DNA of 64,000 bases, from contig NC_059440.1 of NCBI RefSeq assembly GCF_021028975.2, positions 14,694,001 to 14,758,000 on the forward strand, given 5' to 3'. The notes beneath the pieces were generated by a model, which made no database searches, was not told the origin of the DNA, and saw nothing but the letters and a program-made list of their open reading frames with translations. Position numbers and translations under genes: made by a program. Positions 1 to 64,000 of this stretch are shown piece after piece. The stretch comes from Sphaerodactylus townsendi (taxonomy: Eukaryota). The number at the start of each line of letters is the position of its first letter. The first letter of the stretch is position 1.

Positions 1-310
1 TAGTGGTGAAAAGTGGTGGACTCTGACCTAGAGCACCAAGTTTGATTCCCCACTCCTCCACATGAACAGCAGACTCTAATCTGGTGCACCAGGTTTGTGT
101 CCCCAGTCCTCCATAATAAGCTTGCTGGGTGACCTTGGACTGGTCACAGTTCTCTTAGAACTCTCTCAACCCCACCTACTTCACAAGGTGTCTGTTGTGG
201 GGAGAGGGAGGGAAAGGAGTTTGTAAGCCACCTTGAGTCTTCTGACAGTTGAGAAAAATGGGGGTATGAATTCAAACTCCTCCTCCTCCTCTTCTTCCTC
301 TCCTTCTTCA
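1..310 (+). mobile_element. Squam3-type tRNA-derived SINE
   Basis: tRNA-like head, gctgggtgaccttggg core, ccttgagtct...aaatccaaactc(ttc)n tail. Confidence 0.85.
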
Positions 311-510
311 ATCATGCACATTCCCACAGGAAGGCCTTGTTGGCCTTATGGATTTGTATGGCTGGAGTTGCTTATGATTGCTGGAAGGTATTTTTTGTAA
401 CTACAGTGGTTTCATGAAATGCAATGAAGTCACTGATATGCTTGAGGGGGGTGGAGGTGCAGATGAGAGAAGTTTCTGAACCCTATGTGTTGAAACTTGT
501 GACTCTGAGC

Positions 511-645
511 TATAGGTGTCAAACTCGCGGCCCTCCAGGTGTTATGGACTACAGTTCCCATCCTCCCCTGCCAGCATCATGCTGGCAGGGGAAGATGGGA
601 ACTGTAGTCCATAACATCTGGAGGGCCGCGAGTTTGACACCTGTG
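511..645. mobile_element. Palindromic hAT MITE
   Basis: Arms aggtgtcaaactcgcggccctccag and ctggagggccgcgagtttgacacct. Confidence 0.8.
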
Positions 646-1419
646 CATGTGTTCCCTCAAGACTTTCTGCAGTGACTTTTTCTCTGATGGAGAAAAGTCT
701 TTGTCAAAGGTAGTCTTTGGAAGGAGGACAATGTGGAAGGGAGTCATAGGCTCCAACTTAGTGGAAGTCAGAGGGTCGGATCCAGGTCGTATTCGCAAAT
801 TCCCTGTTCTCGCTGCAGAACACCCACCCCACCCCCCACCCCAATGTTGTTTCCCCAGGAGCAACACTTTGTGCAGATCGGTGGTTTGCATGGGGCAATA
901 AGAAGCAAGAAGTTTGATTCCGTTGATGGAGAATAAAGTCTGGATCCAACCTTATGACAAATTGTGCAGGAGAGAATTCTGGAGTTACTTTTAGAAAATC
1001 CCCCGGGTTAAACTGGAATTAAACTTTGGAAGACTAACGGTGCAATCCGGAGCTGTCGGGCAGGTGGGGGAAAGCACCACTGCTGCTCTGCCCCACCTGC
1101 TCCAATGGGCTTTCCCGTGGCCTTAAAACAATAAAGAAACTGACAAGTATCCCCCATTGGGGAAAGCGAAGGCACACCATGGAAAACAGGGTGTATTTTG
1201 AGGCTGGCTCATTCGATGCAAGAGGGCCAGCCAGACAGGGGAAGTCAACTAAGGTTGATGGCACCCCTTGGCCTGCCCCTAGAATCCCCCAGCCATACCG
1301 GTGCAGAATGTTGTGCCAGTGGGCCTGGAGGCAAGCACCAGTCAACCCTCGGCAAGTGCATTTGCCCCTCCGCTGCCAGGATGGGCACTTATGCTGGCAC
1401 AGGGCTGTGGCACTTCCAG

Positions 1420-1722
1420 AGAAGAAGAAGAGGAAGAAGAGTTTGGATTTATATCCCCCTTTCTCTCCTGCAGGAGACTCAAAGGGGCTGACAATCTCCT
1501 TGCCCTTCCCCACTCACAACAAACACCCTGTGAGGTGGGTGGGGCTGAGAGAGGTCCAAGAAGCTGTGACTAGCCCAAGGTCACCCAGCTGGCATGTGTG
1601 GGAGTGCACAGGCTAATCTGAATTCCCCAGATAAGCCTCCACAGCTCAGGCGGCAGAGCTGGGAATCAAACCCAGTTCCTCCAGATTAGATACACGAGCT
1701 CTTAACCTCCTATGCCACTGCT
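1420..1722 (-). mobile_element. Squam3-type SINE
   Basis: Reverse complement of the family consensus. Confidence 0.85.
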
Positions 1723-1830
1723 ACTCCAATTGATATGCTTGGGGGAGGGGAGATTCATTCCCCTCCTCCGGATTATGCTGCCCATATACAAGTTCACTCA
1801 CTGCAAAACCACACTTCTTATCCCTCTCTG

Positions 1831-2137
1831 GAGCAGCAGTGGTGTAGTGGTTAAGAGCAGGTGCATTCTAATATGGAGAACTGTGTTTGATTCCTTGCTC
1901 TGCCACTTGAGCTGTGGAGGCTTATCTGGGGAACTAGATTAGCCTGTGCACTCCAACACACGCCAGCTGGGTGACCTTGGGCGAGTCACAGTTCTTTGGA
2001 GCTCTTTCAGCCCCACCGACCTCACAAGATGTCTGTTGTGGGGAGAGGAAGGGAAAGGAGATTGTAAGTCCCTTTGAGTCTCCTTACAGGAGAGAAAGGG
2101 GGGATATAAATCAAAACTCTTCTTCTCTTCTTCTTCT
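1831..2137 (+). mobile_element. Squam3-type SINE
   Basis: Full length, gtggtgtagtggttaagagc head. Confidence 0.9.
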
Positions 2138-2440
2138 CTGCCGTTCCTAAAGGCTCCTGCCCCCAGGAATAGAATCGTAAGAAGCTCAGCAAGTTGCGTA
2201 AAGAGGCTGGGCTTTTCTTTTCCACTAGTGGAAGTGCCTCATATTGATACAACACAAGCCTTGGATCGAGCCCACAGAATCGGAGAAATGGGATCAGCTC
2301 TAATCCTCCTGCTCCCTAAAAAAAATGAGTGCTGCAAAAGACACACACACACACACACACACACAAGGGCTGAAGGTGTCACTGTTTCTCTGATGATTTG
2401 TGTCTAATTCTTTTTATTATCATTATTTCATCCTTCAAAG

Positions 2441-5400
2441 ATTTTAGTGAAAGCCATGCTGAGGAAACGATCGTTCGGCAACCCCTACGAGGCTCAAGCG
2501 AGGCGCGAAGAGAGATCGATGTCAGCTCCGGGAGACTTACTGATGTAGGTGCACCCTAAGTGGGATGTCTTCTAGCGCTTTGCTTGTATAACTTGTGTTT
2601 GTTTTGCTTAACGGAAGGAGAGAGTAAGATGCAGCAGAGAGAGATTTTGCAGGAACGAGGGAGGAAAAAGGAGGACCAGAGGGCCAATGGAGCCACCCTG
2701 GTGTAGTGGTTAAGAGCAGGTGGATTCTAATCTGGAGAACCAGGTTTGATTCCCCACTCCTCCACCTTAGTGGCAGGGGCTTATCTGGTGAACCAGATGT
2801 GTTTCCGCACTCCTGCATTCCTGCTGGGTGACCTTGGGCTAGTCACAGTTCTTCAGAACTGTCTCAGCCCCACCTACTTCACAAGGTGTCTGTTGTGGGG
2901 AGAGGAAGGGAAAAGGAGTTTGTAGGCCACCTTGAGTCTCCTTACAGGAGAGAAAGGTGGGGAATAAATCCAAACTCCTCTTCTTCTTATCTGAAAGTTT
3001 GTGATGGATTGGCAGAAGCAAAGCAATTAAAAAAACAATTGATTTGAATTGTCTTTTTAATTGCTTTTTTTCTGTATAGACAACATTTTAAAATAATATC
3101 AGATAAAAACATTAGCCTTTAAGCTGCCGTAGCACTCCTGTTTGTAAATAGTTTCATAGGGTAGCCATGATGGTCTGTAGTAGAACAGATAGGTTTGAGT
3201 CCAGTAGCAGTTTTGAGACCAACAAGATTTTCAAGATAGAAGCTTTTGAAAGTCAAGACTCCCTTCGTCAAAAGGTTACATCCTGGAAATCTAGTTGGTC
3301 TCTAAGGTGCTACTGAACTTGAATCTAACCACTATAAGCATGGCTACCATTTGAGAACGACGAGGCCAAGAGTATGGGAGGAGGGACAGCGAAGAGATTT
3401 TTAGATGATTTAATAGTTATATAGCAAGAAGGGGGAGGAAAAATGGAATTGCTGAAGGTCGTGGAAACCGTCTAGGGTGAGCAAAGATCACAGAAACCAT
3501 GTGGCTGTGTAACAACAGTTGGGGCACAGTGGGAGTATTCCAACTAGATAACAAATCCCACAATGTCTTTGTGTCTCATTGCAGCAAGGAAAGAGTAATA
3601 TTCTTACAATGTCTGTGAAACTGAGAAGTTTCCCTCCCTAAAATTACTCTCCAGCTTCATCTACCCCCACCACCCCCTCCTTTAATCCGGCAGCTTCAGT
3701 TGCGATTGTAACGTTGCGTTGATTTTCACTGGCAAGAAGGAATAATGGCTTTCATGTTCCTCCGGAAGAAAATTAAGGGAGAAAAAGAAGGCCAATTAAG
3801 AATCCTTTCCAATTTCACATGCAATTTGTTTAATTAGGCTGTTCGGGGAAAAAAATAATTGGGAGGTTTTATCCTCCTTCCCCCTCCCCTATTCAAATTG
3901 TGCCTGCTGAGATTAATTTCCCCCTCTTTTTTTTTTTTTTTTTGCATTATGATTTTGGACATCCAAATTTGGTTTTTTTTTTGACATCTAGCACTAAATC
4001 CTAATTTCCTGAAATGACTTTGTCATTTTCTCGGAGATGGAAAGGACAGGATAATTTGCAGCTGTCTTCTCTGCCAGGGGGTGGGGTGGGGGGGTCTAGA
4101 TGCAGGGCTGTTTCTCTGGCCAGGATCTCCTAAGTGCTGCCTGTAGTCGAACAATGAGGGTGGGACTGATATTCCATGGGAGCTCTGTGGCAACCTGCTA
4201 ATAAGAAGCATAATAAGAAATTATGTACATTGTTTCCTGGGCCAGTGGGTGGTAGAAACCTAGAGGGAACAGGGCAGAGCACTCACAGGGACATGTGGGG
4301 TAACTCTGGTTGTGTGGAGGCGGAGAATCATCCCCACACCCCTCCCCTTGGCTCCGCCCTGCCAGGCTGCTCCTTCATCTAGTGGAGCCTCCACTAGCCA
4401 AAGGAGCAGCCTGGCTGGGCCACTGTTGGCTGCCCCTCAGCCCCGCCCCGGTGCTCCTTTGGCCAATGGAGCCCTGCGGGTCAAATGAGCAGCATGGCAG
4501 GGCAGAGGGGTGCCCAGTGGTGGCCCAGCCAGATAAGTGGGGCAGTGGGGGTGGGCAGTGGGCAGGTTTTGCCCCAGATGCCATTTTCCCCCCTACGCCC
4601 CTGGAACAGGGCCACTTTGCTTGGGGCAACAGAATACAAGAACCAACCCAAGGTAAAGGGTTGCCTTTTTTGAAATATTTTTGCAATTTGTTCTGTTAGC
4701 CTCTTGGTCATGCATCTGGATGAAATAGCGGTCAGTCAGACTGGAAAGCGCTGCCTCACAACAGACATTTTCTCCCTTAATTCCGGAGTCCTTCGCTCCT
4801 CCTCTTCCCGCCCCACTTTTTATTGCCGTGGCTCTGCAAAATGCTGATGTCGCATCTCCATTCACACAATTTCATTACCAGTGTTTTTCCCCCCCCTTCC
4901 CCCTTTCCATTTTTCTTTTTGTTCTCTGCCTCTAGGCATGGTTTCCGCTTAACTTCATCTATGTATTTGCATCCATCTTTAAGGTAACTGATTGTCAAGT
5001 GGTTTTTTCCAGTGGAGTTGTTCTTTTCCCCATCAGTATTTGTGGTGCGTGTATCTTAGTGAGAATACGTCCCTTTCTCGTCTCCTTAGAACTGTGGGTT
5101 AGTTGCGATAGATTTCACTGTGTGGTGCCTGATATTCAGCCGTGAGACTCCTTGGTGGTTCTGTTCCTGTTCTGTTCTTCTTTCCTTCCTTCTTTAAATT
5201 GTATCGATTTGGAGGCGCGATTGTGTGTTGTGGGATTCTTGGGAGCGTGCCCGGGGGACTCCCAGAGTTGGTGCTGAAACTAATTCTTTGTTTAGATATG
5301 CAAAGGGACGTTATCCACTCAAAATCAACAGTCCTTGGTGAACGATGGCTTGGGACATCCCAAGAAAACAATCTGGGGATTATTTGAAGACCTAACAGCC

Positions 5401-7039
5401 TTGCATTGGTCATTTTGTTCTCTTTTGTCGCTGCATAATTATGTCTAGTTGTGTGGAAGCTCCCCCAGTCCCCTTTTGTGGGGAGAAAGATGGGATAAAT
5501 GAGAGTCAGTGTGGTGTAGACTAGGCATGGGAAGACCTGGGTTCAAATCCACACTGTACTGTCACTATGAGGCAATTGATCTATGTCAGCCTGACCTATC
5601 TCACGGGATACCTGCTGTACGCTGGGCCCTGCAGAATCTGTCCCAATTTTTTAGAGCCTGTAAGGTGGACAGTGGTGGGCTGCTACAAAATGGCACCTGG
5701 GCACTGCACCCAGCCTCCACCACCACTCTCTGCCACTGAGTCCCCCCCCCCCGGCCCGCCCTCCTGCAAAAAAACCAACAAACTTTTTTCTCCTCTAAGT
5801 GGCACAGGCCAGCAACACACTGGGGGTGGGTTCCCAGTTGTGGAGAGTGGGGGGAGCTCAGCAGAGGGCTGGGCATTGGGGAGAGAGGGGGTAGGAGCAG
5901 GGGTCTAAAATACGCCCTCAACATGACTCAGGCGAATGGCACTTGGGTTGTATGCCCCCTCTAGTCTTCCTAGTTCCGCTAGTGAAGATGGAGCTGTTCC
6001 ACCAGGCCTATAATCGAGGGCATCAACAGAGTCTTTGATCTATTTTGGTTGGCCTCCCTTCTCCTCCTTTCCCTCCCCTTCTTGTCCTCTGGGGGTTGGG
6101 GAACATGTTTTAAGTTTTAAATTGTCCCGCCCACAGCTCAGCTTTCAAGGTGTCATAATGGATTGGGCATGGTTTTATGGAAATGATGTTGGAAGCTGCT
6201 CCGAGCCCGCTACGCCAGAGAGAGCGGCATACATCTAAGTACTGTTGTCCCTTCCCCATTGCAACTGTCCCCATCACATTTTTATATATTGTGGGTCAGC
6301 ATCAGAAATTAAATGGGAATTTTTTGGAAGAATGTTTGCAGAAGCCGCAGGCGACACAAAACGGTTTAGAAACTCACCAGTGCATGAAGTATATGTATAG
6401 TGTTGTGTAATATCAACAAAAGGGTTAGATAAAAGTTCACTTGCCAAAGCTTTTAAACCTAGGCCACCGTAATGGGAGATCCGCATGTGAAGACAATGTC
6501 AGCTTTCATATTTGCAAGCAAACCTGAGTTCAAAGAATTCCTTTAAAATACGTTCCCCGAATTTCATCTCAGGTTTAGAACTAAAGGGGTGTGTAGAGCC
6601 GTGTTTATTTGACAGCTGTAAGGAATGAATCCATTTTTGCCACACAACACAAACCCTTATCTCATCATGCCTTTGGGGCCAAGTTCCTCCTGTATCCTTT
6701 CAATAAAAGAAACGGCTGGCTGCTGCCGGAAGCAGCATACGTTTTTCTCGTCAGTGCTGCAAAATTGTTTTGAAGCACTCTGCTGAAAAAAAAAGAAATA
6801 CTCCAGGTGGCTTCCATGGAAAGAAATATCTTTGACTCCTTCACCTGAAGCTCAGAGATACCCCCGAATTTCATTGCCTCCAACATTCCTATAAACAACC
6901 TCCTACTTGGCATACTGTTTACCTGAAAGACATTTTCTGTTTCTTTCCTTTGATTGGTTCATGTAGAAACCAAGGAAGCCGAGAAGCGATAAAAGATCCG
7001 GACCTCCCTGACGTGCACGAAGACGAGACCGCTCCATGA
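2441..7039 (+). CDS. CAMKK1: Calcium/calmodulin-dependent protein kinase kinase 1, last two coding exons (2441-2544 and 6967-7039); upstream exons lie outside the window
   Basis: Exon 2441-2544 (ttcaaag|...|gtaggt) reads ILVKAMLRKRSFGNPYEAQARREERSMSAPGDLL and joins in phase 2 to 6967-7039 (catgtag|) reading INQGSREAIKDPDLPDVHEDETAP*. This matches the recalled CAMKK1 C-terminus (MLRKRSFGNPFEPQARREERSMSAPGNLL...LPGVQEDE) better than CAMKK2. Confidence 0.9.
2690..2988 (+). mobile_element. Squam3-type SINE
   Basis: Full length. Confidence 0.9.
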
Positions 7040-8474
7040 AGTCCTTGGCACATCCCAGACCAACGATTCCGACTGCTGCTGCTGTAGCCATTGTGTTTGT
7101 CTTTTGCACGCTGTACTGTCTCATCAACCAAAGTTTGTAACTTGCAGAAAGGAGGAGGAGGAGGAGAAACAATAATAACCTTGTACAATACAATGAAACC
7201 TCAGCTGGTAGGAGCAGCCAGGTACACGGATCAGTTGATTCTTGCCACGTCTGGCTTTTCTGCATTTGTTTCTTCGGAAGACATTTTGGTGTTGTGTGCC
7301 TCATCTTCCATCTGTGCTTCACATTGTGACGCGTGGTAAGCAGAGTCTGGTAACTTGACGGATGAACGCTTGTCTGTCTCTATGTTGAGCCAAAATATTA
7401 GGGACCGCTCAGCTGCTGCCGCCATTTTGGCTTTCTATCTGAATCGCAAGTGTTCACTTTTATCACCTTGATAGGACCTTTATGTGGTATGAGAAGTTAA
7501 ATGTTAGAAATTGGAGGCCAGTTCTGGTTGGGGTGGGTTATATAACTTTTGATGAAATTGGGCTGGAAATTCTGTTCTTTGTAGAGTGTTTATGTTTTAA
7601 AATATCTCTTAAATTATGCCACTTTTTAAAAAAGTTACACGTGTGTGAAATTGGGCCTATTCACATGCACCGGGCCATGCCAAGTTTTGTTGAAAATGCA
7701 GGAAATATGCAAACATATTCTGCACAGAATACGGTCAAGCAGGAGATGAACGATTTTACGTACTCTTCAGTCATAACCATGAGGTAACTGACGTCCCCTC
7801 AACCAACTGTCTTAGTATCAATGGTCTTCCTACTGGGAAATGATTTGTGTCTTTTGGCCTAAAATATGTATCTGAAACATTCCATAGACTCCCATATCCC
7901 TCATGTCAGAGCTGGTGTTTCAGGAAATGGTGTGACCAAAGTCAGCAAGTATGGGCTATTTATTGGACCGGTAGCACCAAGTGTTGCTTTTGGGCTCAGA
8001 TAGCAAAATCAGGACTAGTTTAACAAGAGTTGGGGCTGCAGAGTTGGGGAAGGGTTGAGGAGGGATCTAGGCTCAGTGATGGAGCGGAAGATTTGTATGT
8101 GAAAAAGTCCACGGTTCAGTGCTGCCATCTCCAGCTGAAAGGCTGAGAATGGCTCTGTGAACAACCTCCAACAAGACCAAGGGCAATATCTACTGATCAG
8201 ATTAAATAGTACTGACCCTGGTAGACCCGGTGATCTGACTCAGCGCAAGGCGGCTTTGTGTGTTCACGTGACAAAGATCAAGGATTGCCATCTAATATGG
8301 ACCAGGGCCATGTGGGGAGAGGATTGAACCCTTCCCACTCCTGCTAAGTTTTGCTAATCAGAACTAGGACACCCCCCCCCCCACCTTGCTGGTAGCAATT
8401 TAAGTGGGGAAAATGCCCTTAACGTTTTTCCTGTTTAACACAGATAACAACAAAGGGAAGCCAAGCAAGGGGGG

Positions 8475-8779
8475 GAGGAGGAGGAGGAGTAGTTTGGATT
8501 TATAATCCCCCCTTTCTCTCCTGTAGGAGACTCAAAGGGGCTTACAATCTCCTTGCCCTTCCCCCCTCACAACAAACACCCTGTGAGGTGAGTGAGGCTG
8601 AGAGAGCTCCGAAAAGCTCCGACTAGCCCAAGGTCACCCAGCTGGCATGTGGGGGAGTGCACAGGCTAATCTGAATTCCCCAGATAAGCCTCCACAGCTC
8701 AGGCGGCAGAGCGGGGAATCAAACCCGGTCCCTCCAGATTAGAATGCACCTGCTCTTAACCACTACACCATTGCTGCTC
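8475..8779 (-). mobile_element. Squam3-type SINE
   Basis: Full length. Confidence 0.9.
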
Positions 8780-9259
8780 CGTAGCGTTTTCAGGAAAAGC
8801 CTTCCTCAGTGGTCACACGGTTCTGCCAGAAAAGGAGCTGTACTCATCTAAGTCTGTGAATGGCTTGACTCTGCTCAGGACTGCACTGCAAGAATTGCTG
8901 CTGTTGTTCAGATTTTGCCTCCTGTGACAGACAGCCCCATTCCATCACTCGAGCATAATCTTTAGATCTACATACCCTTCAAAGGTCCTTCCACAGTAAT
9001 CAGACAAGCTAGCTGGGAATCACTGAAGTGCCTCCACCGAAAAAAATGCTGAGGAATACCCCCCTCCCCGCACCCATCCTGTTGCATTGTCAAAAATGAT
9101 TGCTTGTGTAGATTTTTGGCATGACTGGAAGCAGCCGCGCAGAGCTGTGTGAGAAAGAACGGAAGAGATTAAAGGAGACGGTTGGTTCTAAAAGACTGAC
9201 ACATCCCCTTTTATCTTTGCCCCAATACATAATCTTTCATAAACTCCTCTGTCTACCTG

Positions 9260-9480
9260 AAGAAGAAGAGTTGGTTTTTATACCCTGCATTTTTGCTCCG
9301 AAAGGAGTCTCAAGGGGGTTTACAATTGTCTTCCCCTTCTCACAACAGACACCTTGTGAGATAGGTGGGGCTGGGAGAGTTCTGAGAGAACCATGTCTGG
9401 CCCAAGGCGACCCAGCAAGCTGCATATGGAGGAGCAGGGAATCAAACCTGGTTCTCCAGATTAACCACTACACCATGCTG
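9260..9480 (-). mobile_element. Squam3-type SINE (short variant)
   Basis: Family tail, core and head present. Confidence 0.75.
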
Positions 9481-9763
9481 CTAAATAGACCAGTTGTACG
9501 ATTCAGTATAAGACAGTTTTATTGCAGGGGGTCTGGGGCTCCATGGAAGAGCCCTTGAACTGCTTGCCAGAAGTTCAGGACCTTGGAGAGCTACTTCCCA
9601 TTGGACTGAAAAGCACTTCATGAAGGATAGTTGGTGGGTATCAAAATTCAGAACAGAACAAGCAGCCAAAGTTGTGGACCCTACTGGACTTTCATTCTGG
9701 CCGCTTTCAAAAGTTTCCGTCTGTTATGTTTGAGCTGCATAGAATCATTCTGTTGCACAGAAG

Positions 9764-10064
9764 AGAGCCAGCGTGGCGTAGTGGTTAAGAGCAGGTGCAC
9801 TCTCATCTGGAGATCTGGGTTTGATTCCCTGCTCTGCCACTTGAGCTGTGGACGCATAGCTAGTGAACCAGATTAGCTTGTGCACTCCAACACATGCCAG
9901 CTGTGTTGGGCTAGTCACAGTTCTTCAGAGCTCTCTCAGCCCCACCTACCTCACAGGGTGTTTGTTGTGGTTGGGGGTGGGGGAGAGAGATTGTAAGCCC
10001 CTTTGAGTCTCCTTACAGGAGAGAAAGGGGGGGGGGATATAAATCCAAACTCTATTTTTTCTTC
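9764..10064 (+). mobile_element. Squam3-type SINE
   Basis: Full length. Confidence 0.9.
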
Positions 10065-11993
10065 TAGAAGTCTGTCGTTTTGGTGGTTGCAGCGCTGGAT
10101 GATAAAATATGCCTGAACCATCGCTCAATTCAACTGGTTGCCTCTTTGAGCTGAGGCATGTTTTTGGCTCCAGTTTATGGAGCCATTCTTCACAGTTATC
10201 ACCACCTCTCCATAAAGAGATGGTCAGCATTGTCCAGTACCGTTGGGAACATTTGAAGCAAGGGCAGGGCACTGTCCTGACCATTAGTGATAACAGGAGT
10301 ATCTGGAAACATCATCGCCGTATTTTATTTGGAACTATAATTCTAAAGCTTTCTTTCCAATTGTGATTCCAAATCGGAAACCCGTGCTTTAAAAGCCATC
10401 TCGACAGCGATGCTACCCCTCAGTGATTAAAATAATCGCAGCTGTCGGACTGTAAAAGGCAAACCGTAAATGTCGAATAATAGGATAAAACCCACCAGTT
10501 CCACCGTGAAGATCAAACCTCGCCTGGTCTGCAAAGCACTCCTTAGCAGATGATGTGTGAAAAATCTCTCTGCCGCTGTTATGTTCCTCCTCAGAGCCCA
10601 AAATAATGTATGTGGTGCTTTTCTCCCTCCTTTTCTCCTAATAATAATTACCCTGTGAGGCAGGTTAGGCTGTGAGAGTCTGTGAACTTCAGGAGGGAAG
10701 AGGATTTGAATCTACGCCTCCAGTGGCATACTGCCACAAAACAGCACCCAAGGTTAACCCCGCGTGTTGCACCCAGCCCTGGGCCAAACTCCCCCCACCA
10801 TCAGTGCGCTGCCCCACAAAGCCCCTTTAACAACCGTTTCCTCCTCCAAGCAGCGCCGGCCAATAACACACTGGGGGCAGGAATGAGGCCAAGGAGGGTG
10901 CGCTTCTTCCCTGTCTCTGCCCCCAGTTTGTTGCTGGTCAGCATTGCTCAGAAGAGGAAAAGGTTTATTGGGGGGGTTATGGGGGCGGCAGTGTGGCGGT
11001 GACAGGGGGAGTTTGGCTCAGGAGTGGGCCTAGGGGACAAGAAGGGGGTTGGGGGCTGAAATGCACCCCCCATCTGACCCAGGTGAATGACGTCTGGGTT
11101 GTTTGCCCCCTCTGTCCCCCCTAAATACACCAGTGGATATCTCTCCAGTCTTGACACTGTAACCATTGTGTCACCTTACCTTTCAAACTAGGAAGAGAGA
11201 GCAGTCTCCAAACTGAAAAGGAAGTCTGTAATCCTAGGCCTACTGTATAGGTCTGGCGTTCAAGATGACGATCTGAATATTCCAACGAGTATCCCAGCTA
11301 CCTTTCAAAATATGCAGAGAGATACATAAATTAAAAACATTCGAATGAGTATCCCAGCTACCTGTACAGTACCCATACTGTACTTCTTTTAAACTTACAG
11401 CAATTGATCTTTTCTTCTTTGGGTCCTTCTCCCCCTGTTGCTACCTCAGTTCTTGTGTATTAGGTTCTAACTCTGTAACATAGGGTAAGTTTGACATGTA
11501 TCAATATATGAGTCAAGAGAATGAAGCTACATTTCTGTTGTGTGTCCACCGGACAGCGGTTTTCACATCAAAAAAGTCCCCCCCCCCTTCTTTAGCCTTC
11601 ATTTGGCATAAAAAGTTTTTTTAAATATATTTTTATTGTTCATATGATCCACTGGCTGACTGCAGGAAAGCTTACAACAGCCCTGCAAGGCAGGCTGACA
11701 TTATTATCCCCATGTAACAGTTTTGGGGAGGTGCTGAGACTGAAAGACAGTGCCAGATGTTCATAGGAGACAGGTGCAGTCTGATCTTCAGCTGCCTGGT
11801 AGTTCAGCAAAAAGGGATCATGCAATAAAGGATGTGGATTTCAACGTAGGAAGGTGCCCCTGTGTGGTTTCCAGCAGGCATCCTTTAGCACCACTCTGGG
11901 CTAACAAAGGTAGCTAACCTACTACGACTTCTCACTGGGCGGGAATTTTCCTAGCATGTATCACACAGTAAAAACAGAGAGATGCATAAATAA

Positions 11994-12308
11994 AGAAGAA
12001 GAGTTTGGATTTATATCCCACCTTTCTCTCCTGTAAGGAGACTCAAAAGGAGCTAATATGCAATCTTCCCTTTCTCCTTCCATCCCCTGCCACACAACCA
12101 ACACCTGCAGGAGGGTAAGGTGGAGCTGAGAGAGCTCCGAAGAACTGTGACTAGCCCAAGGTCACCCAGCTGGCATGTGTTGGGAGTGTACAAGCTAATC
12201 TGGTTCCCCAGATAAGCATCCACAACTCAAGTAGCAAAGTGGGCAATCAAACCCGGTTCTCCAGATGAGAGTGCACCTTCTCTTAACCACTACACCACAC
12301 TGGCTCTC
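11994..12308 (-). mobile_element. Squam3-type SINE
   Basis: Full length. Confidence 0.9.
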
Positions 12309-13720
12309 TGTTGCTAATAAGCTTTTAGGGTACAATTTTTTTAAAAAAATTGGGTTGCCTGCTGGATCTACCCACTTATCTTTACTGTAGTATCCTTTGG
12401 GAAGACGCCAAGGCTCTGCGGTAGATTCTGTGGTTTGCATGGAGAAGGTTCCTTGGGGTCTCCACTTCTAAAGGACCTTAATTAGAAAGCGCTGAGAAAG
12501 ACCTTTTCCTTTGCCCGAGACGCAGGAGAGTTGCTCCCAATCTAAAGCAACTTCCTGTTCATGGGAACTTAATACAAAACTTAATACAAAACCCGTAATT
12601 CCTCTGATGTGTAATTTGATGCTTGGATACCAAGCTCTCCTTTCCCTGGCAGCAATATGAAGAAGGTGCCGCCTACATGGATCAGTCCTTGGTGTGCTAG
12701 AGCATTATGGGAGTTGGGACTGCAGTAGATTTATGACGTGAAGGAAGTACACATTGATTGGCTATTACTGGGTAATTCCTCGCAAAGCTCACACACCATT
12801 TCATTCACAATCCGCCAAACAACAATGGATGTGTTTTTGGTGTCGTTAAATAATGGTGCCTTTACTTTTAAGCTTCAAGAGTCCCTCACATTGTGTTGGA
12901 GGAACACATTGTGGGACAGAGTTCTACACTGATTCCAGGGGGGAGATTGCTGCTTTATGTGCCCTCCACCCAACATAACACGCTTATTGTGTGTGTGTGT
13001 GTCGATATTGTTGTCTGTTGCTATGTTTGGTGTATTAAAAAAAATCAACGATCTGTCTGTATATTTCATGAAAACCCAAAGCATGACGCTCTTTGCGGTC
13101 GCTCGCAGTAATGGCAGCGAGAAGGCCTTTACACTGTAAATATGTATCATGAATACAGAGGCTATTTTTCGGGGGATTTTGCATGCTTTTGTACTCTAGA
13201 GATTGGAACGGCGGTGGGGCGGGGAAACCAATAAAGGACTTGGAATAAACCAAATGACTGTGTAGTGATTGAAATGCAAGCACACAAATGCCTTCTAACG
13301 TCTCATCAATGAACCATGAGCTGTTTTCTGGAGGCAGATAACACCACTGCCGTCTTGCATGGTCTGGCAACTTCTTGGCTTGATTGCCACTGGTGGCTAC
13401 AGGTTGCGCTAGCTGTAGACACTTTGTGGGGAAGAGATCCTGGTTTTAAGTTCCCTGTTTGAATTTTCCCTGCACTGTGCACTCATGACATGGGATCAGA
13501 AAAGCTGGTTCTTTCTCAGCCACCTCTTGGCAACAGGGATGGTCCCTATCTTGCAGGGGTTGGTGTAGGGATCTTATCTATGTGAAATACTCAGCACCAT
13601 TCAAATACTGCATGTGTGTGTGGGCTCACATGTTCCCCCCCCCTCCCCACCATGCCAATTATAAGAGCAGGAGGATTCCACCCACAGACAAGGTAGGAAG
13701 CTCTAGGCTAGGAACTAGCC

Positions 13721-13880
13721 CAGTGGTGGCGAACCTATGGCACTCCAGATGTTCATGGGCTACAATTCCCATCAGCCCCTGCCAGCATGGCCTCATCTCT
13801 GCCCAATTGGCCCTGCTGGCAGGGGCTGATGGGAATTGTAGTCCATGAACATCTGGAGTGCCATAGGTTCGCCACCACTG
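13721..13880. mobile_element. Palindromic hAT MITE
   Basis: TIR CAGTGGTGGCGAACC with an imperfect 8-bp TSD (aactagcc/aacttggc). Confidence 0.85.
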
Positions 13881-14089
13881 AACTTGGCAAAAAGTGAATC
13901 CTTCAGTTGAGGTGGGGTGGGGGGGTTGATGACATGCATTGCAGGGGGTTGGACCTGATGGCCTTTGGGGTCTCTTCCAACTCTATGGCCCTATTTATCA
14001 GAAAAGAAAGAATGTTGAAAGCAGCAGATTCCATTCACACCATCACTGGATATTGTGTTACGGCTGGACTGGAGCAATCCTTCACCTTC

Positions 14090-14200
14090 TAGATGCAGGC
14101 GAAACGTTAGGAACAAAATCCACCAGACCACGGCCACACAGCCCGGAAAACCCACCAGAACCAGTTGAATCCGGCCATGAAAGTCTTCGACAATACATTA
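14090..14200 (+). mobile_element. Penelope-like 3' terminal fragment
   Basis: Same family as 29344-29616 (gcaggcgaaacgttagga...cacagcccggaaaaccc). Confidence 0.75.
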
Positions 14201-14440
14201 AGTAACATCTGTTGCACCATACCTTTTGGCCAGGACCAATTAGAAGTTATCAGAGTAATTAAATCGGATGCCAGCCTCCAGGTGGAACCTGGGGATTCCC
14301 CTGCTGATCTGTAGATTACAGAGATTAGTTCTGGCAGCAACAGGGTTGCTGCTTGGGGGGCTGGATTCTGGGACGACACTCCCCCACCCACAGATCCCCC
14401 TCTCAAGCACGCTGCTTTTCACCCCAAACTTCTGCCACAC

Positions 14441-15778
14441 CTGGCCTGGCTGGAGACCCCCCTCCCTCCTGATCGGCTGCAGCAGCTGAGGAGAATCTGC
14501 CCCACAGTGCTCGGGAGAGTCCACCCTCCCTTCCCTGGACCACGCCACGCTGACCGCCGCCTTTGCACGAGATCGCACGTGGATGTCATGGCGGGGGGGG
14601 GGGGGGGACTCCGCTATCTTCCCAAGCCTCTTGGAGCTTGGCAGCCCGTTTGGACAATGTAGCCGAGAGCCCCTCCTAGGGCGCCACCTTCGCACGAGGC
14701 CCCACGTCGAGGTTGTGGCGTGTCCGAGCCTCTTTGGGCAGGGGAGCCGCTGGGAGTGCTGCTGCTGCCCTCCAGTGGCCAAAGGTGTGAATTACAAGCG
14801 CAGCCCCGCGCAGCCCCCCCTCCCCCTCGACCACGTGGAATTTCTCAGGTTATAGTTGCTATAATGTGGCGTGTCCGAGCCTCTTTGGGCAGGGGAGCCG
14901 CTGTGGCTGCTGCTGCTCTCCAGTGGCCAAAGGTGTGAATTACAAGCGCACCCCCGCATCCCCACCACACGGCATTTCTCAGGTTATAGTTGCTATAATG
15001 TGCTTCTTGGGCAGGGGAGCCGCTGCGGAGGGCTCCCCGAGATCGTAGTAACGCTGCCGGAGAGCGTTGTATCGCCGGCCGAGATCGTAGTAACGCTGCC
15101 GGAAAGCATTGTATCGCCGGCCGAGATCGTGGTAACGCGACAGAGAGCGTTGCATCGCCGGTCGAGATCGTAGTAATGGTGCCGGAGAGCGCTGTAATGA
15201 TGTCCGAGATCGTTGTAACTCTCGCCGAGAGAGTGCTACAGCCGCCACTAGCACGCTTTTCCGGCAGCATTACCACGATCTTAGGCGGCCTTAGCACGAT
15301 CTCACAGAGCATTACTACGATCTCGGGGAGCCCTCCGCAGCGGCTCCCCTTCCCAAAGAGGCCCCAACACGCCACATTATAGCAACTATAACCTGAGAAA
15401 TGCCGCATGGGGGGGTGGGGGGGTGCGCTTGTAATTCACACCTTTGGCCACTGGAGGGTAGCGGTGTCCCCAGCGGCTCCCCTGCCCAAAGAGTCTCAGA
15501 CACGCCACAACCTCAACGTGGGGCCTCGTGCGAAGGTGGCGCCCTAGGGGCTCTCAGCCACATTGTCCAAACGGGCTGCCAAGCTCCAAGAGGCTCGGAA
15601 AGATAGCGGAATCTCCCCCCCACCCATGACATCCACGTGCGATCTCGTGCAAAGGCGTGGCGTGGTCCAGGGAAGGGAGGGTGGACTCTCCCGAGCACTG
15701 TGGGGCAGATTCTCCTCAGCTGCGGCACCCGACCAGGACGGGCGGGGGGGGGGGTGTCCCGGGGGAGCCAGGCCAAGG
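14441..15778. repeat. Foldback element: long inverted arms (about 14441-15038 and 15325-15778) around a 21-bp tandem array
   Basis: Arms are reverse-complementary, e.g. gcagctgaggagaatctgcccacagtgctcgggagagtccacc versus ggtggactctcccgagcactgtggggcagattctcctcagctgc. The left arm has an extra internal duplication of about 140 bp. Confidence 0.9.
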
Positions 15779-15790
15779 GGGGGGGGGCGT

Positions 15791-17314
15791 TTGAAGCCAA
15801 TGACGGGAGCCCCGCCCTCCCCGTCGCCTCCGGGGTGATGAGTCCGGAGAGAGAGCGCCGATTGGGCCGCCGCCTTTCCTCCTCCTCCTCCTGCCGCTTG
15901 ATTGGCTGGCAGGGCAGTAAAGGCGGAAGCGTCCAGGGGGCCCCGATGGGGAGGAGGAGGGGGCCCTCCTGCATGGTTGGCGGCGGCTGCTGCTGCTGGA
16001 GGGTCGTCGTCGTCGTCGGTGGGGGGACTCTGGCCGCCCTCTCGCCCTCGCTGGCCCTGATGGACGGGGAGGGGCGGTCAGTGGCAGGGGCATAACGAGG
16101 CAAACTGGAGCCCTGGGCAAAACCTGAGTTGGGTCTCCCCCCCCCCCCCCAATGGGCGGCCACCCCACCAGGACCAAAACACATTTTTTTTTGCACCAGG
16201 TCATTGGTGCCTGCAGGGGGTGCATTTTTAAACGTATCGACACAAAAATGTCATCATATCCTCAGGAGACTGTCCTGACGCTACCCCTCAAGTTTGGTGC
16301 AGTTTGGTTCAGAAGTTATGGACCCTCAAGAGGGTAGCCCCCATCTCCTTAGCTCCCATTGGAAAGAATGGGGGCACCCCCTTTGAGGGTCCATAACTTT
16401 GTCCCCCCAGACCCAAAGTGCACCAAACCTGGGGGGTATCATCAGGGCAGTCTCCTGATGAGACCCTGAAACTTTTGAGACTGTGCCTTCAGAAATGTGG
16501 CCCCCCCAGCCTGCATCCCCTATTGACAGCAATGCAGAAAACTCACCCCAGAACAAAGATTCTTGGGCAAATTTCTGGGATGTTCCTGCAGGGGCGTGTA
16601 TTTTTGGACGTATCGGAGCCAAAATTTCAGGGTATCATCTGGAGACTGTCCTGACGCTACCCTTCACGTTTGGTTCAGGGGGGCCAAAGTTATGGACCCT
16701 CAAAAGGGTAGCCCCCATCTCCTTAGCTCCCATTGGAAAGAATGGGGGATGGGAGCACCCCCTTTGAGGGTCCATAGCTTTGGCCCCCCCGACCCAAACT
16801 GCACCACACCTGGAAGGTATCATCAGGACAATCTCCTGATGATACCCTGAAATTTTGGTGCCGATACGTCCAAAAATGCACCCCCTGCAGGCCAAAATGT
16901 GAAAAAACAGCAAAAAATAAAAACGGATTGCTCACATGCCCCCACGTGACTCAAAATTCCGATGCCCTGGGCAATGGCCCAAACTGCCCAATGGATGTTA
17001 CGCCCCTGCTCCACAGACAGCCCCTCCCCGTCCACCAGGGCCAGTGAGGGAGTTTGGCCAGAGTCCCCCCACCGACGACGACGATCCTCCAGGAGCAGCA
17101 GCCGCCGCCAACCCTGCAGGAGGGCCCCCACCTCCTCCTCCTCACCGGCTGCTTCACTCACGGGTCCCTCTGGACGCTTCCACCTGTACAGCCCCGCTGG
17201 CCAGTCAAGCGGGAGAAGGAGGAAGGGCGACGGGCCAATCGGCGCGCTGGGTCCAGCGAAAGGCGTGGGCATTTGCCAGGAGGCACCGGGGAGGGGCTTC
17301 TGTCGTTGGCTTCA
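15791..17314. repeat. Second inverted repeat (arms about 15791-16084 and 17009-17314) enclosing a MITE-like element
   Basis: ggcggcggctgctgctgctggagggtcgtcgtcgtcgtcggtggggggactctggcc is mirrored by ggccagagtccccccaccgacgacgacgatcctccaggagcagcagccgccgcc. Confidence 0.85.
16085..17008. mobile_element. Non-autonomous hAT-like element with internal inverted subrepeats of about 150-170 bp
   Basis: Termini CAGGGGCATAAC...GTTACGCCCCTG. Internal units (ggagactgtcctgacgctaccc...ggaccctcaa) occur in alternating orientation. Confidence 0.65.
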
Positions 17315-17420
17315 GGTGAAGGCTAAGCCCCGCCCTGTGGGCTGCCCTCCCCCCTCCCTTTCCAAAACGGCACTGTCGGCAGCAGCCTCCTTCCCCTTCC
17401 CCCCGCCCAGCCCCCTCGGT

Positions 17421-17546
17421 GTCGTTATAATGACACCCGACGTCATTATAACGACATCCGACGTCGGTATAATGACGCTCGATGTCATTATAACGACGTC
17501 CAGTGTCGTTATAACGACAGGAAGAGTCGATATAACGACGCTGCCG
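17421..17546. repeat. Six 21-bp tandem units, each with a 14-bp palindrome (consensus GTCGTTATAACGAC)
   Basis: Units start at 17421, 17442, 17463, 17484, 17505 and 17526. Confidence 0.9.
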
Positions 17547-18037
17547 AGCTAAGGGCAGGAAAGGAGGAGGAAGCACTGCTGCCCCCTGGGGGATCTGGCC
17601 TCTTACTCCATCCAAGGCATTTGTTTGCCCTGGTCTTTGTCGCCCCCTGCTGGCCATTTGGCAATGCTGCAGCAGTCTTTGCCAGACTAAACACATGCCG
17701 ACATCGAGCTTTTTCCATGCCATGCTGCATGATAGGTGCCTGCCCTGCAAGGCCACTGGCTCACCTGACCTTTCTGAACCTAAGTCTTAACCATTCTCCC
17801 ATGCCAAACCCCATTCCTCCTTTCCCAAGTTTCTATTCGTCCCATACAGAGAAAGACACCAGGAAAACTCTGGCAACTTGTCCTCCAGCAAGGCAAATGG
17901 CAGCTCTGGAAAAGAGGAATTTTAGGAAATAGTACTGAGGGCAGGAGTGACGTTTCCCTCCCCATACATACTTAGGATTGGTGCTATGACCCCACTCTAG
18001 AGTAGGATCCTTCACGTCTGCAGTAGGATCCTTCACG

Positions 18038-19970
18038 AACATCAAGACCAGCAACAAACAGTTCTTCAAGTACATCAAAAGCAGGAAGCCAGCTAGGGAA
18101 GCGGTAGGCCCGTTAGATGATGAAGGAACAAAAGGTGTGCTAAAAGATGACAGGGAGATTGCAGAGAAGCTGAATGAATTCTTTGCATCTGTCTTCACCC
18201 AAGAGGAGGTGAGGAAAATTCCTGCACCTGAACCAAGCTTCTTAGGAGGTGAATCCGAGGAACTAGCGAAGTTAGTGGTGGACAAGGAAGAAGTTCTGGC
18301 AGCCATTGATAAACAAAATGCTACCGAATCCCCTGGCCCAGATTGCATTCACCCAAGAGTTCTTAAAGAGCTCAAGCATGAAATTGCTGATGTTCTCACA
18401 TTAATATGCAACTTATCCCTGAAATCAGGCTCCATCCCTGAAGACTGGAAGATGGCCAATGTCACACCAATCTTTAAGAAAGGGTCTAGGGGGGACCCAG
18501 GAAATTACAGGCCAGTCAGTTTGACATCTGTTCCTGGTAAATTTGTAGAATCTATCATTAAAGATAAAATTATTAAACATGTAGAAAAGCAAGACCTGCT
18601 GAGGAAGAGTCAGCATGGCTTTTTCAGAGGCAAGTCCTGTCTTACAAACTTACTAGAGTTCTTTGAGGGTGTAAACAGGCATGTGGATAAAGGGGAACCA
18701 GTGGACATTGTCTACTTGGATTTCCAAAAGGCTTTTGACAAAGTTCCTCACCAGAGACTGTTGAGAAAACTCAGTAATGAAGGAATAAGAGGGGAAGTCC
18801 TCCTATGGATTAAAAACTGATTGAAGAACAGGAAACAAAGGGTGGGTATTAATGGGAAGTTCTCACAATGGAGAGATGTCGGGAGTGGTGTCCCCCAAGG
18901 ATCCGTTTTGGGACCAGTGCTCTTTAACTTATTCATAAATGACCTGGAAGTAGGGGTGGGTAGCATGGTGGCCAAGTTTGCAGATGATACCAAATTATGT
19001 AGGGTGGTGAGAACCACAAAGGATTGCGAAGAGCTCCAAGCGGACCTTGATAAATTAGGTGATTGGGCTAAGAAATGGCAAATGCAGTTCAATGTAGCAA
19101 AATGCAAAGTGATGCACATAGGGGCAAAAAATCCAAACTTCACATACATGCTACAAGGGTCAGTGCTATCAGTCACAGACCAGGAAAGGGATTTGGGCGT
19201 CTTAGTTGATAGATCCATGGGAATGTCAACTCAATGCATGGCAGCTGTGAAAAAGGCAAACTCTATGCTGGGGATAATTAGGAAAGGAGTTGATAATAAA
19301 ACTGCAAAGATTGTCATGCCCTTATATAAAGCAGTGGTGCGACCGCACTTGGAGTACTGTGTTCAGTTCTGATCGCCACATCTCAAAAAGGATATCGAAG
19401 AGATAGAAAAAGTGCACAGAAGGACAACGCGGATGATTGAAGGATTGGAGCACCTTCCTTATGAGGAGAGGCTGCAGCGTTTGGGACTCTTTAGTTTGGA
19501 GAGGAGACGGCTGAGGGGGGATATGATTGAAGTCTACAAAATTATGCATGGGGTAGAAAATGTTGACAGAGAGAAATTTTTCTCTCTTTCTCACAATACT
19601 AGAACCAGGGGGCATCCATTGAAAATGCTGGGGGGAAGAATTAGGACTAATAAAAGGAAACACTTCTTCACGCAATGTGTGATTGGTGTTTGGAATATGC
19701 TGCCACAGGAGGTGGTGATGGCCACTAACCTGGATAGCTTTAAAAAGGGCTTGGACAGATTTATGGAGAAGTTGATGTATGGCTACCAATCTTGATTCTC
19801 CCTGATCTCAGATTGCAAATGCCTTAGCAGACCAGGTGCTCAGGAGCAGCAGCAGGCCATGCTTTCACATCCTGCACATGAGCTTCCAAAGGCACCTGGT
19901 GGGCCACTGCGAGTAGCAGAGTGCTGGACTAGATGGACTCTGGTCTGATCCAGCAGGCTAGTTCTTATGT
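18038..19970 (+). mobile_element. CR1 LINE, 5'-truncated (RT domain of ORF2 plus 3'UTR), inactive
   Basis: ORFs 18137-19795 carry PGPD.IHPR, NYRPVSLTS, YLDFQKAFDKV, GVPQGSVLGP, KFADD and YEERL..LGLFSLE. Two in-frame TGA stops (18818-18820, 19370-19372). Ends in a GTTCTTATGT CR1 tail. Confidence 0.95.
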
Positions 19971-20512
19971 CTGCTATTTAAGTCTTTAAATAAGAAATGG
20001 TGGAGATCCAAACAAGCCCCTTCCAGCATCTCAAAGTGTCTTATCCAAGGCCCTGATGCAGCCCAGGGAGCCCTTGGCTGCTGTCTGTGGGGCTGGGAAA
20101 CTGCCCATCGCTCCCGACTGAGCAATAACAAACCAGAGCAGCTGATCTCAGGTGTTGGACCCAAACCTGGTGATGATGTACACACAAAACTGGAACTTCC
20201 ACAGGAATCAGTGTTTGTGGTTGGATTGGGATGCTGTTCCACTGCTGAATCTGTTCACCAGTGTAGCCTTATTGCGGACATTGATTCCTGCTTTCCTTAT
20301 TTTAAGGTTCATAATGGGAAGCTGCTTTGGAAGGATGTATGTTGAGAGTTTGGGGATACAGATATCTTCCTCCTCCGTTTGTGAGAGCATGAGAAGAATT
20401 TGCCAGGATTTCCCTTGTCTTTTTGGATTTGCACGGGGGCAGGCTGCCTGCACGCAATCTCCAAAGAAGGAGACTCCACCACTCTCCGAGGCAGTGAATT
20501 CCACTGTTGAAC

Positions 20513-21000
20513 AACGTCGAGGTTGTGGAGTGTCTGCTCTTTGGGCAGGGGAGCCGTTGGGAGCACTGTTGCTGCCCTCCGGTGGCCAAAGGCATGAACG
20601 ACAAGCGCGTCTCAGACTCTGGGCGCCACCCTGCAAAGGGGCTTTTGCTCCAAAGAGGCTCCGACACTATGCAACCTCGATGTGCGGCCTCATGCGAAGG
20701 CGGCGCCTGAGAAAGGCCGCCCTAGGCTCTCGGCTCCATTGTCCAAAGGGGCTGCCAGCTCCAAGAGGCTTGGAACGTTAGTGGAGGCGCCCACAACCTC
20801 CACCTGCGGTCTCGTGCGAAGGCGGCGCCCTGAGAAGAGTTGTCCGGGGCTGCTGGCATCCCTTTTGTACAGGAGCCCCTTGGCCAAAGAGCCTCAGAAA
20901 ATTAGCGGGGCCCCACAACCTGCACATGAGGTCCCGTGTGAAGGCGGCGGTCAGAGTGGCGCTGTCCCGGGCTGCTGGCATCCACTCTGCACAGGGCTTG
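20513..21000. repeat. Diverged third copy of the foldback-arm sequence
   Basis: cgtcgaggttgtgg...ctctttgggcaggggagccg...gtggccaaagg and repeated gcgaaggcggcgcc match the 14.5-15.7 kb arms. Confidence 0.75.
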
Positions 21001-21466
21001 GACCCCCTCTCCCAGGAGTGCTGGGAAGCTCCAGCTCAGGGGCTGGCAGATGTGCAAGACGTCATTTCTGGTCCCCTCTTCCCCATAGAGTCTCCTCCAC
21101 TTTTCTGAAAAGCACAAGGGGGGGCTGGCTCCTGGCAACCCCTCCTTGGTTGGATTGGACTGGGCTCGCCCCAGAAAACCCTGCCCCCTCTTTCAAGAAT
21201 AGAGGCCAAACACAGTTGCTTTCTTTTAAATAAGGCCTGCAAGGACAGACTTAGGAAGCTGGGTATGTTTAGCTTGGTGAAGAGAAGGTTTAGAGGTGAC
21301 ATGATAGCCATGTTTAGGTATTTGAAGGGATGTCAATGTTACAAGCTGAGCTAGCAAACATTCTTGCTTAATGCTGGTTAGAAGGGATGTCCACATGCAG
21401 TTAATGAAGGTGTGTTTGGGTGCAGGGAGACCATTCAATTTGCACAGGGCAAGGTGTTCAACTGGG

Positions 21467-21472
21467 TTTATT
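21467..21472 (-). terminator. Probable C1QBP polyadenylation signal
   Basis: AATAAA on the minus strand about 280 nt past the stop codon. Confidence 0.55.
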
Positions 21473-21753
21473 ATCACATCATTTCACCTTCCGCCTCCAA
21501 ATTGTACAAAAAACCAAATCACACTTCCAAGAATAGCTGGCGCGATACAAATCTGAGAGCTGGACGTCATCACTACAGTTGGATCTGAAGCAACAGTTGC
21601 CAAGTTCTCAAATTGCACCAATTTTCTTCCCGCAATGAATGTGTCAGTCTTCATCTCTCCCTCTCTGTCTCATGGCCGGGTTTTCTAAACAAGAGTCCAG
21701 CATCTGTTGGTCAGCCTCAGCAGCAGATTTCAGGCCTTCCGCTCGGTCTCGGC

Positions 21754-24700
21754 CTACTGGCATTTCACAAACTGCTTCAGACCTTCGAGGAATCGAATGT
21801 ATTCTTGGTGCTCCAGTGCTGTGCTGAGTTCCATCAGCTCATCCGCAAACGTGTTGTCCACTCCTCGGTCGGCCAAGAAATCCATCAAGTGGTCGTACAG
21901 GGCCTGGGGAGATAATTTTGAAAGGGGCGTTGTAAGAAGCATGTCCACTCATCACGTACCACAAATCAGGGACGATGGGCCTGAAGCTGACCCTGGTTTT
22001 CCAGTGCTCATACCACACGCATATGGTACATGTTTGCAATAAGGCTGCAACTTCTAGGTCAGTTAGCAGATCAAGTGATGCTAGTAATCAAGGGTGAATT
22101 GGAGAGCCCTTCATACAAGTCGGGCCTTGGCTCCACCAGAAAGGTTTCTGGGAATGGAAGAGACCATCTGACTCTCATAGAATACCACCTTCTTCCCCAT
22201 CATGTACTGCAGTGCCAAATGCCCCTCTGCAATACTGCTCCCAAGACACGGGGACCCCCAGGGACAACAGACCCTGCCTAACCCTTCTGGTTGCCTGGCT
22301 TGTATTTGCTCTTACCCAGTCGAGAGAGTCCGTGTTGAGTGTGTAATTATTTTCACGCCATTCTGAATCTCCTGCGGGCTGGAAGCTCACCTCCCGGATG
22401 GCAAAGATGTCGCTTTCCTCTTCCTCTCCGTGACCAATCTGAGCAAGAGGGCAACCAAACGTCAGCCGGAATGGAGAGGAGCGAGAAAGAAGGAACCCAA
22501 CAGAGCACACCACTACTACCCAACAGAGCACACCACTACGAAACTCTAAGGCAGGGGTCTGCAACCTGTGGCTCTCCAGATGTCCATGGACTACAATTCC
22601 CATCAGCCCCTGCCAGCATGGCCAATTGGCCATGTTGGCAGGGGCTGATGGGATTTGTAGTCCATGAACATCTGGAGAGCCACAGGTTGCAGACCCCTGC
22701 TTAAGGCAATCAGCAAGTGCTTTAAAAAGTTTGGTTAAGGCCCTCAAAAGGCCAATGCAGAGCAGTAGTGCTTGTATAACAGCTAGAGGACTTGGCCAAC
22801 CAGTGCTCAGTAAGTTCTCTCAAATATCAGGTTAGCTGAGAAACCAGGGTTATTACTGTAACCATTCTGGCCACAGCAAAGGGCATGCACAGCTGCGAAT
22901 TCTTCCATCTGGAAATACTTCCATGAATGCTCTGGGGACTAACATATCAGGGAGGAGGCTAGTCTAAAGCTAGTCTAGAACTCTGTTCCTTGCCAGGTTA
23001 AAGCTCATCAAAAGCCAGTCTAGAACTCTTTTCCTTGCCAGGTTAAAGCTCATCAAAAGCCAGTCTAGAACTCTTTTCCTTGCCAGGTTAAAGCTCATCA
23101 AAAGCCAGTCTAGAACTCTTTTCCTTGCCAGGTTAAAGCTCATCAAAAGCCAGTCTAGAACTCTTTTCCTTGCCAGGTTAAAGTTAGTCTAACGCTAATC
23201 TAGAACTCTTTTCCTTGCCAGGTTAAAGCAAGTCTAGAGCTCTCTTCCTTGCCTTAGCTTTCCACAAACTAGGGATTAGGGAGGAGAAAAAGCCACACAA
23301 AACAGAAGTGAATCTCTTGAAAAAAAGGTAAAAGAAACACTTGGAACCTTCCTGGGATGCATGGTGTTCATGCCCAGCAACATTTATGTGAAACGTAAGA
23401 AAGTCCTACGGGATGAAACCAGGGGTCCATCTAGTCCAGCATCCTGTCCCACACAGCAGTTCTGTTGGAGGCCCAACAGGATGTGATAAAGCCGAGGCCC
23501 TGATGCTGCCTCCTGACTCTGGTATTCAGAGGTGGACTGTCTCTGAATGGGGAGCTTCTCTTCAGCCACTGCGGCTAAATGCAATCGACAGACCCATCCT
23601 CCAGGAATCCTTCCAATCCCCTATACCTGCGGCCATCGTTACATCCTCCGACAGCCAACAGACCAAAATGCAATACCAACCTCATCCTCAGGATAATGGC
23701 AATCCAGCACAAGTGTCTGTTTCGTGTCATCCTTGGTCACTTCAATAACAAAATTCGGGGTTGAGGTCAGCTCGGGCTGTGGGGAGAGATGACAACAGGG
23801 GTAACATCACCAACCTGGCACTATAGCGAACGCAAGCATGGAGAGCAGGGCCCCCTATTACAACAGTATGGACACCCAATGAGCATCACCCAGAGAAAGG
23901 GCAGCACTTTTAGTTTCATGGGAGATTTTTGAACATCTGCTTTAAAAATAATCTTTTCCCGTGAATTCCAAAGGGATTTAAGACATGGGCATTGTAACTT
24001 CACCTTAGCCAGCATGGTGTAGTGGTTAAGAGCAGGTGCGCTCTAATCTGGAGAACCGGGTTTGATTCCCTGCTCTGCCACTTGAGCTGTGGAGGCTTAT
24101 CTGGTAAACCAGATTAGATTGTGCACTCCAACACCCCCCCCCCTCCATAACCAGAAGAAGCAGAATGATGCCAATAGCTGCAGACAGGCTTCTTCTATGG
24201 TATACATACAAACGATGGATTCTTTTGATTTTTTTTAAAGGTGTAGGATTCACACAGCCAGGCCGTTAACTCAGAAGAATTCCAGAGACAGTGATCAACA
24301 TTTAAAAGGTTGAATCGATCGAAGGGTAGCTTCCTCCACCTTACCTCTTGCTCATTGGGTTTCTGTTCTTCCTGTCCTTCCTCGTCAAAACTGGGTGGGA
24401 TGCTATTGTTAATGTTGAAGGAAATGCTGATCCTACGAGCAAAGAAGGCAACAATCTAGGATCAGCTCACAGAGACCGTGACATACCGATAGCCCTCTCC
24501 CTTACCAATCAAAAGCACTTTCAGAAGGAGAGTCTTGTCAGGGCGGTGTTTAAGGGATGCATCAGTCCCCAGTTAGAACTCCACGTCCCCCGGCCCCCCG
24601 AGGGAGGTACTTCACATGTAGTTGCTTCTAAATCTGTATTCCAATTTGTGACCCAAACAATATGGGTCCTCAACAAAATCAGTTCGGTATATTTCAGGAA

Positions 24701-27415
24701 CAACATCACAATTCCTGGATTCTCTGAAGACACAGTGAACTTTTAACTTTGCAGGCCCTCCCCACAAATCAAGCATGCGGGCACTTACGTTTCTCCTGCA
24801 ACTTTCCGAACCAGCTTGGCTTCTGTGCCCTGCACATCCAACTCCCACCCGCCAGACATTTTGGGCAAGGATTTGTTTTTCTGGATTTTCTTCTCTTCCT
24901 TAATCTCATCTGTCAGAAACGCCGCAAAAGCTTTGTCACCTGCGGGGAGGGGGATGACAGAGAAACCCAGCTAAGTTATGCTATGAATACCCGATATACC
25001 TTTCTCGACTAGTCTGAAAGGGCCTTGATTTCTATGACTTCTATAGTGTAGTCATCTTATTTGGCACTTTATTATGTTTCAATCCTCACTTTTTTGGCCA
25101 AAACCTGATTTCCAAAATGCCCCACGGGAATCAAAGTCTAATGACAAGTGAAGTTAAATGCAAAAGATTCCTTACTATCCAAGATGACTTCTTATCTCTA
25201 CCTCGCTACAACTGACAATCCCAAGGGTGTATCGGCAGGCAGCCCCCACCATAGGACAGCATTTGGCTTTAAACTTCCCAATATCTTATGACTCCTCCTC
25301 CTGGCCGAAGGTAGCTTGCTCCCAGTTGAAAAATATCTGGAGTAGAATAATTTAGATTTGTACCCCACTTTTCTCTTCTGTAAGGAGACACAAGGTGGCT
25401 TACAAGTGCCTTTCCCTTCCTCTCCCCACAACAGACACCTTGTGAGGTAGGTGGGTCTAAGAGAGTTCTGAGAGAACTGTGACTAGCCCAAGGTCACCCA
25501 GCAGGAATGTGGAAACACACCTGTTTCACCAGATAAGCCTTCACCACTCATGTCACTCATATGGAGGAGTGGGGAATCAAACCCGGTTCTCCAGATTAGA
25601 ATTCACCTGCTCTTAACCACTGCATCACACTGGGGTGGAGCCTTAGGGGGGAGAAATTCAGGGAGGACTTTCAATGGAGTATAATGCGACACAGTCCACC
25701 TGCTAAAGCTGCCATTTTCTCCAGGTGACTGTCATTAGGAGACCAGTTGTAATAGCAGGAGATCTCCAGTCCCTCCTAGAGACTGGCAGCGCTCTTGGCC
25801 ACCATTTTGTGACTGGCCTCCAGCTCCCACAGTAGCCATTTTGTGGTGTCACAAATTCTTAAATTGTACCATAAAGTGCTTCAAGATGGAAACAAGGAGA
25901 AGCAGTTGATAAACAATCACAAAACTGTCTATCAACCCAGCAGCTTTGCACACACTGGGCAAAATACCAGAAAGTTGAAGCAGGCTGACCTCAGAACAAC
26001 ACTGGCAGCAAGGGGAGGTTACAATAGTGGTTAGAGTGGGTTTGTTATAGATAATGACATATAGTTAAGCTTTGATTCGTACATGTTTGATCTTGTTCGA
26101 TGTGTTTTCCTTATTGTATATTTCCCTCATAGAAGAAGAGAAGGACTTATGTTTAGCTTCCTACTTATACATTATTATCATTTCTTTTTATGTATTTTAT
26201 GCTTGAAACTAATAAAAAAATTTTTTAAACAACACCGGCTGCATAGTTATCTTATGTATTTGGAGAAACAGACTTCATTTAAAAAAAAGAATGCTAAAGT
26301 TGCAGAGTGCGTGCCTTGAGGACATATTACATGCAATCCTTTTTATGATCTGCATTTTAAGGAATACACCCCTCCAAGCTCCCTTCTCATATCTGAAAAG
26401 CAAGATATAAACACTTTAAGAAATTTCAATATTTCCTACTTCCTCTTCTCCCCTTCCCTTTTAAATGTATTTTCCCCAAACTATAAACTCCCAGCACTTG
26501 AACCCTCCTCAGAGAAAATGCCCCCTTTGCAGTCCCCCTATTATCCACCCTTTAGCCAGCTACACTAGGAAACTGGCAAACCATAGATTTTAAGACCTAC
26601 CTCACCCCAACATAGAAAGGTAATTGTGGGGTCACACTCTCTCCCAGCATCCTGCTCCCCAAAGTAGCCACCCAGATGCCCTTGAAAATCCTACAAGTCT
26701 AATGGCATCAGGAAACTGTGTTCACCAGCCCACTGCTTCTACATCCCGGGTTCCCCTTGGGACCCTGATTGAACTCTCCTTTTATCCCAAACCCAAATCC
26801 TCTTAGAAGCTCTCTCTTTCCCACTCAGGATCTAAGCACCAGCTCCAAGGCTTTAATAATTTTGGTCTCTTTTGTTGAGCCCAAGAAGCTCTTCTCATTC
26901 GTATTACACCCCTCCTAGTACAGTCTTCTCAGCATACTATTCTTACAACAGCCTTTCCAGGCAGGTCAAGCTAACAACAGCCTTTCAAGGTAGGTCGGGC
27001 TAACTGAGCCAGGATTCGAACACGGGTCTCCCCGCACTTAGCCTAAACGCCACCCACAGACCCTGCCAGCTCGCACCAAGTCGTCTTCTCGGAAGACAGC
27101 CCTACTAGAAGCCAATGGGCTTCCTCGCGAGCAGGACCTCCCCGGTTCCCCGAGGCGCGGCCCGGGCGCGCCGGCTGCGCGCTCACCCTCGGTGTGGAGC
27201 CCCCCGCAGGTGCAGGCCAGCGAGGGCGAGGTGTGGGGAGGGCGCAGGAGGCCGTCGCGGCTGGGCAGCCAGAGGGAGCGGGTGAAGGGCCGGGCGGCGG
27301 CGGCGGCAGGCGCAAGGGCGGCGGGCAGGCAAGGCGCGCCCAGGCGCAGCGGCGCGTGGAGAGGCCGGAGCGCCAAAGCGGCCGCAGCCGGGCGGAGGAC
27401 GCGGGCCAGCAGCAT
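21754..27415 (-). CDS. C1QBP: Complement C1q binding protein (p32, mitochondrial MAM33 family), 6 coding exons, 278 aa
   Basis: Exons 27415-27187, 24939-24789, 24432-24345, 23776-23681, 22438-22316, 21903-21754. All introns GT-AG, phases consistent, total 837 nt. Ala/Arg-rich presequence ending ...LHTEGDKAF, plus PELTSTPNFV, YTLNTDSLDW and ALYDHLMDFLADRGVDNTFADEL motifs. Confidence 0.97.
22552..22699. mobile_element. Palindromic hAT MITE in C1QBP intron 4
   Basis: TIR CAGGGGTCTGCAACC, near-perfect hairpin. Confidence 0.85.
22960..23255. repeat. 45-bp minisatellite (about 6 copies) in C1QBP intron 4
   Basis: Unit agtctagaactcttttccttgccaggttaaagctcatcaaaagcc starts at 22972, 23017, 23062, 23107 and 23152, followed by degenerate copies. 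Confidence 0.95.
23390..23612 (-). mobile_element. Older CR1 3'UTR fragment
   Basis: gtccatctagtccagcatcctg motif, diverged relative to the CR1 3'UTR above. Confidence 0.6.
25350..25633 (-). mobile_element. Squam3-type SINE
   Basis: Full length. A partial + copy also lies at about 24007-24133. Confidence 0.85.
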
Positions 27416-27700
27416 CTCGGCGGCGGTGCAGGGCGAGCGGAGCGGGGAGGACGCACGTGGGGGAGAGGCAGGACCCAGACCGGAAGGAAGGACACGCAAA
27501 CGCAGCGCCGGAAGCGAAGGGAAGGACAAGCAACCCGCCCCCCGCCTCCAAAGTCGCCTTTCTGGCGCCCCAAGCGACCAATACTGCGCTTCCTTGCTGA
27601 TTTGTTTGCCTGCAGTCTTATCCCGAAAGGCTCGAGGCGGGTGACAGCCGGAAGGCTCAGAAAAGCCAGCCAGTTCAATGCAACCTCTAAACAATCAATA
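27416..27700 (-). promoter_or_regulatory. C1QBP CpG-island 5'UTR/promoter
   Basis: GC/CpG-rich, with a CACGTG E-box (about 27454), several CCGGAAG ETS motifs, a GC box and CCAAT (about 27578). Confidence 0.6.
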
Positions 27701-28115
27701 TAATTTTTCTTTATTGTTTATTTCTTTATTGATATGTATTTTTTTTATTATCTTGCCCTCTATCCAAAGGGCTCAAGGCAGGTTGCAATACAAGACTTAT
27801 GGAAGTCGTGCAATTCAGTACAACCTAAAAGAAATCAAATAAACTTGTGCTTATCTCTTTATTGATATGTATTTTTACCCTGCCCTCTACCCGAAGGTTT
27901 CAAGGCAGGTTACAACGTAAGACTTCTAAAATCAATACAACCTAAAAACCATCAGTAAGACCTACGTTTGTTTATTTTTATTTATCTTCCCAAATGCAGA
28001 TGACAGCGGTTAGAAGCCAGCCAGCAGCATCCTATACACAAATTATTACTAATAATAATGGTGCTGCCACGGCTGTAAAAGATCATAGGTAGGAACCACG
28101 TGACGCGCACGCATT

Positions 28116-28272
28116 AGAGTTGCCAACTTCCAGGCGGGGTCTGGGGATCAGTTCCCCTGGACGGAATGGCGGCTTTGGAGGGTGGACTCTGGCATACTAC
28201 CCCACTGAAGTCTTGCCCCTTCCCAACCTCCTCCATCTCCAGGAATTTGCAAACTTGGAGTTGGCATCCCTA
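28116..28272. mobile_element. hAT-like MITE with TAGGGTTGCCA-type TIR
   Basis: tagagttgccaactt...gagttggcatcccta termini. Related copies at about 14266-14460 and 25640-25790. Confidence 0.55.
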
Positions 28273-29343
28273 ACGCAGCAAGCTGCAGCTAGCATGTGCG
28301 TAAAAGCAGCCGCTCTTTTGGGGTATTGCATGCAGGGAAACGTAGTCTTGTGACAGCAACAAAGCTTGGGAGCCTGTCGGGTTTCCTGCATTGGTTCTTT
28401 GCCTTTTCCTTCCGGGGCTTGTCTTGGCGGGAAGGTTTTTATTCTGGTCCTTTGTTGCGAGAGTGTCAAGCTGGTAGCGTGGGAAGGAAATCGAAGTATT
28501 TCCAAGGCTCTTATCATGCACCCAGGAAGGACTTTGCACCTTCCAGGCGTTTCTGGCTGGTAAGTCACGCAGATCTATTTTGGGATGCATGTTGGAGTTT
28601 GCATAAAGTTGTAACGTACGAACGGGCAGGTCTCTAATCCCTGCCTGGGGCCAGGAATAGTAAAAAAAAGTTGGTATGTTTCTCCACCCCCCTCCCTTCC
28701 ACTGGAGCAAATGTTTATTGAAATCTTGCAAGAGCAAACGTCATCCTTCCCTGAGCCAAGGAAAAGAGCAAAAACCCTTTTCCTCCCGGTGGGAGATGCA
28801 ACTAAATATTTAGTCTGCGTGCAACTCAGACTCATGTGTTGCGTCAATTGCTGCCTTCACCTTTTCCCTGCCTGTGTTTTCCTCCAGTCTTTGCAGCCTT
28901 TGAATGCGGCTGAAATATCCAGCATGTCGAAGGAGGAATCCTAAAAAGCCCAGATACTCGCAAGCAGCCAGAGGATCTAAAATGGGAAAGATCAGGAGCT
29001 AAATGCTTGGAGAAAGCATTTCTAGAACAATAGGCTTTGGAGGTAGGTAGAACTGGGGATTCTGTGTAAAAGGTTTTGCTTCTGTGTTAAAGGTTTTTCT
29101 TCTGGAAACGACTCAGAGTATGTCACCCAAATACAGAAAATTCAAATGTTACATTGTAAGGAAAGGGTGTGCGATTCCCCTCCTCCAGATTTTGCACAAA
29201 AAAAAAACCCACCCCATCAGCATGGGGAGTGCAATACATTTTTGATGTAGTGATGAAAATAAAGCAGAAACTCTCCCTTGCCTTCTGCTCTGTGAAACTT
29301 GCCGAGGTAATCACCTTGTCACTAGCAAAGTGCCCATAGTAAT

Positions 29344-29616
29344 GTATTGTCTCAGGCTTTCATGGCCGGATTCAACTGGTTGTTGTGGGTTTTCCGGGCT
29401 GTGTGGCCATGGTCTGGTAGATCTTGTTCCTAATGTTTTGCCTGCACCTGTGGCTGGCAACTTTTGAGGTATATCATAGAGGGAAGTCTATCACGGTGTG
29501 TAACAGACTTTCCTCTGTGCTACACCTCTGAAGATGCCAGCCACAGATGCAGGCAAAACGTTAGGATCAAGATCTACCAGACCACTGCCACACAGCCCAG
29601 AAAACCCACAACAACC
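29344..29616. mobile_element. Penelope-like element terminal fragment forming a palindrome, with 13-bp TSD
   Basis: Flanked by TGCCCATAGTAAT at 29331-29343 and 29617-29629. Arms ggttgttgtgggttttccgggctgtgtgg... and ...ccacacagcccagaaaacccacaacaacc. Confidence 0.8.
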
Positions 29617-29748
29617 TGCCCATAGTAATTTTCTAGAATGTCAGATTCATACCTAAGATGGTACAGAACGGGAGACCAGGTTCCCAGCTTATGTTTTCTT
29701 TTCACTTGAATTTTTGTGTAGATAGCTGTGAAACGTTGGCAAAGTAGG

Positions 29749-30012
29749 ATGGTGTCGTCAGCTTGTAACCGATGCATGAAGATGAAAGCAAACTTTTGAA
29801 GCCAGAGTGAAGATTTTGCATTCACTGGTAAGGGAGGTAAACCTTTGTTTCTTATCCGTAATTTGTCACCGAATCATTATGAAGCCAGTAAACTGAAATA
29901 CCACTATAAAACAAATCACAAAAACGTTTTGTTTGATTGTCTACCTAAATCAGAGTTGTGGGAAAATAAGCTGACGACGTTGAAATCATCCCTAAATAGC
30001 CAGCGGATACTG
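29749..30012 (+). pseudogene. hAT (Charlie/GTF2IRD2-like) transposase N-terminal remnant
   Basis: Degenerate translation FAFTGKGGKPLFLI..HYEASKLKYHYKTNHK...KSEL.ENKLTTLKSSLNSQ resembles the BED-type zinc finger region of Charlie-group hAT transposases. Confidence 0.65.
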
Positions 30013-30402
30013 ACTTTTCCCACGCAAAGCTTTAAAAACATTTGTAGAACGTTTTGAAAATGTTTTGAAAAGATGGTTTTCCTGGATTAGTCTGCAATGT
30101 GCCTTTTAAAATGTTCTGCAGATGTTTTAGCTCATCAAAATAAACGTTTCAGCTTGTCCGCATGGAAAATGTTCCCTCTTCTTCTTTTTTTTAATTGCAC
30201 GTGCGTGGATTCGATGCGACGAAGACTGGAATCTTTGAAGCCGAGCCGATTTTTCTGTGATCTGATCTGATTTTCCTTAGATTCTATTGGTCAGCACAGC
30301 AGAGGCGCCTTTTCACCTCAACTTCCTGTTTCCTTCCCAGGCGCCGTTTTAGCTGTGGATCTCTGCTTCGATTTGAGCCCGGACCTTGACGGCGCATTCG
30401 CA

Positions 30403-33400
30403 ATGGAGCTGGAAGATTTGGCCGTGTTGCTGTCGCTGCAGATATTGCTTCTCTTGCAGGAGAGGGTGCATCTGTGTCTCAGGTTCTACCGCAGGATGCA
30501 GGCCCGGCGAGCAGAACTTTTTCACCAAGCGATCCACCCTCAGAGGCCGGGTATTCGGGCAACCAGTAGGGCAAGGAGAGCCCTTCTTGCTAGCACCGAC
30601 CGCCGTTCATCTCAGAGGGCCAGGCATGGTTGGTTCGCCCTGGCGTGCACCCCCAACCCTCCTCGCTTCTGGGTGTACCCCAGGAGTCGTGACTGGTGGG
30701 AGAATTGTGTGATGGCTTTTTGGGGCGACGAGGAGTGGCTCCACAGCTTCAGAATGACCCGGCAGACCTTCATGGAACTTGTGGAAACTTTGCGGGGACG
30801 CCTGCACCGAGCGACCACCACCATGCGGCAGGCCATACCCGTGGAGAAGCGGGTGGGCGTGGCCCTGTGGTATTTGGCCAGCCCAAATACGTACCGGGAG
30901 GTTCGTGAACAGTTTGGGGTCGGACTGTCCACGGTGGCCGAAATGGTGGTGGAGGTTTGCCTGGCGATAGAGACGGAGCTCTTCAACAAAACGATCTGTC
31001 TCGGTCCTGATGTGGCAACGGTATGTGGGCTCTCACGTGTGTGGAGCTTTTTGTCTGTTCTGCTGTTTGTCTCTGTAGTGGCACAGAAGAGCAGCGGCGG
31101 CGGCGTAGTGGTTAAGAGCAGGTGCACTCTAATCTGAAGAACCGGGTTTGATTCCCCGCTCTGCCACTTGAGCTGTGGAGGCTGATCTGGTGAACCAAAT
31201 CAGCTTGTGCACTCCAACACACGCCAGCTGGGTGACCTTGGGCTGGTCACAGCTCTTCTGAGCTCTCTCAGCCCCACCTACCTCACAGGGTGTTTGTTAT
31301 GGGGGGGAGGAAGGGAAAGGAGATTGTCAGCCCCTTTGAGTCTCCTTACAGGAGAGAAAAGAGGGATATAGATCTAAGCCAGGGGTAGGGAACCTGCGGC
31401 TCTCCAGATGTTCAGGAACTACAATTCCCATCAGCCCCTACCATCAGCCCCAATTGGCCATGCTGACAGAGGCTGATGGGAATTGTAGTTCCTGAGCATC
31501 TGGAGAGCCGCAGGTTCCCTACCCCTGATCTAAGCTCTTCTTTCTTTTTCTTCTAGTAAATAATGCCTTCCCAATTTAATTTTATTTATGATTGCAGCAT
31601 TAGAACGGTGTTTCCTTTAATCTTTGTGCTCTAAGAATTATGCTGTATGTGACCATAATGTATTTCAGAACAGTGCACTTTAAGCTATTTGTAATGTGAT
31701 GCTAGTTGTCATAGCATGTCCATAAGAAGTGACTCCTCGCATTAGAGTTTATTTCCCATCGTATCATGTCTCAGTGTTTCTCCGTGTTCAAGACCCTTTT
31801 TGAAGTGATTCTCAGTTTCCTTGTGCTACGGAACAATGATATCTGTGACTTATCTTCTCCCTGGTCGGTTCCAATGTTTCCTGCAGATGTTGGACTTTGA
31901 TCTGTGACTGCAAGGACAGTGTGCTCAAATGTGATGCTCAAATTGCAACGATGGCATTTGCATTTGTTTATGTCACATCGATTCTTAAACATCTGCACTG
32001 ACTGCCAGTCGAGTTCTGGGCCCATCTTCAAAGTTTTGGTATTGACCTTCAAGGCCATATATGTGATTTTGGACCTGCATATCTTCGTGACTGCCTCTCT
32101 CCATGTTGCCCTTCAAGGCCCCTCCGCTCATCGGAGGGGAACCTTTTGTCAATCCCTGGCCCGAGAGACATCCAGCTGGCTTCGACACAAGCCAGGGATT
32201 TTTCGGCCTTGGCTCTGACCAGGTGGGACAAATTACCAGCCGAGGTTAGGGCCCTGCGGAAATTATCTCCGTTCCCCAGTGCTTGCAAAACCAGGTTGTT
32301 GCACCAGACCTTTCCCAACTAGCCAGTTCGTACCAACAGCTCCTCTCGGCCTCCGAAACCAGGGGGGGGAGTGGGGATGAGACAGTCTGATTTTTAAAAT
32401 GCCATCTATTTTATACATTATTTCGTAATATATTGTTTTAAGAAGAAGAAGAACAGTTGGATTTATATCCCCCTTTCTCTCCTACAGGAGACTCAAAGGG
32501 GCTTACAAACTCCTTTCCCTTCCCCACCTCACAACAAACACCCTGTGAGGTAGGTGGGGCTGAGAGAGCTCAGAAGAACTGTGACTAGCCCAAGGTCACC
32601 CAGCTGACGTATGTGGGAGTGCACAGGCTAACCTGAATTCCCCAGATAAGCCTCCACAGCTCAAGTGGCAGAGTGGGGAATCAAACCTAGTTCCTCCAGA
32701 TTAGACTGCACCTGCTCTTAACCACTATGCCATTGCTGCTCTCAATATGTTATAGGGTTTTTGCAATTTTAATGGTTGTTTGTAAATATTTTATAATGTC
32801 TAATTGTTGTCACCCGCCCTGAGCCTTTCCGGATAGGGTGGGATGAAAATGTGAAATAATAACAACAACTTTCCCCCTGAATCCACAGGTGATGGCCGGC
32901 TTCAGCCAGTTAGGTTTCCCACACTGTGTCGGAGCCCTGGATGGTTCTCGCCTGCCAATCAGGCATCCTGGGGGGAGGTCAGCTAACTATGCCAACCAAA
33001 AATGTTTCTCTTCCATCCTCCTGTTGGCCACCGTCGACCACACCGGACGCTTCATTGACGCAGAGATCAGTCACTCTGGAAAGAATCACGACGCACTCGT
33101 CTTTGTCAATTCCAACCTGTGCAAAGCAATGGATAAGGGGTTGTATGTTCCGGGCAACCCGACTCTAATCCTCGAAGGGGTCAGTGTGCCACCCCTAATT
33201 TTGACTGACGGGGCCTTCCCAATGCGGAGGTGGCTCATGAAGCCGTACGCACCACCGCACAACGCGCAGGAGATGCGGTTCAATTATCAGCTGAGTCGGG
33301 TCCGGAATGTGGTGGAGTGCGCTTTGAAGAGACTGAAGGCGAGGTGGCGTTGCCTCACCGCCAAACTGACCGTCTTCCCCCAAAACGTGACTTCACTAGT

Positions 33401-33629
33401 AGCAGCCTGTGTGGTGCTCCATAACATCTGTGAGGCAAAGGGCCATGAGGTGCCCCAGACTGCCACGGAGTCCGGACCGATGGTGTCACAGCTGACCAAC
33501 TCAGACACCGCAGTAGAGAGAATTGACAGTCCCGAAGGGTACGATCCTTGCGATGACTTGAATCTCAGTGAAGGGGAAGCCGTCCGGGATGTGCTTGCAC
33601 GATTCATTACAAGCGGGAGTGCGAGATGA
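30403..33629 (+). CDS. PIF/Harbinger-family DDE transposase (HARBI1/ALP1-like), two exons 30403-31020 and 32889-33629, 452 aa
   Basis: Exon 1 has FRMTRQTFMELV...IPVEKRVGVALWYLA...FGVGLSTV (HTH region). A phase-0 gtatgt...ccacag intron follows. Exon 2 has GFPHCVGALDG, GKNHDA, LILTDGAFP, RNVVEC..RLKARWRCL and ACVVLHNIC. No stops or frameshifts after splicing. Confidence 0.88.
31089..31550 (+). mobile_element. Squam3-type SINE (tail split by a MITE)
   Basis: Full length, inside the Harbinger intron. Confidence 0.9.
31380..31527. mobile_element. Palindromic hAT MITE inserted in a SINE tail within the Harbinger intron
   Basis: TIR CAGGGGTAGGGAACC with a perfect 8-bp TSD ATCTAAGC. Confidence 0.9.
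31995..32320 (+). mobile_element. L2-type LINE 3' fragment in the Harbinger intron
   Basis: FKVLVLTFKAI... motif typical of the L2 ORF2 C-terminus. Confidence 0.55.
32441..32742 (-). mobile_element. Squam3-type SINE
   Basis: Full length, inside the Harbinger intron. Confidence 0.9.
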
Positions 33630-34389
33630 CGGTGGGGGGGCTTGAACTAGTAATGTTCAACGTTGGTCTGAGATTTCACAGTTTACAGATTGGATGTGGC
33701 ACTGTTGGTTATTTCCAATGATCTGCAGCACACTTCTGCTGTTCAAAGGTGTGCTGTGGAGTTTTCCCTGTTTGTGTGTGTGCAGTCGTTACACGGTTAT
33801 ATTTTTTCAATCAGAAATTTTAAACGCTTTTTTTTTGCACAAAACTGTGTTTTCTGGTAACAGGATGCCACGCTTTCTAGTGTGCTCCGCCAAACATCAC
33901 TCTTCACGCATATGTGGGTGAGGGAAATTGCTGTGGAAAGTGTGGTTAAAAATATGGAGCTTCAACTCCACACAGACACGTTTCCTTTGAAGTCGATTCC
34001 GTGGACTTCAAAATTGTTCCCAGTAAAGTGCACAGAACTGGTGCCACCAGCTTCAGACGTGGGGCAGGAGCGTAGGTCCACTACGTGCCCCCTTTCTATG
34101 GGGGACGCAGAGGGCTGGCTGGCAGAGTGGAGCAATTAGGAACACAGATGAGTCTCAGCATAATTTCTCCATCTTCTGTAATCACCCTTAAGAACTCCTG
34201 CTTCACTGAAAATCCTTTTGCTGGGATCAGGGGCTGGAGGGGAGATGTTACTTGCCCAAAGCCTCAACTGTCAATGGCCACCATCTTAAAGTCCTCACTC
34301 ATCCTCAGAAAAGGTACCATTGGCATCTAGAGGTACTAGGTTGAGGACCATTTCTTGGGAGACAACTGCACCACCATGGGTGAGACAGA

Positions 34390-35194
34390 TGTGCATAGAA
34401 GGGGCAAATATGGGAAAGGTCAGCCAAGTCACTGTCACCCAAATTGGAGGAATACAATAAATTACATGGATTCTTGATAATTTCCTAGACAGGTTTAAGG
34501 ACGTAGAGAATCTGAAACCATGCTTTACCTTGTAAATCCATTTATGGTTGATGTAATCAACGGAGGTTGTCCAGTTCCCAAACCTGTTTTCAGACTCACC
34601 TGCTGTGGAAATGGAACCAATTCAGTTGCAGGGTTGCAATCTACAGTTGAGTTCTGGAAGCAAGTTCCAGAAATAAACTATCTGAAGAAAATTAGTGTCT
34701 TGACTCCACTCAGTTGCCAGGACAACAATCTGCTGTGAATCTCTTTTTTTGTAATGAAGTTCGAAGCACTGTGCAATCCTCACAATATGACAGCTAATTC
34801 GTACTGCCTTGACAACATATCAGCCGGATTTTAGACGACTCGCAGCAAAGATGGAGACTCACAATATTTCTACAAGCGGTAATAGCCAGTAATAGCCTCT
34901 CATTTACAAATCGTTCTCCATGTTTTGACCAGCTATTTAGTCTTAGCCAAAGAAGTACCATTAGCAAAATCTGTTTTTACCCTTTGTTTTTATTTTTGCT
35001 ACTGTCATGTAAGGTTAATAAAAATTCCATGCATGATTAATTACTATTACGTATGTGTATTTCTTCATATTTATATAACAAAGGGTGCACGTAATGATGA
35101 AGACAAGTGTAATATTTGTTCATGTCTTGTGGTTCTCAAACATCTGAAGTTTATTCTATGTGGCTCGTACCTTCAGAAAATTTGGCCACCCCTG
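34390..35194 (+). mobile_element. hAT (Charlie-like) transposase C-terminal remnant plus right end
   Basis: Frameshifted pieces DNFLDRFKD, LVNPF, VEFWKQVPE..Y, CESLF..MK and IRTALTTYQPDFRRLA. Ends in TTGGCCACCCCTG, a hAT-type TIR. Confidence 0.7.
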
Positions 35195-36629
35195 CTTGAA
35201 AAAGAGATAGAGAAAAGAAGAGTTTGGATTTGTATCCCACCTTTCTCTCCTGTGAGGAGACTCAGTGTGGCTTACAAGCTCCTTTCCCTTCCTCTCCCCA
35301 CAACAGACACCTTGTGAGGCAGGTGGGGCTGAGAGAGCTCCAAAGAACTGTGACTAAGGTCACCCAGCAGGAATGTAGGAGATGCAGAAATGCTTGGTTT
35401 CTGCATCTCACTTAGAACATGCTCCAATTGTTGAATTCTTTTTTTTTGTGGGCCACCTGGAGTGTATTTTTATAGAAAGGGTGGCATGCAGGTGGGCTAA
35501 ATCAAATAAATAAAGCTGCATGTTCCTGGGAAAACCAAGATGTGGGTAAAATGGGCTGCAGAATAACCCCTTCTGAGGTCTTAAGGTCTTTTCTTTCTGC
35601 CCATCAGGCCAAAATATGACCCTCGCTCAGTGCGTTAGGATCTAGAAGACCCAGGTTCAAATCCTCACTTTGTCACACAATCTCAGTCTAACCTAACAGG
35701 GTCGTGAGGGTACAACAGAAGAGACGGATAACTGGATAAGTCGCTTTGAGTCCCCATTTTTGGAGAAAGTACCTCAGCGGAGGAAATAAATGTGAAGAGA
35801 ACACTACGCTTCCAACTGTTTAATGACAAGAATCTTCCCGTACATCAAGGCAGAGGCTTTCAAAAAAGAAGGGATGAACGCCTCCCTTTGGAAAAGAAAG
35901 GTTTTTTAAAGTCACCGTTTTAACTCATGATACTTCCAGATGTGTAGCCGTGTTACTCTGTAGCAGCTAAACAATAAAATCAATGAAGAGCCCAGGGACA
36001 CCTTAAAACACAACCTTTCATTGCAGCATAATGGTTGGTCGCAGTAATTACCCACAAAAAAACTATGCTGGAATACAGTTGGCCGCTAAAGTGTCCCTGG
36101 ACTCCTTTTTAAAAATTCATGTTACTGTCACACAGAACGTCAACGTCGTTTTTGACCAACGTCGAGAAAAGGCTGTGCAAATATATGCAACCACCTGTCC
36201 TATTTGGGTTCTCGTCTCTCTGTTTCCTCTTTAATGGAAACAAAGTGAGATATTTAAACAGTGCAATCCGACAGAGTTACAGCTTTCTAGGTCAGTGGGC
36301 TTAGAAGAGCGTTAACTCTGTTTAGGACTGCACCACAAAGCACATCAACAGGGGATCTGTTGTTCAGATGTCACCAGGCACCCGGACAGCCGTTTCCACT
36401 GAGATGCGGTCCGCCTCCTCATGCCGTTTTTCCTACACCACTGTCCGCAACCCGCTGATGATGCCCATTCATAAAGTCCAAAGCTGCCATGGGAATCTGG
36501 AAATTCAGAAGGTCTGGCTGCTGACGAACCTTCTCTTGTAACCGGGTACCAGACTAGCACAGAACAGCCCCTGCCCGCTAGGGTTAACCGAACCCCGAAC
36601 CCTAGTTTCCATGCTCTGCACCCTCAACA

Positions 36630-37283
36630 TTAGTTCTTGGCTGCTCTGAGCTTCCGGCGGAAGTACTCGGGTGCGGCGTCAAACAGCCAATCGGCATCCA
36701 CCACACAGAGGTCCCGCATGTAGCACTTGTTGGTATGAAGGAGTTCGTTGAACACGACGCAGGCTGGCTTGCAGTGGAAGAGGACGGAGGACGGGTGGAT
36801 GGCCACCGGCTGGTGGGTGTCGGTTGTGGCGTAGGTCCCGTCCAGCTGCAGCTCGGCTGTGTACATGAAGAGGCTGTACGCGAGGCAGCGGCGGATGTTG
36901 CCCGTATCAGACCGGGAAGATTCGAGCGGTATCGAGAGCTGTAGTAGGAAGGCAGGATAACAGACAATTATGGGAATGATGTTTTCCAGATGCATGATCA
37001 GACTCCTCCCTTGGGGCTGTATAATTTTCTTTCGTTACATGTGCAAAAAAATACAACACCATATGTGGTGTAGTGGTTAAGAGCAGGTCTGGAGAACTGG
37101 GTTTGATTCCCCACTCTTACAGTCCTGCTGGATGATCCTGGGCTAGTCGCAGTTCTCTCCAAACTCTCCCAGCCCTTCCAACCTCACAAGGTGTCTGTTG
37201 TGGGGATAGGAAGGGAAAGGAGATTTTTACAGGAGAAAAAGGCAGGGTATAAATCCAAACTCTTCTCCTTCACAACTCAATTA

Positions 37284-37336
<53 letters not shown>

Positions 37337-40300
37337 ATTGGGGTCCTTTACAATAAGAAGAGTTTGGATTTATACCCCACTTTTCTCTCCTATAAGGAGA
37401 CACAAGGTAGCTTACAAGCTCCTTTCCCTTCCTCTCCCTACAACAGACACCTTGTGAGCTAGGTGGGGTTGATGGCATTCCAAAGAACTGTGACCAGCCC
37501 AAGGTCACCCAGCAGGAACGTAGGAGTGCGGAAACACATCTGGTTCACCAGATAAGCCTCTGCCACTCAGGGGGAGGAGTGGGAATCAAACCCGGTTCTC
37601 CAGATTAGAATCCACCTGCTCTTAACCACAACACCACATTGGCTAGACTATACTGTATTTCATCCAGCTGTCCCTACCCCGACCCTTATTAAAAACCCTT
37701 TTCAAAGTCCACCGCCTTCTGAGATCAGGCTGCTCTGCATGCCAGAAAGATGGCCTTTTCCATGGGGGCTGCTTCCTTTGTGAAATTCCTGCCAGATCCA
37801 CTCTATTGGCAGCAAGAGGCCAGGGGGGAAAAAAAGCAAACCATCTATTTCTTTTTGGCAAGAATTTGGGCTATATGCTGTTTAGTTTAACAAGTCATCT
37901 CCTGCTTCAAAATAATTTTAGCTCATAGTTGCATTGCAGTTTTAATGTTCAGTTGTACTGTAGTACCCGTTTCCCTGAAAATAAGGCCTAGCATGATTAT
38001 TTGGGATTTTTGGAGGATGCCTGAAATATAAGCCCTACTCCAAAAATAAGCCCTAGTTACAGATTCCCTGGCACAGCTGATCTGGTCCCGTGGGGGGCGC
38101 AAAATCATGGGGGAAAAAAGACATCCCTGAAAATGAGCCCCAACGCATCTTTTGCAGCAAAAATTAATATAAGACCCTGTCTTTTTTCAGGGAACACGGT
38201 ACACCTAAAAGACTATGTTACAAGTTGGTTAAAAAGTGGGGTAAGAACCACTGTGAAGGTTTATAAATAACAACCCAGTGGATTTGGGAGCCAGAAAATC
38301 TATAAATAACTACTTCAGTGCATTTTGGAGCTCCTCTGTAATTACCTTCATGCAAATATCTCGCAGCTGTGCTCTGATGTCAGAGACCAGCATCATGTTC
38401 CTGCTGTTCACAAAGTTTTCTTTGCACCATTCCTGGAGAAGGGAAAGAAACAAAATACGGTATCAGGAAATCAAGAATTTTAGCGTGAACGTTATCTGTT
38501 TATTAAATACATTCTTCCCTTCCCTAAGTTTTAAAAGTATTGAGTACTGGGCATATTTTAGATAAAGATTGGATGGGATTTGTAGTTTATTCTTGTATTT
38601 TGATACTTTCTAGTGTTATTTATTTATTGCACATTGTTGTTTGTGTCGTAGTGGTTAAGAGCAGGTGCATTCTAATCTGGAGGAACCGGGTTTGATTCCC
38701 CTGCTCTGCCACTTGAGCTGTGGAGGCTTATCTGGAGAATTCAGATTAGCCTGTGCACTCCCACACACGCCACCTTGGGCTAATCACAGCTTTTCAGAGC
38801 TCTCTCAGCCCCACCTACCTCACAGGGTGTTTGTTATGAGGGGGGAAGGGCAAGGAGATTGTAAACTCCTTTGAGTCTCCTATAGGAGAGAAAGCGGGAT
38901 ATAAATCCAATCTACTCCTTCTCCTCCTCTTCTTCCTCTTCTTCTTCTTTATCTGATGTTTATGTTATGACCTATGGTTACAACATGAAATTGGATTGGT
39001 TCATATTTTTTTTCTTTTAGAATGAGTAAAATGCTTCTTAAGGCCAGTTTTTTCCACCCTCCAAATGTACAGCACGAAAAAGTCCAAGGACTCGTTCCAA
39101 TTTTTCCGGCTGAAAAACTGGGGAACTTGAAGGACCGCCGGAAAAAAACCTCCTATGAAGGTTTTCTCTTTTTGAGTGAGAAAAAGAACCTTGTCTTTTG
39201 GGACTAAACATTTTGTCTCTTGCCTTGAAAATTCTCTGGTGTCGCCATAAGCCAGCTGTGACTTGAAGGGTGGGGGAAGGTACGACACAAAACAGTCTGA
39301 AGACATTTCTTGTTTTTTCCAGTAGGAAATGTGGCGGAGCATTCTCGTATTGTAGACATATACAACATTTTGAAGATTATGTTGGTTTAAATGAAAACAA
39401 TTTTGGTAACAATTAATATGCTACAGTATATTTAATGATACTGAAACGTATTTAATTATAACGATAATGAGAGTTCAGTCTTTTCAACATAACAAGGTTC
39501 AGCTTAATATCCAAACATGCTGGCAGTCCTAACCATTGTGACGCTAATTTTATAGACAAACTAAGCTATGAACTGTGCTCTTTATGTTGTTACAATTAGT
39601 AAAAGAAGTTCAGGTTTGGTAGGATAGTGAGTGTTGCATATATTTCAATCCCCCCCCCCCCCCCGTACTTTCTGCTTTTTTTAAATGAATTTTTTCCCCG
39701 TGGCTTCAAGGTTCCAGAAATTTTCCATTAGAATAATAAGAAGAGATGAATTTATATCCCCCCTTTCTTTCCTGCAAGACTCAAAGGGGCTTACAAACTG
39801 TCTACCTGGGCCCTAGCAAAGCATCGTGAATACCTACCCGATTGCCACTGATGTTTTTGAAGGCTCGGTAGATATTGAGCAACGTGATGTGGTCCCCTTC
39901 GCTGGAGATGAACTTTTTCCGGATGGCCTGGACGTCGTCACGCCGGGATGGGGGGTTGTAGAGGACGCTGTCCACAGATAGGATTGAGATAATGGTGAGG
40001 ATCTCCTCTGAGCAGTGGAACCTGGGGGACATCAGAATGGTCTGGAGAGAAGAAAAGAATGAGCAGATTCAGCCAGCAAGTCGTCCGGGGAAGATGAAAA
40101 TGATTGGCTCGAAAATCAGGTACAGGAAGGGCTGTGGCATAAGGGGATAAACCTGCATCTGCTGCACCAGCAAGTGAACAAAACAAGAAATACGGAGCTC
40201 TCGTGTAATAAAGGCAGCTGAGAGCTGACTTGTGGAAGTACAGTAGAAATAAGAGGCTTTCTTTGCTGAGTTTTTGTCATTAAGATCCTTAGAATTTTAG

Positions 40301-43300
40301 TGCTGTCATTGTTCTTTATTTTGTTCAAGTGCTGGGTACCCAGCCAGTGTCCCAAACCCCTCTACCCTCTGCCACTTCTTGTGCACCAGCAAATGAAAGC
40401 AGAACCCAACTAAACAGCACGGCCTTCTAATTCAACAGAATACTAAAACCAGGGGGCATACATTGAAAATGCTGGGGGGAAGAATTGGGACCAATAAAAG
40501 GAAACATTTCTTCACGCAACGTGTGATTGGTCTTTGGAATATGCTGCCACAGGAGGTGGTGATGGCCACTCACCTAGATGGCTTTACAAGGGGCTTGGAC
40601 AGATTGATGGAGGAGAAGTTGATCTATGGCTGCCAATCTTGATCTTCCTTGATGTGAGATTGCAAATGCCTTAGCAGACCAGGTGCTCGGGAGCAGCAGC
40701 AGCAGCAGCAGCAGGCCATTGCTTTCACATCCTGCATGTGAGCTCCCAAAGGCATCTGGTGGGCCACTGCAAGTAGCAGAGTGCTGGACTAGATGGACTC
40801 TGGCCCGATCCAGCAGGCCCTTATGATCTTAAGATAAAAAGTGAACGCTTAAACCCTTGACAGCTTTGCTTCCGTTCACATTTTTTGGACACTGATGAGC
40901 AAGACAGCAAAAGTGATACGGGAAAGTCTAATCTTTTCCCCTTAAGCGAAAAAGGAAAGAAAGGTTATCTCTGTTAAATTTTTACTTTGGAGAACTTAGG
41001 TTCCAGAGGAAATGCTGCCATCTTCCTTCCCAGAGTGGTCAGGACGAGCTGGTCATCTTTTCTTTCCACTGCCCCCAACAGGGCAAGCTGTTCAATAGCC
41101 GCCTGAATGGCCTCTGTTGAGCAAAAAGACACGCGGTAAGGATCCTGCTACTATCGTTTCCCGAAAGGAAGAGTGACAGGCGTCCGAGATGTCTAATTCA
41201 ACAGCAACCTTTATTAGGCATAAAAATCCACTCTAGTGGCTTGACAAATGTTTAAAAGTTACATGGCAAGTTTGTAATCAGAAGAAAAGGAGGAACAGAA
41301 CTAAGCATAAAACTAGTTACAAAATTCAATCACTTGTAAGAGAAATTTTGATACTTTTCCCAACATCACGACATCTGAACTGTTTAACAAGAGCTCCACA
41401 GTAAAACTGTCGGTGTCTCTTGCAGTTTCATCTACAGCCAGACAGTGAGAGAAATTTCTAATATTCACATAGCTCAGATAGTCGAGTATAATATGCTTAA
41501 GAGTGTCCACTTGCTGGTTCTTACAATGGGGACAAACCTGATCCTGGAGAGGGAAGGATAAATAGTGACACTCTGTCACAGCAGATGGTAGAGTATTGCA
41601 TCTATCCCTTGTAGTAATCTATCTCTATTGGGGTTCAGTCAACAATGCAAGATATTGAGCTGATTGCTAGGAAGATAGGTTTACCAAAGAGAGTTGGTGT
41701 TTTTAAAATGAGTATTGTCACTAGCCTCCTTGTCTATTTTTCACACTGAAAGTACAGCGTATCAGTACTTCAACTAAAATGTTAAAAAACCCTCATGGTA
41801 CATGCTTGGAAATTTTCGCAAAGTGATGCCCTTATCTGGGCTGGAATTTCTAGTGGCAGTGAGTCCTGTCTCCTGACCCCATGCTGTAGGAACTTGCTTA
41901 CCTGGAGATGGTTTGGACATAAAGTCAAAGGTGAGAACGTTCGGAATCCTCAGGGCCAGCAGGTGGAGCATCACACTGGCCAGGTTACACCTGCAGAGGG
42001 AGAGAAATCCTGCCTTTTGATTCAGGAAAGAAATCTTGTTTTGTCATACAAACCTGGCCGACTGGTGATACCTTGGTAGCAGAAACAGATACTGCCCAAG
42101 GCGAATCAAACAGGAAGTCCCAAAATAAGTTTTTCTGTTATAGCCCTCAGTTACAGAACTCTGCCTCCACTAAGAGGTGCCACTGGCAACGTTCTTAAAG
42201 ACTTCTGGCAGAGCCTGTTCCAGAAGACCTTTGAAATTAATGTAGCACAAATGGCTAGGCAGCTTTTTTGGCCAAGGGCCCCCCCCCCCCCCCCCCAAGT
42301 TTTTTTACTTGTGGAGACAATGGGTTGCATTAACATTCTGCATTAACATTCTGCATTGCATTAACATATTCTGCATTCTGCATTGCATTAACATATTAAC
42401 AATGGGTTGCAACATTCTGGTCTGTGCTCGATGGGGACCAAGAACAGGCTGGTCAAAAGGCAGGAACCAAACCAAGAATCCAAGCCTCACCTTTGTATTT
42501 CAGGCACCGTCATTTTGTCAAACTTCTCAAACTCGTGTTCCGTGTACAGGCGGTAGCAAAGTCCGCTGTCCTCTCTTCCGGCTCGGCCTGCCCGCTGCCA
42601 AGCCTGTGCTTTTGATACCCTCTGGACTGCCAGCACTTCAAGCCCGCTTTCTACGAAAGAACAGGAATCCACCATCCACAACACCTGTAAAAAGTCTTCC
42701 CTTTGGGAAGATAACTTCCGAAGGGAGGGCAGATCAACAGCCACTGCACAGCTGAGATGATCTCTTTCCTTCTGACCAGACTGTGGAGATCTGGGGACCT
42801 TCCACAGACTAACCATTAAATTGCTACCAGATGGATCTATACCCTGGCCCAACATTATGTGGGCAAGAAAACGTGATTTACCTGGTATGCAAAGGACTAG
42901 GAGATACAAGAATTAGTGTGGACTGAAAGAGAGAGCTCACAGTTAAGCGGAAGCCCTTAAACGATGCCCCACACTTACTGCTCAAAGCATCTGCCCCAAC
43001 CAAACTTTTGTGTAAGGCATTGCCCTTCGTGCACGTACCAGGAGTGTACTTCTTGGCTTTAAACATGCCCGTGTCCACGACGTATTTTATGCCTGCGATA
43101 GTGATGGAGGTCTCAGCAATGTTCGTTGAGAGGATCACTTTGCGATAGCCCTGAGAATACAGAAGGGGTGTGTGTGGAAATGAAGAAGCTTCATCTAAAT
43201 TTCTTCGTGGCTGTGTTGGGCTTCTCCTTAGAGTATGTTCAAAGCACAGACCTCTGGAAACTCCCTTCTTAGGGAGATTCATCCCTCTGTCTGTTGCTAT

Positions 43301-46300
43301 CTTTCTGCCAGTTGTTTCATATGGCATTCCTTCGATGGTCCCTCCTTCCTAACCAATGTTTTGTATGCTATTTTAGCTCTTTCAAACACTCTTTTAAAAA
43401 CACTAGAATCAAGACAATGGTTAGTGAACACTACCCAGACACAGGATGTCTCTCTGCAGGAAGCTCTGCAGGAAGCTCTGCAGGAAGCAATTAAGTGGAT
43501 TAAAATGCCAGGCAACTGATACGCAGATACCCTCACTAACTGATTATGCAACTTCAGTGTTAAATATCTGCTAAAATGGGTGGCTTCCACTTAACACATG
43601 CAAATCACACTTGCAAACTGCACCCTTAACATTTGTTAACCAATGCAAATGGTTCTTTCTCCCACCCTAAGAACATAAGAACAAGCCAGCTGGATCATAC
43701 CAGAGTCCATCCAGTCCAGCTCTCTGCTACTCACAGTGGCCTACCAGGTGCCTTTGGGAGCTCACATGCAGGATGTGAAAGCAATGGCCTTCTGTGGCTG
43801 TTGCTCCCGATCACCTGGTCTGTTAAGGCATTTGCAATCTCAGATCAAAGAGGATCAAGATTGGTAGCCAACTCTGGACATTCTACAGGTATATATACTC
43901 CACTTGCTTTCCTACCATCAGATCCTCTGAAGATGCTAGCCACAGATGCAGGCGAAACGTTAGGAAAAAAAATACTATAGCCATACAACCCATAAAAATC
44001 CACAACACCCCACTCTTTTAAAAGTTGTTTTAAAGAGGTACGCTGGGAGTGGGGAGAGTTATTTTAATGGTTTTATAATGTATTTTATCATTTGTATTTT
44101 GAACTGTTAGCCACGCTGGTTGCTCTTGTAATGGGAGAAAGGCAGGTATGGTTTTTTAAAACAAACAAACTGTAGTTATAAGCAATGAAATAGGTCAGCA
44201 AGTTTGATATGCATATCAAAAAGCAGAAATTCCTTTCCTTTTTTAAAAGAAAGAAGTGCTTGTGCGTGTGTGTTGTCGTGAGTAGGTAGTGCTCCTAGCG
44301 ATTCATTAAGTAAACCAAGCAAAAGTAACTTTACATATCTGAACACCTAAGAGTGGACTTGCTACATATCTCATTCCCCCACCCCACACCTGGGGCTTGC
44401 AGCCTGGAGCCCGTGTTAGCCAACCGAGTGCATCAGGACCCACCCAAGAAACATTCCTCTGTTTTGTTTACATTGATTCCATTATTTAAAATGTCTGGAT
44501 GGAAGACGTAGAGAGGAGGACTGGAATTAGACCCTGTTCTCACCCACCAAGTGGTCTCCGTCCCTCACTGTAGCCCTTGGATGCCTCTGTTCAGAAAGTT
44601 ACAGAGAAAAGTGTTGCACCACAGAGCCAATTGCATGTTCTACCTTGGGTGCAGTCTGGAAGACTCGGAGTTGCTGTGAGTAGGGCAGAGAAGCATACAG
44701 AGGCATGACCACCATTGGTGCGCAACCGTCGGGAAGATGTTTTGCGATGTCCCGGCAGGTTTTGGTCATGGCTTCGATCTCCTCCTGACCCGTCAGGAAG
44801 ACCAAGATGTCCTGAGAAGATGGTGCTTCCTTGAAAGGAAAGAACAGATAGAAGTATAGATATTAATCTGTATTGTTAACAGTTCACCACCGGACTACAG
44901 AAATCTGAGATGGTTAAGCTTAAGGGTTTAGTTAATCGGCAGTCCTATGCAGTTACAGCGGCCTTGAGACCCACTGATTTAAATGGGCTTCCACCAGAGT
45001 AATTCTGCACTGGATTGCTATGGAAGCTACCTTGATTTGATCTGATTTACTGGATGTAATATACCGCCCCACCCATCCCAGGATCAGGATGGCTCACTAC
45101 AAAACATCTGAGAGCTCTGGAAGTAAATAATAATATTTATTCTATTTATTAATTTACAAAATTGGTCCCCTATCTTTCTACGCTTACAGTGGCCCCCAAC
45201 AAGTGCAAAGACATGAGGGGAAAAAGGGGAAATCAGAAAACAACCCCCCTCTCCCCCACACACACATACACACAGTCTCTAAAAGAAACCAACAAGACAT
45301 GAGAATGGTTATGGACAAGAGGTCTCGAATCCTAGATTTTCTCCCTGCAACATACAGACTGGGATGTGGGATGGAATAGCGGAGTCACATATCATCAGAT
45401 CTCAGAAGCTAAGCCAGGTTGGTCTTTGGACGGAGGACCATGAAGGAAGACTGCAGAGGAAGGCAACAGCAAACCATCTCTGCTTAATCACTTGCCTTGA
45501 ACACGGCTACGGGGTTGCTGTAAGCCAGCTGCGAATTGACAGCACTTTACACGCAAAACATACAGATCAAGAGACAAGTGAGGACGACTAAGGGAGAAAT
45601 CCTAATCAGATCTACTCAGAATAATCCCTGTGTTATTTAGTAGAGCTTACTCCCAAGAAAGCGTTCTTAGGTTTACAGCCCTAACAAGTTCCTAGAAAAA
45701 TGCAGCTGGGGTCTTCAGTACACATGGCTGGGCAAAATGCAACTTTCAACCTGCAGATTTGGTTGTTTTTGGATCTGGAGAGGTTCTCACGTCCTTTACA
45801 TCTCACTGAATGAGGCTCACCTGTTTCTAAATACAGACCGGACTGTCAATATACCCACAGATATAATAAAGTTGGCGCGTACCTGATGGATCTGAAAGAT
45901 GGTCACTAACGCAGCCTGGAGGTAATCGCTCTGAGGTTGTTTGGCGTAGAAGATCTGGATGGGATGCTGCCGGCCTTCCAGGTATAGGACAGGTGCTCCA
46001 TTGAAGTATTGGGAGAACTGGTCAACGTCCATGGTAGCCGACATAACAATTATCTGTCAAAAACGACCCCTTGTTATTGTGCTTTAACAGAAGTCTGGGG
46101 ACGCTTGTCTTATGCTTAGTTCGCCCTTTGATCTAAGGAAGTATTACCAACTCTGACCAGTAAATCAAAACAAATCAAGGTAGCTTATGTAACAGCAATC
46201 CAGTACAGAGTTACTCTGGTGGAAGCCCTTTGAAATCGGTGGGCCTCAAGGCTGCTGAAACTGCATAGGACTGTACTGCTGATTAACTGAACCCTTAAGC

Positions 46301-49300
46301 TTAACCATCTCAGATTTCTGTAGTGAGGTGAACTGTTAATATTACAGATTAATATCTATACTTCTATTTGTTCTTTTCTTTCAAGGAAGCACCATCTTCT
46401 CGGGACATAATCTGGCCCAGCTCAAACACAAACTTTCAGTCAGAGCCATCCAAGCCTATATACACATTTAAATATGTGTGCGTATATATGGCTGGTTTTG
46501 TCCGGCTGATGTCTAGTCTGATTCAACCTTTTGCTCTTTTTTTGCAGTTTGCAATTCAGTTTAATGGGAGGGGAGAAATAATTAAAACAGAAACTGCTAC
46601 AAAACTGGCCTTGCATGTGCAAGAAACCAGTTTGGAAAGAAGAAGAATAGCTGGAAATGAATATTATTTATAGCTATGACATTCTGTCCCAACTATGTTT
46701 TAATTATTTCTTCTCTTCCATTAAACAAAACTGCAAGCAGGGGGGAAAAAGGGACAAGAGAATGAATTAGAGTAGATGTCAGCACAACAAAACTGCCCTC
46801 AGAAGATTTTTTTAAAAAAAGAATAAAATCAGAGTGATTCAAATTACGGGTTACCATACAACCAACACTGTTTTTACTAAAAGCAAGATGAAAGAAAAAT
46901 ATATTCTCCTGACATCTGAAGGTAGAGACAGGCCGGGAGAATCGGCCTGGATAAGCTGTTCCACAAACCTGGTGCCACCACAGAAAAGGCCTTGTTCTGG
47001 CTTGGCAAAGGTCAAAGTAAGGAGAGGATCCCCAACATTAATTTACACAATGAACTCCATGACCCATAGTGCTTTGGAATTAGTGCAAAGACCTTGTTTT
47101 GCTGTTATGTTCAAAGCTGACAAAGACAAGCCCTCTGTCCCATGCTAGCAACATCACACAAAAACAGACACTGGAAAGGCAATGCCACGAAAGTGCCACT
47201 TTTCCACCTCCAGCCCTGCTGAAATATTCACTTTTAGTGAGGATTTCCCCAAGTCCTTCCGCTTCTTCTGCGCTGTTTTCACCACGCCAAAGAGCACGTC
47301 TGTGTGGATTGTCCTCTCGTGCGCTTCGTCCAAAATGACAACACTGTACTTGTGGAGGAGGGGGTCCCCGATGGCTTCACGGAGCAGCATCCCGTCTGTC
47401 AGGAACTTGATTTTCGTCTCCTCGGAAGTAAGATCCTCGAAGCGAACTGTGTAGCCGACCTGAGGAGAGCAATCATAAAACAGAAGCGGAACCCATTTAC
47501 AAGTGATTACTCCATAAAATGACCCATTGAGCTTTAACTGCAATGAACCAGCATAGCATAGCGGTCAACAGAATGAGCCTTGAGAGGTGTTGCAGTTATG
47601 AGACTGAGCTACAAACCAAGAAGCCTTGGAAAAGCCAGCTTTTCACATCTTCAGTTTTCCCATCTGCAGTCTGGATATAATAATAGTAGCCAACAAATAC
47701 TGCAGTAATAGTATTACCAGAGAACCCTCTTACAATTAAACAATGCATGTGAATTGCACTGCATGCTCTCAACTGTTATTAATGTAAGCTCCAGGGCCCC
47801 AAGTCCATCTCTGGAACATTTTCCTGCCTCCCTTTCCTGGCTGATATCCATCAAGTCTTATATCCACTGAGTCTAACCATGGTAAGTGCAGGCTGCACAT
47901 CCAACCAGGGTCAAATTGACAAAGCGAAGTGGAGAAGGTGCATTTGAAAGCGGGAATATGAAACTGCCTTACACTAGAATTTTGGCCAAACTAGTTCAGT
48001 ATTTATCTACTATGGTGCAGCTCTCAAGTGGATGCAGATCTTTCCCAACACTGGTTACCTGACAGCCAGTGTGGTGTAGTGGTTAAGAGCAGGTGGATTC
48101 TAATCTGGAGAACCCCACTCCTCCACCTGAATGGCAGAGGCTTATCTGGTGAACCAGACGTGTTTCCACACTCCTACATTCCTGCTGGGGGACCTTGGGC
48201 TAGTCACAGTTCTTCAGAACTCTCTTAGCCTCACCTGCCTCACAAGGTGTCTGTTGTGGGGAGAGGAAGGGAAAGGAGGTTGTAAGCCACCTTGAGTCTC
48301 CTTACAGGAGAGAAAGGTGGTATATAAATCCAAAGTCTTCTTCTTCTTTAACTGGAAACATCATGGACTGAGATGATGGACTGAGTACAAAGCATCTCTC
48401 CTACCACTGATACACAGCTTCTCCTGATTTGCAAACTATGGGAGAAATTTTGTCTCATTCAACCAAAAAGAAGTAACATACCAGCTTCCCCAGTTCGGTT
48501 TTCTTCTCATCAGAGACTCGAGTAGCTAAGGAGATAGCGGCAACACGGCGAGGCTGAGTGATAGCAATAATGCCCTGGCGTCCAATTCCCCCTTCGTAGA
48601 GGTACTGGGGGATCTGAGTTGTCTTCCCAGATCCTGTTTCCCCTGCAGAACAATTAAGCAAGCAGCTTTGTCCGTGGGTACCAACATCTGTCTTGGTTAC
48701 AAAAGCCAAGTTCATAAAGCAAACCAGCGGTAAGTCTGTCTTTCTGGAGTGGGGTGGGGGTAATGTCTGGTAACTGTTCTTTCAGCACCACACACACAAA
48801 CAACAAGGAACCAATTCAATGCCAGCTCTTTCTCCTGTGCATCGTTCATTGTTCCCTAAATGGTCACCTATTTAAAAAGGTAGCATAGGAATGTCAGACA
48901 TCTTGTGTTCTTCCCGTTCTCAACATCTGCATGCTCTTATTGTTATGTTTTATTATTGTAAGCCGCTGTGAGCCCTTTCCGGGAGGGCGGCATATACATG
49001 GAAATAATTAATGAATGGGAAAGACAGTGAATATTTTCCCACCTTCCCCAAACACCCTCTTTATTCATTTATTATCGTCATAGACAAGAAATGTAAGCAA
49101 CTTAAAACCACCTTCCCCAATCAGGGGTCATGTCATGCCCTACAAACACCATAGAGAGATACAGGACCAGAAAGGTCCTGGACAGCTCCCCCTTCCCCAG
49201 AAAAGGCGTGCCTATGCTGAGCCCCGCCCCGGCGATGCCCAAAAGGCGTGGCTATACTATGCTGAGCCCCGCCCCTCGTTCCGCACCGCAGAGGCGTAGG

Positions 49301-49608
49301 CTCAGCAGCAGGAGGCGTGGCCTCCGTAAGCCCCGCCCAGCTCCAAGGTGGGGGAAGGGTTTTTCGGTCTCCTCACCGATGAGGACGGCGCAGTCGAGGC
49401 TCCGGAGCTGGCCGAGGAGCGCCCCTCGCGCCTGGAAGATGGGCAGGCTGCGGCGCCGGCTCTCGAGCCCCGAGGCGGGCGGAGGCTGCCGCTTGGCTGC
49501 GGGCGGCGCCGGCAACATAGCTCTGCGGAAGCCGGAGCCGAAGGGCGCCGCGGCGGACGCCAGCTTCGGCCTCTTGGACGGGGGGAGGTCGCCGCCCCGC
49601 TGAGGCAT
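36630..49608 (-). CDS. DHX33: DEAH-box RNA helicase 33, 12 coding exons, 688 aa
   Basis: Exons 49608-49377, 48642-48482, 47459-47232, 46053-45883, 44829-44644, 43150-43039, 42650-42491, 41990-41902, 41113-40986, 40041-39838, 38432-38346, 36938-36630 (2067 nt, GT-AG). Motifs [32 protein letters not shown]. Sits between C1QBP and DERL2. Confidence 0.97.
37064..37643. mobile_element. Tail-to-tail Squam3-type SINE pair (37064-37271 +, 37355-37643 -) separated by (TCTG)n
   Basis: Family consensus in opposite orientations. Confidence 0.85.
37964..38201. mobile_element. Tc1/mariner-type MITE in DHX33 intron 11
   Basis: TA-flanked termini cccgtttccctgaaaataag...cttttttcagggaacacgg with repeated aaaataagccc. 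Confidence 0.65.
38646..38948 (+). mobile_element. Squam3-type SINE
   Basis: Full length. Confidence 0.9.
40432..40830 (+). mobile_element. CR1 3' fragment (same family as 18038-19970)
   Basis: Near-identical to 19590-19970. Confidence 0.9.
41290..41650 (-). mobile_element. Degenerate non-LTR retrotransposon ORF2 C-terminal fragment
   Basis: [17 protein letters not shown] resembles the C-terminal CCHC knuckle of LINE ORF2, followed by AATAAA on the same strand. Confidence 0.45.
43670..43870 (-). mobile_element. CR1 3'UTR fragment
   Basis: taagaacataagaac tail followed by the reverse complement of the CR1 3'UTR. Confidence 0.8.
43872..44010 (+). mobile_element. Penelope-like terminal fragment carrying a hammerhead-type motif (43923-43965)
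   Basis: tcct-CTGAAGA-t-gct...ggc-GAAA-CGTT-agga. Confidence 0.7.
48063..48347 (+). mobile_element. Squam3-type SINE
   Basis: Full length. Confidence 0.9.
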
Positions 49609-49780
49609 CGTCCTCCTCGCCGGGGATCAGCTGCCGGCAACGGTAACGTCGCTGCTGGAGAACATGCTTGCAGGGCTCCGCCCCTCGGACTGGGGCCTCA
49701 CCGAGCGTGGACTACGACTCCCAGCATCACCTGGGGGCATGCTGGGTATTGCAGTCTGTTAAAACGCGCATGCGCATCAG
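49609..49780 (-). promoter_or_regulatory. DHX33 CpG-island promoter
   Basis: Inverted pair of ZNF143/THAP11-type ACTAC..CCCAGCAT motifs (49710-49756) and an NRF1 palindrome GCGCATGCGC (49766-49775) upstream of the ATG. Confidence 0.65.
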
Positions 49781-50745
49781 GGTTTTTTTTGTGTGTGTGG
49801 CTGACGCTGCGCCCTCTGCAGGTCAGAGGGAAGCATTTCTTGGATGGAGTTGAGATTCTCTGACCTTAATGTACTCTTTGGATCGCATGCCCCTTATATC
49901 TGCTCCTTAAACGAATCGCGGGATTAATCGCTGCAGAAAGTTGGGCTGCCCTCTTTGCAATAATAAATCAGTTCCTGACTGCTGCTCTTATCATATCCCC
50001 TTTATGTTCCCATACCTTTTCGTGTTTCCAGTTTTCTCCTGCTAGTAGATTCTTCTAGCTGCATATTTACCAAATACGTTTTATCTTTTAAATTGTATCT
50101 TATTTGCTGTGTGCCAGTCTATGCCCGTAATAAAACAATGATTGATTGACTGAAGGAGTCTTTCTGGAGGTGTCAGAGGCCTTGACAGGCCTTAAATTCA
50201 TATTGACAAAAGGTGTTAAAATATTTCAATACATTGTTTTCTCCCGAGCCAAGGGCACTGATTGGAATTGGGATTGCACCCAGAGAGAAGAGCGCTTCTG
50301 TGCCTGAAACAAGTCCACAGAGCTGCTGGTTGCCTTATTGCCACACTGTACATTTCTTCCAATGTACCAAACCTTAAAATTAAATAAAATAGTAATGCTG
50401 GCCAGGATATGGAACTTTGGGCCCTAATTCCTAGTGAACAAGGCTGAGCACACACCCAAGAGATAAGGTATGAATCAAGGACCTCCAAGAACAGATCTAA
50501 CACCACATTTTAAATGTATATACAAAGAGTTAAAGGCCTTTCAGGTACCTCAGGCCCTGTTGCCAATCATTACTGATAGCCTTGTTAGTCTGTGTAACAT
50601 AACAGAAGTCCTGTGGTACCTCAAAAACAACATTGACAGGTTGTTTCATTCTATAACCGTTTACTGATGTCAGTTATGCTTCCTATTTCTTCTTTCTCCA
50701 TTAATTGTTGCTTACCCTACTTAACATTTCTGTTTATTTGTAGAC

Positions 50746-51011
50746 GAAGAAGAGGAGTTTGGATTTATATCCCCCCTTTCTCTCCTTCCCACCTCCCCTC
50801 CCCATAACAGACACCCTGTGAGGTGAGTGGGGCTGAGAGAGCTCTGAAGAACTGTGACTGGCCCAAGGTCACCCAGCTGGCGTGTGTTGGAGTGCACAAG
50901 CTAATCTGGTTCACCAGATAAGCCTCCACAGCTCAAGTGGCAGTGGGGAATCAAACCCAGTTCTCCAGATTAGAGCGCACCTGGTCTTAACCACTACACC
51001 ACGCTGGCTCT
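50746..51011 (-). mobile_element. Squam3-type SINE
   Basis: Near full length. Confidence 0.9.
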
Positions 51012-51791
51012 CATGTACTCCGGTGAAAGACAGAAGCTGGAATTTCGGGCCTTTCTCATCCGCCATTACATGTAACAACTTGATCTGCTCCAGCCCCTTA
51101 CACAGAGAATCACATCTGAAAGATACATGATGAGGTTCACACTAAGCCTCTCTGCTCCCAATTCCTCCCCATCCCCAATAATTTTTCTTACATAGAGCTG
51201 GAAAATGATTTTTTCTTCATATCATCTGAAGGGTGAGCTCTGACTCTTGCAGGCGTATTCTTCAGTCAATGCCGTTAGTCTTCAAGGGGCCACAGGACTG
51301 GTTTTATTGTGTTTCTAAGCATTAATAAGTATGCCCACAAGTCACCCTCAGAATCTGCCTTGGCTCTGATAAACAAAACCAGCTCTTCGGTGCTGTTTAA
51401 AAAATAATAAAGCACGTTTGCGGGGTATGAATCTATCAAAAAAGTTTATTCCCCTTCTAACGTTTTCCGTAGAGTCCCTTGTATCAAATACATTTTGGAA
51501 AAAGAAAATCTTAAGAAATACCATTTTTACACAGATGGTTTCATTAACTTGGGGGTTGACAAGAAAGTGCATCTGCAGTTACTCTTGGCTTCATTTAGAT
51601 AGTTCAGAACCAGCCAACGCAGCAAAAGCCCCCAATAATATGAGTATGTGAAGACGCTTACAATAAGAACACTTTTTTGTTCAAATAAAAAAGTGCTTCA
51701 TATGTTCCGATCAGAAAAGCCACCAGAAAGCCTTTCCACAAGGGTCTCCAGCATAGTTCTCTAGCATAGTCCCTTCTGGAGGATTCTCCGT

Positions 51792-54700
51792 TCAGCCTCC
51801 AAGGCGCTGACCTTCACCCCAGTCGAAGCCTCCGGGCCGTTCTTCAGGAAGAGGGTTGTAATTGGGGTCTTCTTCTGGTGAATCAAATATTATTTTCCTA
51901 GGAAGCAAACATAAGTGTTCAGAAAGAGAGAACTTTATATTCCTGGATAGCATCTCGTTTTGCAAAGTTCTCTCCACCCCCAATCTTATTTTCCTGTCTA
52001 ATTTAGGACTTTTAATCCCTTTCCAGACAGGGAACTCTTTTTTAAACATTGTGTTTGTGCAGTACCAAATACAAATTTATTTTCATGTCACGATCTCTAT
52101 AGCTCACTAACCCGCTTCTTTTTTTGAATTCTTTGTTGTGTGTCTCATGCTGTTATTTATTGCAGTGACTATGTATTCTATTCCTTTAACTGTATCATCT
52201 CTTTCTGTTATCCAAATGATAAATGGCATACGTCAAGGTCTGCCCGATTCACCTCCCAACCCCCAAAGTAATAATAAAGAGCTATTGCTGACCAACCTAT
52301 GGATTTTAATAATGTAAATGTTCTGCAACCTCACCTTCTTCCACAGGACTCCATATCTGATTAGCCTCTAAACTGGAGAAATATCATGCACCCATTGGAC
52401 TACTCCCTGGCTAGATTTCTAAACTATGAGTTCCCTGTTGCATGAAAAGTTAATGGCCATAGTTTTTCACATGAGCTCGAATACATATCATATTATGCCA
52501 GATTCTGCAACAGTCTCACTATACTGGCAATGCAGGTGTTTACATTATTGGTGGGTGAAGGGCAAAGGTGATATCATCTAGTGAGCCTTGGGATGGAATC
52601 AAATTAAAAATTAATTTGAAATCATAAATCAAATCTTGTCCCAAGACCCGAATAAAGAAACAGCTGCTAACAGAGATCGGCCAAAGTATAACCAACCGGG
52701 CATGGGGTAGGGTGCAGATCAGAGATTGTGGGCCAGAAGCTGCCCAGCTGGGCAACTCCTATCTAATGTTGGCAGCATGATAATTCTGCCCTGACCTGGA
52801 TAGCCTAGGGCCCTAGGCCAGGGGTAGGGAACCTGCGGCTCTCCAGATGTTCAGGAACTACAATTCCCATCAGCCCCTACCAGCATGGCCAATTGGCCAT
52901 GCTGACAGACACTGATGGGAATTGTAGTTCCTGAACATCTGGAGAGCCGCAGGTTCCCTACCCCTGGCCTAGGCTAACCTGCTCTTGGAAGCTAAGCAGG
53001 GTTGGCCCTGGTTAGTATTTGGATGGGAGATCACCAAGGAATACTAGGGTCATTATGCAGAGACAGGCAATAGCAAACCACCTCTGAAAGTCTCATGCCT
53101 TGAAGGTCCTATGGCCGTGGTGGCGAACCTTTGGCACTCCAGATGTTATGGACTATAATTCCCATCAGCCCTTGCCAGCATGGCCAATTGGCAGGGGCTG
53201 ATGGGAATTGTAGTCCATAACATCTGGAGTGCCAAAGGTTCGCCACCACTGTCCTATGGGGTCACCTTAGGTCAACTACCATTTGACAGCAAAATAAAAA
53301 CGAACAGGTTCACCTGCTCTTGCTAAGACAGATTACCCATCTGCCTGCTCTGGGTTCACAATCTGACTTTTCTAGGACTCCTAGCAGTATCTCATTGGTT
53401 GTGGCAATCCTTCATTCTGATCGGAGACTTTTTATGTAGCAACCAGAGGCAATGCTTCGGATATGTGCTTCGCAACACTATAGCACCTTTGCTTTCCAGC
53501 TGCAAAACATTATGGCTCTGACTTGGTGCCAATGACATGTAAACAGCATGACAGGCATTTGTACTTCTGAACAGTTTCAGGCAGTTCCTTCTCCCTCTTC
53601 CACCCCAACAGCCAACCAAGAGGACACTTACAGAATAGATGGTGTTTTGAGCAGTCTTCCTCCGCCAGGCTGATTAGGGAAAATATCTTCTAAGAAGAAA
53701 TATATATGGCCTACAGCAATACCTAGAATCAAGAGGCAGACCTTTTTATTGTAAATTTCTACTGAAAATATTGTCTTGGGAGGGAGGGAGGTCACAGTTA
53801 GTGGTGCTCTGCAAATGTGCACAAGGATTCATAGGTGAAAAGTAAAGGAAGTCCCCTGTATAAGCACTGGGTCATTACTGACACATACAGTGATATGTCA
53901 CATAATGATGTTTACTAGGCAGACTTCGTAAACAGGAGGGTTTACAACTGCCTTCCCCAGTCATCTACAATTTAGCCCCAGCAACCTGGGAACTTATTTT
54001 ACTGACCTCGGATAGTTGGAAGGCTGAGTCAATCTTGAGCTGGCTACCTGAAACCAACTTCCATAGGGATGAAGCTCAGATCATGAGAAGTTCAGAATGC
54101 AGTACTGCAACTTACCACTCTGAGCCGCAGAGCATACAAAGCTACAATAGCGTCTGCAGGAGTTCTCATGCTCCCACAAAGGAGCACCTGGGTCAAATAA
54201 CATTTTTGGATTTTGTTTCATTTCACTCACTCAGCACTCTAGCATGAGGTATAAAACAAACCACCTGTAAATCTAGAAGGGTGCTTTCTATGACAGCACC
54301 GGGTGGAAGACTAATCCAGGCTGGGAAATAGCCACTTTGGGGAGAAAGGTGGGTGAAGTGGCGAGGTGGTTAAGAGCAGGTGCACTTTAATCTGGAGAAC
54401 TGGGTTTGATTCCCCATTCTGCCACTTGAGCTGTGGAGGCTTATCTGGTGAACCAGATTAGCTTGTGCACCCCAACACATGCCAGCTGGGTGACCTTGGG
54501 CTAGTCACAGTTCTTCAGAGCTCTCTCAGCCCCACCCTACCACAATAGAGTGTTTGTTGTGAGGGGGGAAAGGAGGTTGTAAGCCCCTTTGAGTCTCTTT
54601 ACAGGAGAGAGGGGGAGGATATAAATCCAAACTCTTCTTCATATAAGTGGAGTAAATAAAATAAATGGTAAAAGCAAAAGAATTCAGAAAGACTCAAGAA

Positions 54701-57700
54701 GGCCAAAAATAACGATCATCGGCTTACCCAGGAGGTCCACGATAATAGAGTTGCCCAATAGCAGTGAAAACCCCATGAGAATCCAGGGAAGAAACGGGGC
54801 CTGGAAGATCAGAAGCCCAAAGAAGTTCATGCGGACAAAAGGGTTCCGGCGGCTCCAGACGTATACCAGCATTATAGTGAATGCCTGCCCTAAGAAAACC
54901 AAGTTGACAAACAGCCCAAATATCTGGTGGAGAGGCTGTCAAAGAAAAAGGGTCACGGCACATGTTGGCAGTGAGGAAAGGCCTGGCCCCGTCCTGCATA
55001 ATTTTCTGCAGTTATTCAAAGTGTTTCCATCCATGAGGATCAGAAGCTAGCAAAATAAATAAATAAATAAAGTGGAACTAAAACAGGAGCAAGAATTATC
55101 TGGGCGTCTTGACAGCCCTCAGAAGGCCACGCTGTACTTTTAAAATCTGAATTCCCCAGAAAGATAAAAGACGACTAACAAGATTTTTAATATCCCAGTG
55201 CAACTTTTCTCTTTTCCTTCCACGTATCACAAAACCCAACCTAAAAACAACAACAATGAAGGCTCATTTCACACAAAGCCACCGTTTGTCCCCACTCCTT
55301 TTTTTAAAAAAAACACCAAACTATCATTGGTGTTTGTGAACCAGTGAAAAAGAAAATTTAAAGTTTAGAGCTGCTTGTCTGGAGCTGTCGCTTTCCGTCC
55401 TCAAAACCCTTCCGTTTTAAGTCAGAAGGGATGCTGTTAAGTCCAGCTGAACATTTTGGCACTTATGGTAGACCTAGGGAAGTTCTGAAAACACCGTTCA
55501 CGTAGGACAGACTGAAGAAAGGGCTTTGGCATGGAGCACACAGCGAGCTTAGGGAATTCAGCAGTCCCAAGTTGTGTGACTACCAATGGTTTACAAAGGG
55601 AACCAGAGAAATTCATGGCCTATCAGAAGCCATCAGCCTTGGTAGCGAAATGGAATGTTGAGATTCAGCAGTATGTCAATGAATAGTTGTTGCGGCGGGT
55701 GGAGACTGGGGAGGCCGGCTGCTTTCATGCTATGCTTGTGGGTTTCCCAGAGACATTGGGCTATGATGAGAAACAGACCGAATAGATGAATATTGAGGCC
55801 AAATATTGAGACAGCCTCTTGGACGGTCTTCGGTATTGTTGACTCTGACTGGCAGGGACTTTCCAGGGTCCCAGAGGACTTCCACATCACGTACCATCTG
55901 AGCCTTTCAGCTGGGTATGCCAAGAATTGAACTTGGGACCTTCTGCTCACCCAGCAGATGCTCTGCCTGAGACATGGCTCCTTCCCTAAGATTAAAATGG
56001 ATTCTAGTGACACTGTTGATCTGACCTAGCAGGGTTCTTGAGGTCTCAGTCCATATTTACAACTTTACCCCTTCTGAAGTTCAACATCCAGAGAACTATC
56101 CATAGAGCTGTGGAGGCTTATCTGGTGAACCAGATTAGCCTGTGCACTCCAACACATGCCAGCTGGGTGACCTTGGGCTAGTCACAGTTCTTCAGAGCTC
56201 TCTCAGCCCCACCCTACCACACAGGGTGTTTGTTGTGAGGGGGGAAGGGAAAGGAGCTTGTCTTACAGGAGAGAAGGATCCTCTCTGTGTTGCATTTGAG
56301 TCTGAGGCAGCGAGCGGTCCTGTTGGGGCTTGCCTTGGCATGTGTCAGCGGATTAACAGAACCTACAGATCCACCAGAACTCTCCGGCAACTGCACGTTG
56401 TGGCAAACAGCCAATCAATGGCAACCAAGTAGTTCTGTAATTTAGCGGACCTTGTCTGTCATGATTGATCTCCCAGTAATGAACCCTTGGGGGGAAAAAT
56501 CCTGCAAATTTATCCAAGCACTGTTGTGATGCTTCCAACATCTGGCTAAAACAGCAAAAGGATACAGTCATTAACAGGCCGCCGAAAAAGAACATAAATA
56601 CGAAGTCTGCTGTCCGACCTCGAAACGATCCTTCCTCAAGCATTCGGCAGTAGCGGTATCTGAGGTTCAAAGGTCAGGAAAATTCTTGATGCCAGGTTAA
56701 CGCAGAGATTGCAGACTAGCTTCCGCAGGGTCTGCAAGACGGACCTGTTCCGCCAGGCATTTGGCCAGCCGGGCTGAAAACAGCCCTGTTTCCATCCAGC
56801 CCTGTGGGCGCCAGGGTAAGGGGGGAAGTGGGAGGAAAAGCCGCCATCTGTTCTGTATTACAATGTTATAATTTTAATGGTTTTCCTTATTTATATGGAA
56901 TTGTATTTTTAACTATTGTACGCCGCCCTGAGCCCTTTGGGGGAGGGCGGTTGAAAAATCTAATTAAGTTAAATTAGATCTTAAGGATTTTTTTTAAAAA
57001 AACCTTTCATATATTAGGGGAGGAAATGTTTCATCTGAACATTAAGACAGCAAGTCTAATAATGGCTCCATCCAAAAGGGAGGGATGAATCCAGCACTGG
57101 AGGTGGGGTAGGCCTATACCAGTGGATTTGCGCTCCCTTGGGGACTTGCCCCAGCAGAGGGGTGGCTGTGCTGGTGAGCGGATAACAGGGCTGGCTAAAA
57201 CAGGTGGGCACAGCAGGGTATGGCACACCAGTGCTCCTGCGCTGGGTTCGCAGGGGCGTTCTGGAGGCACGGTTAGGGACGAAGCTACCAGTAGTCGGCT
57301 TCTATCTCAAGTTCCCCATCAGAAACTCTGGGTTTTCTGACAGTGGGTGGTTTGCCATTTTGGCTCCCCAAACTGTCGTAAAGCCCTCCTGGGAACGGTG
57401 CAGTGGGGCTGCTGCAGTGCTGCATCTGGGCACCCAGCCATGTGGATGGGGCTGCCCCCCACATTTCAGTCACTACAAAGTGCATAATTTTGTTTAATGT
57501 CAGGAAAGAAGAAGGAGGAAGGGTTGGATTTATATCCCCCTTTCTTTCCTATAGGAGTCTCAAAGGGGCTTACAAACTCCTTTCCACCTCATAGGGTTGT
57601 TGGGAACATAAAAGGGAAGAAAGGAGGATAAGATTTAAACCAAGCTTCAAAAGAACAACAACAAAAAAGATACAAAAATATCATATTAAATAAAAAATTA

Positions 57701-60004
57701 AATCCCACTGGTCCAAAGAAAAGGAAGTTGGTAATCAGCCTCCATACCTGGAAGACAAAATGTGTGGTAGAAGTTTGAATGTTATAGTTAAACTCACATC
57801 TCAAAGAAATCTCAAATCAGTTTAAACAAATCATATCATATTTAAAAGGTGATTTTTTTTCTTTCCTAACCACATGGAAAACTCTTCTACTGTCTTCTCA
57901 AGAAATCTGAAAGCAGTGGTACAAGAAAAATAAAACATTCTTGTACACACAATTGAAGAAGAGTTGTTTTTTTATACCTCACTATACTCTACTTTTAAAA
58001 AGGGTCAAAGCAGCTTACAATCACCTCCCCTTTCCCTTCCCCTTCTCTCTCCACAACAAGAGTTTATCGAGCTAGGCTGAGTTAGAAGAAAGACTTTTTT
58101 TTTGCAATGACTTTTTCTTGTTTCTTCTGCAAAAATGTTGGGTCCAGTATAATCCCGAGTCCCTTAACTAAATCAACAAGGGGCAGTTGAGGCCCATTTG
58201 AAAGAGAGGACGATTATGTGCTTCGAGACTTCCACCTTCCCAACCAGAATTATTTCTGCCTTTCCAGGGTTTGGTTTCAGTTTGTTCCCTCTCAGTCATT
58301 CAACCAAGACAGCCAGGAAGTGTTATAGGCGCTCTACTGCATCACCAGGTTTGGATAAGGATATATACACCTGTGTATAATTTGCATATTGATGACAACC
58401 CTATTGATCAAGTCTCAAGATGTGGCATACACAGCACTGCATACACAGCACTGCTGCTTCCCACCAGCAATGTCATCATTTCTAACGGCAGCAATCCCAC
58501 AACACCTCCCAACTAGAAAGTGACTTTTTCTTCCCACTTGTTGAAAACCATGACCTTTCATCGAACAAACCCAAGTTTAAACAAGTTTAAGCCGAGTTTA
58601 AACAACACGCTTTAAGAATCAATGGCTTACCAAAAAGAGACAAAGGTACTCACTTGATAGTGCTTAAATATTAATTCTGGGTTGAAGTATAGCTGAAAGG
58701 GCGTGATTAATTCTAATTGCTGAAAGAGATGAGAATACAAAAGGAAGTGAAGATTTGGTAGGGCAGTGACGCTCAGCTTTTGTGCGCACAGCTAGGACCA
58801 ATTTCCTAGAAGCTCTCTACAAACTATTGGAAGCCCACTTTGCATCTTAGTTCTCAGATTTATATGTCTGCTTCACATATTAACATCTTACCAATGCACT
58901 TATTAGGGCATGTGCTTCGAAAAAACTAGATCCCACCTGATTACATGATTGAAGCTCACTCAGCAACCTGTATATATACATACAAATATCTTGACAGGTC
59001 TATGCCAATCTCAGTGTGCATACAAAACAAGCGCTGCAGTAATAAAAAGCATTAACACAATCTTCTCAGCAGTGTTCTGCTAATTTTAACATCCATAATC
59101 TGAGCAGAAGCCAATTACGTCTCTGGATTCTGTGAATCAAAGAGCGATCTGTACTTTCTACACCAGCATATAAACCTTTTTACAATTCCGCATCGAAAGA
59201 TTAGCATTCAGCCGGGACTGGCCCAAAGCCCCTCAATGAGTTTTGCTATTTAACTGAATACAAGCAGAACACCCACTATAATCCAGTTCACTTGTTTTGG
59301 CAGAGAGGTGACTCATAAAATATTAAAAATAAATAAAAATCAACAGGCAGTTGTTCAGGATGCAAATACAGTGCACAAGACCTGGAAGGCTGGAAAGAGG
59401 GGCGGGGGAATGGTTATATATGAAACTATAAAAGTCCTACCCTAGGGCCTGATGATAGGGAAAACTCTCAGATGAGATATTAAGTAAATATATGCTAATA
59501 TAAGCATATCAGCCTCTCCAGTCAAAATCTGGCACAGTAGGATGCACCAGGCACAGGGTGTGTGTGTGTGTGTGTGTGTATGTATGTGTATGTATGTATG
59601 TAGTACATATATACATATATATGTGTGTGTGTGCTCTGTATGTATGTATGAGTGTATATATATGTATATAGTACATATATACATATATGTGTTTGTGTAC
59701 TGTGTATGTATGTATGTATGTATGTATGTATGTATGTATGTATGTATGTAGTACATATATATGTATATAGTACTTACTCCCCTATGCAAAGTCGGTCCCA
59801 TCGTAAGGGGCTGTACTATGCAAACTAGGTCTGTCGTATGCAAATATATGCAAATGAGTATCTCCCCCAAACTAGGCCCCAGCAGCCAAGCCCCGTCCTC
59901 GCCTCACTCACCACGGCGGCGGTCGTGAGGACACAGGCGGTGGTGTAGGCCCGGGTGACAACAGGCATCTGAAGGTACTCCTGGCGGAAGGTCCGGTACG
60001 CCAT
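51792..60004 (-). CDS. DERL2: Derlin-2 (ERAD), 7 coding exons, 239 aa
   Basis: Exons 60004-59912, 58719-58654, 57747-57674, 56659-56566, 54923-54728, 53722-53632, 51897-51792 (720 nt). Reads [20 protein letters not shown]..., [19 protein letters not shown] and a C-terminal [14 protein letters not shown] (SHP box). Head-to-head with MIS12. Confidence 0.97.
52819..52966. mobile_element. Palindromic hAT MITE
   Basis: TIR CAGGGGTAGGGAACC, TSD ccctaggc/gcctaggc. Confidence 0.9.
53115..53251. mobile_element. Palindromic hAT MITE
   Basis: TIR C(A/C)GTGGTGGCGAACC with a perfect TSD TCCTATGG. Confidence 0.9.
53836..54128 (-). mobile_element. Sauria SINE (Squam1)-like
   Basis: aaagtaaagg..gtcccctg tail and cctcggatagttggaaggctgagtcaa core typical of Sauria SINE. 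Confidence 0.65.
54360..54640 (+). mobile_element. Squam3-type SINE
   Basis: Full length. Partial copies also lie at about 35215-35390 and 56105-56275. Confidence 0.9.
59558..59770. repeat. Compound (TG)n/(TATG)n microsatellite in DERL2 intron 1
   Basis: Read directly from the sequence. Confidence 0.95.
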
Positions 60005-60515
60005 CCTGGCGCCTTGGCCGCGGCTGCTCTCCCACCTTATTACGTCACCTCAGCCGCGACCAATACTAACTCACGCAGTGGCCGTGCGGGCAGCCAATCA
60101 ACACCGCTTCCCCACCTCCCGTTACGTCACGCTTAAACTCACCCATTCAGCGCCGTCAAGGCCCTCCCGCTAGCGTCCAATCGAGAGCCATTCTGGAAGC
60201 GTGGAGGTGGGGACAGAGGCTCGACTCGTACCGCCTCGCCCGCCGTCCAAAGTCCAGCACCATAGTGATGCGCTTGCCCAGAGCAGCCTCGTAACAGGAG
60301 CTTTGGTGGCCGAGGGAGGACTTCCACCCTAATCGGAAGTTCAAATGTTGAGCGTCTTTCTGCCATAGCTCTCTATGATTTCGAAAAGGGGCGGGGCAAG
60401 CTCTTTGAAACTGACGCGAGAAGGTTTGAATACGGCGGGAAGGGGAAACCCTGAGTCGGGAGGCGGTTGAGCTTTGGGCCTGTCCTCAGAAAAGGAAGGC
60501 CAGGCGCGAGGTAAG
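60005..60515. promoter_or_regulatory. DERL2/MIS12 bidirectional CpG-rich promoter and probable non-coding MIS12 exon 1
   Basis: CpG-rich. Two TTACGTCAC (ATF/CRE-like) sites at about 60040 and 60122, CCAAT boxes at about 60060, 60094 and 60177, a GC box at about 60390, TTTGAA (CHR-like) at about 60404 and 60425, and a splice donor GAG|GTAAGG at about 60510. Confidence 0.7.
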
Positions 60516-61286
60516 GTGTATATCAAGCAAAGGAAGGCCAGGTGCGAGGTCAGGTGTATGTGAACTGATTTACTGCGTTTTTATTTAGTAATTTTGTACT
60601 AATTTTCAAAGTACAATTAACACCCATAGAAAAAACATACGAAACAAAAAGAATTCGAAACAGATAGAAACAGAGCAAAAAAGAATACAGGACGTCTACC
60701 CAAAACTCCATTAATATAATCATAACAAGGTGGATCTCAATGGAATATTCTGATATTATCAGAGAAACCATAACACAATCTTTAATTTCTTCTCTTCTGT
60801 CTACCACCTCTTTACTGGTCAGTCTCTTATCCACTCTAATGGGAACCCACTTCCACCAGAGAATCCCCTAACCAAGAATCCACCCCCCACCCAGAATCCA
60901 TCCCAAGAAAATCCCTCCACCTCCCTGTACTGCATGGTGACTACCTATTAGAGTATCTAATCTAATGGCAGCCGCTTGGGGAATCCACCATATTGGTGGA
61001 TGGAAGGGAGCGGGGATTGAATGGCAAGCAGGAAGAGTTTGAAACCCGGGTTAAAGAAAAAAGTCGCTAATAGAATAGAATAGTCGGGCAAATAGAATGA
61101 GTTAGAAGCATTAAGGGGGGCAAGTTCTGTAGGAACTCCCTCCCCACAAAAAAAGCTTTTAAAAAGGGCCTCAACCCGCTCAATTTTGCCCATGCAGAAT
61201 CAGCCAAAGTTGTACACTGTCTCAGACTTTTTTGTGTGTTCCAGTTTGCAGATTTTTTACACGGCGTCTTCCCTTTCCTCATCAAG

Positions 61287-61907
61287 ATGTCGGCAGAACT
61301 CATGATCTACGAAACCCAGTTCTTTGGCTTCACCCCACAGACATGCATGATGCGCGTGTACCTTGCGTTCCAAGACCATCTCTTCCACATGATGCTGGTA
61401 ATCGAAGAGGTGGTCCTGAAGAAACTGAAGAGCATGCACGACACGAAGCTGACGCCTTCTTCTATCCGTCGAAGCAGCGAGAAATTCCTTGCCTACACGA
61501 GGAATCATTTCCACCAGCTCTTTGGCAAAATGGAACAAATGCTGCTACAGGTGGTGCTGAGTATTCCGGAAAATGTTTTGCTCCCTGAACACAAATGCCA
61601 GGAACAGTACCACTACACTGCAAGTGAGTTTGAGAAACTTCAAGAGGAGGTCCGTCACCTGGAGCACCGCGTCAAAGGTGAAATATCTGCCCAGCAGGCT
61701 CTGAAAACTGAGCTGGAAGAGCAAAAGGCTACCCAGGAGCAGCTCAAAAGGATCCTTCAGTGGTTTGACGGCCTCGACAATGTCTGCCGAGTACACGGGG
61801 CCAGCAACCTGAAAGAAAGCTTCGTCTTCTTGAAGGGGAATGCCACCAAATTGCAAACTGTGATGCAGGAAGTTGAAGATAAAAGCAAGAAGCTGCACAC
61901 CAAGTGA
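61287..61907 (+). CDS. MIS12: MIS12 kinetochore complex component, single coding exon, 206 aa
   Basis: ATG at 61287 directly after a pyrimidine tract and AAG acceptor. Reads MSAELMIYETQFFGFTPQTCMMRVYLAFQD...LSIPENVLLPE, the Mis12 family signature. Confidence 0.95.
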   Translation: MSAELMIYETQFFGFTPQTCMMRVYLAFQDHLFHMMLVIEEVVLKKLKSMHDTKLTPSSIRRSSEKFLAYTRNHFHQLFGKMEQMLLQVVLSIPENVLLPEHKCQEQYHYTASEFEKLQEEVRHLEHRVKGEISAQQALKTELEEQKATQEQLKRILQWFDGLDNVCRVHGASNLKESFVFLKGNATKLQTVMQEVEDKSKKLHTK

Positions 61908-62874
61908 TTGTTTTAAGGAAGTACCTGAGCCTGAAGGATTTGTCATTAAGCTGACAAGAGTGCTGTCCCCCTGCCCCCCAAATAAATTTGAATTGTGCAT
62001 TAATATCGAATTCTGCAAGAGTTATTTCTGGAACTGCTATAAATAGGACAGGCTGAGAACTTCCATTCTGTCTCCTATGTCAGTTACCAAAAAAAGGTCA
62101 CCCGGCATGGATTTCTAAATTGCAGAAATTAACAGACCTGTGAGATTTTCATCCAAGAGTTAGATTTCACAGTATATTTCAGTATCCCTCTGCATGTTTT
62201 TTTAGGTGCAGTTGCTACCAGAAAGAGGAGAAGAGGCTTGCAGACCAGTCACCAAAGGTTTCCAAAAGCTACTAGGCTAGCATTTGCTGGCATTTACCTT
62301 TCTTTTTTATGGGGCTTGGAAAATCAGGAGAAGCTAGATGCATTTGGTTTTACGGCTGCCCTAAGGACTCCGTATTTTAACATACAAGAAGCAAACTGGA
62401 TTTTTGATTTTACACAACTGGATCCTCCCACCCATCTCGCTCTGCTTCTATTAATTGCATTGTTGTTTTTAAAATATTTGGAATAGTTAGGTGGCTGGGT
62501 ACCAAGCCAATCAACTGGTTACTTAATTTTTAATTCAGATTCTATTGGGGTTTGTATATAATGTGTGCCAAGCCAGCTCCAGCTCCCAAACTCTTCAGCA
62601 TACAGAGCCAACTTTGTAAATTGGAACACATTTAGAGAAGATTAAGTGGGGAGAAGATGTTAGGAGTTGTCCAAGTCCAAAAAAAAGCACCATTTGCCGC
62701 ACTTGGGCCTAGTCCCCTTCTCTCTGCTCTTTTGTAGCATTCCTGGATATGTTAAAAACCCCAACTGACAATACATAACTTTTAAAAAGCTTTAGATTTG
62801 GTTGTTTTTATTTAATGAAGTGCACAAAACAACATGTAGTTCACTGTAAATTAAAATTATAAATTATATATTGC

Positions 62875-62934
62875 AATAAAGAATACTTTTTGCAATTATG
62901 TACAATACATGTGTTGAGAACATGTACATTTATT
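62875..62934. terminator. Convergent polyadenylation signals: MIS12 distal (+) and an unidentified minus-strand transcript
   Basis: AATAAA on + at 62875-62880 and AATAAA on - at 62929-62934, in TE-free AT-rich UTR-like sequence. Confidence 0.45.
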
Positions 62935-63890
62935 AACAAGATTTACAAAATGCCTCCCAAACGTCTCAAGCTCAGGTAGAAAAGCGAGTCGGCAGCATCT
63001 TTCCCACAAGACAGTTCAGCACAGCGGAGGTTACAGAATAACCGCCAAAAAATCACAAACCTGCAGAAAAGGAGGAAAAAGCAAAAGTGTCAAGTTGTCC
63101 CTTGTTTAGAAAAAGAGGAAGACGATAGTCAGGCCGACAGAAATGTCTTGGGCAGTCTTCACAGTTCTGCCCTGTTCAAAGTAGGGCAGTGTCATGAAGA
63201 CTGCAGGCATACATTTGTGTCTCTCCTTGCAGCTAGTGTCCACACTCTGGAGGTTGGGTGCAGTCGCTTCTCCCGGCAACCAGCCTCAGCCTCAGGTGAC
63301 AGCAGCACAGGGTGGGGATGAGCTGAGCCCACTGCTTACAGCCTCCTATTTAGTTACTATCAACGCTATATAAACCTGTTTTCAAATGCCCAAACAATTT
63401 TTATTTGTCTTCTACTTTTTAAAAAAAAGCCTTACTGGGATTATTTTCAAATGTAGAGGTGTTGCTAAATGCCGCTGCCATCTGTGCAGAGTGAGAATTC
63501 AATTGTCCCAGTAGTTTTAATGTCACTTCAGTAAATAATAAACAGCCAGATCTCCCCATGCCTCTTTTCTCCTTCACAAAAAAATTGCATGACAAAAAAG
63601 TGACTATACCAACATTTATTCTCCTTTGATATCTTGGGTCAAATGGAGACAGGGAAAAAAAAGCTGTAGTGATCTTGGTTCATGCAAAATTCAAAAACAA
63701 GAATGCAATCCATGTAATACTTTTTTAAAATCTTACAAAGGATGCTTGAGAAATACACTTCTATTTTTTAACATTTTGTTATCTTCATTCTGATGAAGAG
63801 TTCTGAGCGCAAAAACTTGGATGGCATTTAGTCATGTGGCTGGTTCCTAATAAAAGGTTTTCATTCTTGTAGAGGCCTATACAGTTAGAA

Positions 63891-64000
63891 CAGTGATGGC
63901 GAACCTCTGGCACGGATACCAGAGGTGGCACTCAGCCCTCTCTGCGGGCAAGCACAAACAGTTCATCATGTGTGTGTGTGGGGGGGGGAGGGTCGCCCCC
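63891..64000. mobile_element. Left end of a hAT-type MITE, running off the window
   Basis: CAGTGATGGCGAACC terminus like the MITEs above. Confidence 0.55.

What the first reader, a model, noticed from the sequence alone, without database searches (positions are those of the whole stretch)
30403..33629. Intact, spliced Harbinger transposase that looks immobilised: candidate lineage-specific domesticated gene
Seen: the two exons splice into an uninterrupted 452-aa ORF retaining the DDE triad positions (GALDG, LTDG, VVEC). Its 1.87-kb intron has accumulated two SINEs, a hAT MITE and an L2 fragment, implying long residence, while the neighbouring hAT transposase is riddled with frameshifts. I can recognise no clean TIR pair and no Myb/SANT partner ORF. 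CCAAT-like (about 30286) and ETS-like (acttcctgt, about 30321) motifs lie just upstream, and the gene is divergent from C1QBP. Known: Harbinger elements need a Myb/SANT protein, and HARBI1 and ALP1 are domesticated Harbinger transposases. Inference: an independent domestication. Caveat: several normally conserved residues are altered (DGTH>DGSR, NRKG>NQKC, AFG>ALK), which fits either neofunctionalisation or early neutral decay.
Basis: partly seen in the sequence, partly recalled or inferred. Interest (0 to 1): 0.78.

Follow-up and report, generated by a model that had tools for sequence, protein, structure and literature searches.

The report
KRAB-less copy of gecko Harbinger gene
This is a real, expressed, single-copy gecko gene built from a Harbinger "jumping gene" enzyme, but it is probably a lineage-specific duplicate of an already tamed KRAB-Harbinger fusion gene that lost its KRAB part, so it adds a member to a known class and is not a fresh domestication.

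Summary
Exons 30403-31020 and 32889-33629 encode the 452-aa RefSeq protein XP_048374905.1 ("putative nuclease HARBI1", Sphaerodactylus townsendi). It has a full DDE_Tnp_4 domain and an intact D224/D313/E349 triad.

An RNA contig confirms the 31020|32889 junction. It also shows three non-coding 5' exons (28424-28559, 28888-29042, 29722-29827) spliced to an acceptor at 30340/30341. The "CCAAT/ETS promoter" motifs therefore lie in an intron. The transcript starts about 1 kb from the C1QBP start codon, head to head.

The gene is single-copy, with no TIRs and no Myb partner. No orthologue appears in four other annotated geckos, but a species about 2% diverged has it.

Its sister (72% identity, support 100/97) is a KRAB-fused paralogue in the same genome. 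The two share the acceptor, an in-frame stretch before the ATG, and loss of the ancestral start codon. The family is the known squamate KRAB-Harbinger ("KHARBID") class (Cosby et al.).

The ORF is intact although the intron SINEs are 6.5-7% diverged, and 62 of 65 conserved positions are kept. Both argue for past selection. H227R, F352L and G353K, plus coding divergence equal to the flanks, allow recent relaxation.

The scan noted two other Harbinger-derived genes elsewhere in this genome. Verdict: new member of a known kind.

The parts
28424..28559 (+). 5' non-coding exon A. This is the 5' end of the assembled transcript, about 1 kb from the C1QBP start codon at 27415 on the minus strand.
   Evidence: RNA contig record 8 of run X3. 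Donor G|gtaagt. Stop in every relevant frame.
28888..29042 (+). 5' non-coding exon B.
   Evidence: record 8. AG/GT boundaries. In-frame stops and 4 upstream ATGs.
29722..29827 (+). 5' non-coding exon C. It carries an in-frame stop 9 codons before its 3' end.
30339..30340 (+). AG of the used splice acceptor, preceded by the polypyrimidine tract ttcctgtttccttccc.
30341..30402 (+). 5'UTR part of exon D. It is in frame with the CDS and homologous to residues 53-73 of the KRAB paralogue P0260. It contains TTG 30373-30375 at the position of the ancestral Met. It shows 6 differences in 62 nt against the related species.
   Evidence: tblastn, alignment, differences.
30403..31020 (+). Coding exon 1 (residues 1-206): N-terminal helices and the helix-turn-helix-like region of the Harbinger transposase.
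31021..32888 (+). Intron of 1868 nt, GT..AG. It holds SINE copies at 31093-31377 and 32457-32740 (inverted), a palindromic MITE at 31380-31527, and another repeat at about 31846-32239.
   Evidence: RNA depth is 7 in the intron against 160 in the exons.
32889..33629 (+). Coding exon 2 (residues 207-452 plus stop), the DDE_Tnp_4 domain. D224 = 32940-32942, R227 = 32949-32951, D313 = 33207-33209, E349 = 33315-33317, L352/K353 = 33324-33329.
33630..34200 (+). 3'UTR. The RNA contig runs on for 672 nt beyond 34200.
   Evidence: record 8.

Best explanation
The locus is a five-exon, single-copy, expressed host gene of Sphaerodactylus whose whole coding sequence is a Harbinger (PIF/Harbinger, DDE_Tnp_4) transposase.

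Origin (inferred). It most likely arose by DNA-level duplication, since the intron was retained, of a KRAB-Harbinger fusion gene of the squamate 'KHARBID' type. The copy landed between C1QBP and DHX33 without the KRAB exon. It is now transcribed from a start about 1 kb from the C1QBP start codon. Three non-coding exons are spliced onto the old fusion acceptor, and translation starts at an internal ATG (30403).

Function (inferred). The protein keeps the N-terminal DNA-binding-type helices, the DDE fold and the conserved C-terminal motif. It carries unique changes next to catalytic residues (H227R, F352L, G353K). I read it as a sequence-specific DNA-binding protein without a repressor domain, probably not an efficient nuclease. 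It was kept by selection for most of its history and is possibly under relaxed constraint now.

Shown: gene structure, expression, copy number, phylogenetic position, residue pattern. Inferred: the duplication-with-KRAB-loss origin, selection, and the DNA-binding function.
For: - Exact identity to RefSeq XP_048374905.1.
- A spliced RNA contig of 3061 nt joins 28424-28558 / 28887-29040 / 29720-29826 / 30340-31019 / 32888-34200+ at GT-AG sites. Exon depth is 160.6, intron depth 7.4.
- The 5' exons are non-coding.
- DNA runs of the same species cover the exons at about the depth of the single-copy flanks, whereas SINE bins run to millions.
- The sister is P0260, a KRAB protein of the same species: 72% identity, support 100/97. 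End branches are 0.21 and 0.19. Both lie in a Sphaerodactylus-only clade (94/96), weakly sister (87/66) to the gecko-wide KRAB fusion clade.
- Homology to P0260 continues in frame upstream of the ATG to the acceptor. Both have Leu where P0263, P0271 and P0270 have the ancestral Met.
- No KRAB exon is detectable anywhere in the window.
- KRAB-Harbinger fusions are catalogued in squamates. My hits P0290 and P0125 carry the gene numbers given there for KHARBID1 and KHARBID3.
- Constraint, first line: 62 of 65 columns conserved at 90% or more are kept. Window-branch changes run at 0.057 per column in conserved columns against about 0.22 in variable ones.
- Constraint, second line: the intron SINEs are 6.5% and 7.0% from their consensus. 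At that neutral distance P(no new stop) is 0.058, and about 12 indels would be expected in the CDS.
- The AlphaFold model has mean pLDDT 86. Its nearest solved folds are all DDE transposases or integrases, though only weakly.
Against: - Against a species about 2% diverged, the contigs that carry the exons differ as much as the non-coding flanks (2.1-2.4% against 1.8%). Of the five listed CDS differences, 3 are non-synonymous and 2 synonymous. That does not look like strong purifying selection.
- H227R, F352L and G353K hit near-invariant positions.
- The 5'UTR has 9 upstream ATGs.
- Support for the link to the gecko-wide KRAB clade is weak (87/66).
- KRAB loss versus independent use of a transposon-borne acceptor rests on about 20 codons of alignment.
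Confidence: 0.6

Rival explanations
1. A transcribed, still-intact relic on its way to becoming a pseudogene. A duplicate that lost its KRAB domain lost its function too, and is read through only because it sits next to the C1QBP promoter region.
For: Coding divergence from the related species is no lower than in the flanks, and listed changes are 3 non-synonymous to 2 synonymous. There are unique changes at near-invariant residues. The window branch has 7 changes in highly conserved columns against 3 on the P0260 branch. The 5'UTR has 9 upstream ATGs. An N195S polymorphism is present within the species.
Against: The ORF is intact over a neutral distance of at least 6.5%: P about 0.06 from stops alone, far lower once indels are counted. 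Substitutions avoid conserved columns about fourfold. The end branch is no longer than that of the KRAB paralogue. Splicing is clean and exon depth is 20 times intron depth.
Confidence: 0.17
2. A free Harbinger transposon inserted here and was domesticated on the spot, independently of the KRAB-fused genes. The shared acceptor would then be a feature of the transposon itself.
For: There is no KRAB exon in the window. The DDE triad is intact, as in transposon-like copies. The family was recently mobile in another gecko, where near-identical dispersed Eublepharis copies occur. A low-copy repeat lies just upstream of the acceptor at 30073-30269.
Against: The nearest relative is a KRAB fusion. The ancestral Met is lost in both proteins, and the in-frame pre-ATG homology is shared. 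There are no TIRs, no target-site duplication and no Myb ORF remnant. KRAB occurs in both halves of the Sphaerodactylus clade and in its weakly supported sister clade.
Confidence: 0.15
3. An orthologue of vertebrate HARBI1, as the RefSeq name suggests.
For: Only the automatic name 'putative nuclease HARBI1' and the shared DDE_Tnp_4 domain.
Against: All close relatives are squamate-specific. The best match outside its own species is about 50-54% identical. A fish protein named HARBI1 is 29% identical and sits on a very long branch. No orthologue appears in four other annotated geckos.
Confidence: 0.02
4. A live autonomous Harbinger transposon.
For: Intact ORF and DDE triad.
Against: Single copy. 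No TIRs. No Myb-like partner. The intron is filled with old SINEs. The mRNA starts in three upstream exons outside any element.
Confidence: 0.01

Closest known systems
KHARBID1-4 and HARBID-G2: KRAB- or SCAN-Harbinger host-transposase fusion genes of squamates and archosaurs (Cosby et al., bioRxiv 10.1101/2020.05.07.082677, Table S3)
   Same: The same transposase superfamily and the same squamate radiation. The gene numbers listed for KHARBID1 (Anolis 103280956) and KHARBID3 (Python 103055168) are my hits P0290 and P0125. Upstream host exons are spliced onto an acceptor just before the transposase ORF. The sister gene carries KRAB.
   Different: This gene has no KRAB, SCAN or other host coding domain, and its upstream exons are non-coding. 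It keeps all three catalytic residues, whereas several conserved fusions have lost one. It is confined to Sphaerodactylus as far as the data show. No dN/dS was obtained, whereas KHARBID1 is listed at 0.08.
P0260, 'protein ALP1-like' of Sphaerodactylus townsendi (517 aa, KRAB + DDE_Tnp_4)
   Same: 72% identical over the whole transposase part. Sister on the tree at 100/97, with equal branch lengths. Shares the acceptor-proximal in-frame segment and the Met-to-Leu loss.
   Different: P0260 has a 42-residue KRAB box at residues 12-53 and keeps H, F and G at the three positions changed in the window protein. It lies on another chromosome-sized record: 179.7 Mb against 33.7 Mb.
HARBI1 (with its partner NAIF1), the vertebrate-wide domesticated Harbinger transposase
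   Same: A stand-alone domesticated Harbinger transposase with a DDE_Tnp_4 domain and no TIRs. The Myb-like partner, if any, is encoded elsewhere.
   Different: Not orthologous. HARBI1 is ancient and conserved across vertebrates, while this gene is lineage-specific. Any partnership with a Myb-like protein is untested.

Membership tests
PIF/Harbinger transposase (protein family) | DDE_Tnp_4 catalytic domain | tested here: met
   Pfam PF13359, profile positions 1-158 of 158, E 4.7e-27 for exon 2 and 1.7e-26 for P0113.
PIF/Harbinger transposase (protein family) | Catalytic D-D-E triad | tested here: met
   D224, D313 and E349 align with the family's catalytic columns. Neighbouring H227, F352 and G353 are changed.
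Autonomous Harbinger transposon | Terminal inverted repeats with a 3-bp target-site duplication | tested here: not met
   No flanking inverted repeat beyond chance. The best is 24 nt at 75%.
Autonomous Harbinger transposon | Second ORF for a Myb/SANT-like DNA-binding protein | tested here: not met
   No Pfam Myb hit in ORFs of 27.7-30.3 kb and 33.6-37 kb. Fused paralogues match only the two exons by tblastn. Short or decayed remnants could be missed.
Autonomous Harbinger transposon | Multiple near-identical copies in the genome | tested here: not met
   Genomic contigs of the same species cover the exons at about 1-1.5 times the single-copy flank depth.
KRAB-Harbinger host-transposase fusion (KHARBID type) | KRAB domain in the same reading frame | tested here: not met
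   No KRAB in P0113. No KRAB exon in 64 kb by tblastn at E up to 50. The upstream exons carry stops.
KRAB-Harbinger host-transposase fusion (KHARBID type) | Descent from the fused lineage | tested here: inconclusive
   Sister to a KRAB fusion at 100/97. The link to the gecko-wide KRAB clade has only 87/66 support. The shared acceptor, pre-ATG homology and Met loss favour descent.
Domesticated transposase gene (general criteria) | Transcribed and spliced as a host gene | tested here: met
   Five-exon RNA contig with GT-AG junctions.
Domesticated transposase gene (general criteria) | Orthologues at the same locus in other species | tested here: inconclusive
   Present with its flanks in one species about 2% diverged. 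No orthologue among the proteins of Eublepharis, Gekko, Paroedura or Heteronotia. The intervals themselves could not be read.
Domesticated transposase gene (general criteria) | Purifying selection (dN/dS below 1) | tested here: inconclusive
   Indirect support from ORF survival and site pattern. The short-range comparison shows no deficit of coding changes. A codon model could not be run without paralogue or orthologue CDS.
HARBI1 orthologue | Orthology to vertebrate HARBI1 | tested here: not met
   Nearest relatives are squamate-specific. 29% identity to a fish protein named HARBI1, which sits on a long branch.

The most novel reading that the evidence does not exclude
A host-transposase fusion run backwards. 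A KRAB-Harbinger repressor gene spawned a KRAB-less copy, which selection kept under a new promoter next to C1QBP. That copy recognises the same Harbinger-derived DNA sites, or pairs with its KRAB-bearing sister, and so acts as a natural antagonist of that repressor. Alternatively, because its DDE triad is intact, it still cuts DNA and supplies transposase in trans.
Probability: 0.15. Interest if true: 0.6.

Novelty: new member of a known kind. Interest (0 to 1): 0.35.

Why it matters
Domesticated Harbinger transposases and KRAB-transposase fusions are established sources of new vertebrate regulators. This locus shows a later step that is seldom documented. A fused gene is duplicated, sheds its host domain, acquires non-coding 5' exons beside a housekeeping promoter, and survives as a stand-alone transposase-like gene.

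Together with its KRAB-bearing sister it gives a natural pair for asking what the KRAB domain adds. The Sphaerodactylus-specific clade of five paralogues, all with intact DDE triads, is a compact system for studying the turnover of such genes.

The gene model itself is already in RefSeq under a misleading name.

Tried and rejected
I therefore obtained no DNA for the KRAB paralogue, no intron comparison, and no view of the C1QBP-DHX33 interval in other geckos.
Exon searches went by reference. Whole-protein work used database protein P0113, which is identical to both exon translations.
- The PDB sequence search gave only chance hits. Foldseek against PDB gave only weak matches at E 3e-3 or worse, all to DDE transposases or integrases.
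- Pfam finds no named HTH domain in exon 1.
- The KRAB exon search at very lax thresholds gave only noise.
- Pfam scans of flanking ORFs found no Myb, hAT or other transposon domain between C1QBP and DHX33.
- Read laying listed only part of the differences from the related species, with 166 not shown. Whether the 3 extra letters in that species' exon-2 contig are one in-frame codon is unknown.
- HARBI1 orthology and the active-transposon reading were considered and rejected.
- Complex prediction was not used, because a heterodimer claim is speculative here.
Full report
**What is in the sequence**

The window comes from the gecko Sphaerodactylus townsendi. The ATG at 30403 opens 206 codons that end at a donor (acg|gtatgt, 31020/31021). 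An acceptor (ccacag|gtg, 32888/32889) opens 246 more codons that end at the stop at 33627-33629.

Each exon was searched by reference. A full-library HMMER search with exon 2 returned a 452-aa protein, P0113, that is 100% identical over its residues 207-452. tblastn of P0113 on the window gives 100% identity over exon 1 as well. P0113 is RefSeq XP_048374905.1, "putative nuclease HARBI1 [Sphaerodactylus townsendi]".

Exon 2 matches Pfam DDE_Tnp_4 over the whole profile (E 4.7e-27). D224, D313 and E349 sit in the family's catalytic columns.

The 1868-nt intron contains two inverted copies of a SINE (31093-31377 and 32457-32740), a palindromic MITE (31380-31527) and another repeat.

**Neighbourhood**

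- C1QBP lies on the minus strand, with its last exon near 21757-21948, exon 2 at 24788-24970 and its Met at 27415 in a 74% GC island.
- DHX33 is on the minus strand downstream, with an OB_NTP_bind exon at 36633-37034 and Helicase_C at 42878-43324.
- MIS12 is at 61236-61904.

**Expression and true gene structure**

Of the runs that hold exon 2, one (X3) is clearly RNA. A single 3061-nt contig lies on 28424-28558, 28887-29040, 29720-29826, 30340-31019 and 32888-34200, and runs on 672 nt further. Its depth is 160.6, while the intron carries only a 7.4-deep contig.

After shifting by the one or two ambiguous letters, every junction is GT-AG. The exons are 28424-28559, 28888-29042, 29722-29827, 30341-31020 and 32889 onward. 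The 31020|32889 junction is thus confirmed.

The gene also has three further 5' exons. They are non-coding: the reading frame that enters the ATG meets a stop 9 codons before the end of exon C, and the exons carry 9 upstream ATGs. The ATG has a good context (gcaATGg).

The ETS-like string is part of its polypyrimidine tract. The assembled transcript begins about 1 kb from the C1QBP start codon.

**Copy number and mobility**

Genomic contigs of the same species (X1, X4) cover the exons at about the depth of the unique flanks, while SINE and MITE bins reach millions. No inverted repeat flanks the gene beyond chance. No Myb-like ORF or remnant was found. The copy is immobilised and single.

**Relatives**

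A word-index search with P0113 found no protein above 72% identity other than itself.

- The best hit, P0260 (517 aa, same species, another chromosome-sized record), is 71-72% identical and carries a KRAB box at residues 12-53.
- Hits in Gekko, Heteronotia, Paroedura and Eublepharis are only 44-54% identical.
- Many squamate relatives are KRAB or SCAN-KRAB fusions.

In a careful IQ-TREE run on 36 proteins:

- The window protein and P0260 are sisters (100/97), with end branches of 0.21 and 0.19.
- They sit in a Sphaerodactylus-only clade of five (94/96) that holds a second KRAB fusion.
- That clade is weakly (87/66) sister to a KRAB fusion conserved across geckos (the quick tree of 62 rows, agrees on the first two points).
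- The same gecko clade holds short-branched orthologue groups, which look like old domesticated genes. It also holds a swarm of near-identical dispersed Eublepharis copies, which look like a recently mobile element.

**Literature**

Cosby et al. (bioRxiv 10.1101/2020.05.07.082677) catalogue host-transposase fusions. Their Table S3 lists KHARBID1 (Toxicofera, KRAB + PIF/Harbinger, dN/dS 0.08), KHARBID2 and KHARBID3 (Python), KHARBID4 and HARBID-G2. The gene numbers given for KHARBID1 and KHARBID3 are those of my hits P0290 and P0125. The family is therefore a known class.

Two earlier notes of this scan describe other Harbinger-derived genes in this genome. My own searches show such paralogues exist, but I did not test those notes' specific claims.

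**Origin**

Homology between the window and P0260 does not stop at the ATG. P0260 residues 53-73 align in frame with 30340-30402, right up to the acceptor. Where the KRAB-less relatives P0263 and P0271 start with Met (and P0270 has an internal Met), both the window (TTG 30373-30375) and P0260 have Leu. The window's own ATG aligns with a Val of P0260.

A shared loss of the ancestral start fits a common ancestor that was entered from an upstream coding exon, that is, a KRAB fusion. No KRAB exon is detectable anywhere in the 64 kb.

I therefore favour a duplicate that kept the intron, lost the KRAB exon, and picked up non-coding exons near the C1QBP promoter region. A separate insertion of a transposon that carried its own acceptor is not excluded.

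**Selection**

Evidence for constraint:

- The window protein keeps 62 of 65 columns that are at least 90% conserved in the family, which is typical of its relatives.
- After polarising differences from P0260 with the sister clade, window-branch changes run at 0.057 per column in highly conserved columns. In variable columns the rate is about 0.22 once unresolved sites are shared out.
- The two intron SINEs are 6.5% and 7.0% from a consensus of 14 copies in the window.
- Simulating 6.5% neutral change on the two exons leaves the ORF free of stops in only 5.8% of trials. The indel density of those SINE copies predicts about 12 indels in the CDS.
- The 0.21 changes per site on the end branch need more neutral time than 6.5%, so the SINEs entered after the split from P0260.

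Evidence against constraint:

- A related species (X5, about 1.8% diverged in unique non-coding pieces) differs by 18 letters in 30268-30980 and 20 in 32815-33660.
- After setting aside the 6 letters that fall in the 62-nt pre-ATG segment, that is 2.1% overall, no lower than the flanks.
- The five listed CDS changes are 2 synonymous and 3 non-synonymous (F40L, A43V, R68L).
- N195S is polymorphic within the species.
- H227R, F352L and G353K are unique to the window protein at near-invariant positions beside catalytic residues.

My reading is long-term maintenance, with catalysis probably no longer the selected property and recent relaxation possible.

**Structure**

An AlphaFold2 model built on 47 relatives has mean pLDDT 86. 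It shows long N-terminal helices, a helical bundle at about residues 98-213, and an alpha/beta core from residue 219. Foldseek finds only weak matches (best E 3e-3), all to DDE transposases and integrases such as ISCth4, Mos1, piggyBac, Tn5 and retroviral integrases. This is consistent with an RNase-H-like core that has no close solved relative.

**Verdict**

Domestication and lineage specificity are plausible and partly supported. "Independent domestication" and the promoter reading are not supported. The gene is a new, KRAB-less member of the known squamate Harbinger-derived and KRAB-Harbinger gene class, already annotated in RefSeq under a misleading HARBI1 name.

Noticed in passing
window 29378-29616: Near-perfect palindromic MITE with 117-nt arms, 87% complementary and 5 nt apart. 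Read depth is in the millions, so it is among the most abundant repeats of this genome. It lies in the intron between 5' exons B and C.
   Followed up: partly
window 30341-30402: The 62-nt pre-ATG segment of exon D, formerly coding in the KRAB paralogue, shows 6 differences from the related species (about 10%), against about 2% elsewhere. It is CpG-rich and now untranslated.
   Followed up: no
window 30073-30269: Low-copy repeat, about 6 times single-copy depth at 90% likeness or more, just upstream of the acceptor. It contains 'aaaatgtt'-type motifs. It could be a transposon end or an unrelated MITE.
   Followed up: no
window 22973-23189: Tandem repeat of a 45-nt unit, about 4.8 copies, open in both strands as a repeated 15-residue peptide. 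It lies inside the C1QBP gene region.
   Followed up: no
window 18137-18817: ORF with a reverse-transcriptase domain (RVT_1, E 4e-13), a LINE fragment downstream of C1QBP.
   Followed up: no
window 61236-61904: Single-exon MIS12 ORF (Pfam Mis12, E 1.7e-41). The C1QBP-DHX33-MIS12 order matches my recollection of the human gene order, which I did not test.
   Followed up: no
proteins P0002, P0004, P0007, P0010, P0269, P0273 (Eublepharis macularius): Near-identical Harbinger transposase proteins, with branches of 0.002-0.02, on different chromosome-sized records. This suggests a recently mobile Harbinger family in the leopard gecko.
   Followed up: partly
protein P0266 (Paroedura picta, 433 aa): A conserved Harbinger-derived protein, orthologue of Sphaerodactylus P0264, is named 'endonuclease 8-like 2 isoform X1' by its source. 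This is probably a naming or gene-merging error.
   Followed up: no
window 30813 and 30986: Variants within the species among the runs laid: 30813 G>A (synonymous) and 30986 A>G (N195S). The latter is also seen in the RNA run and in the related species, so the reference allele may be the derived one.
   Followed up: no
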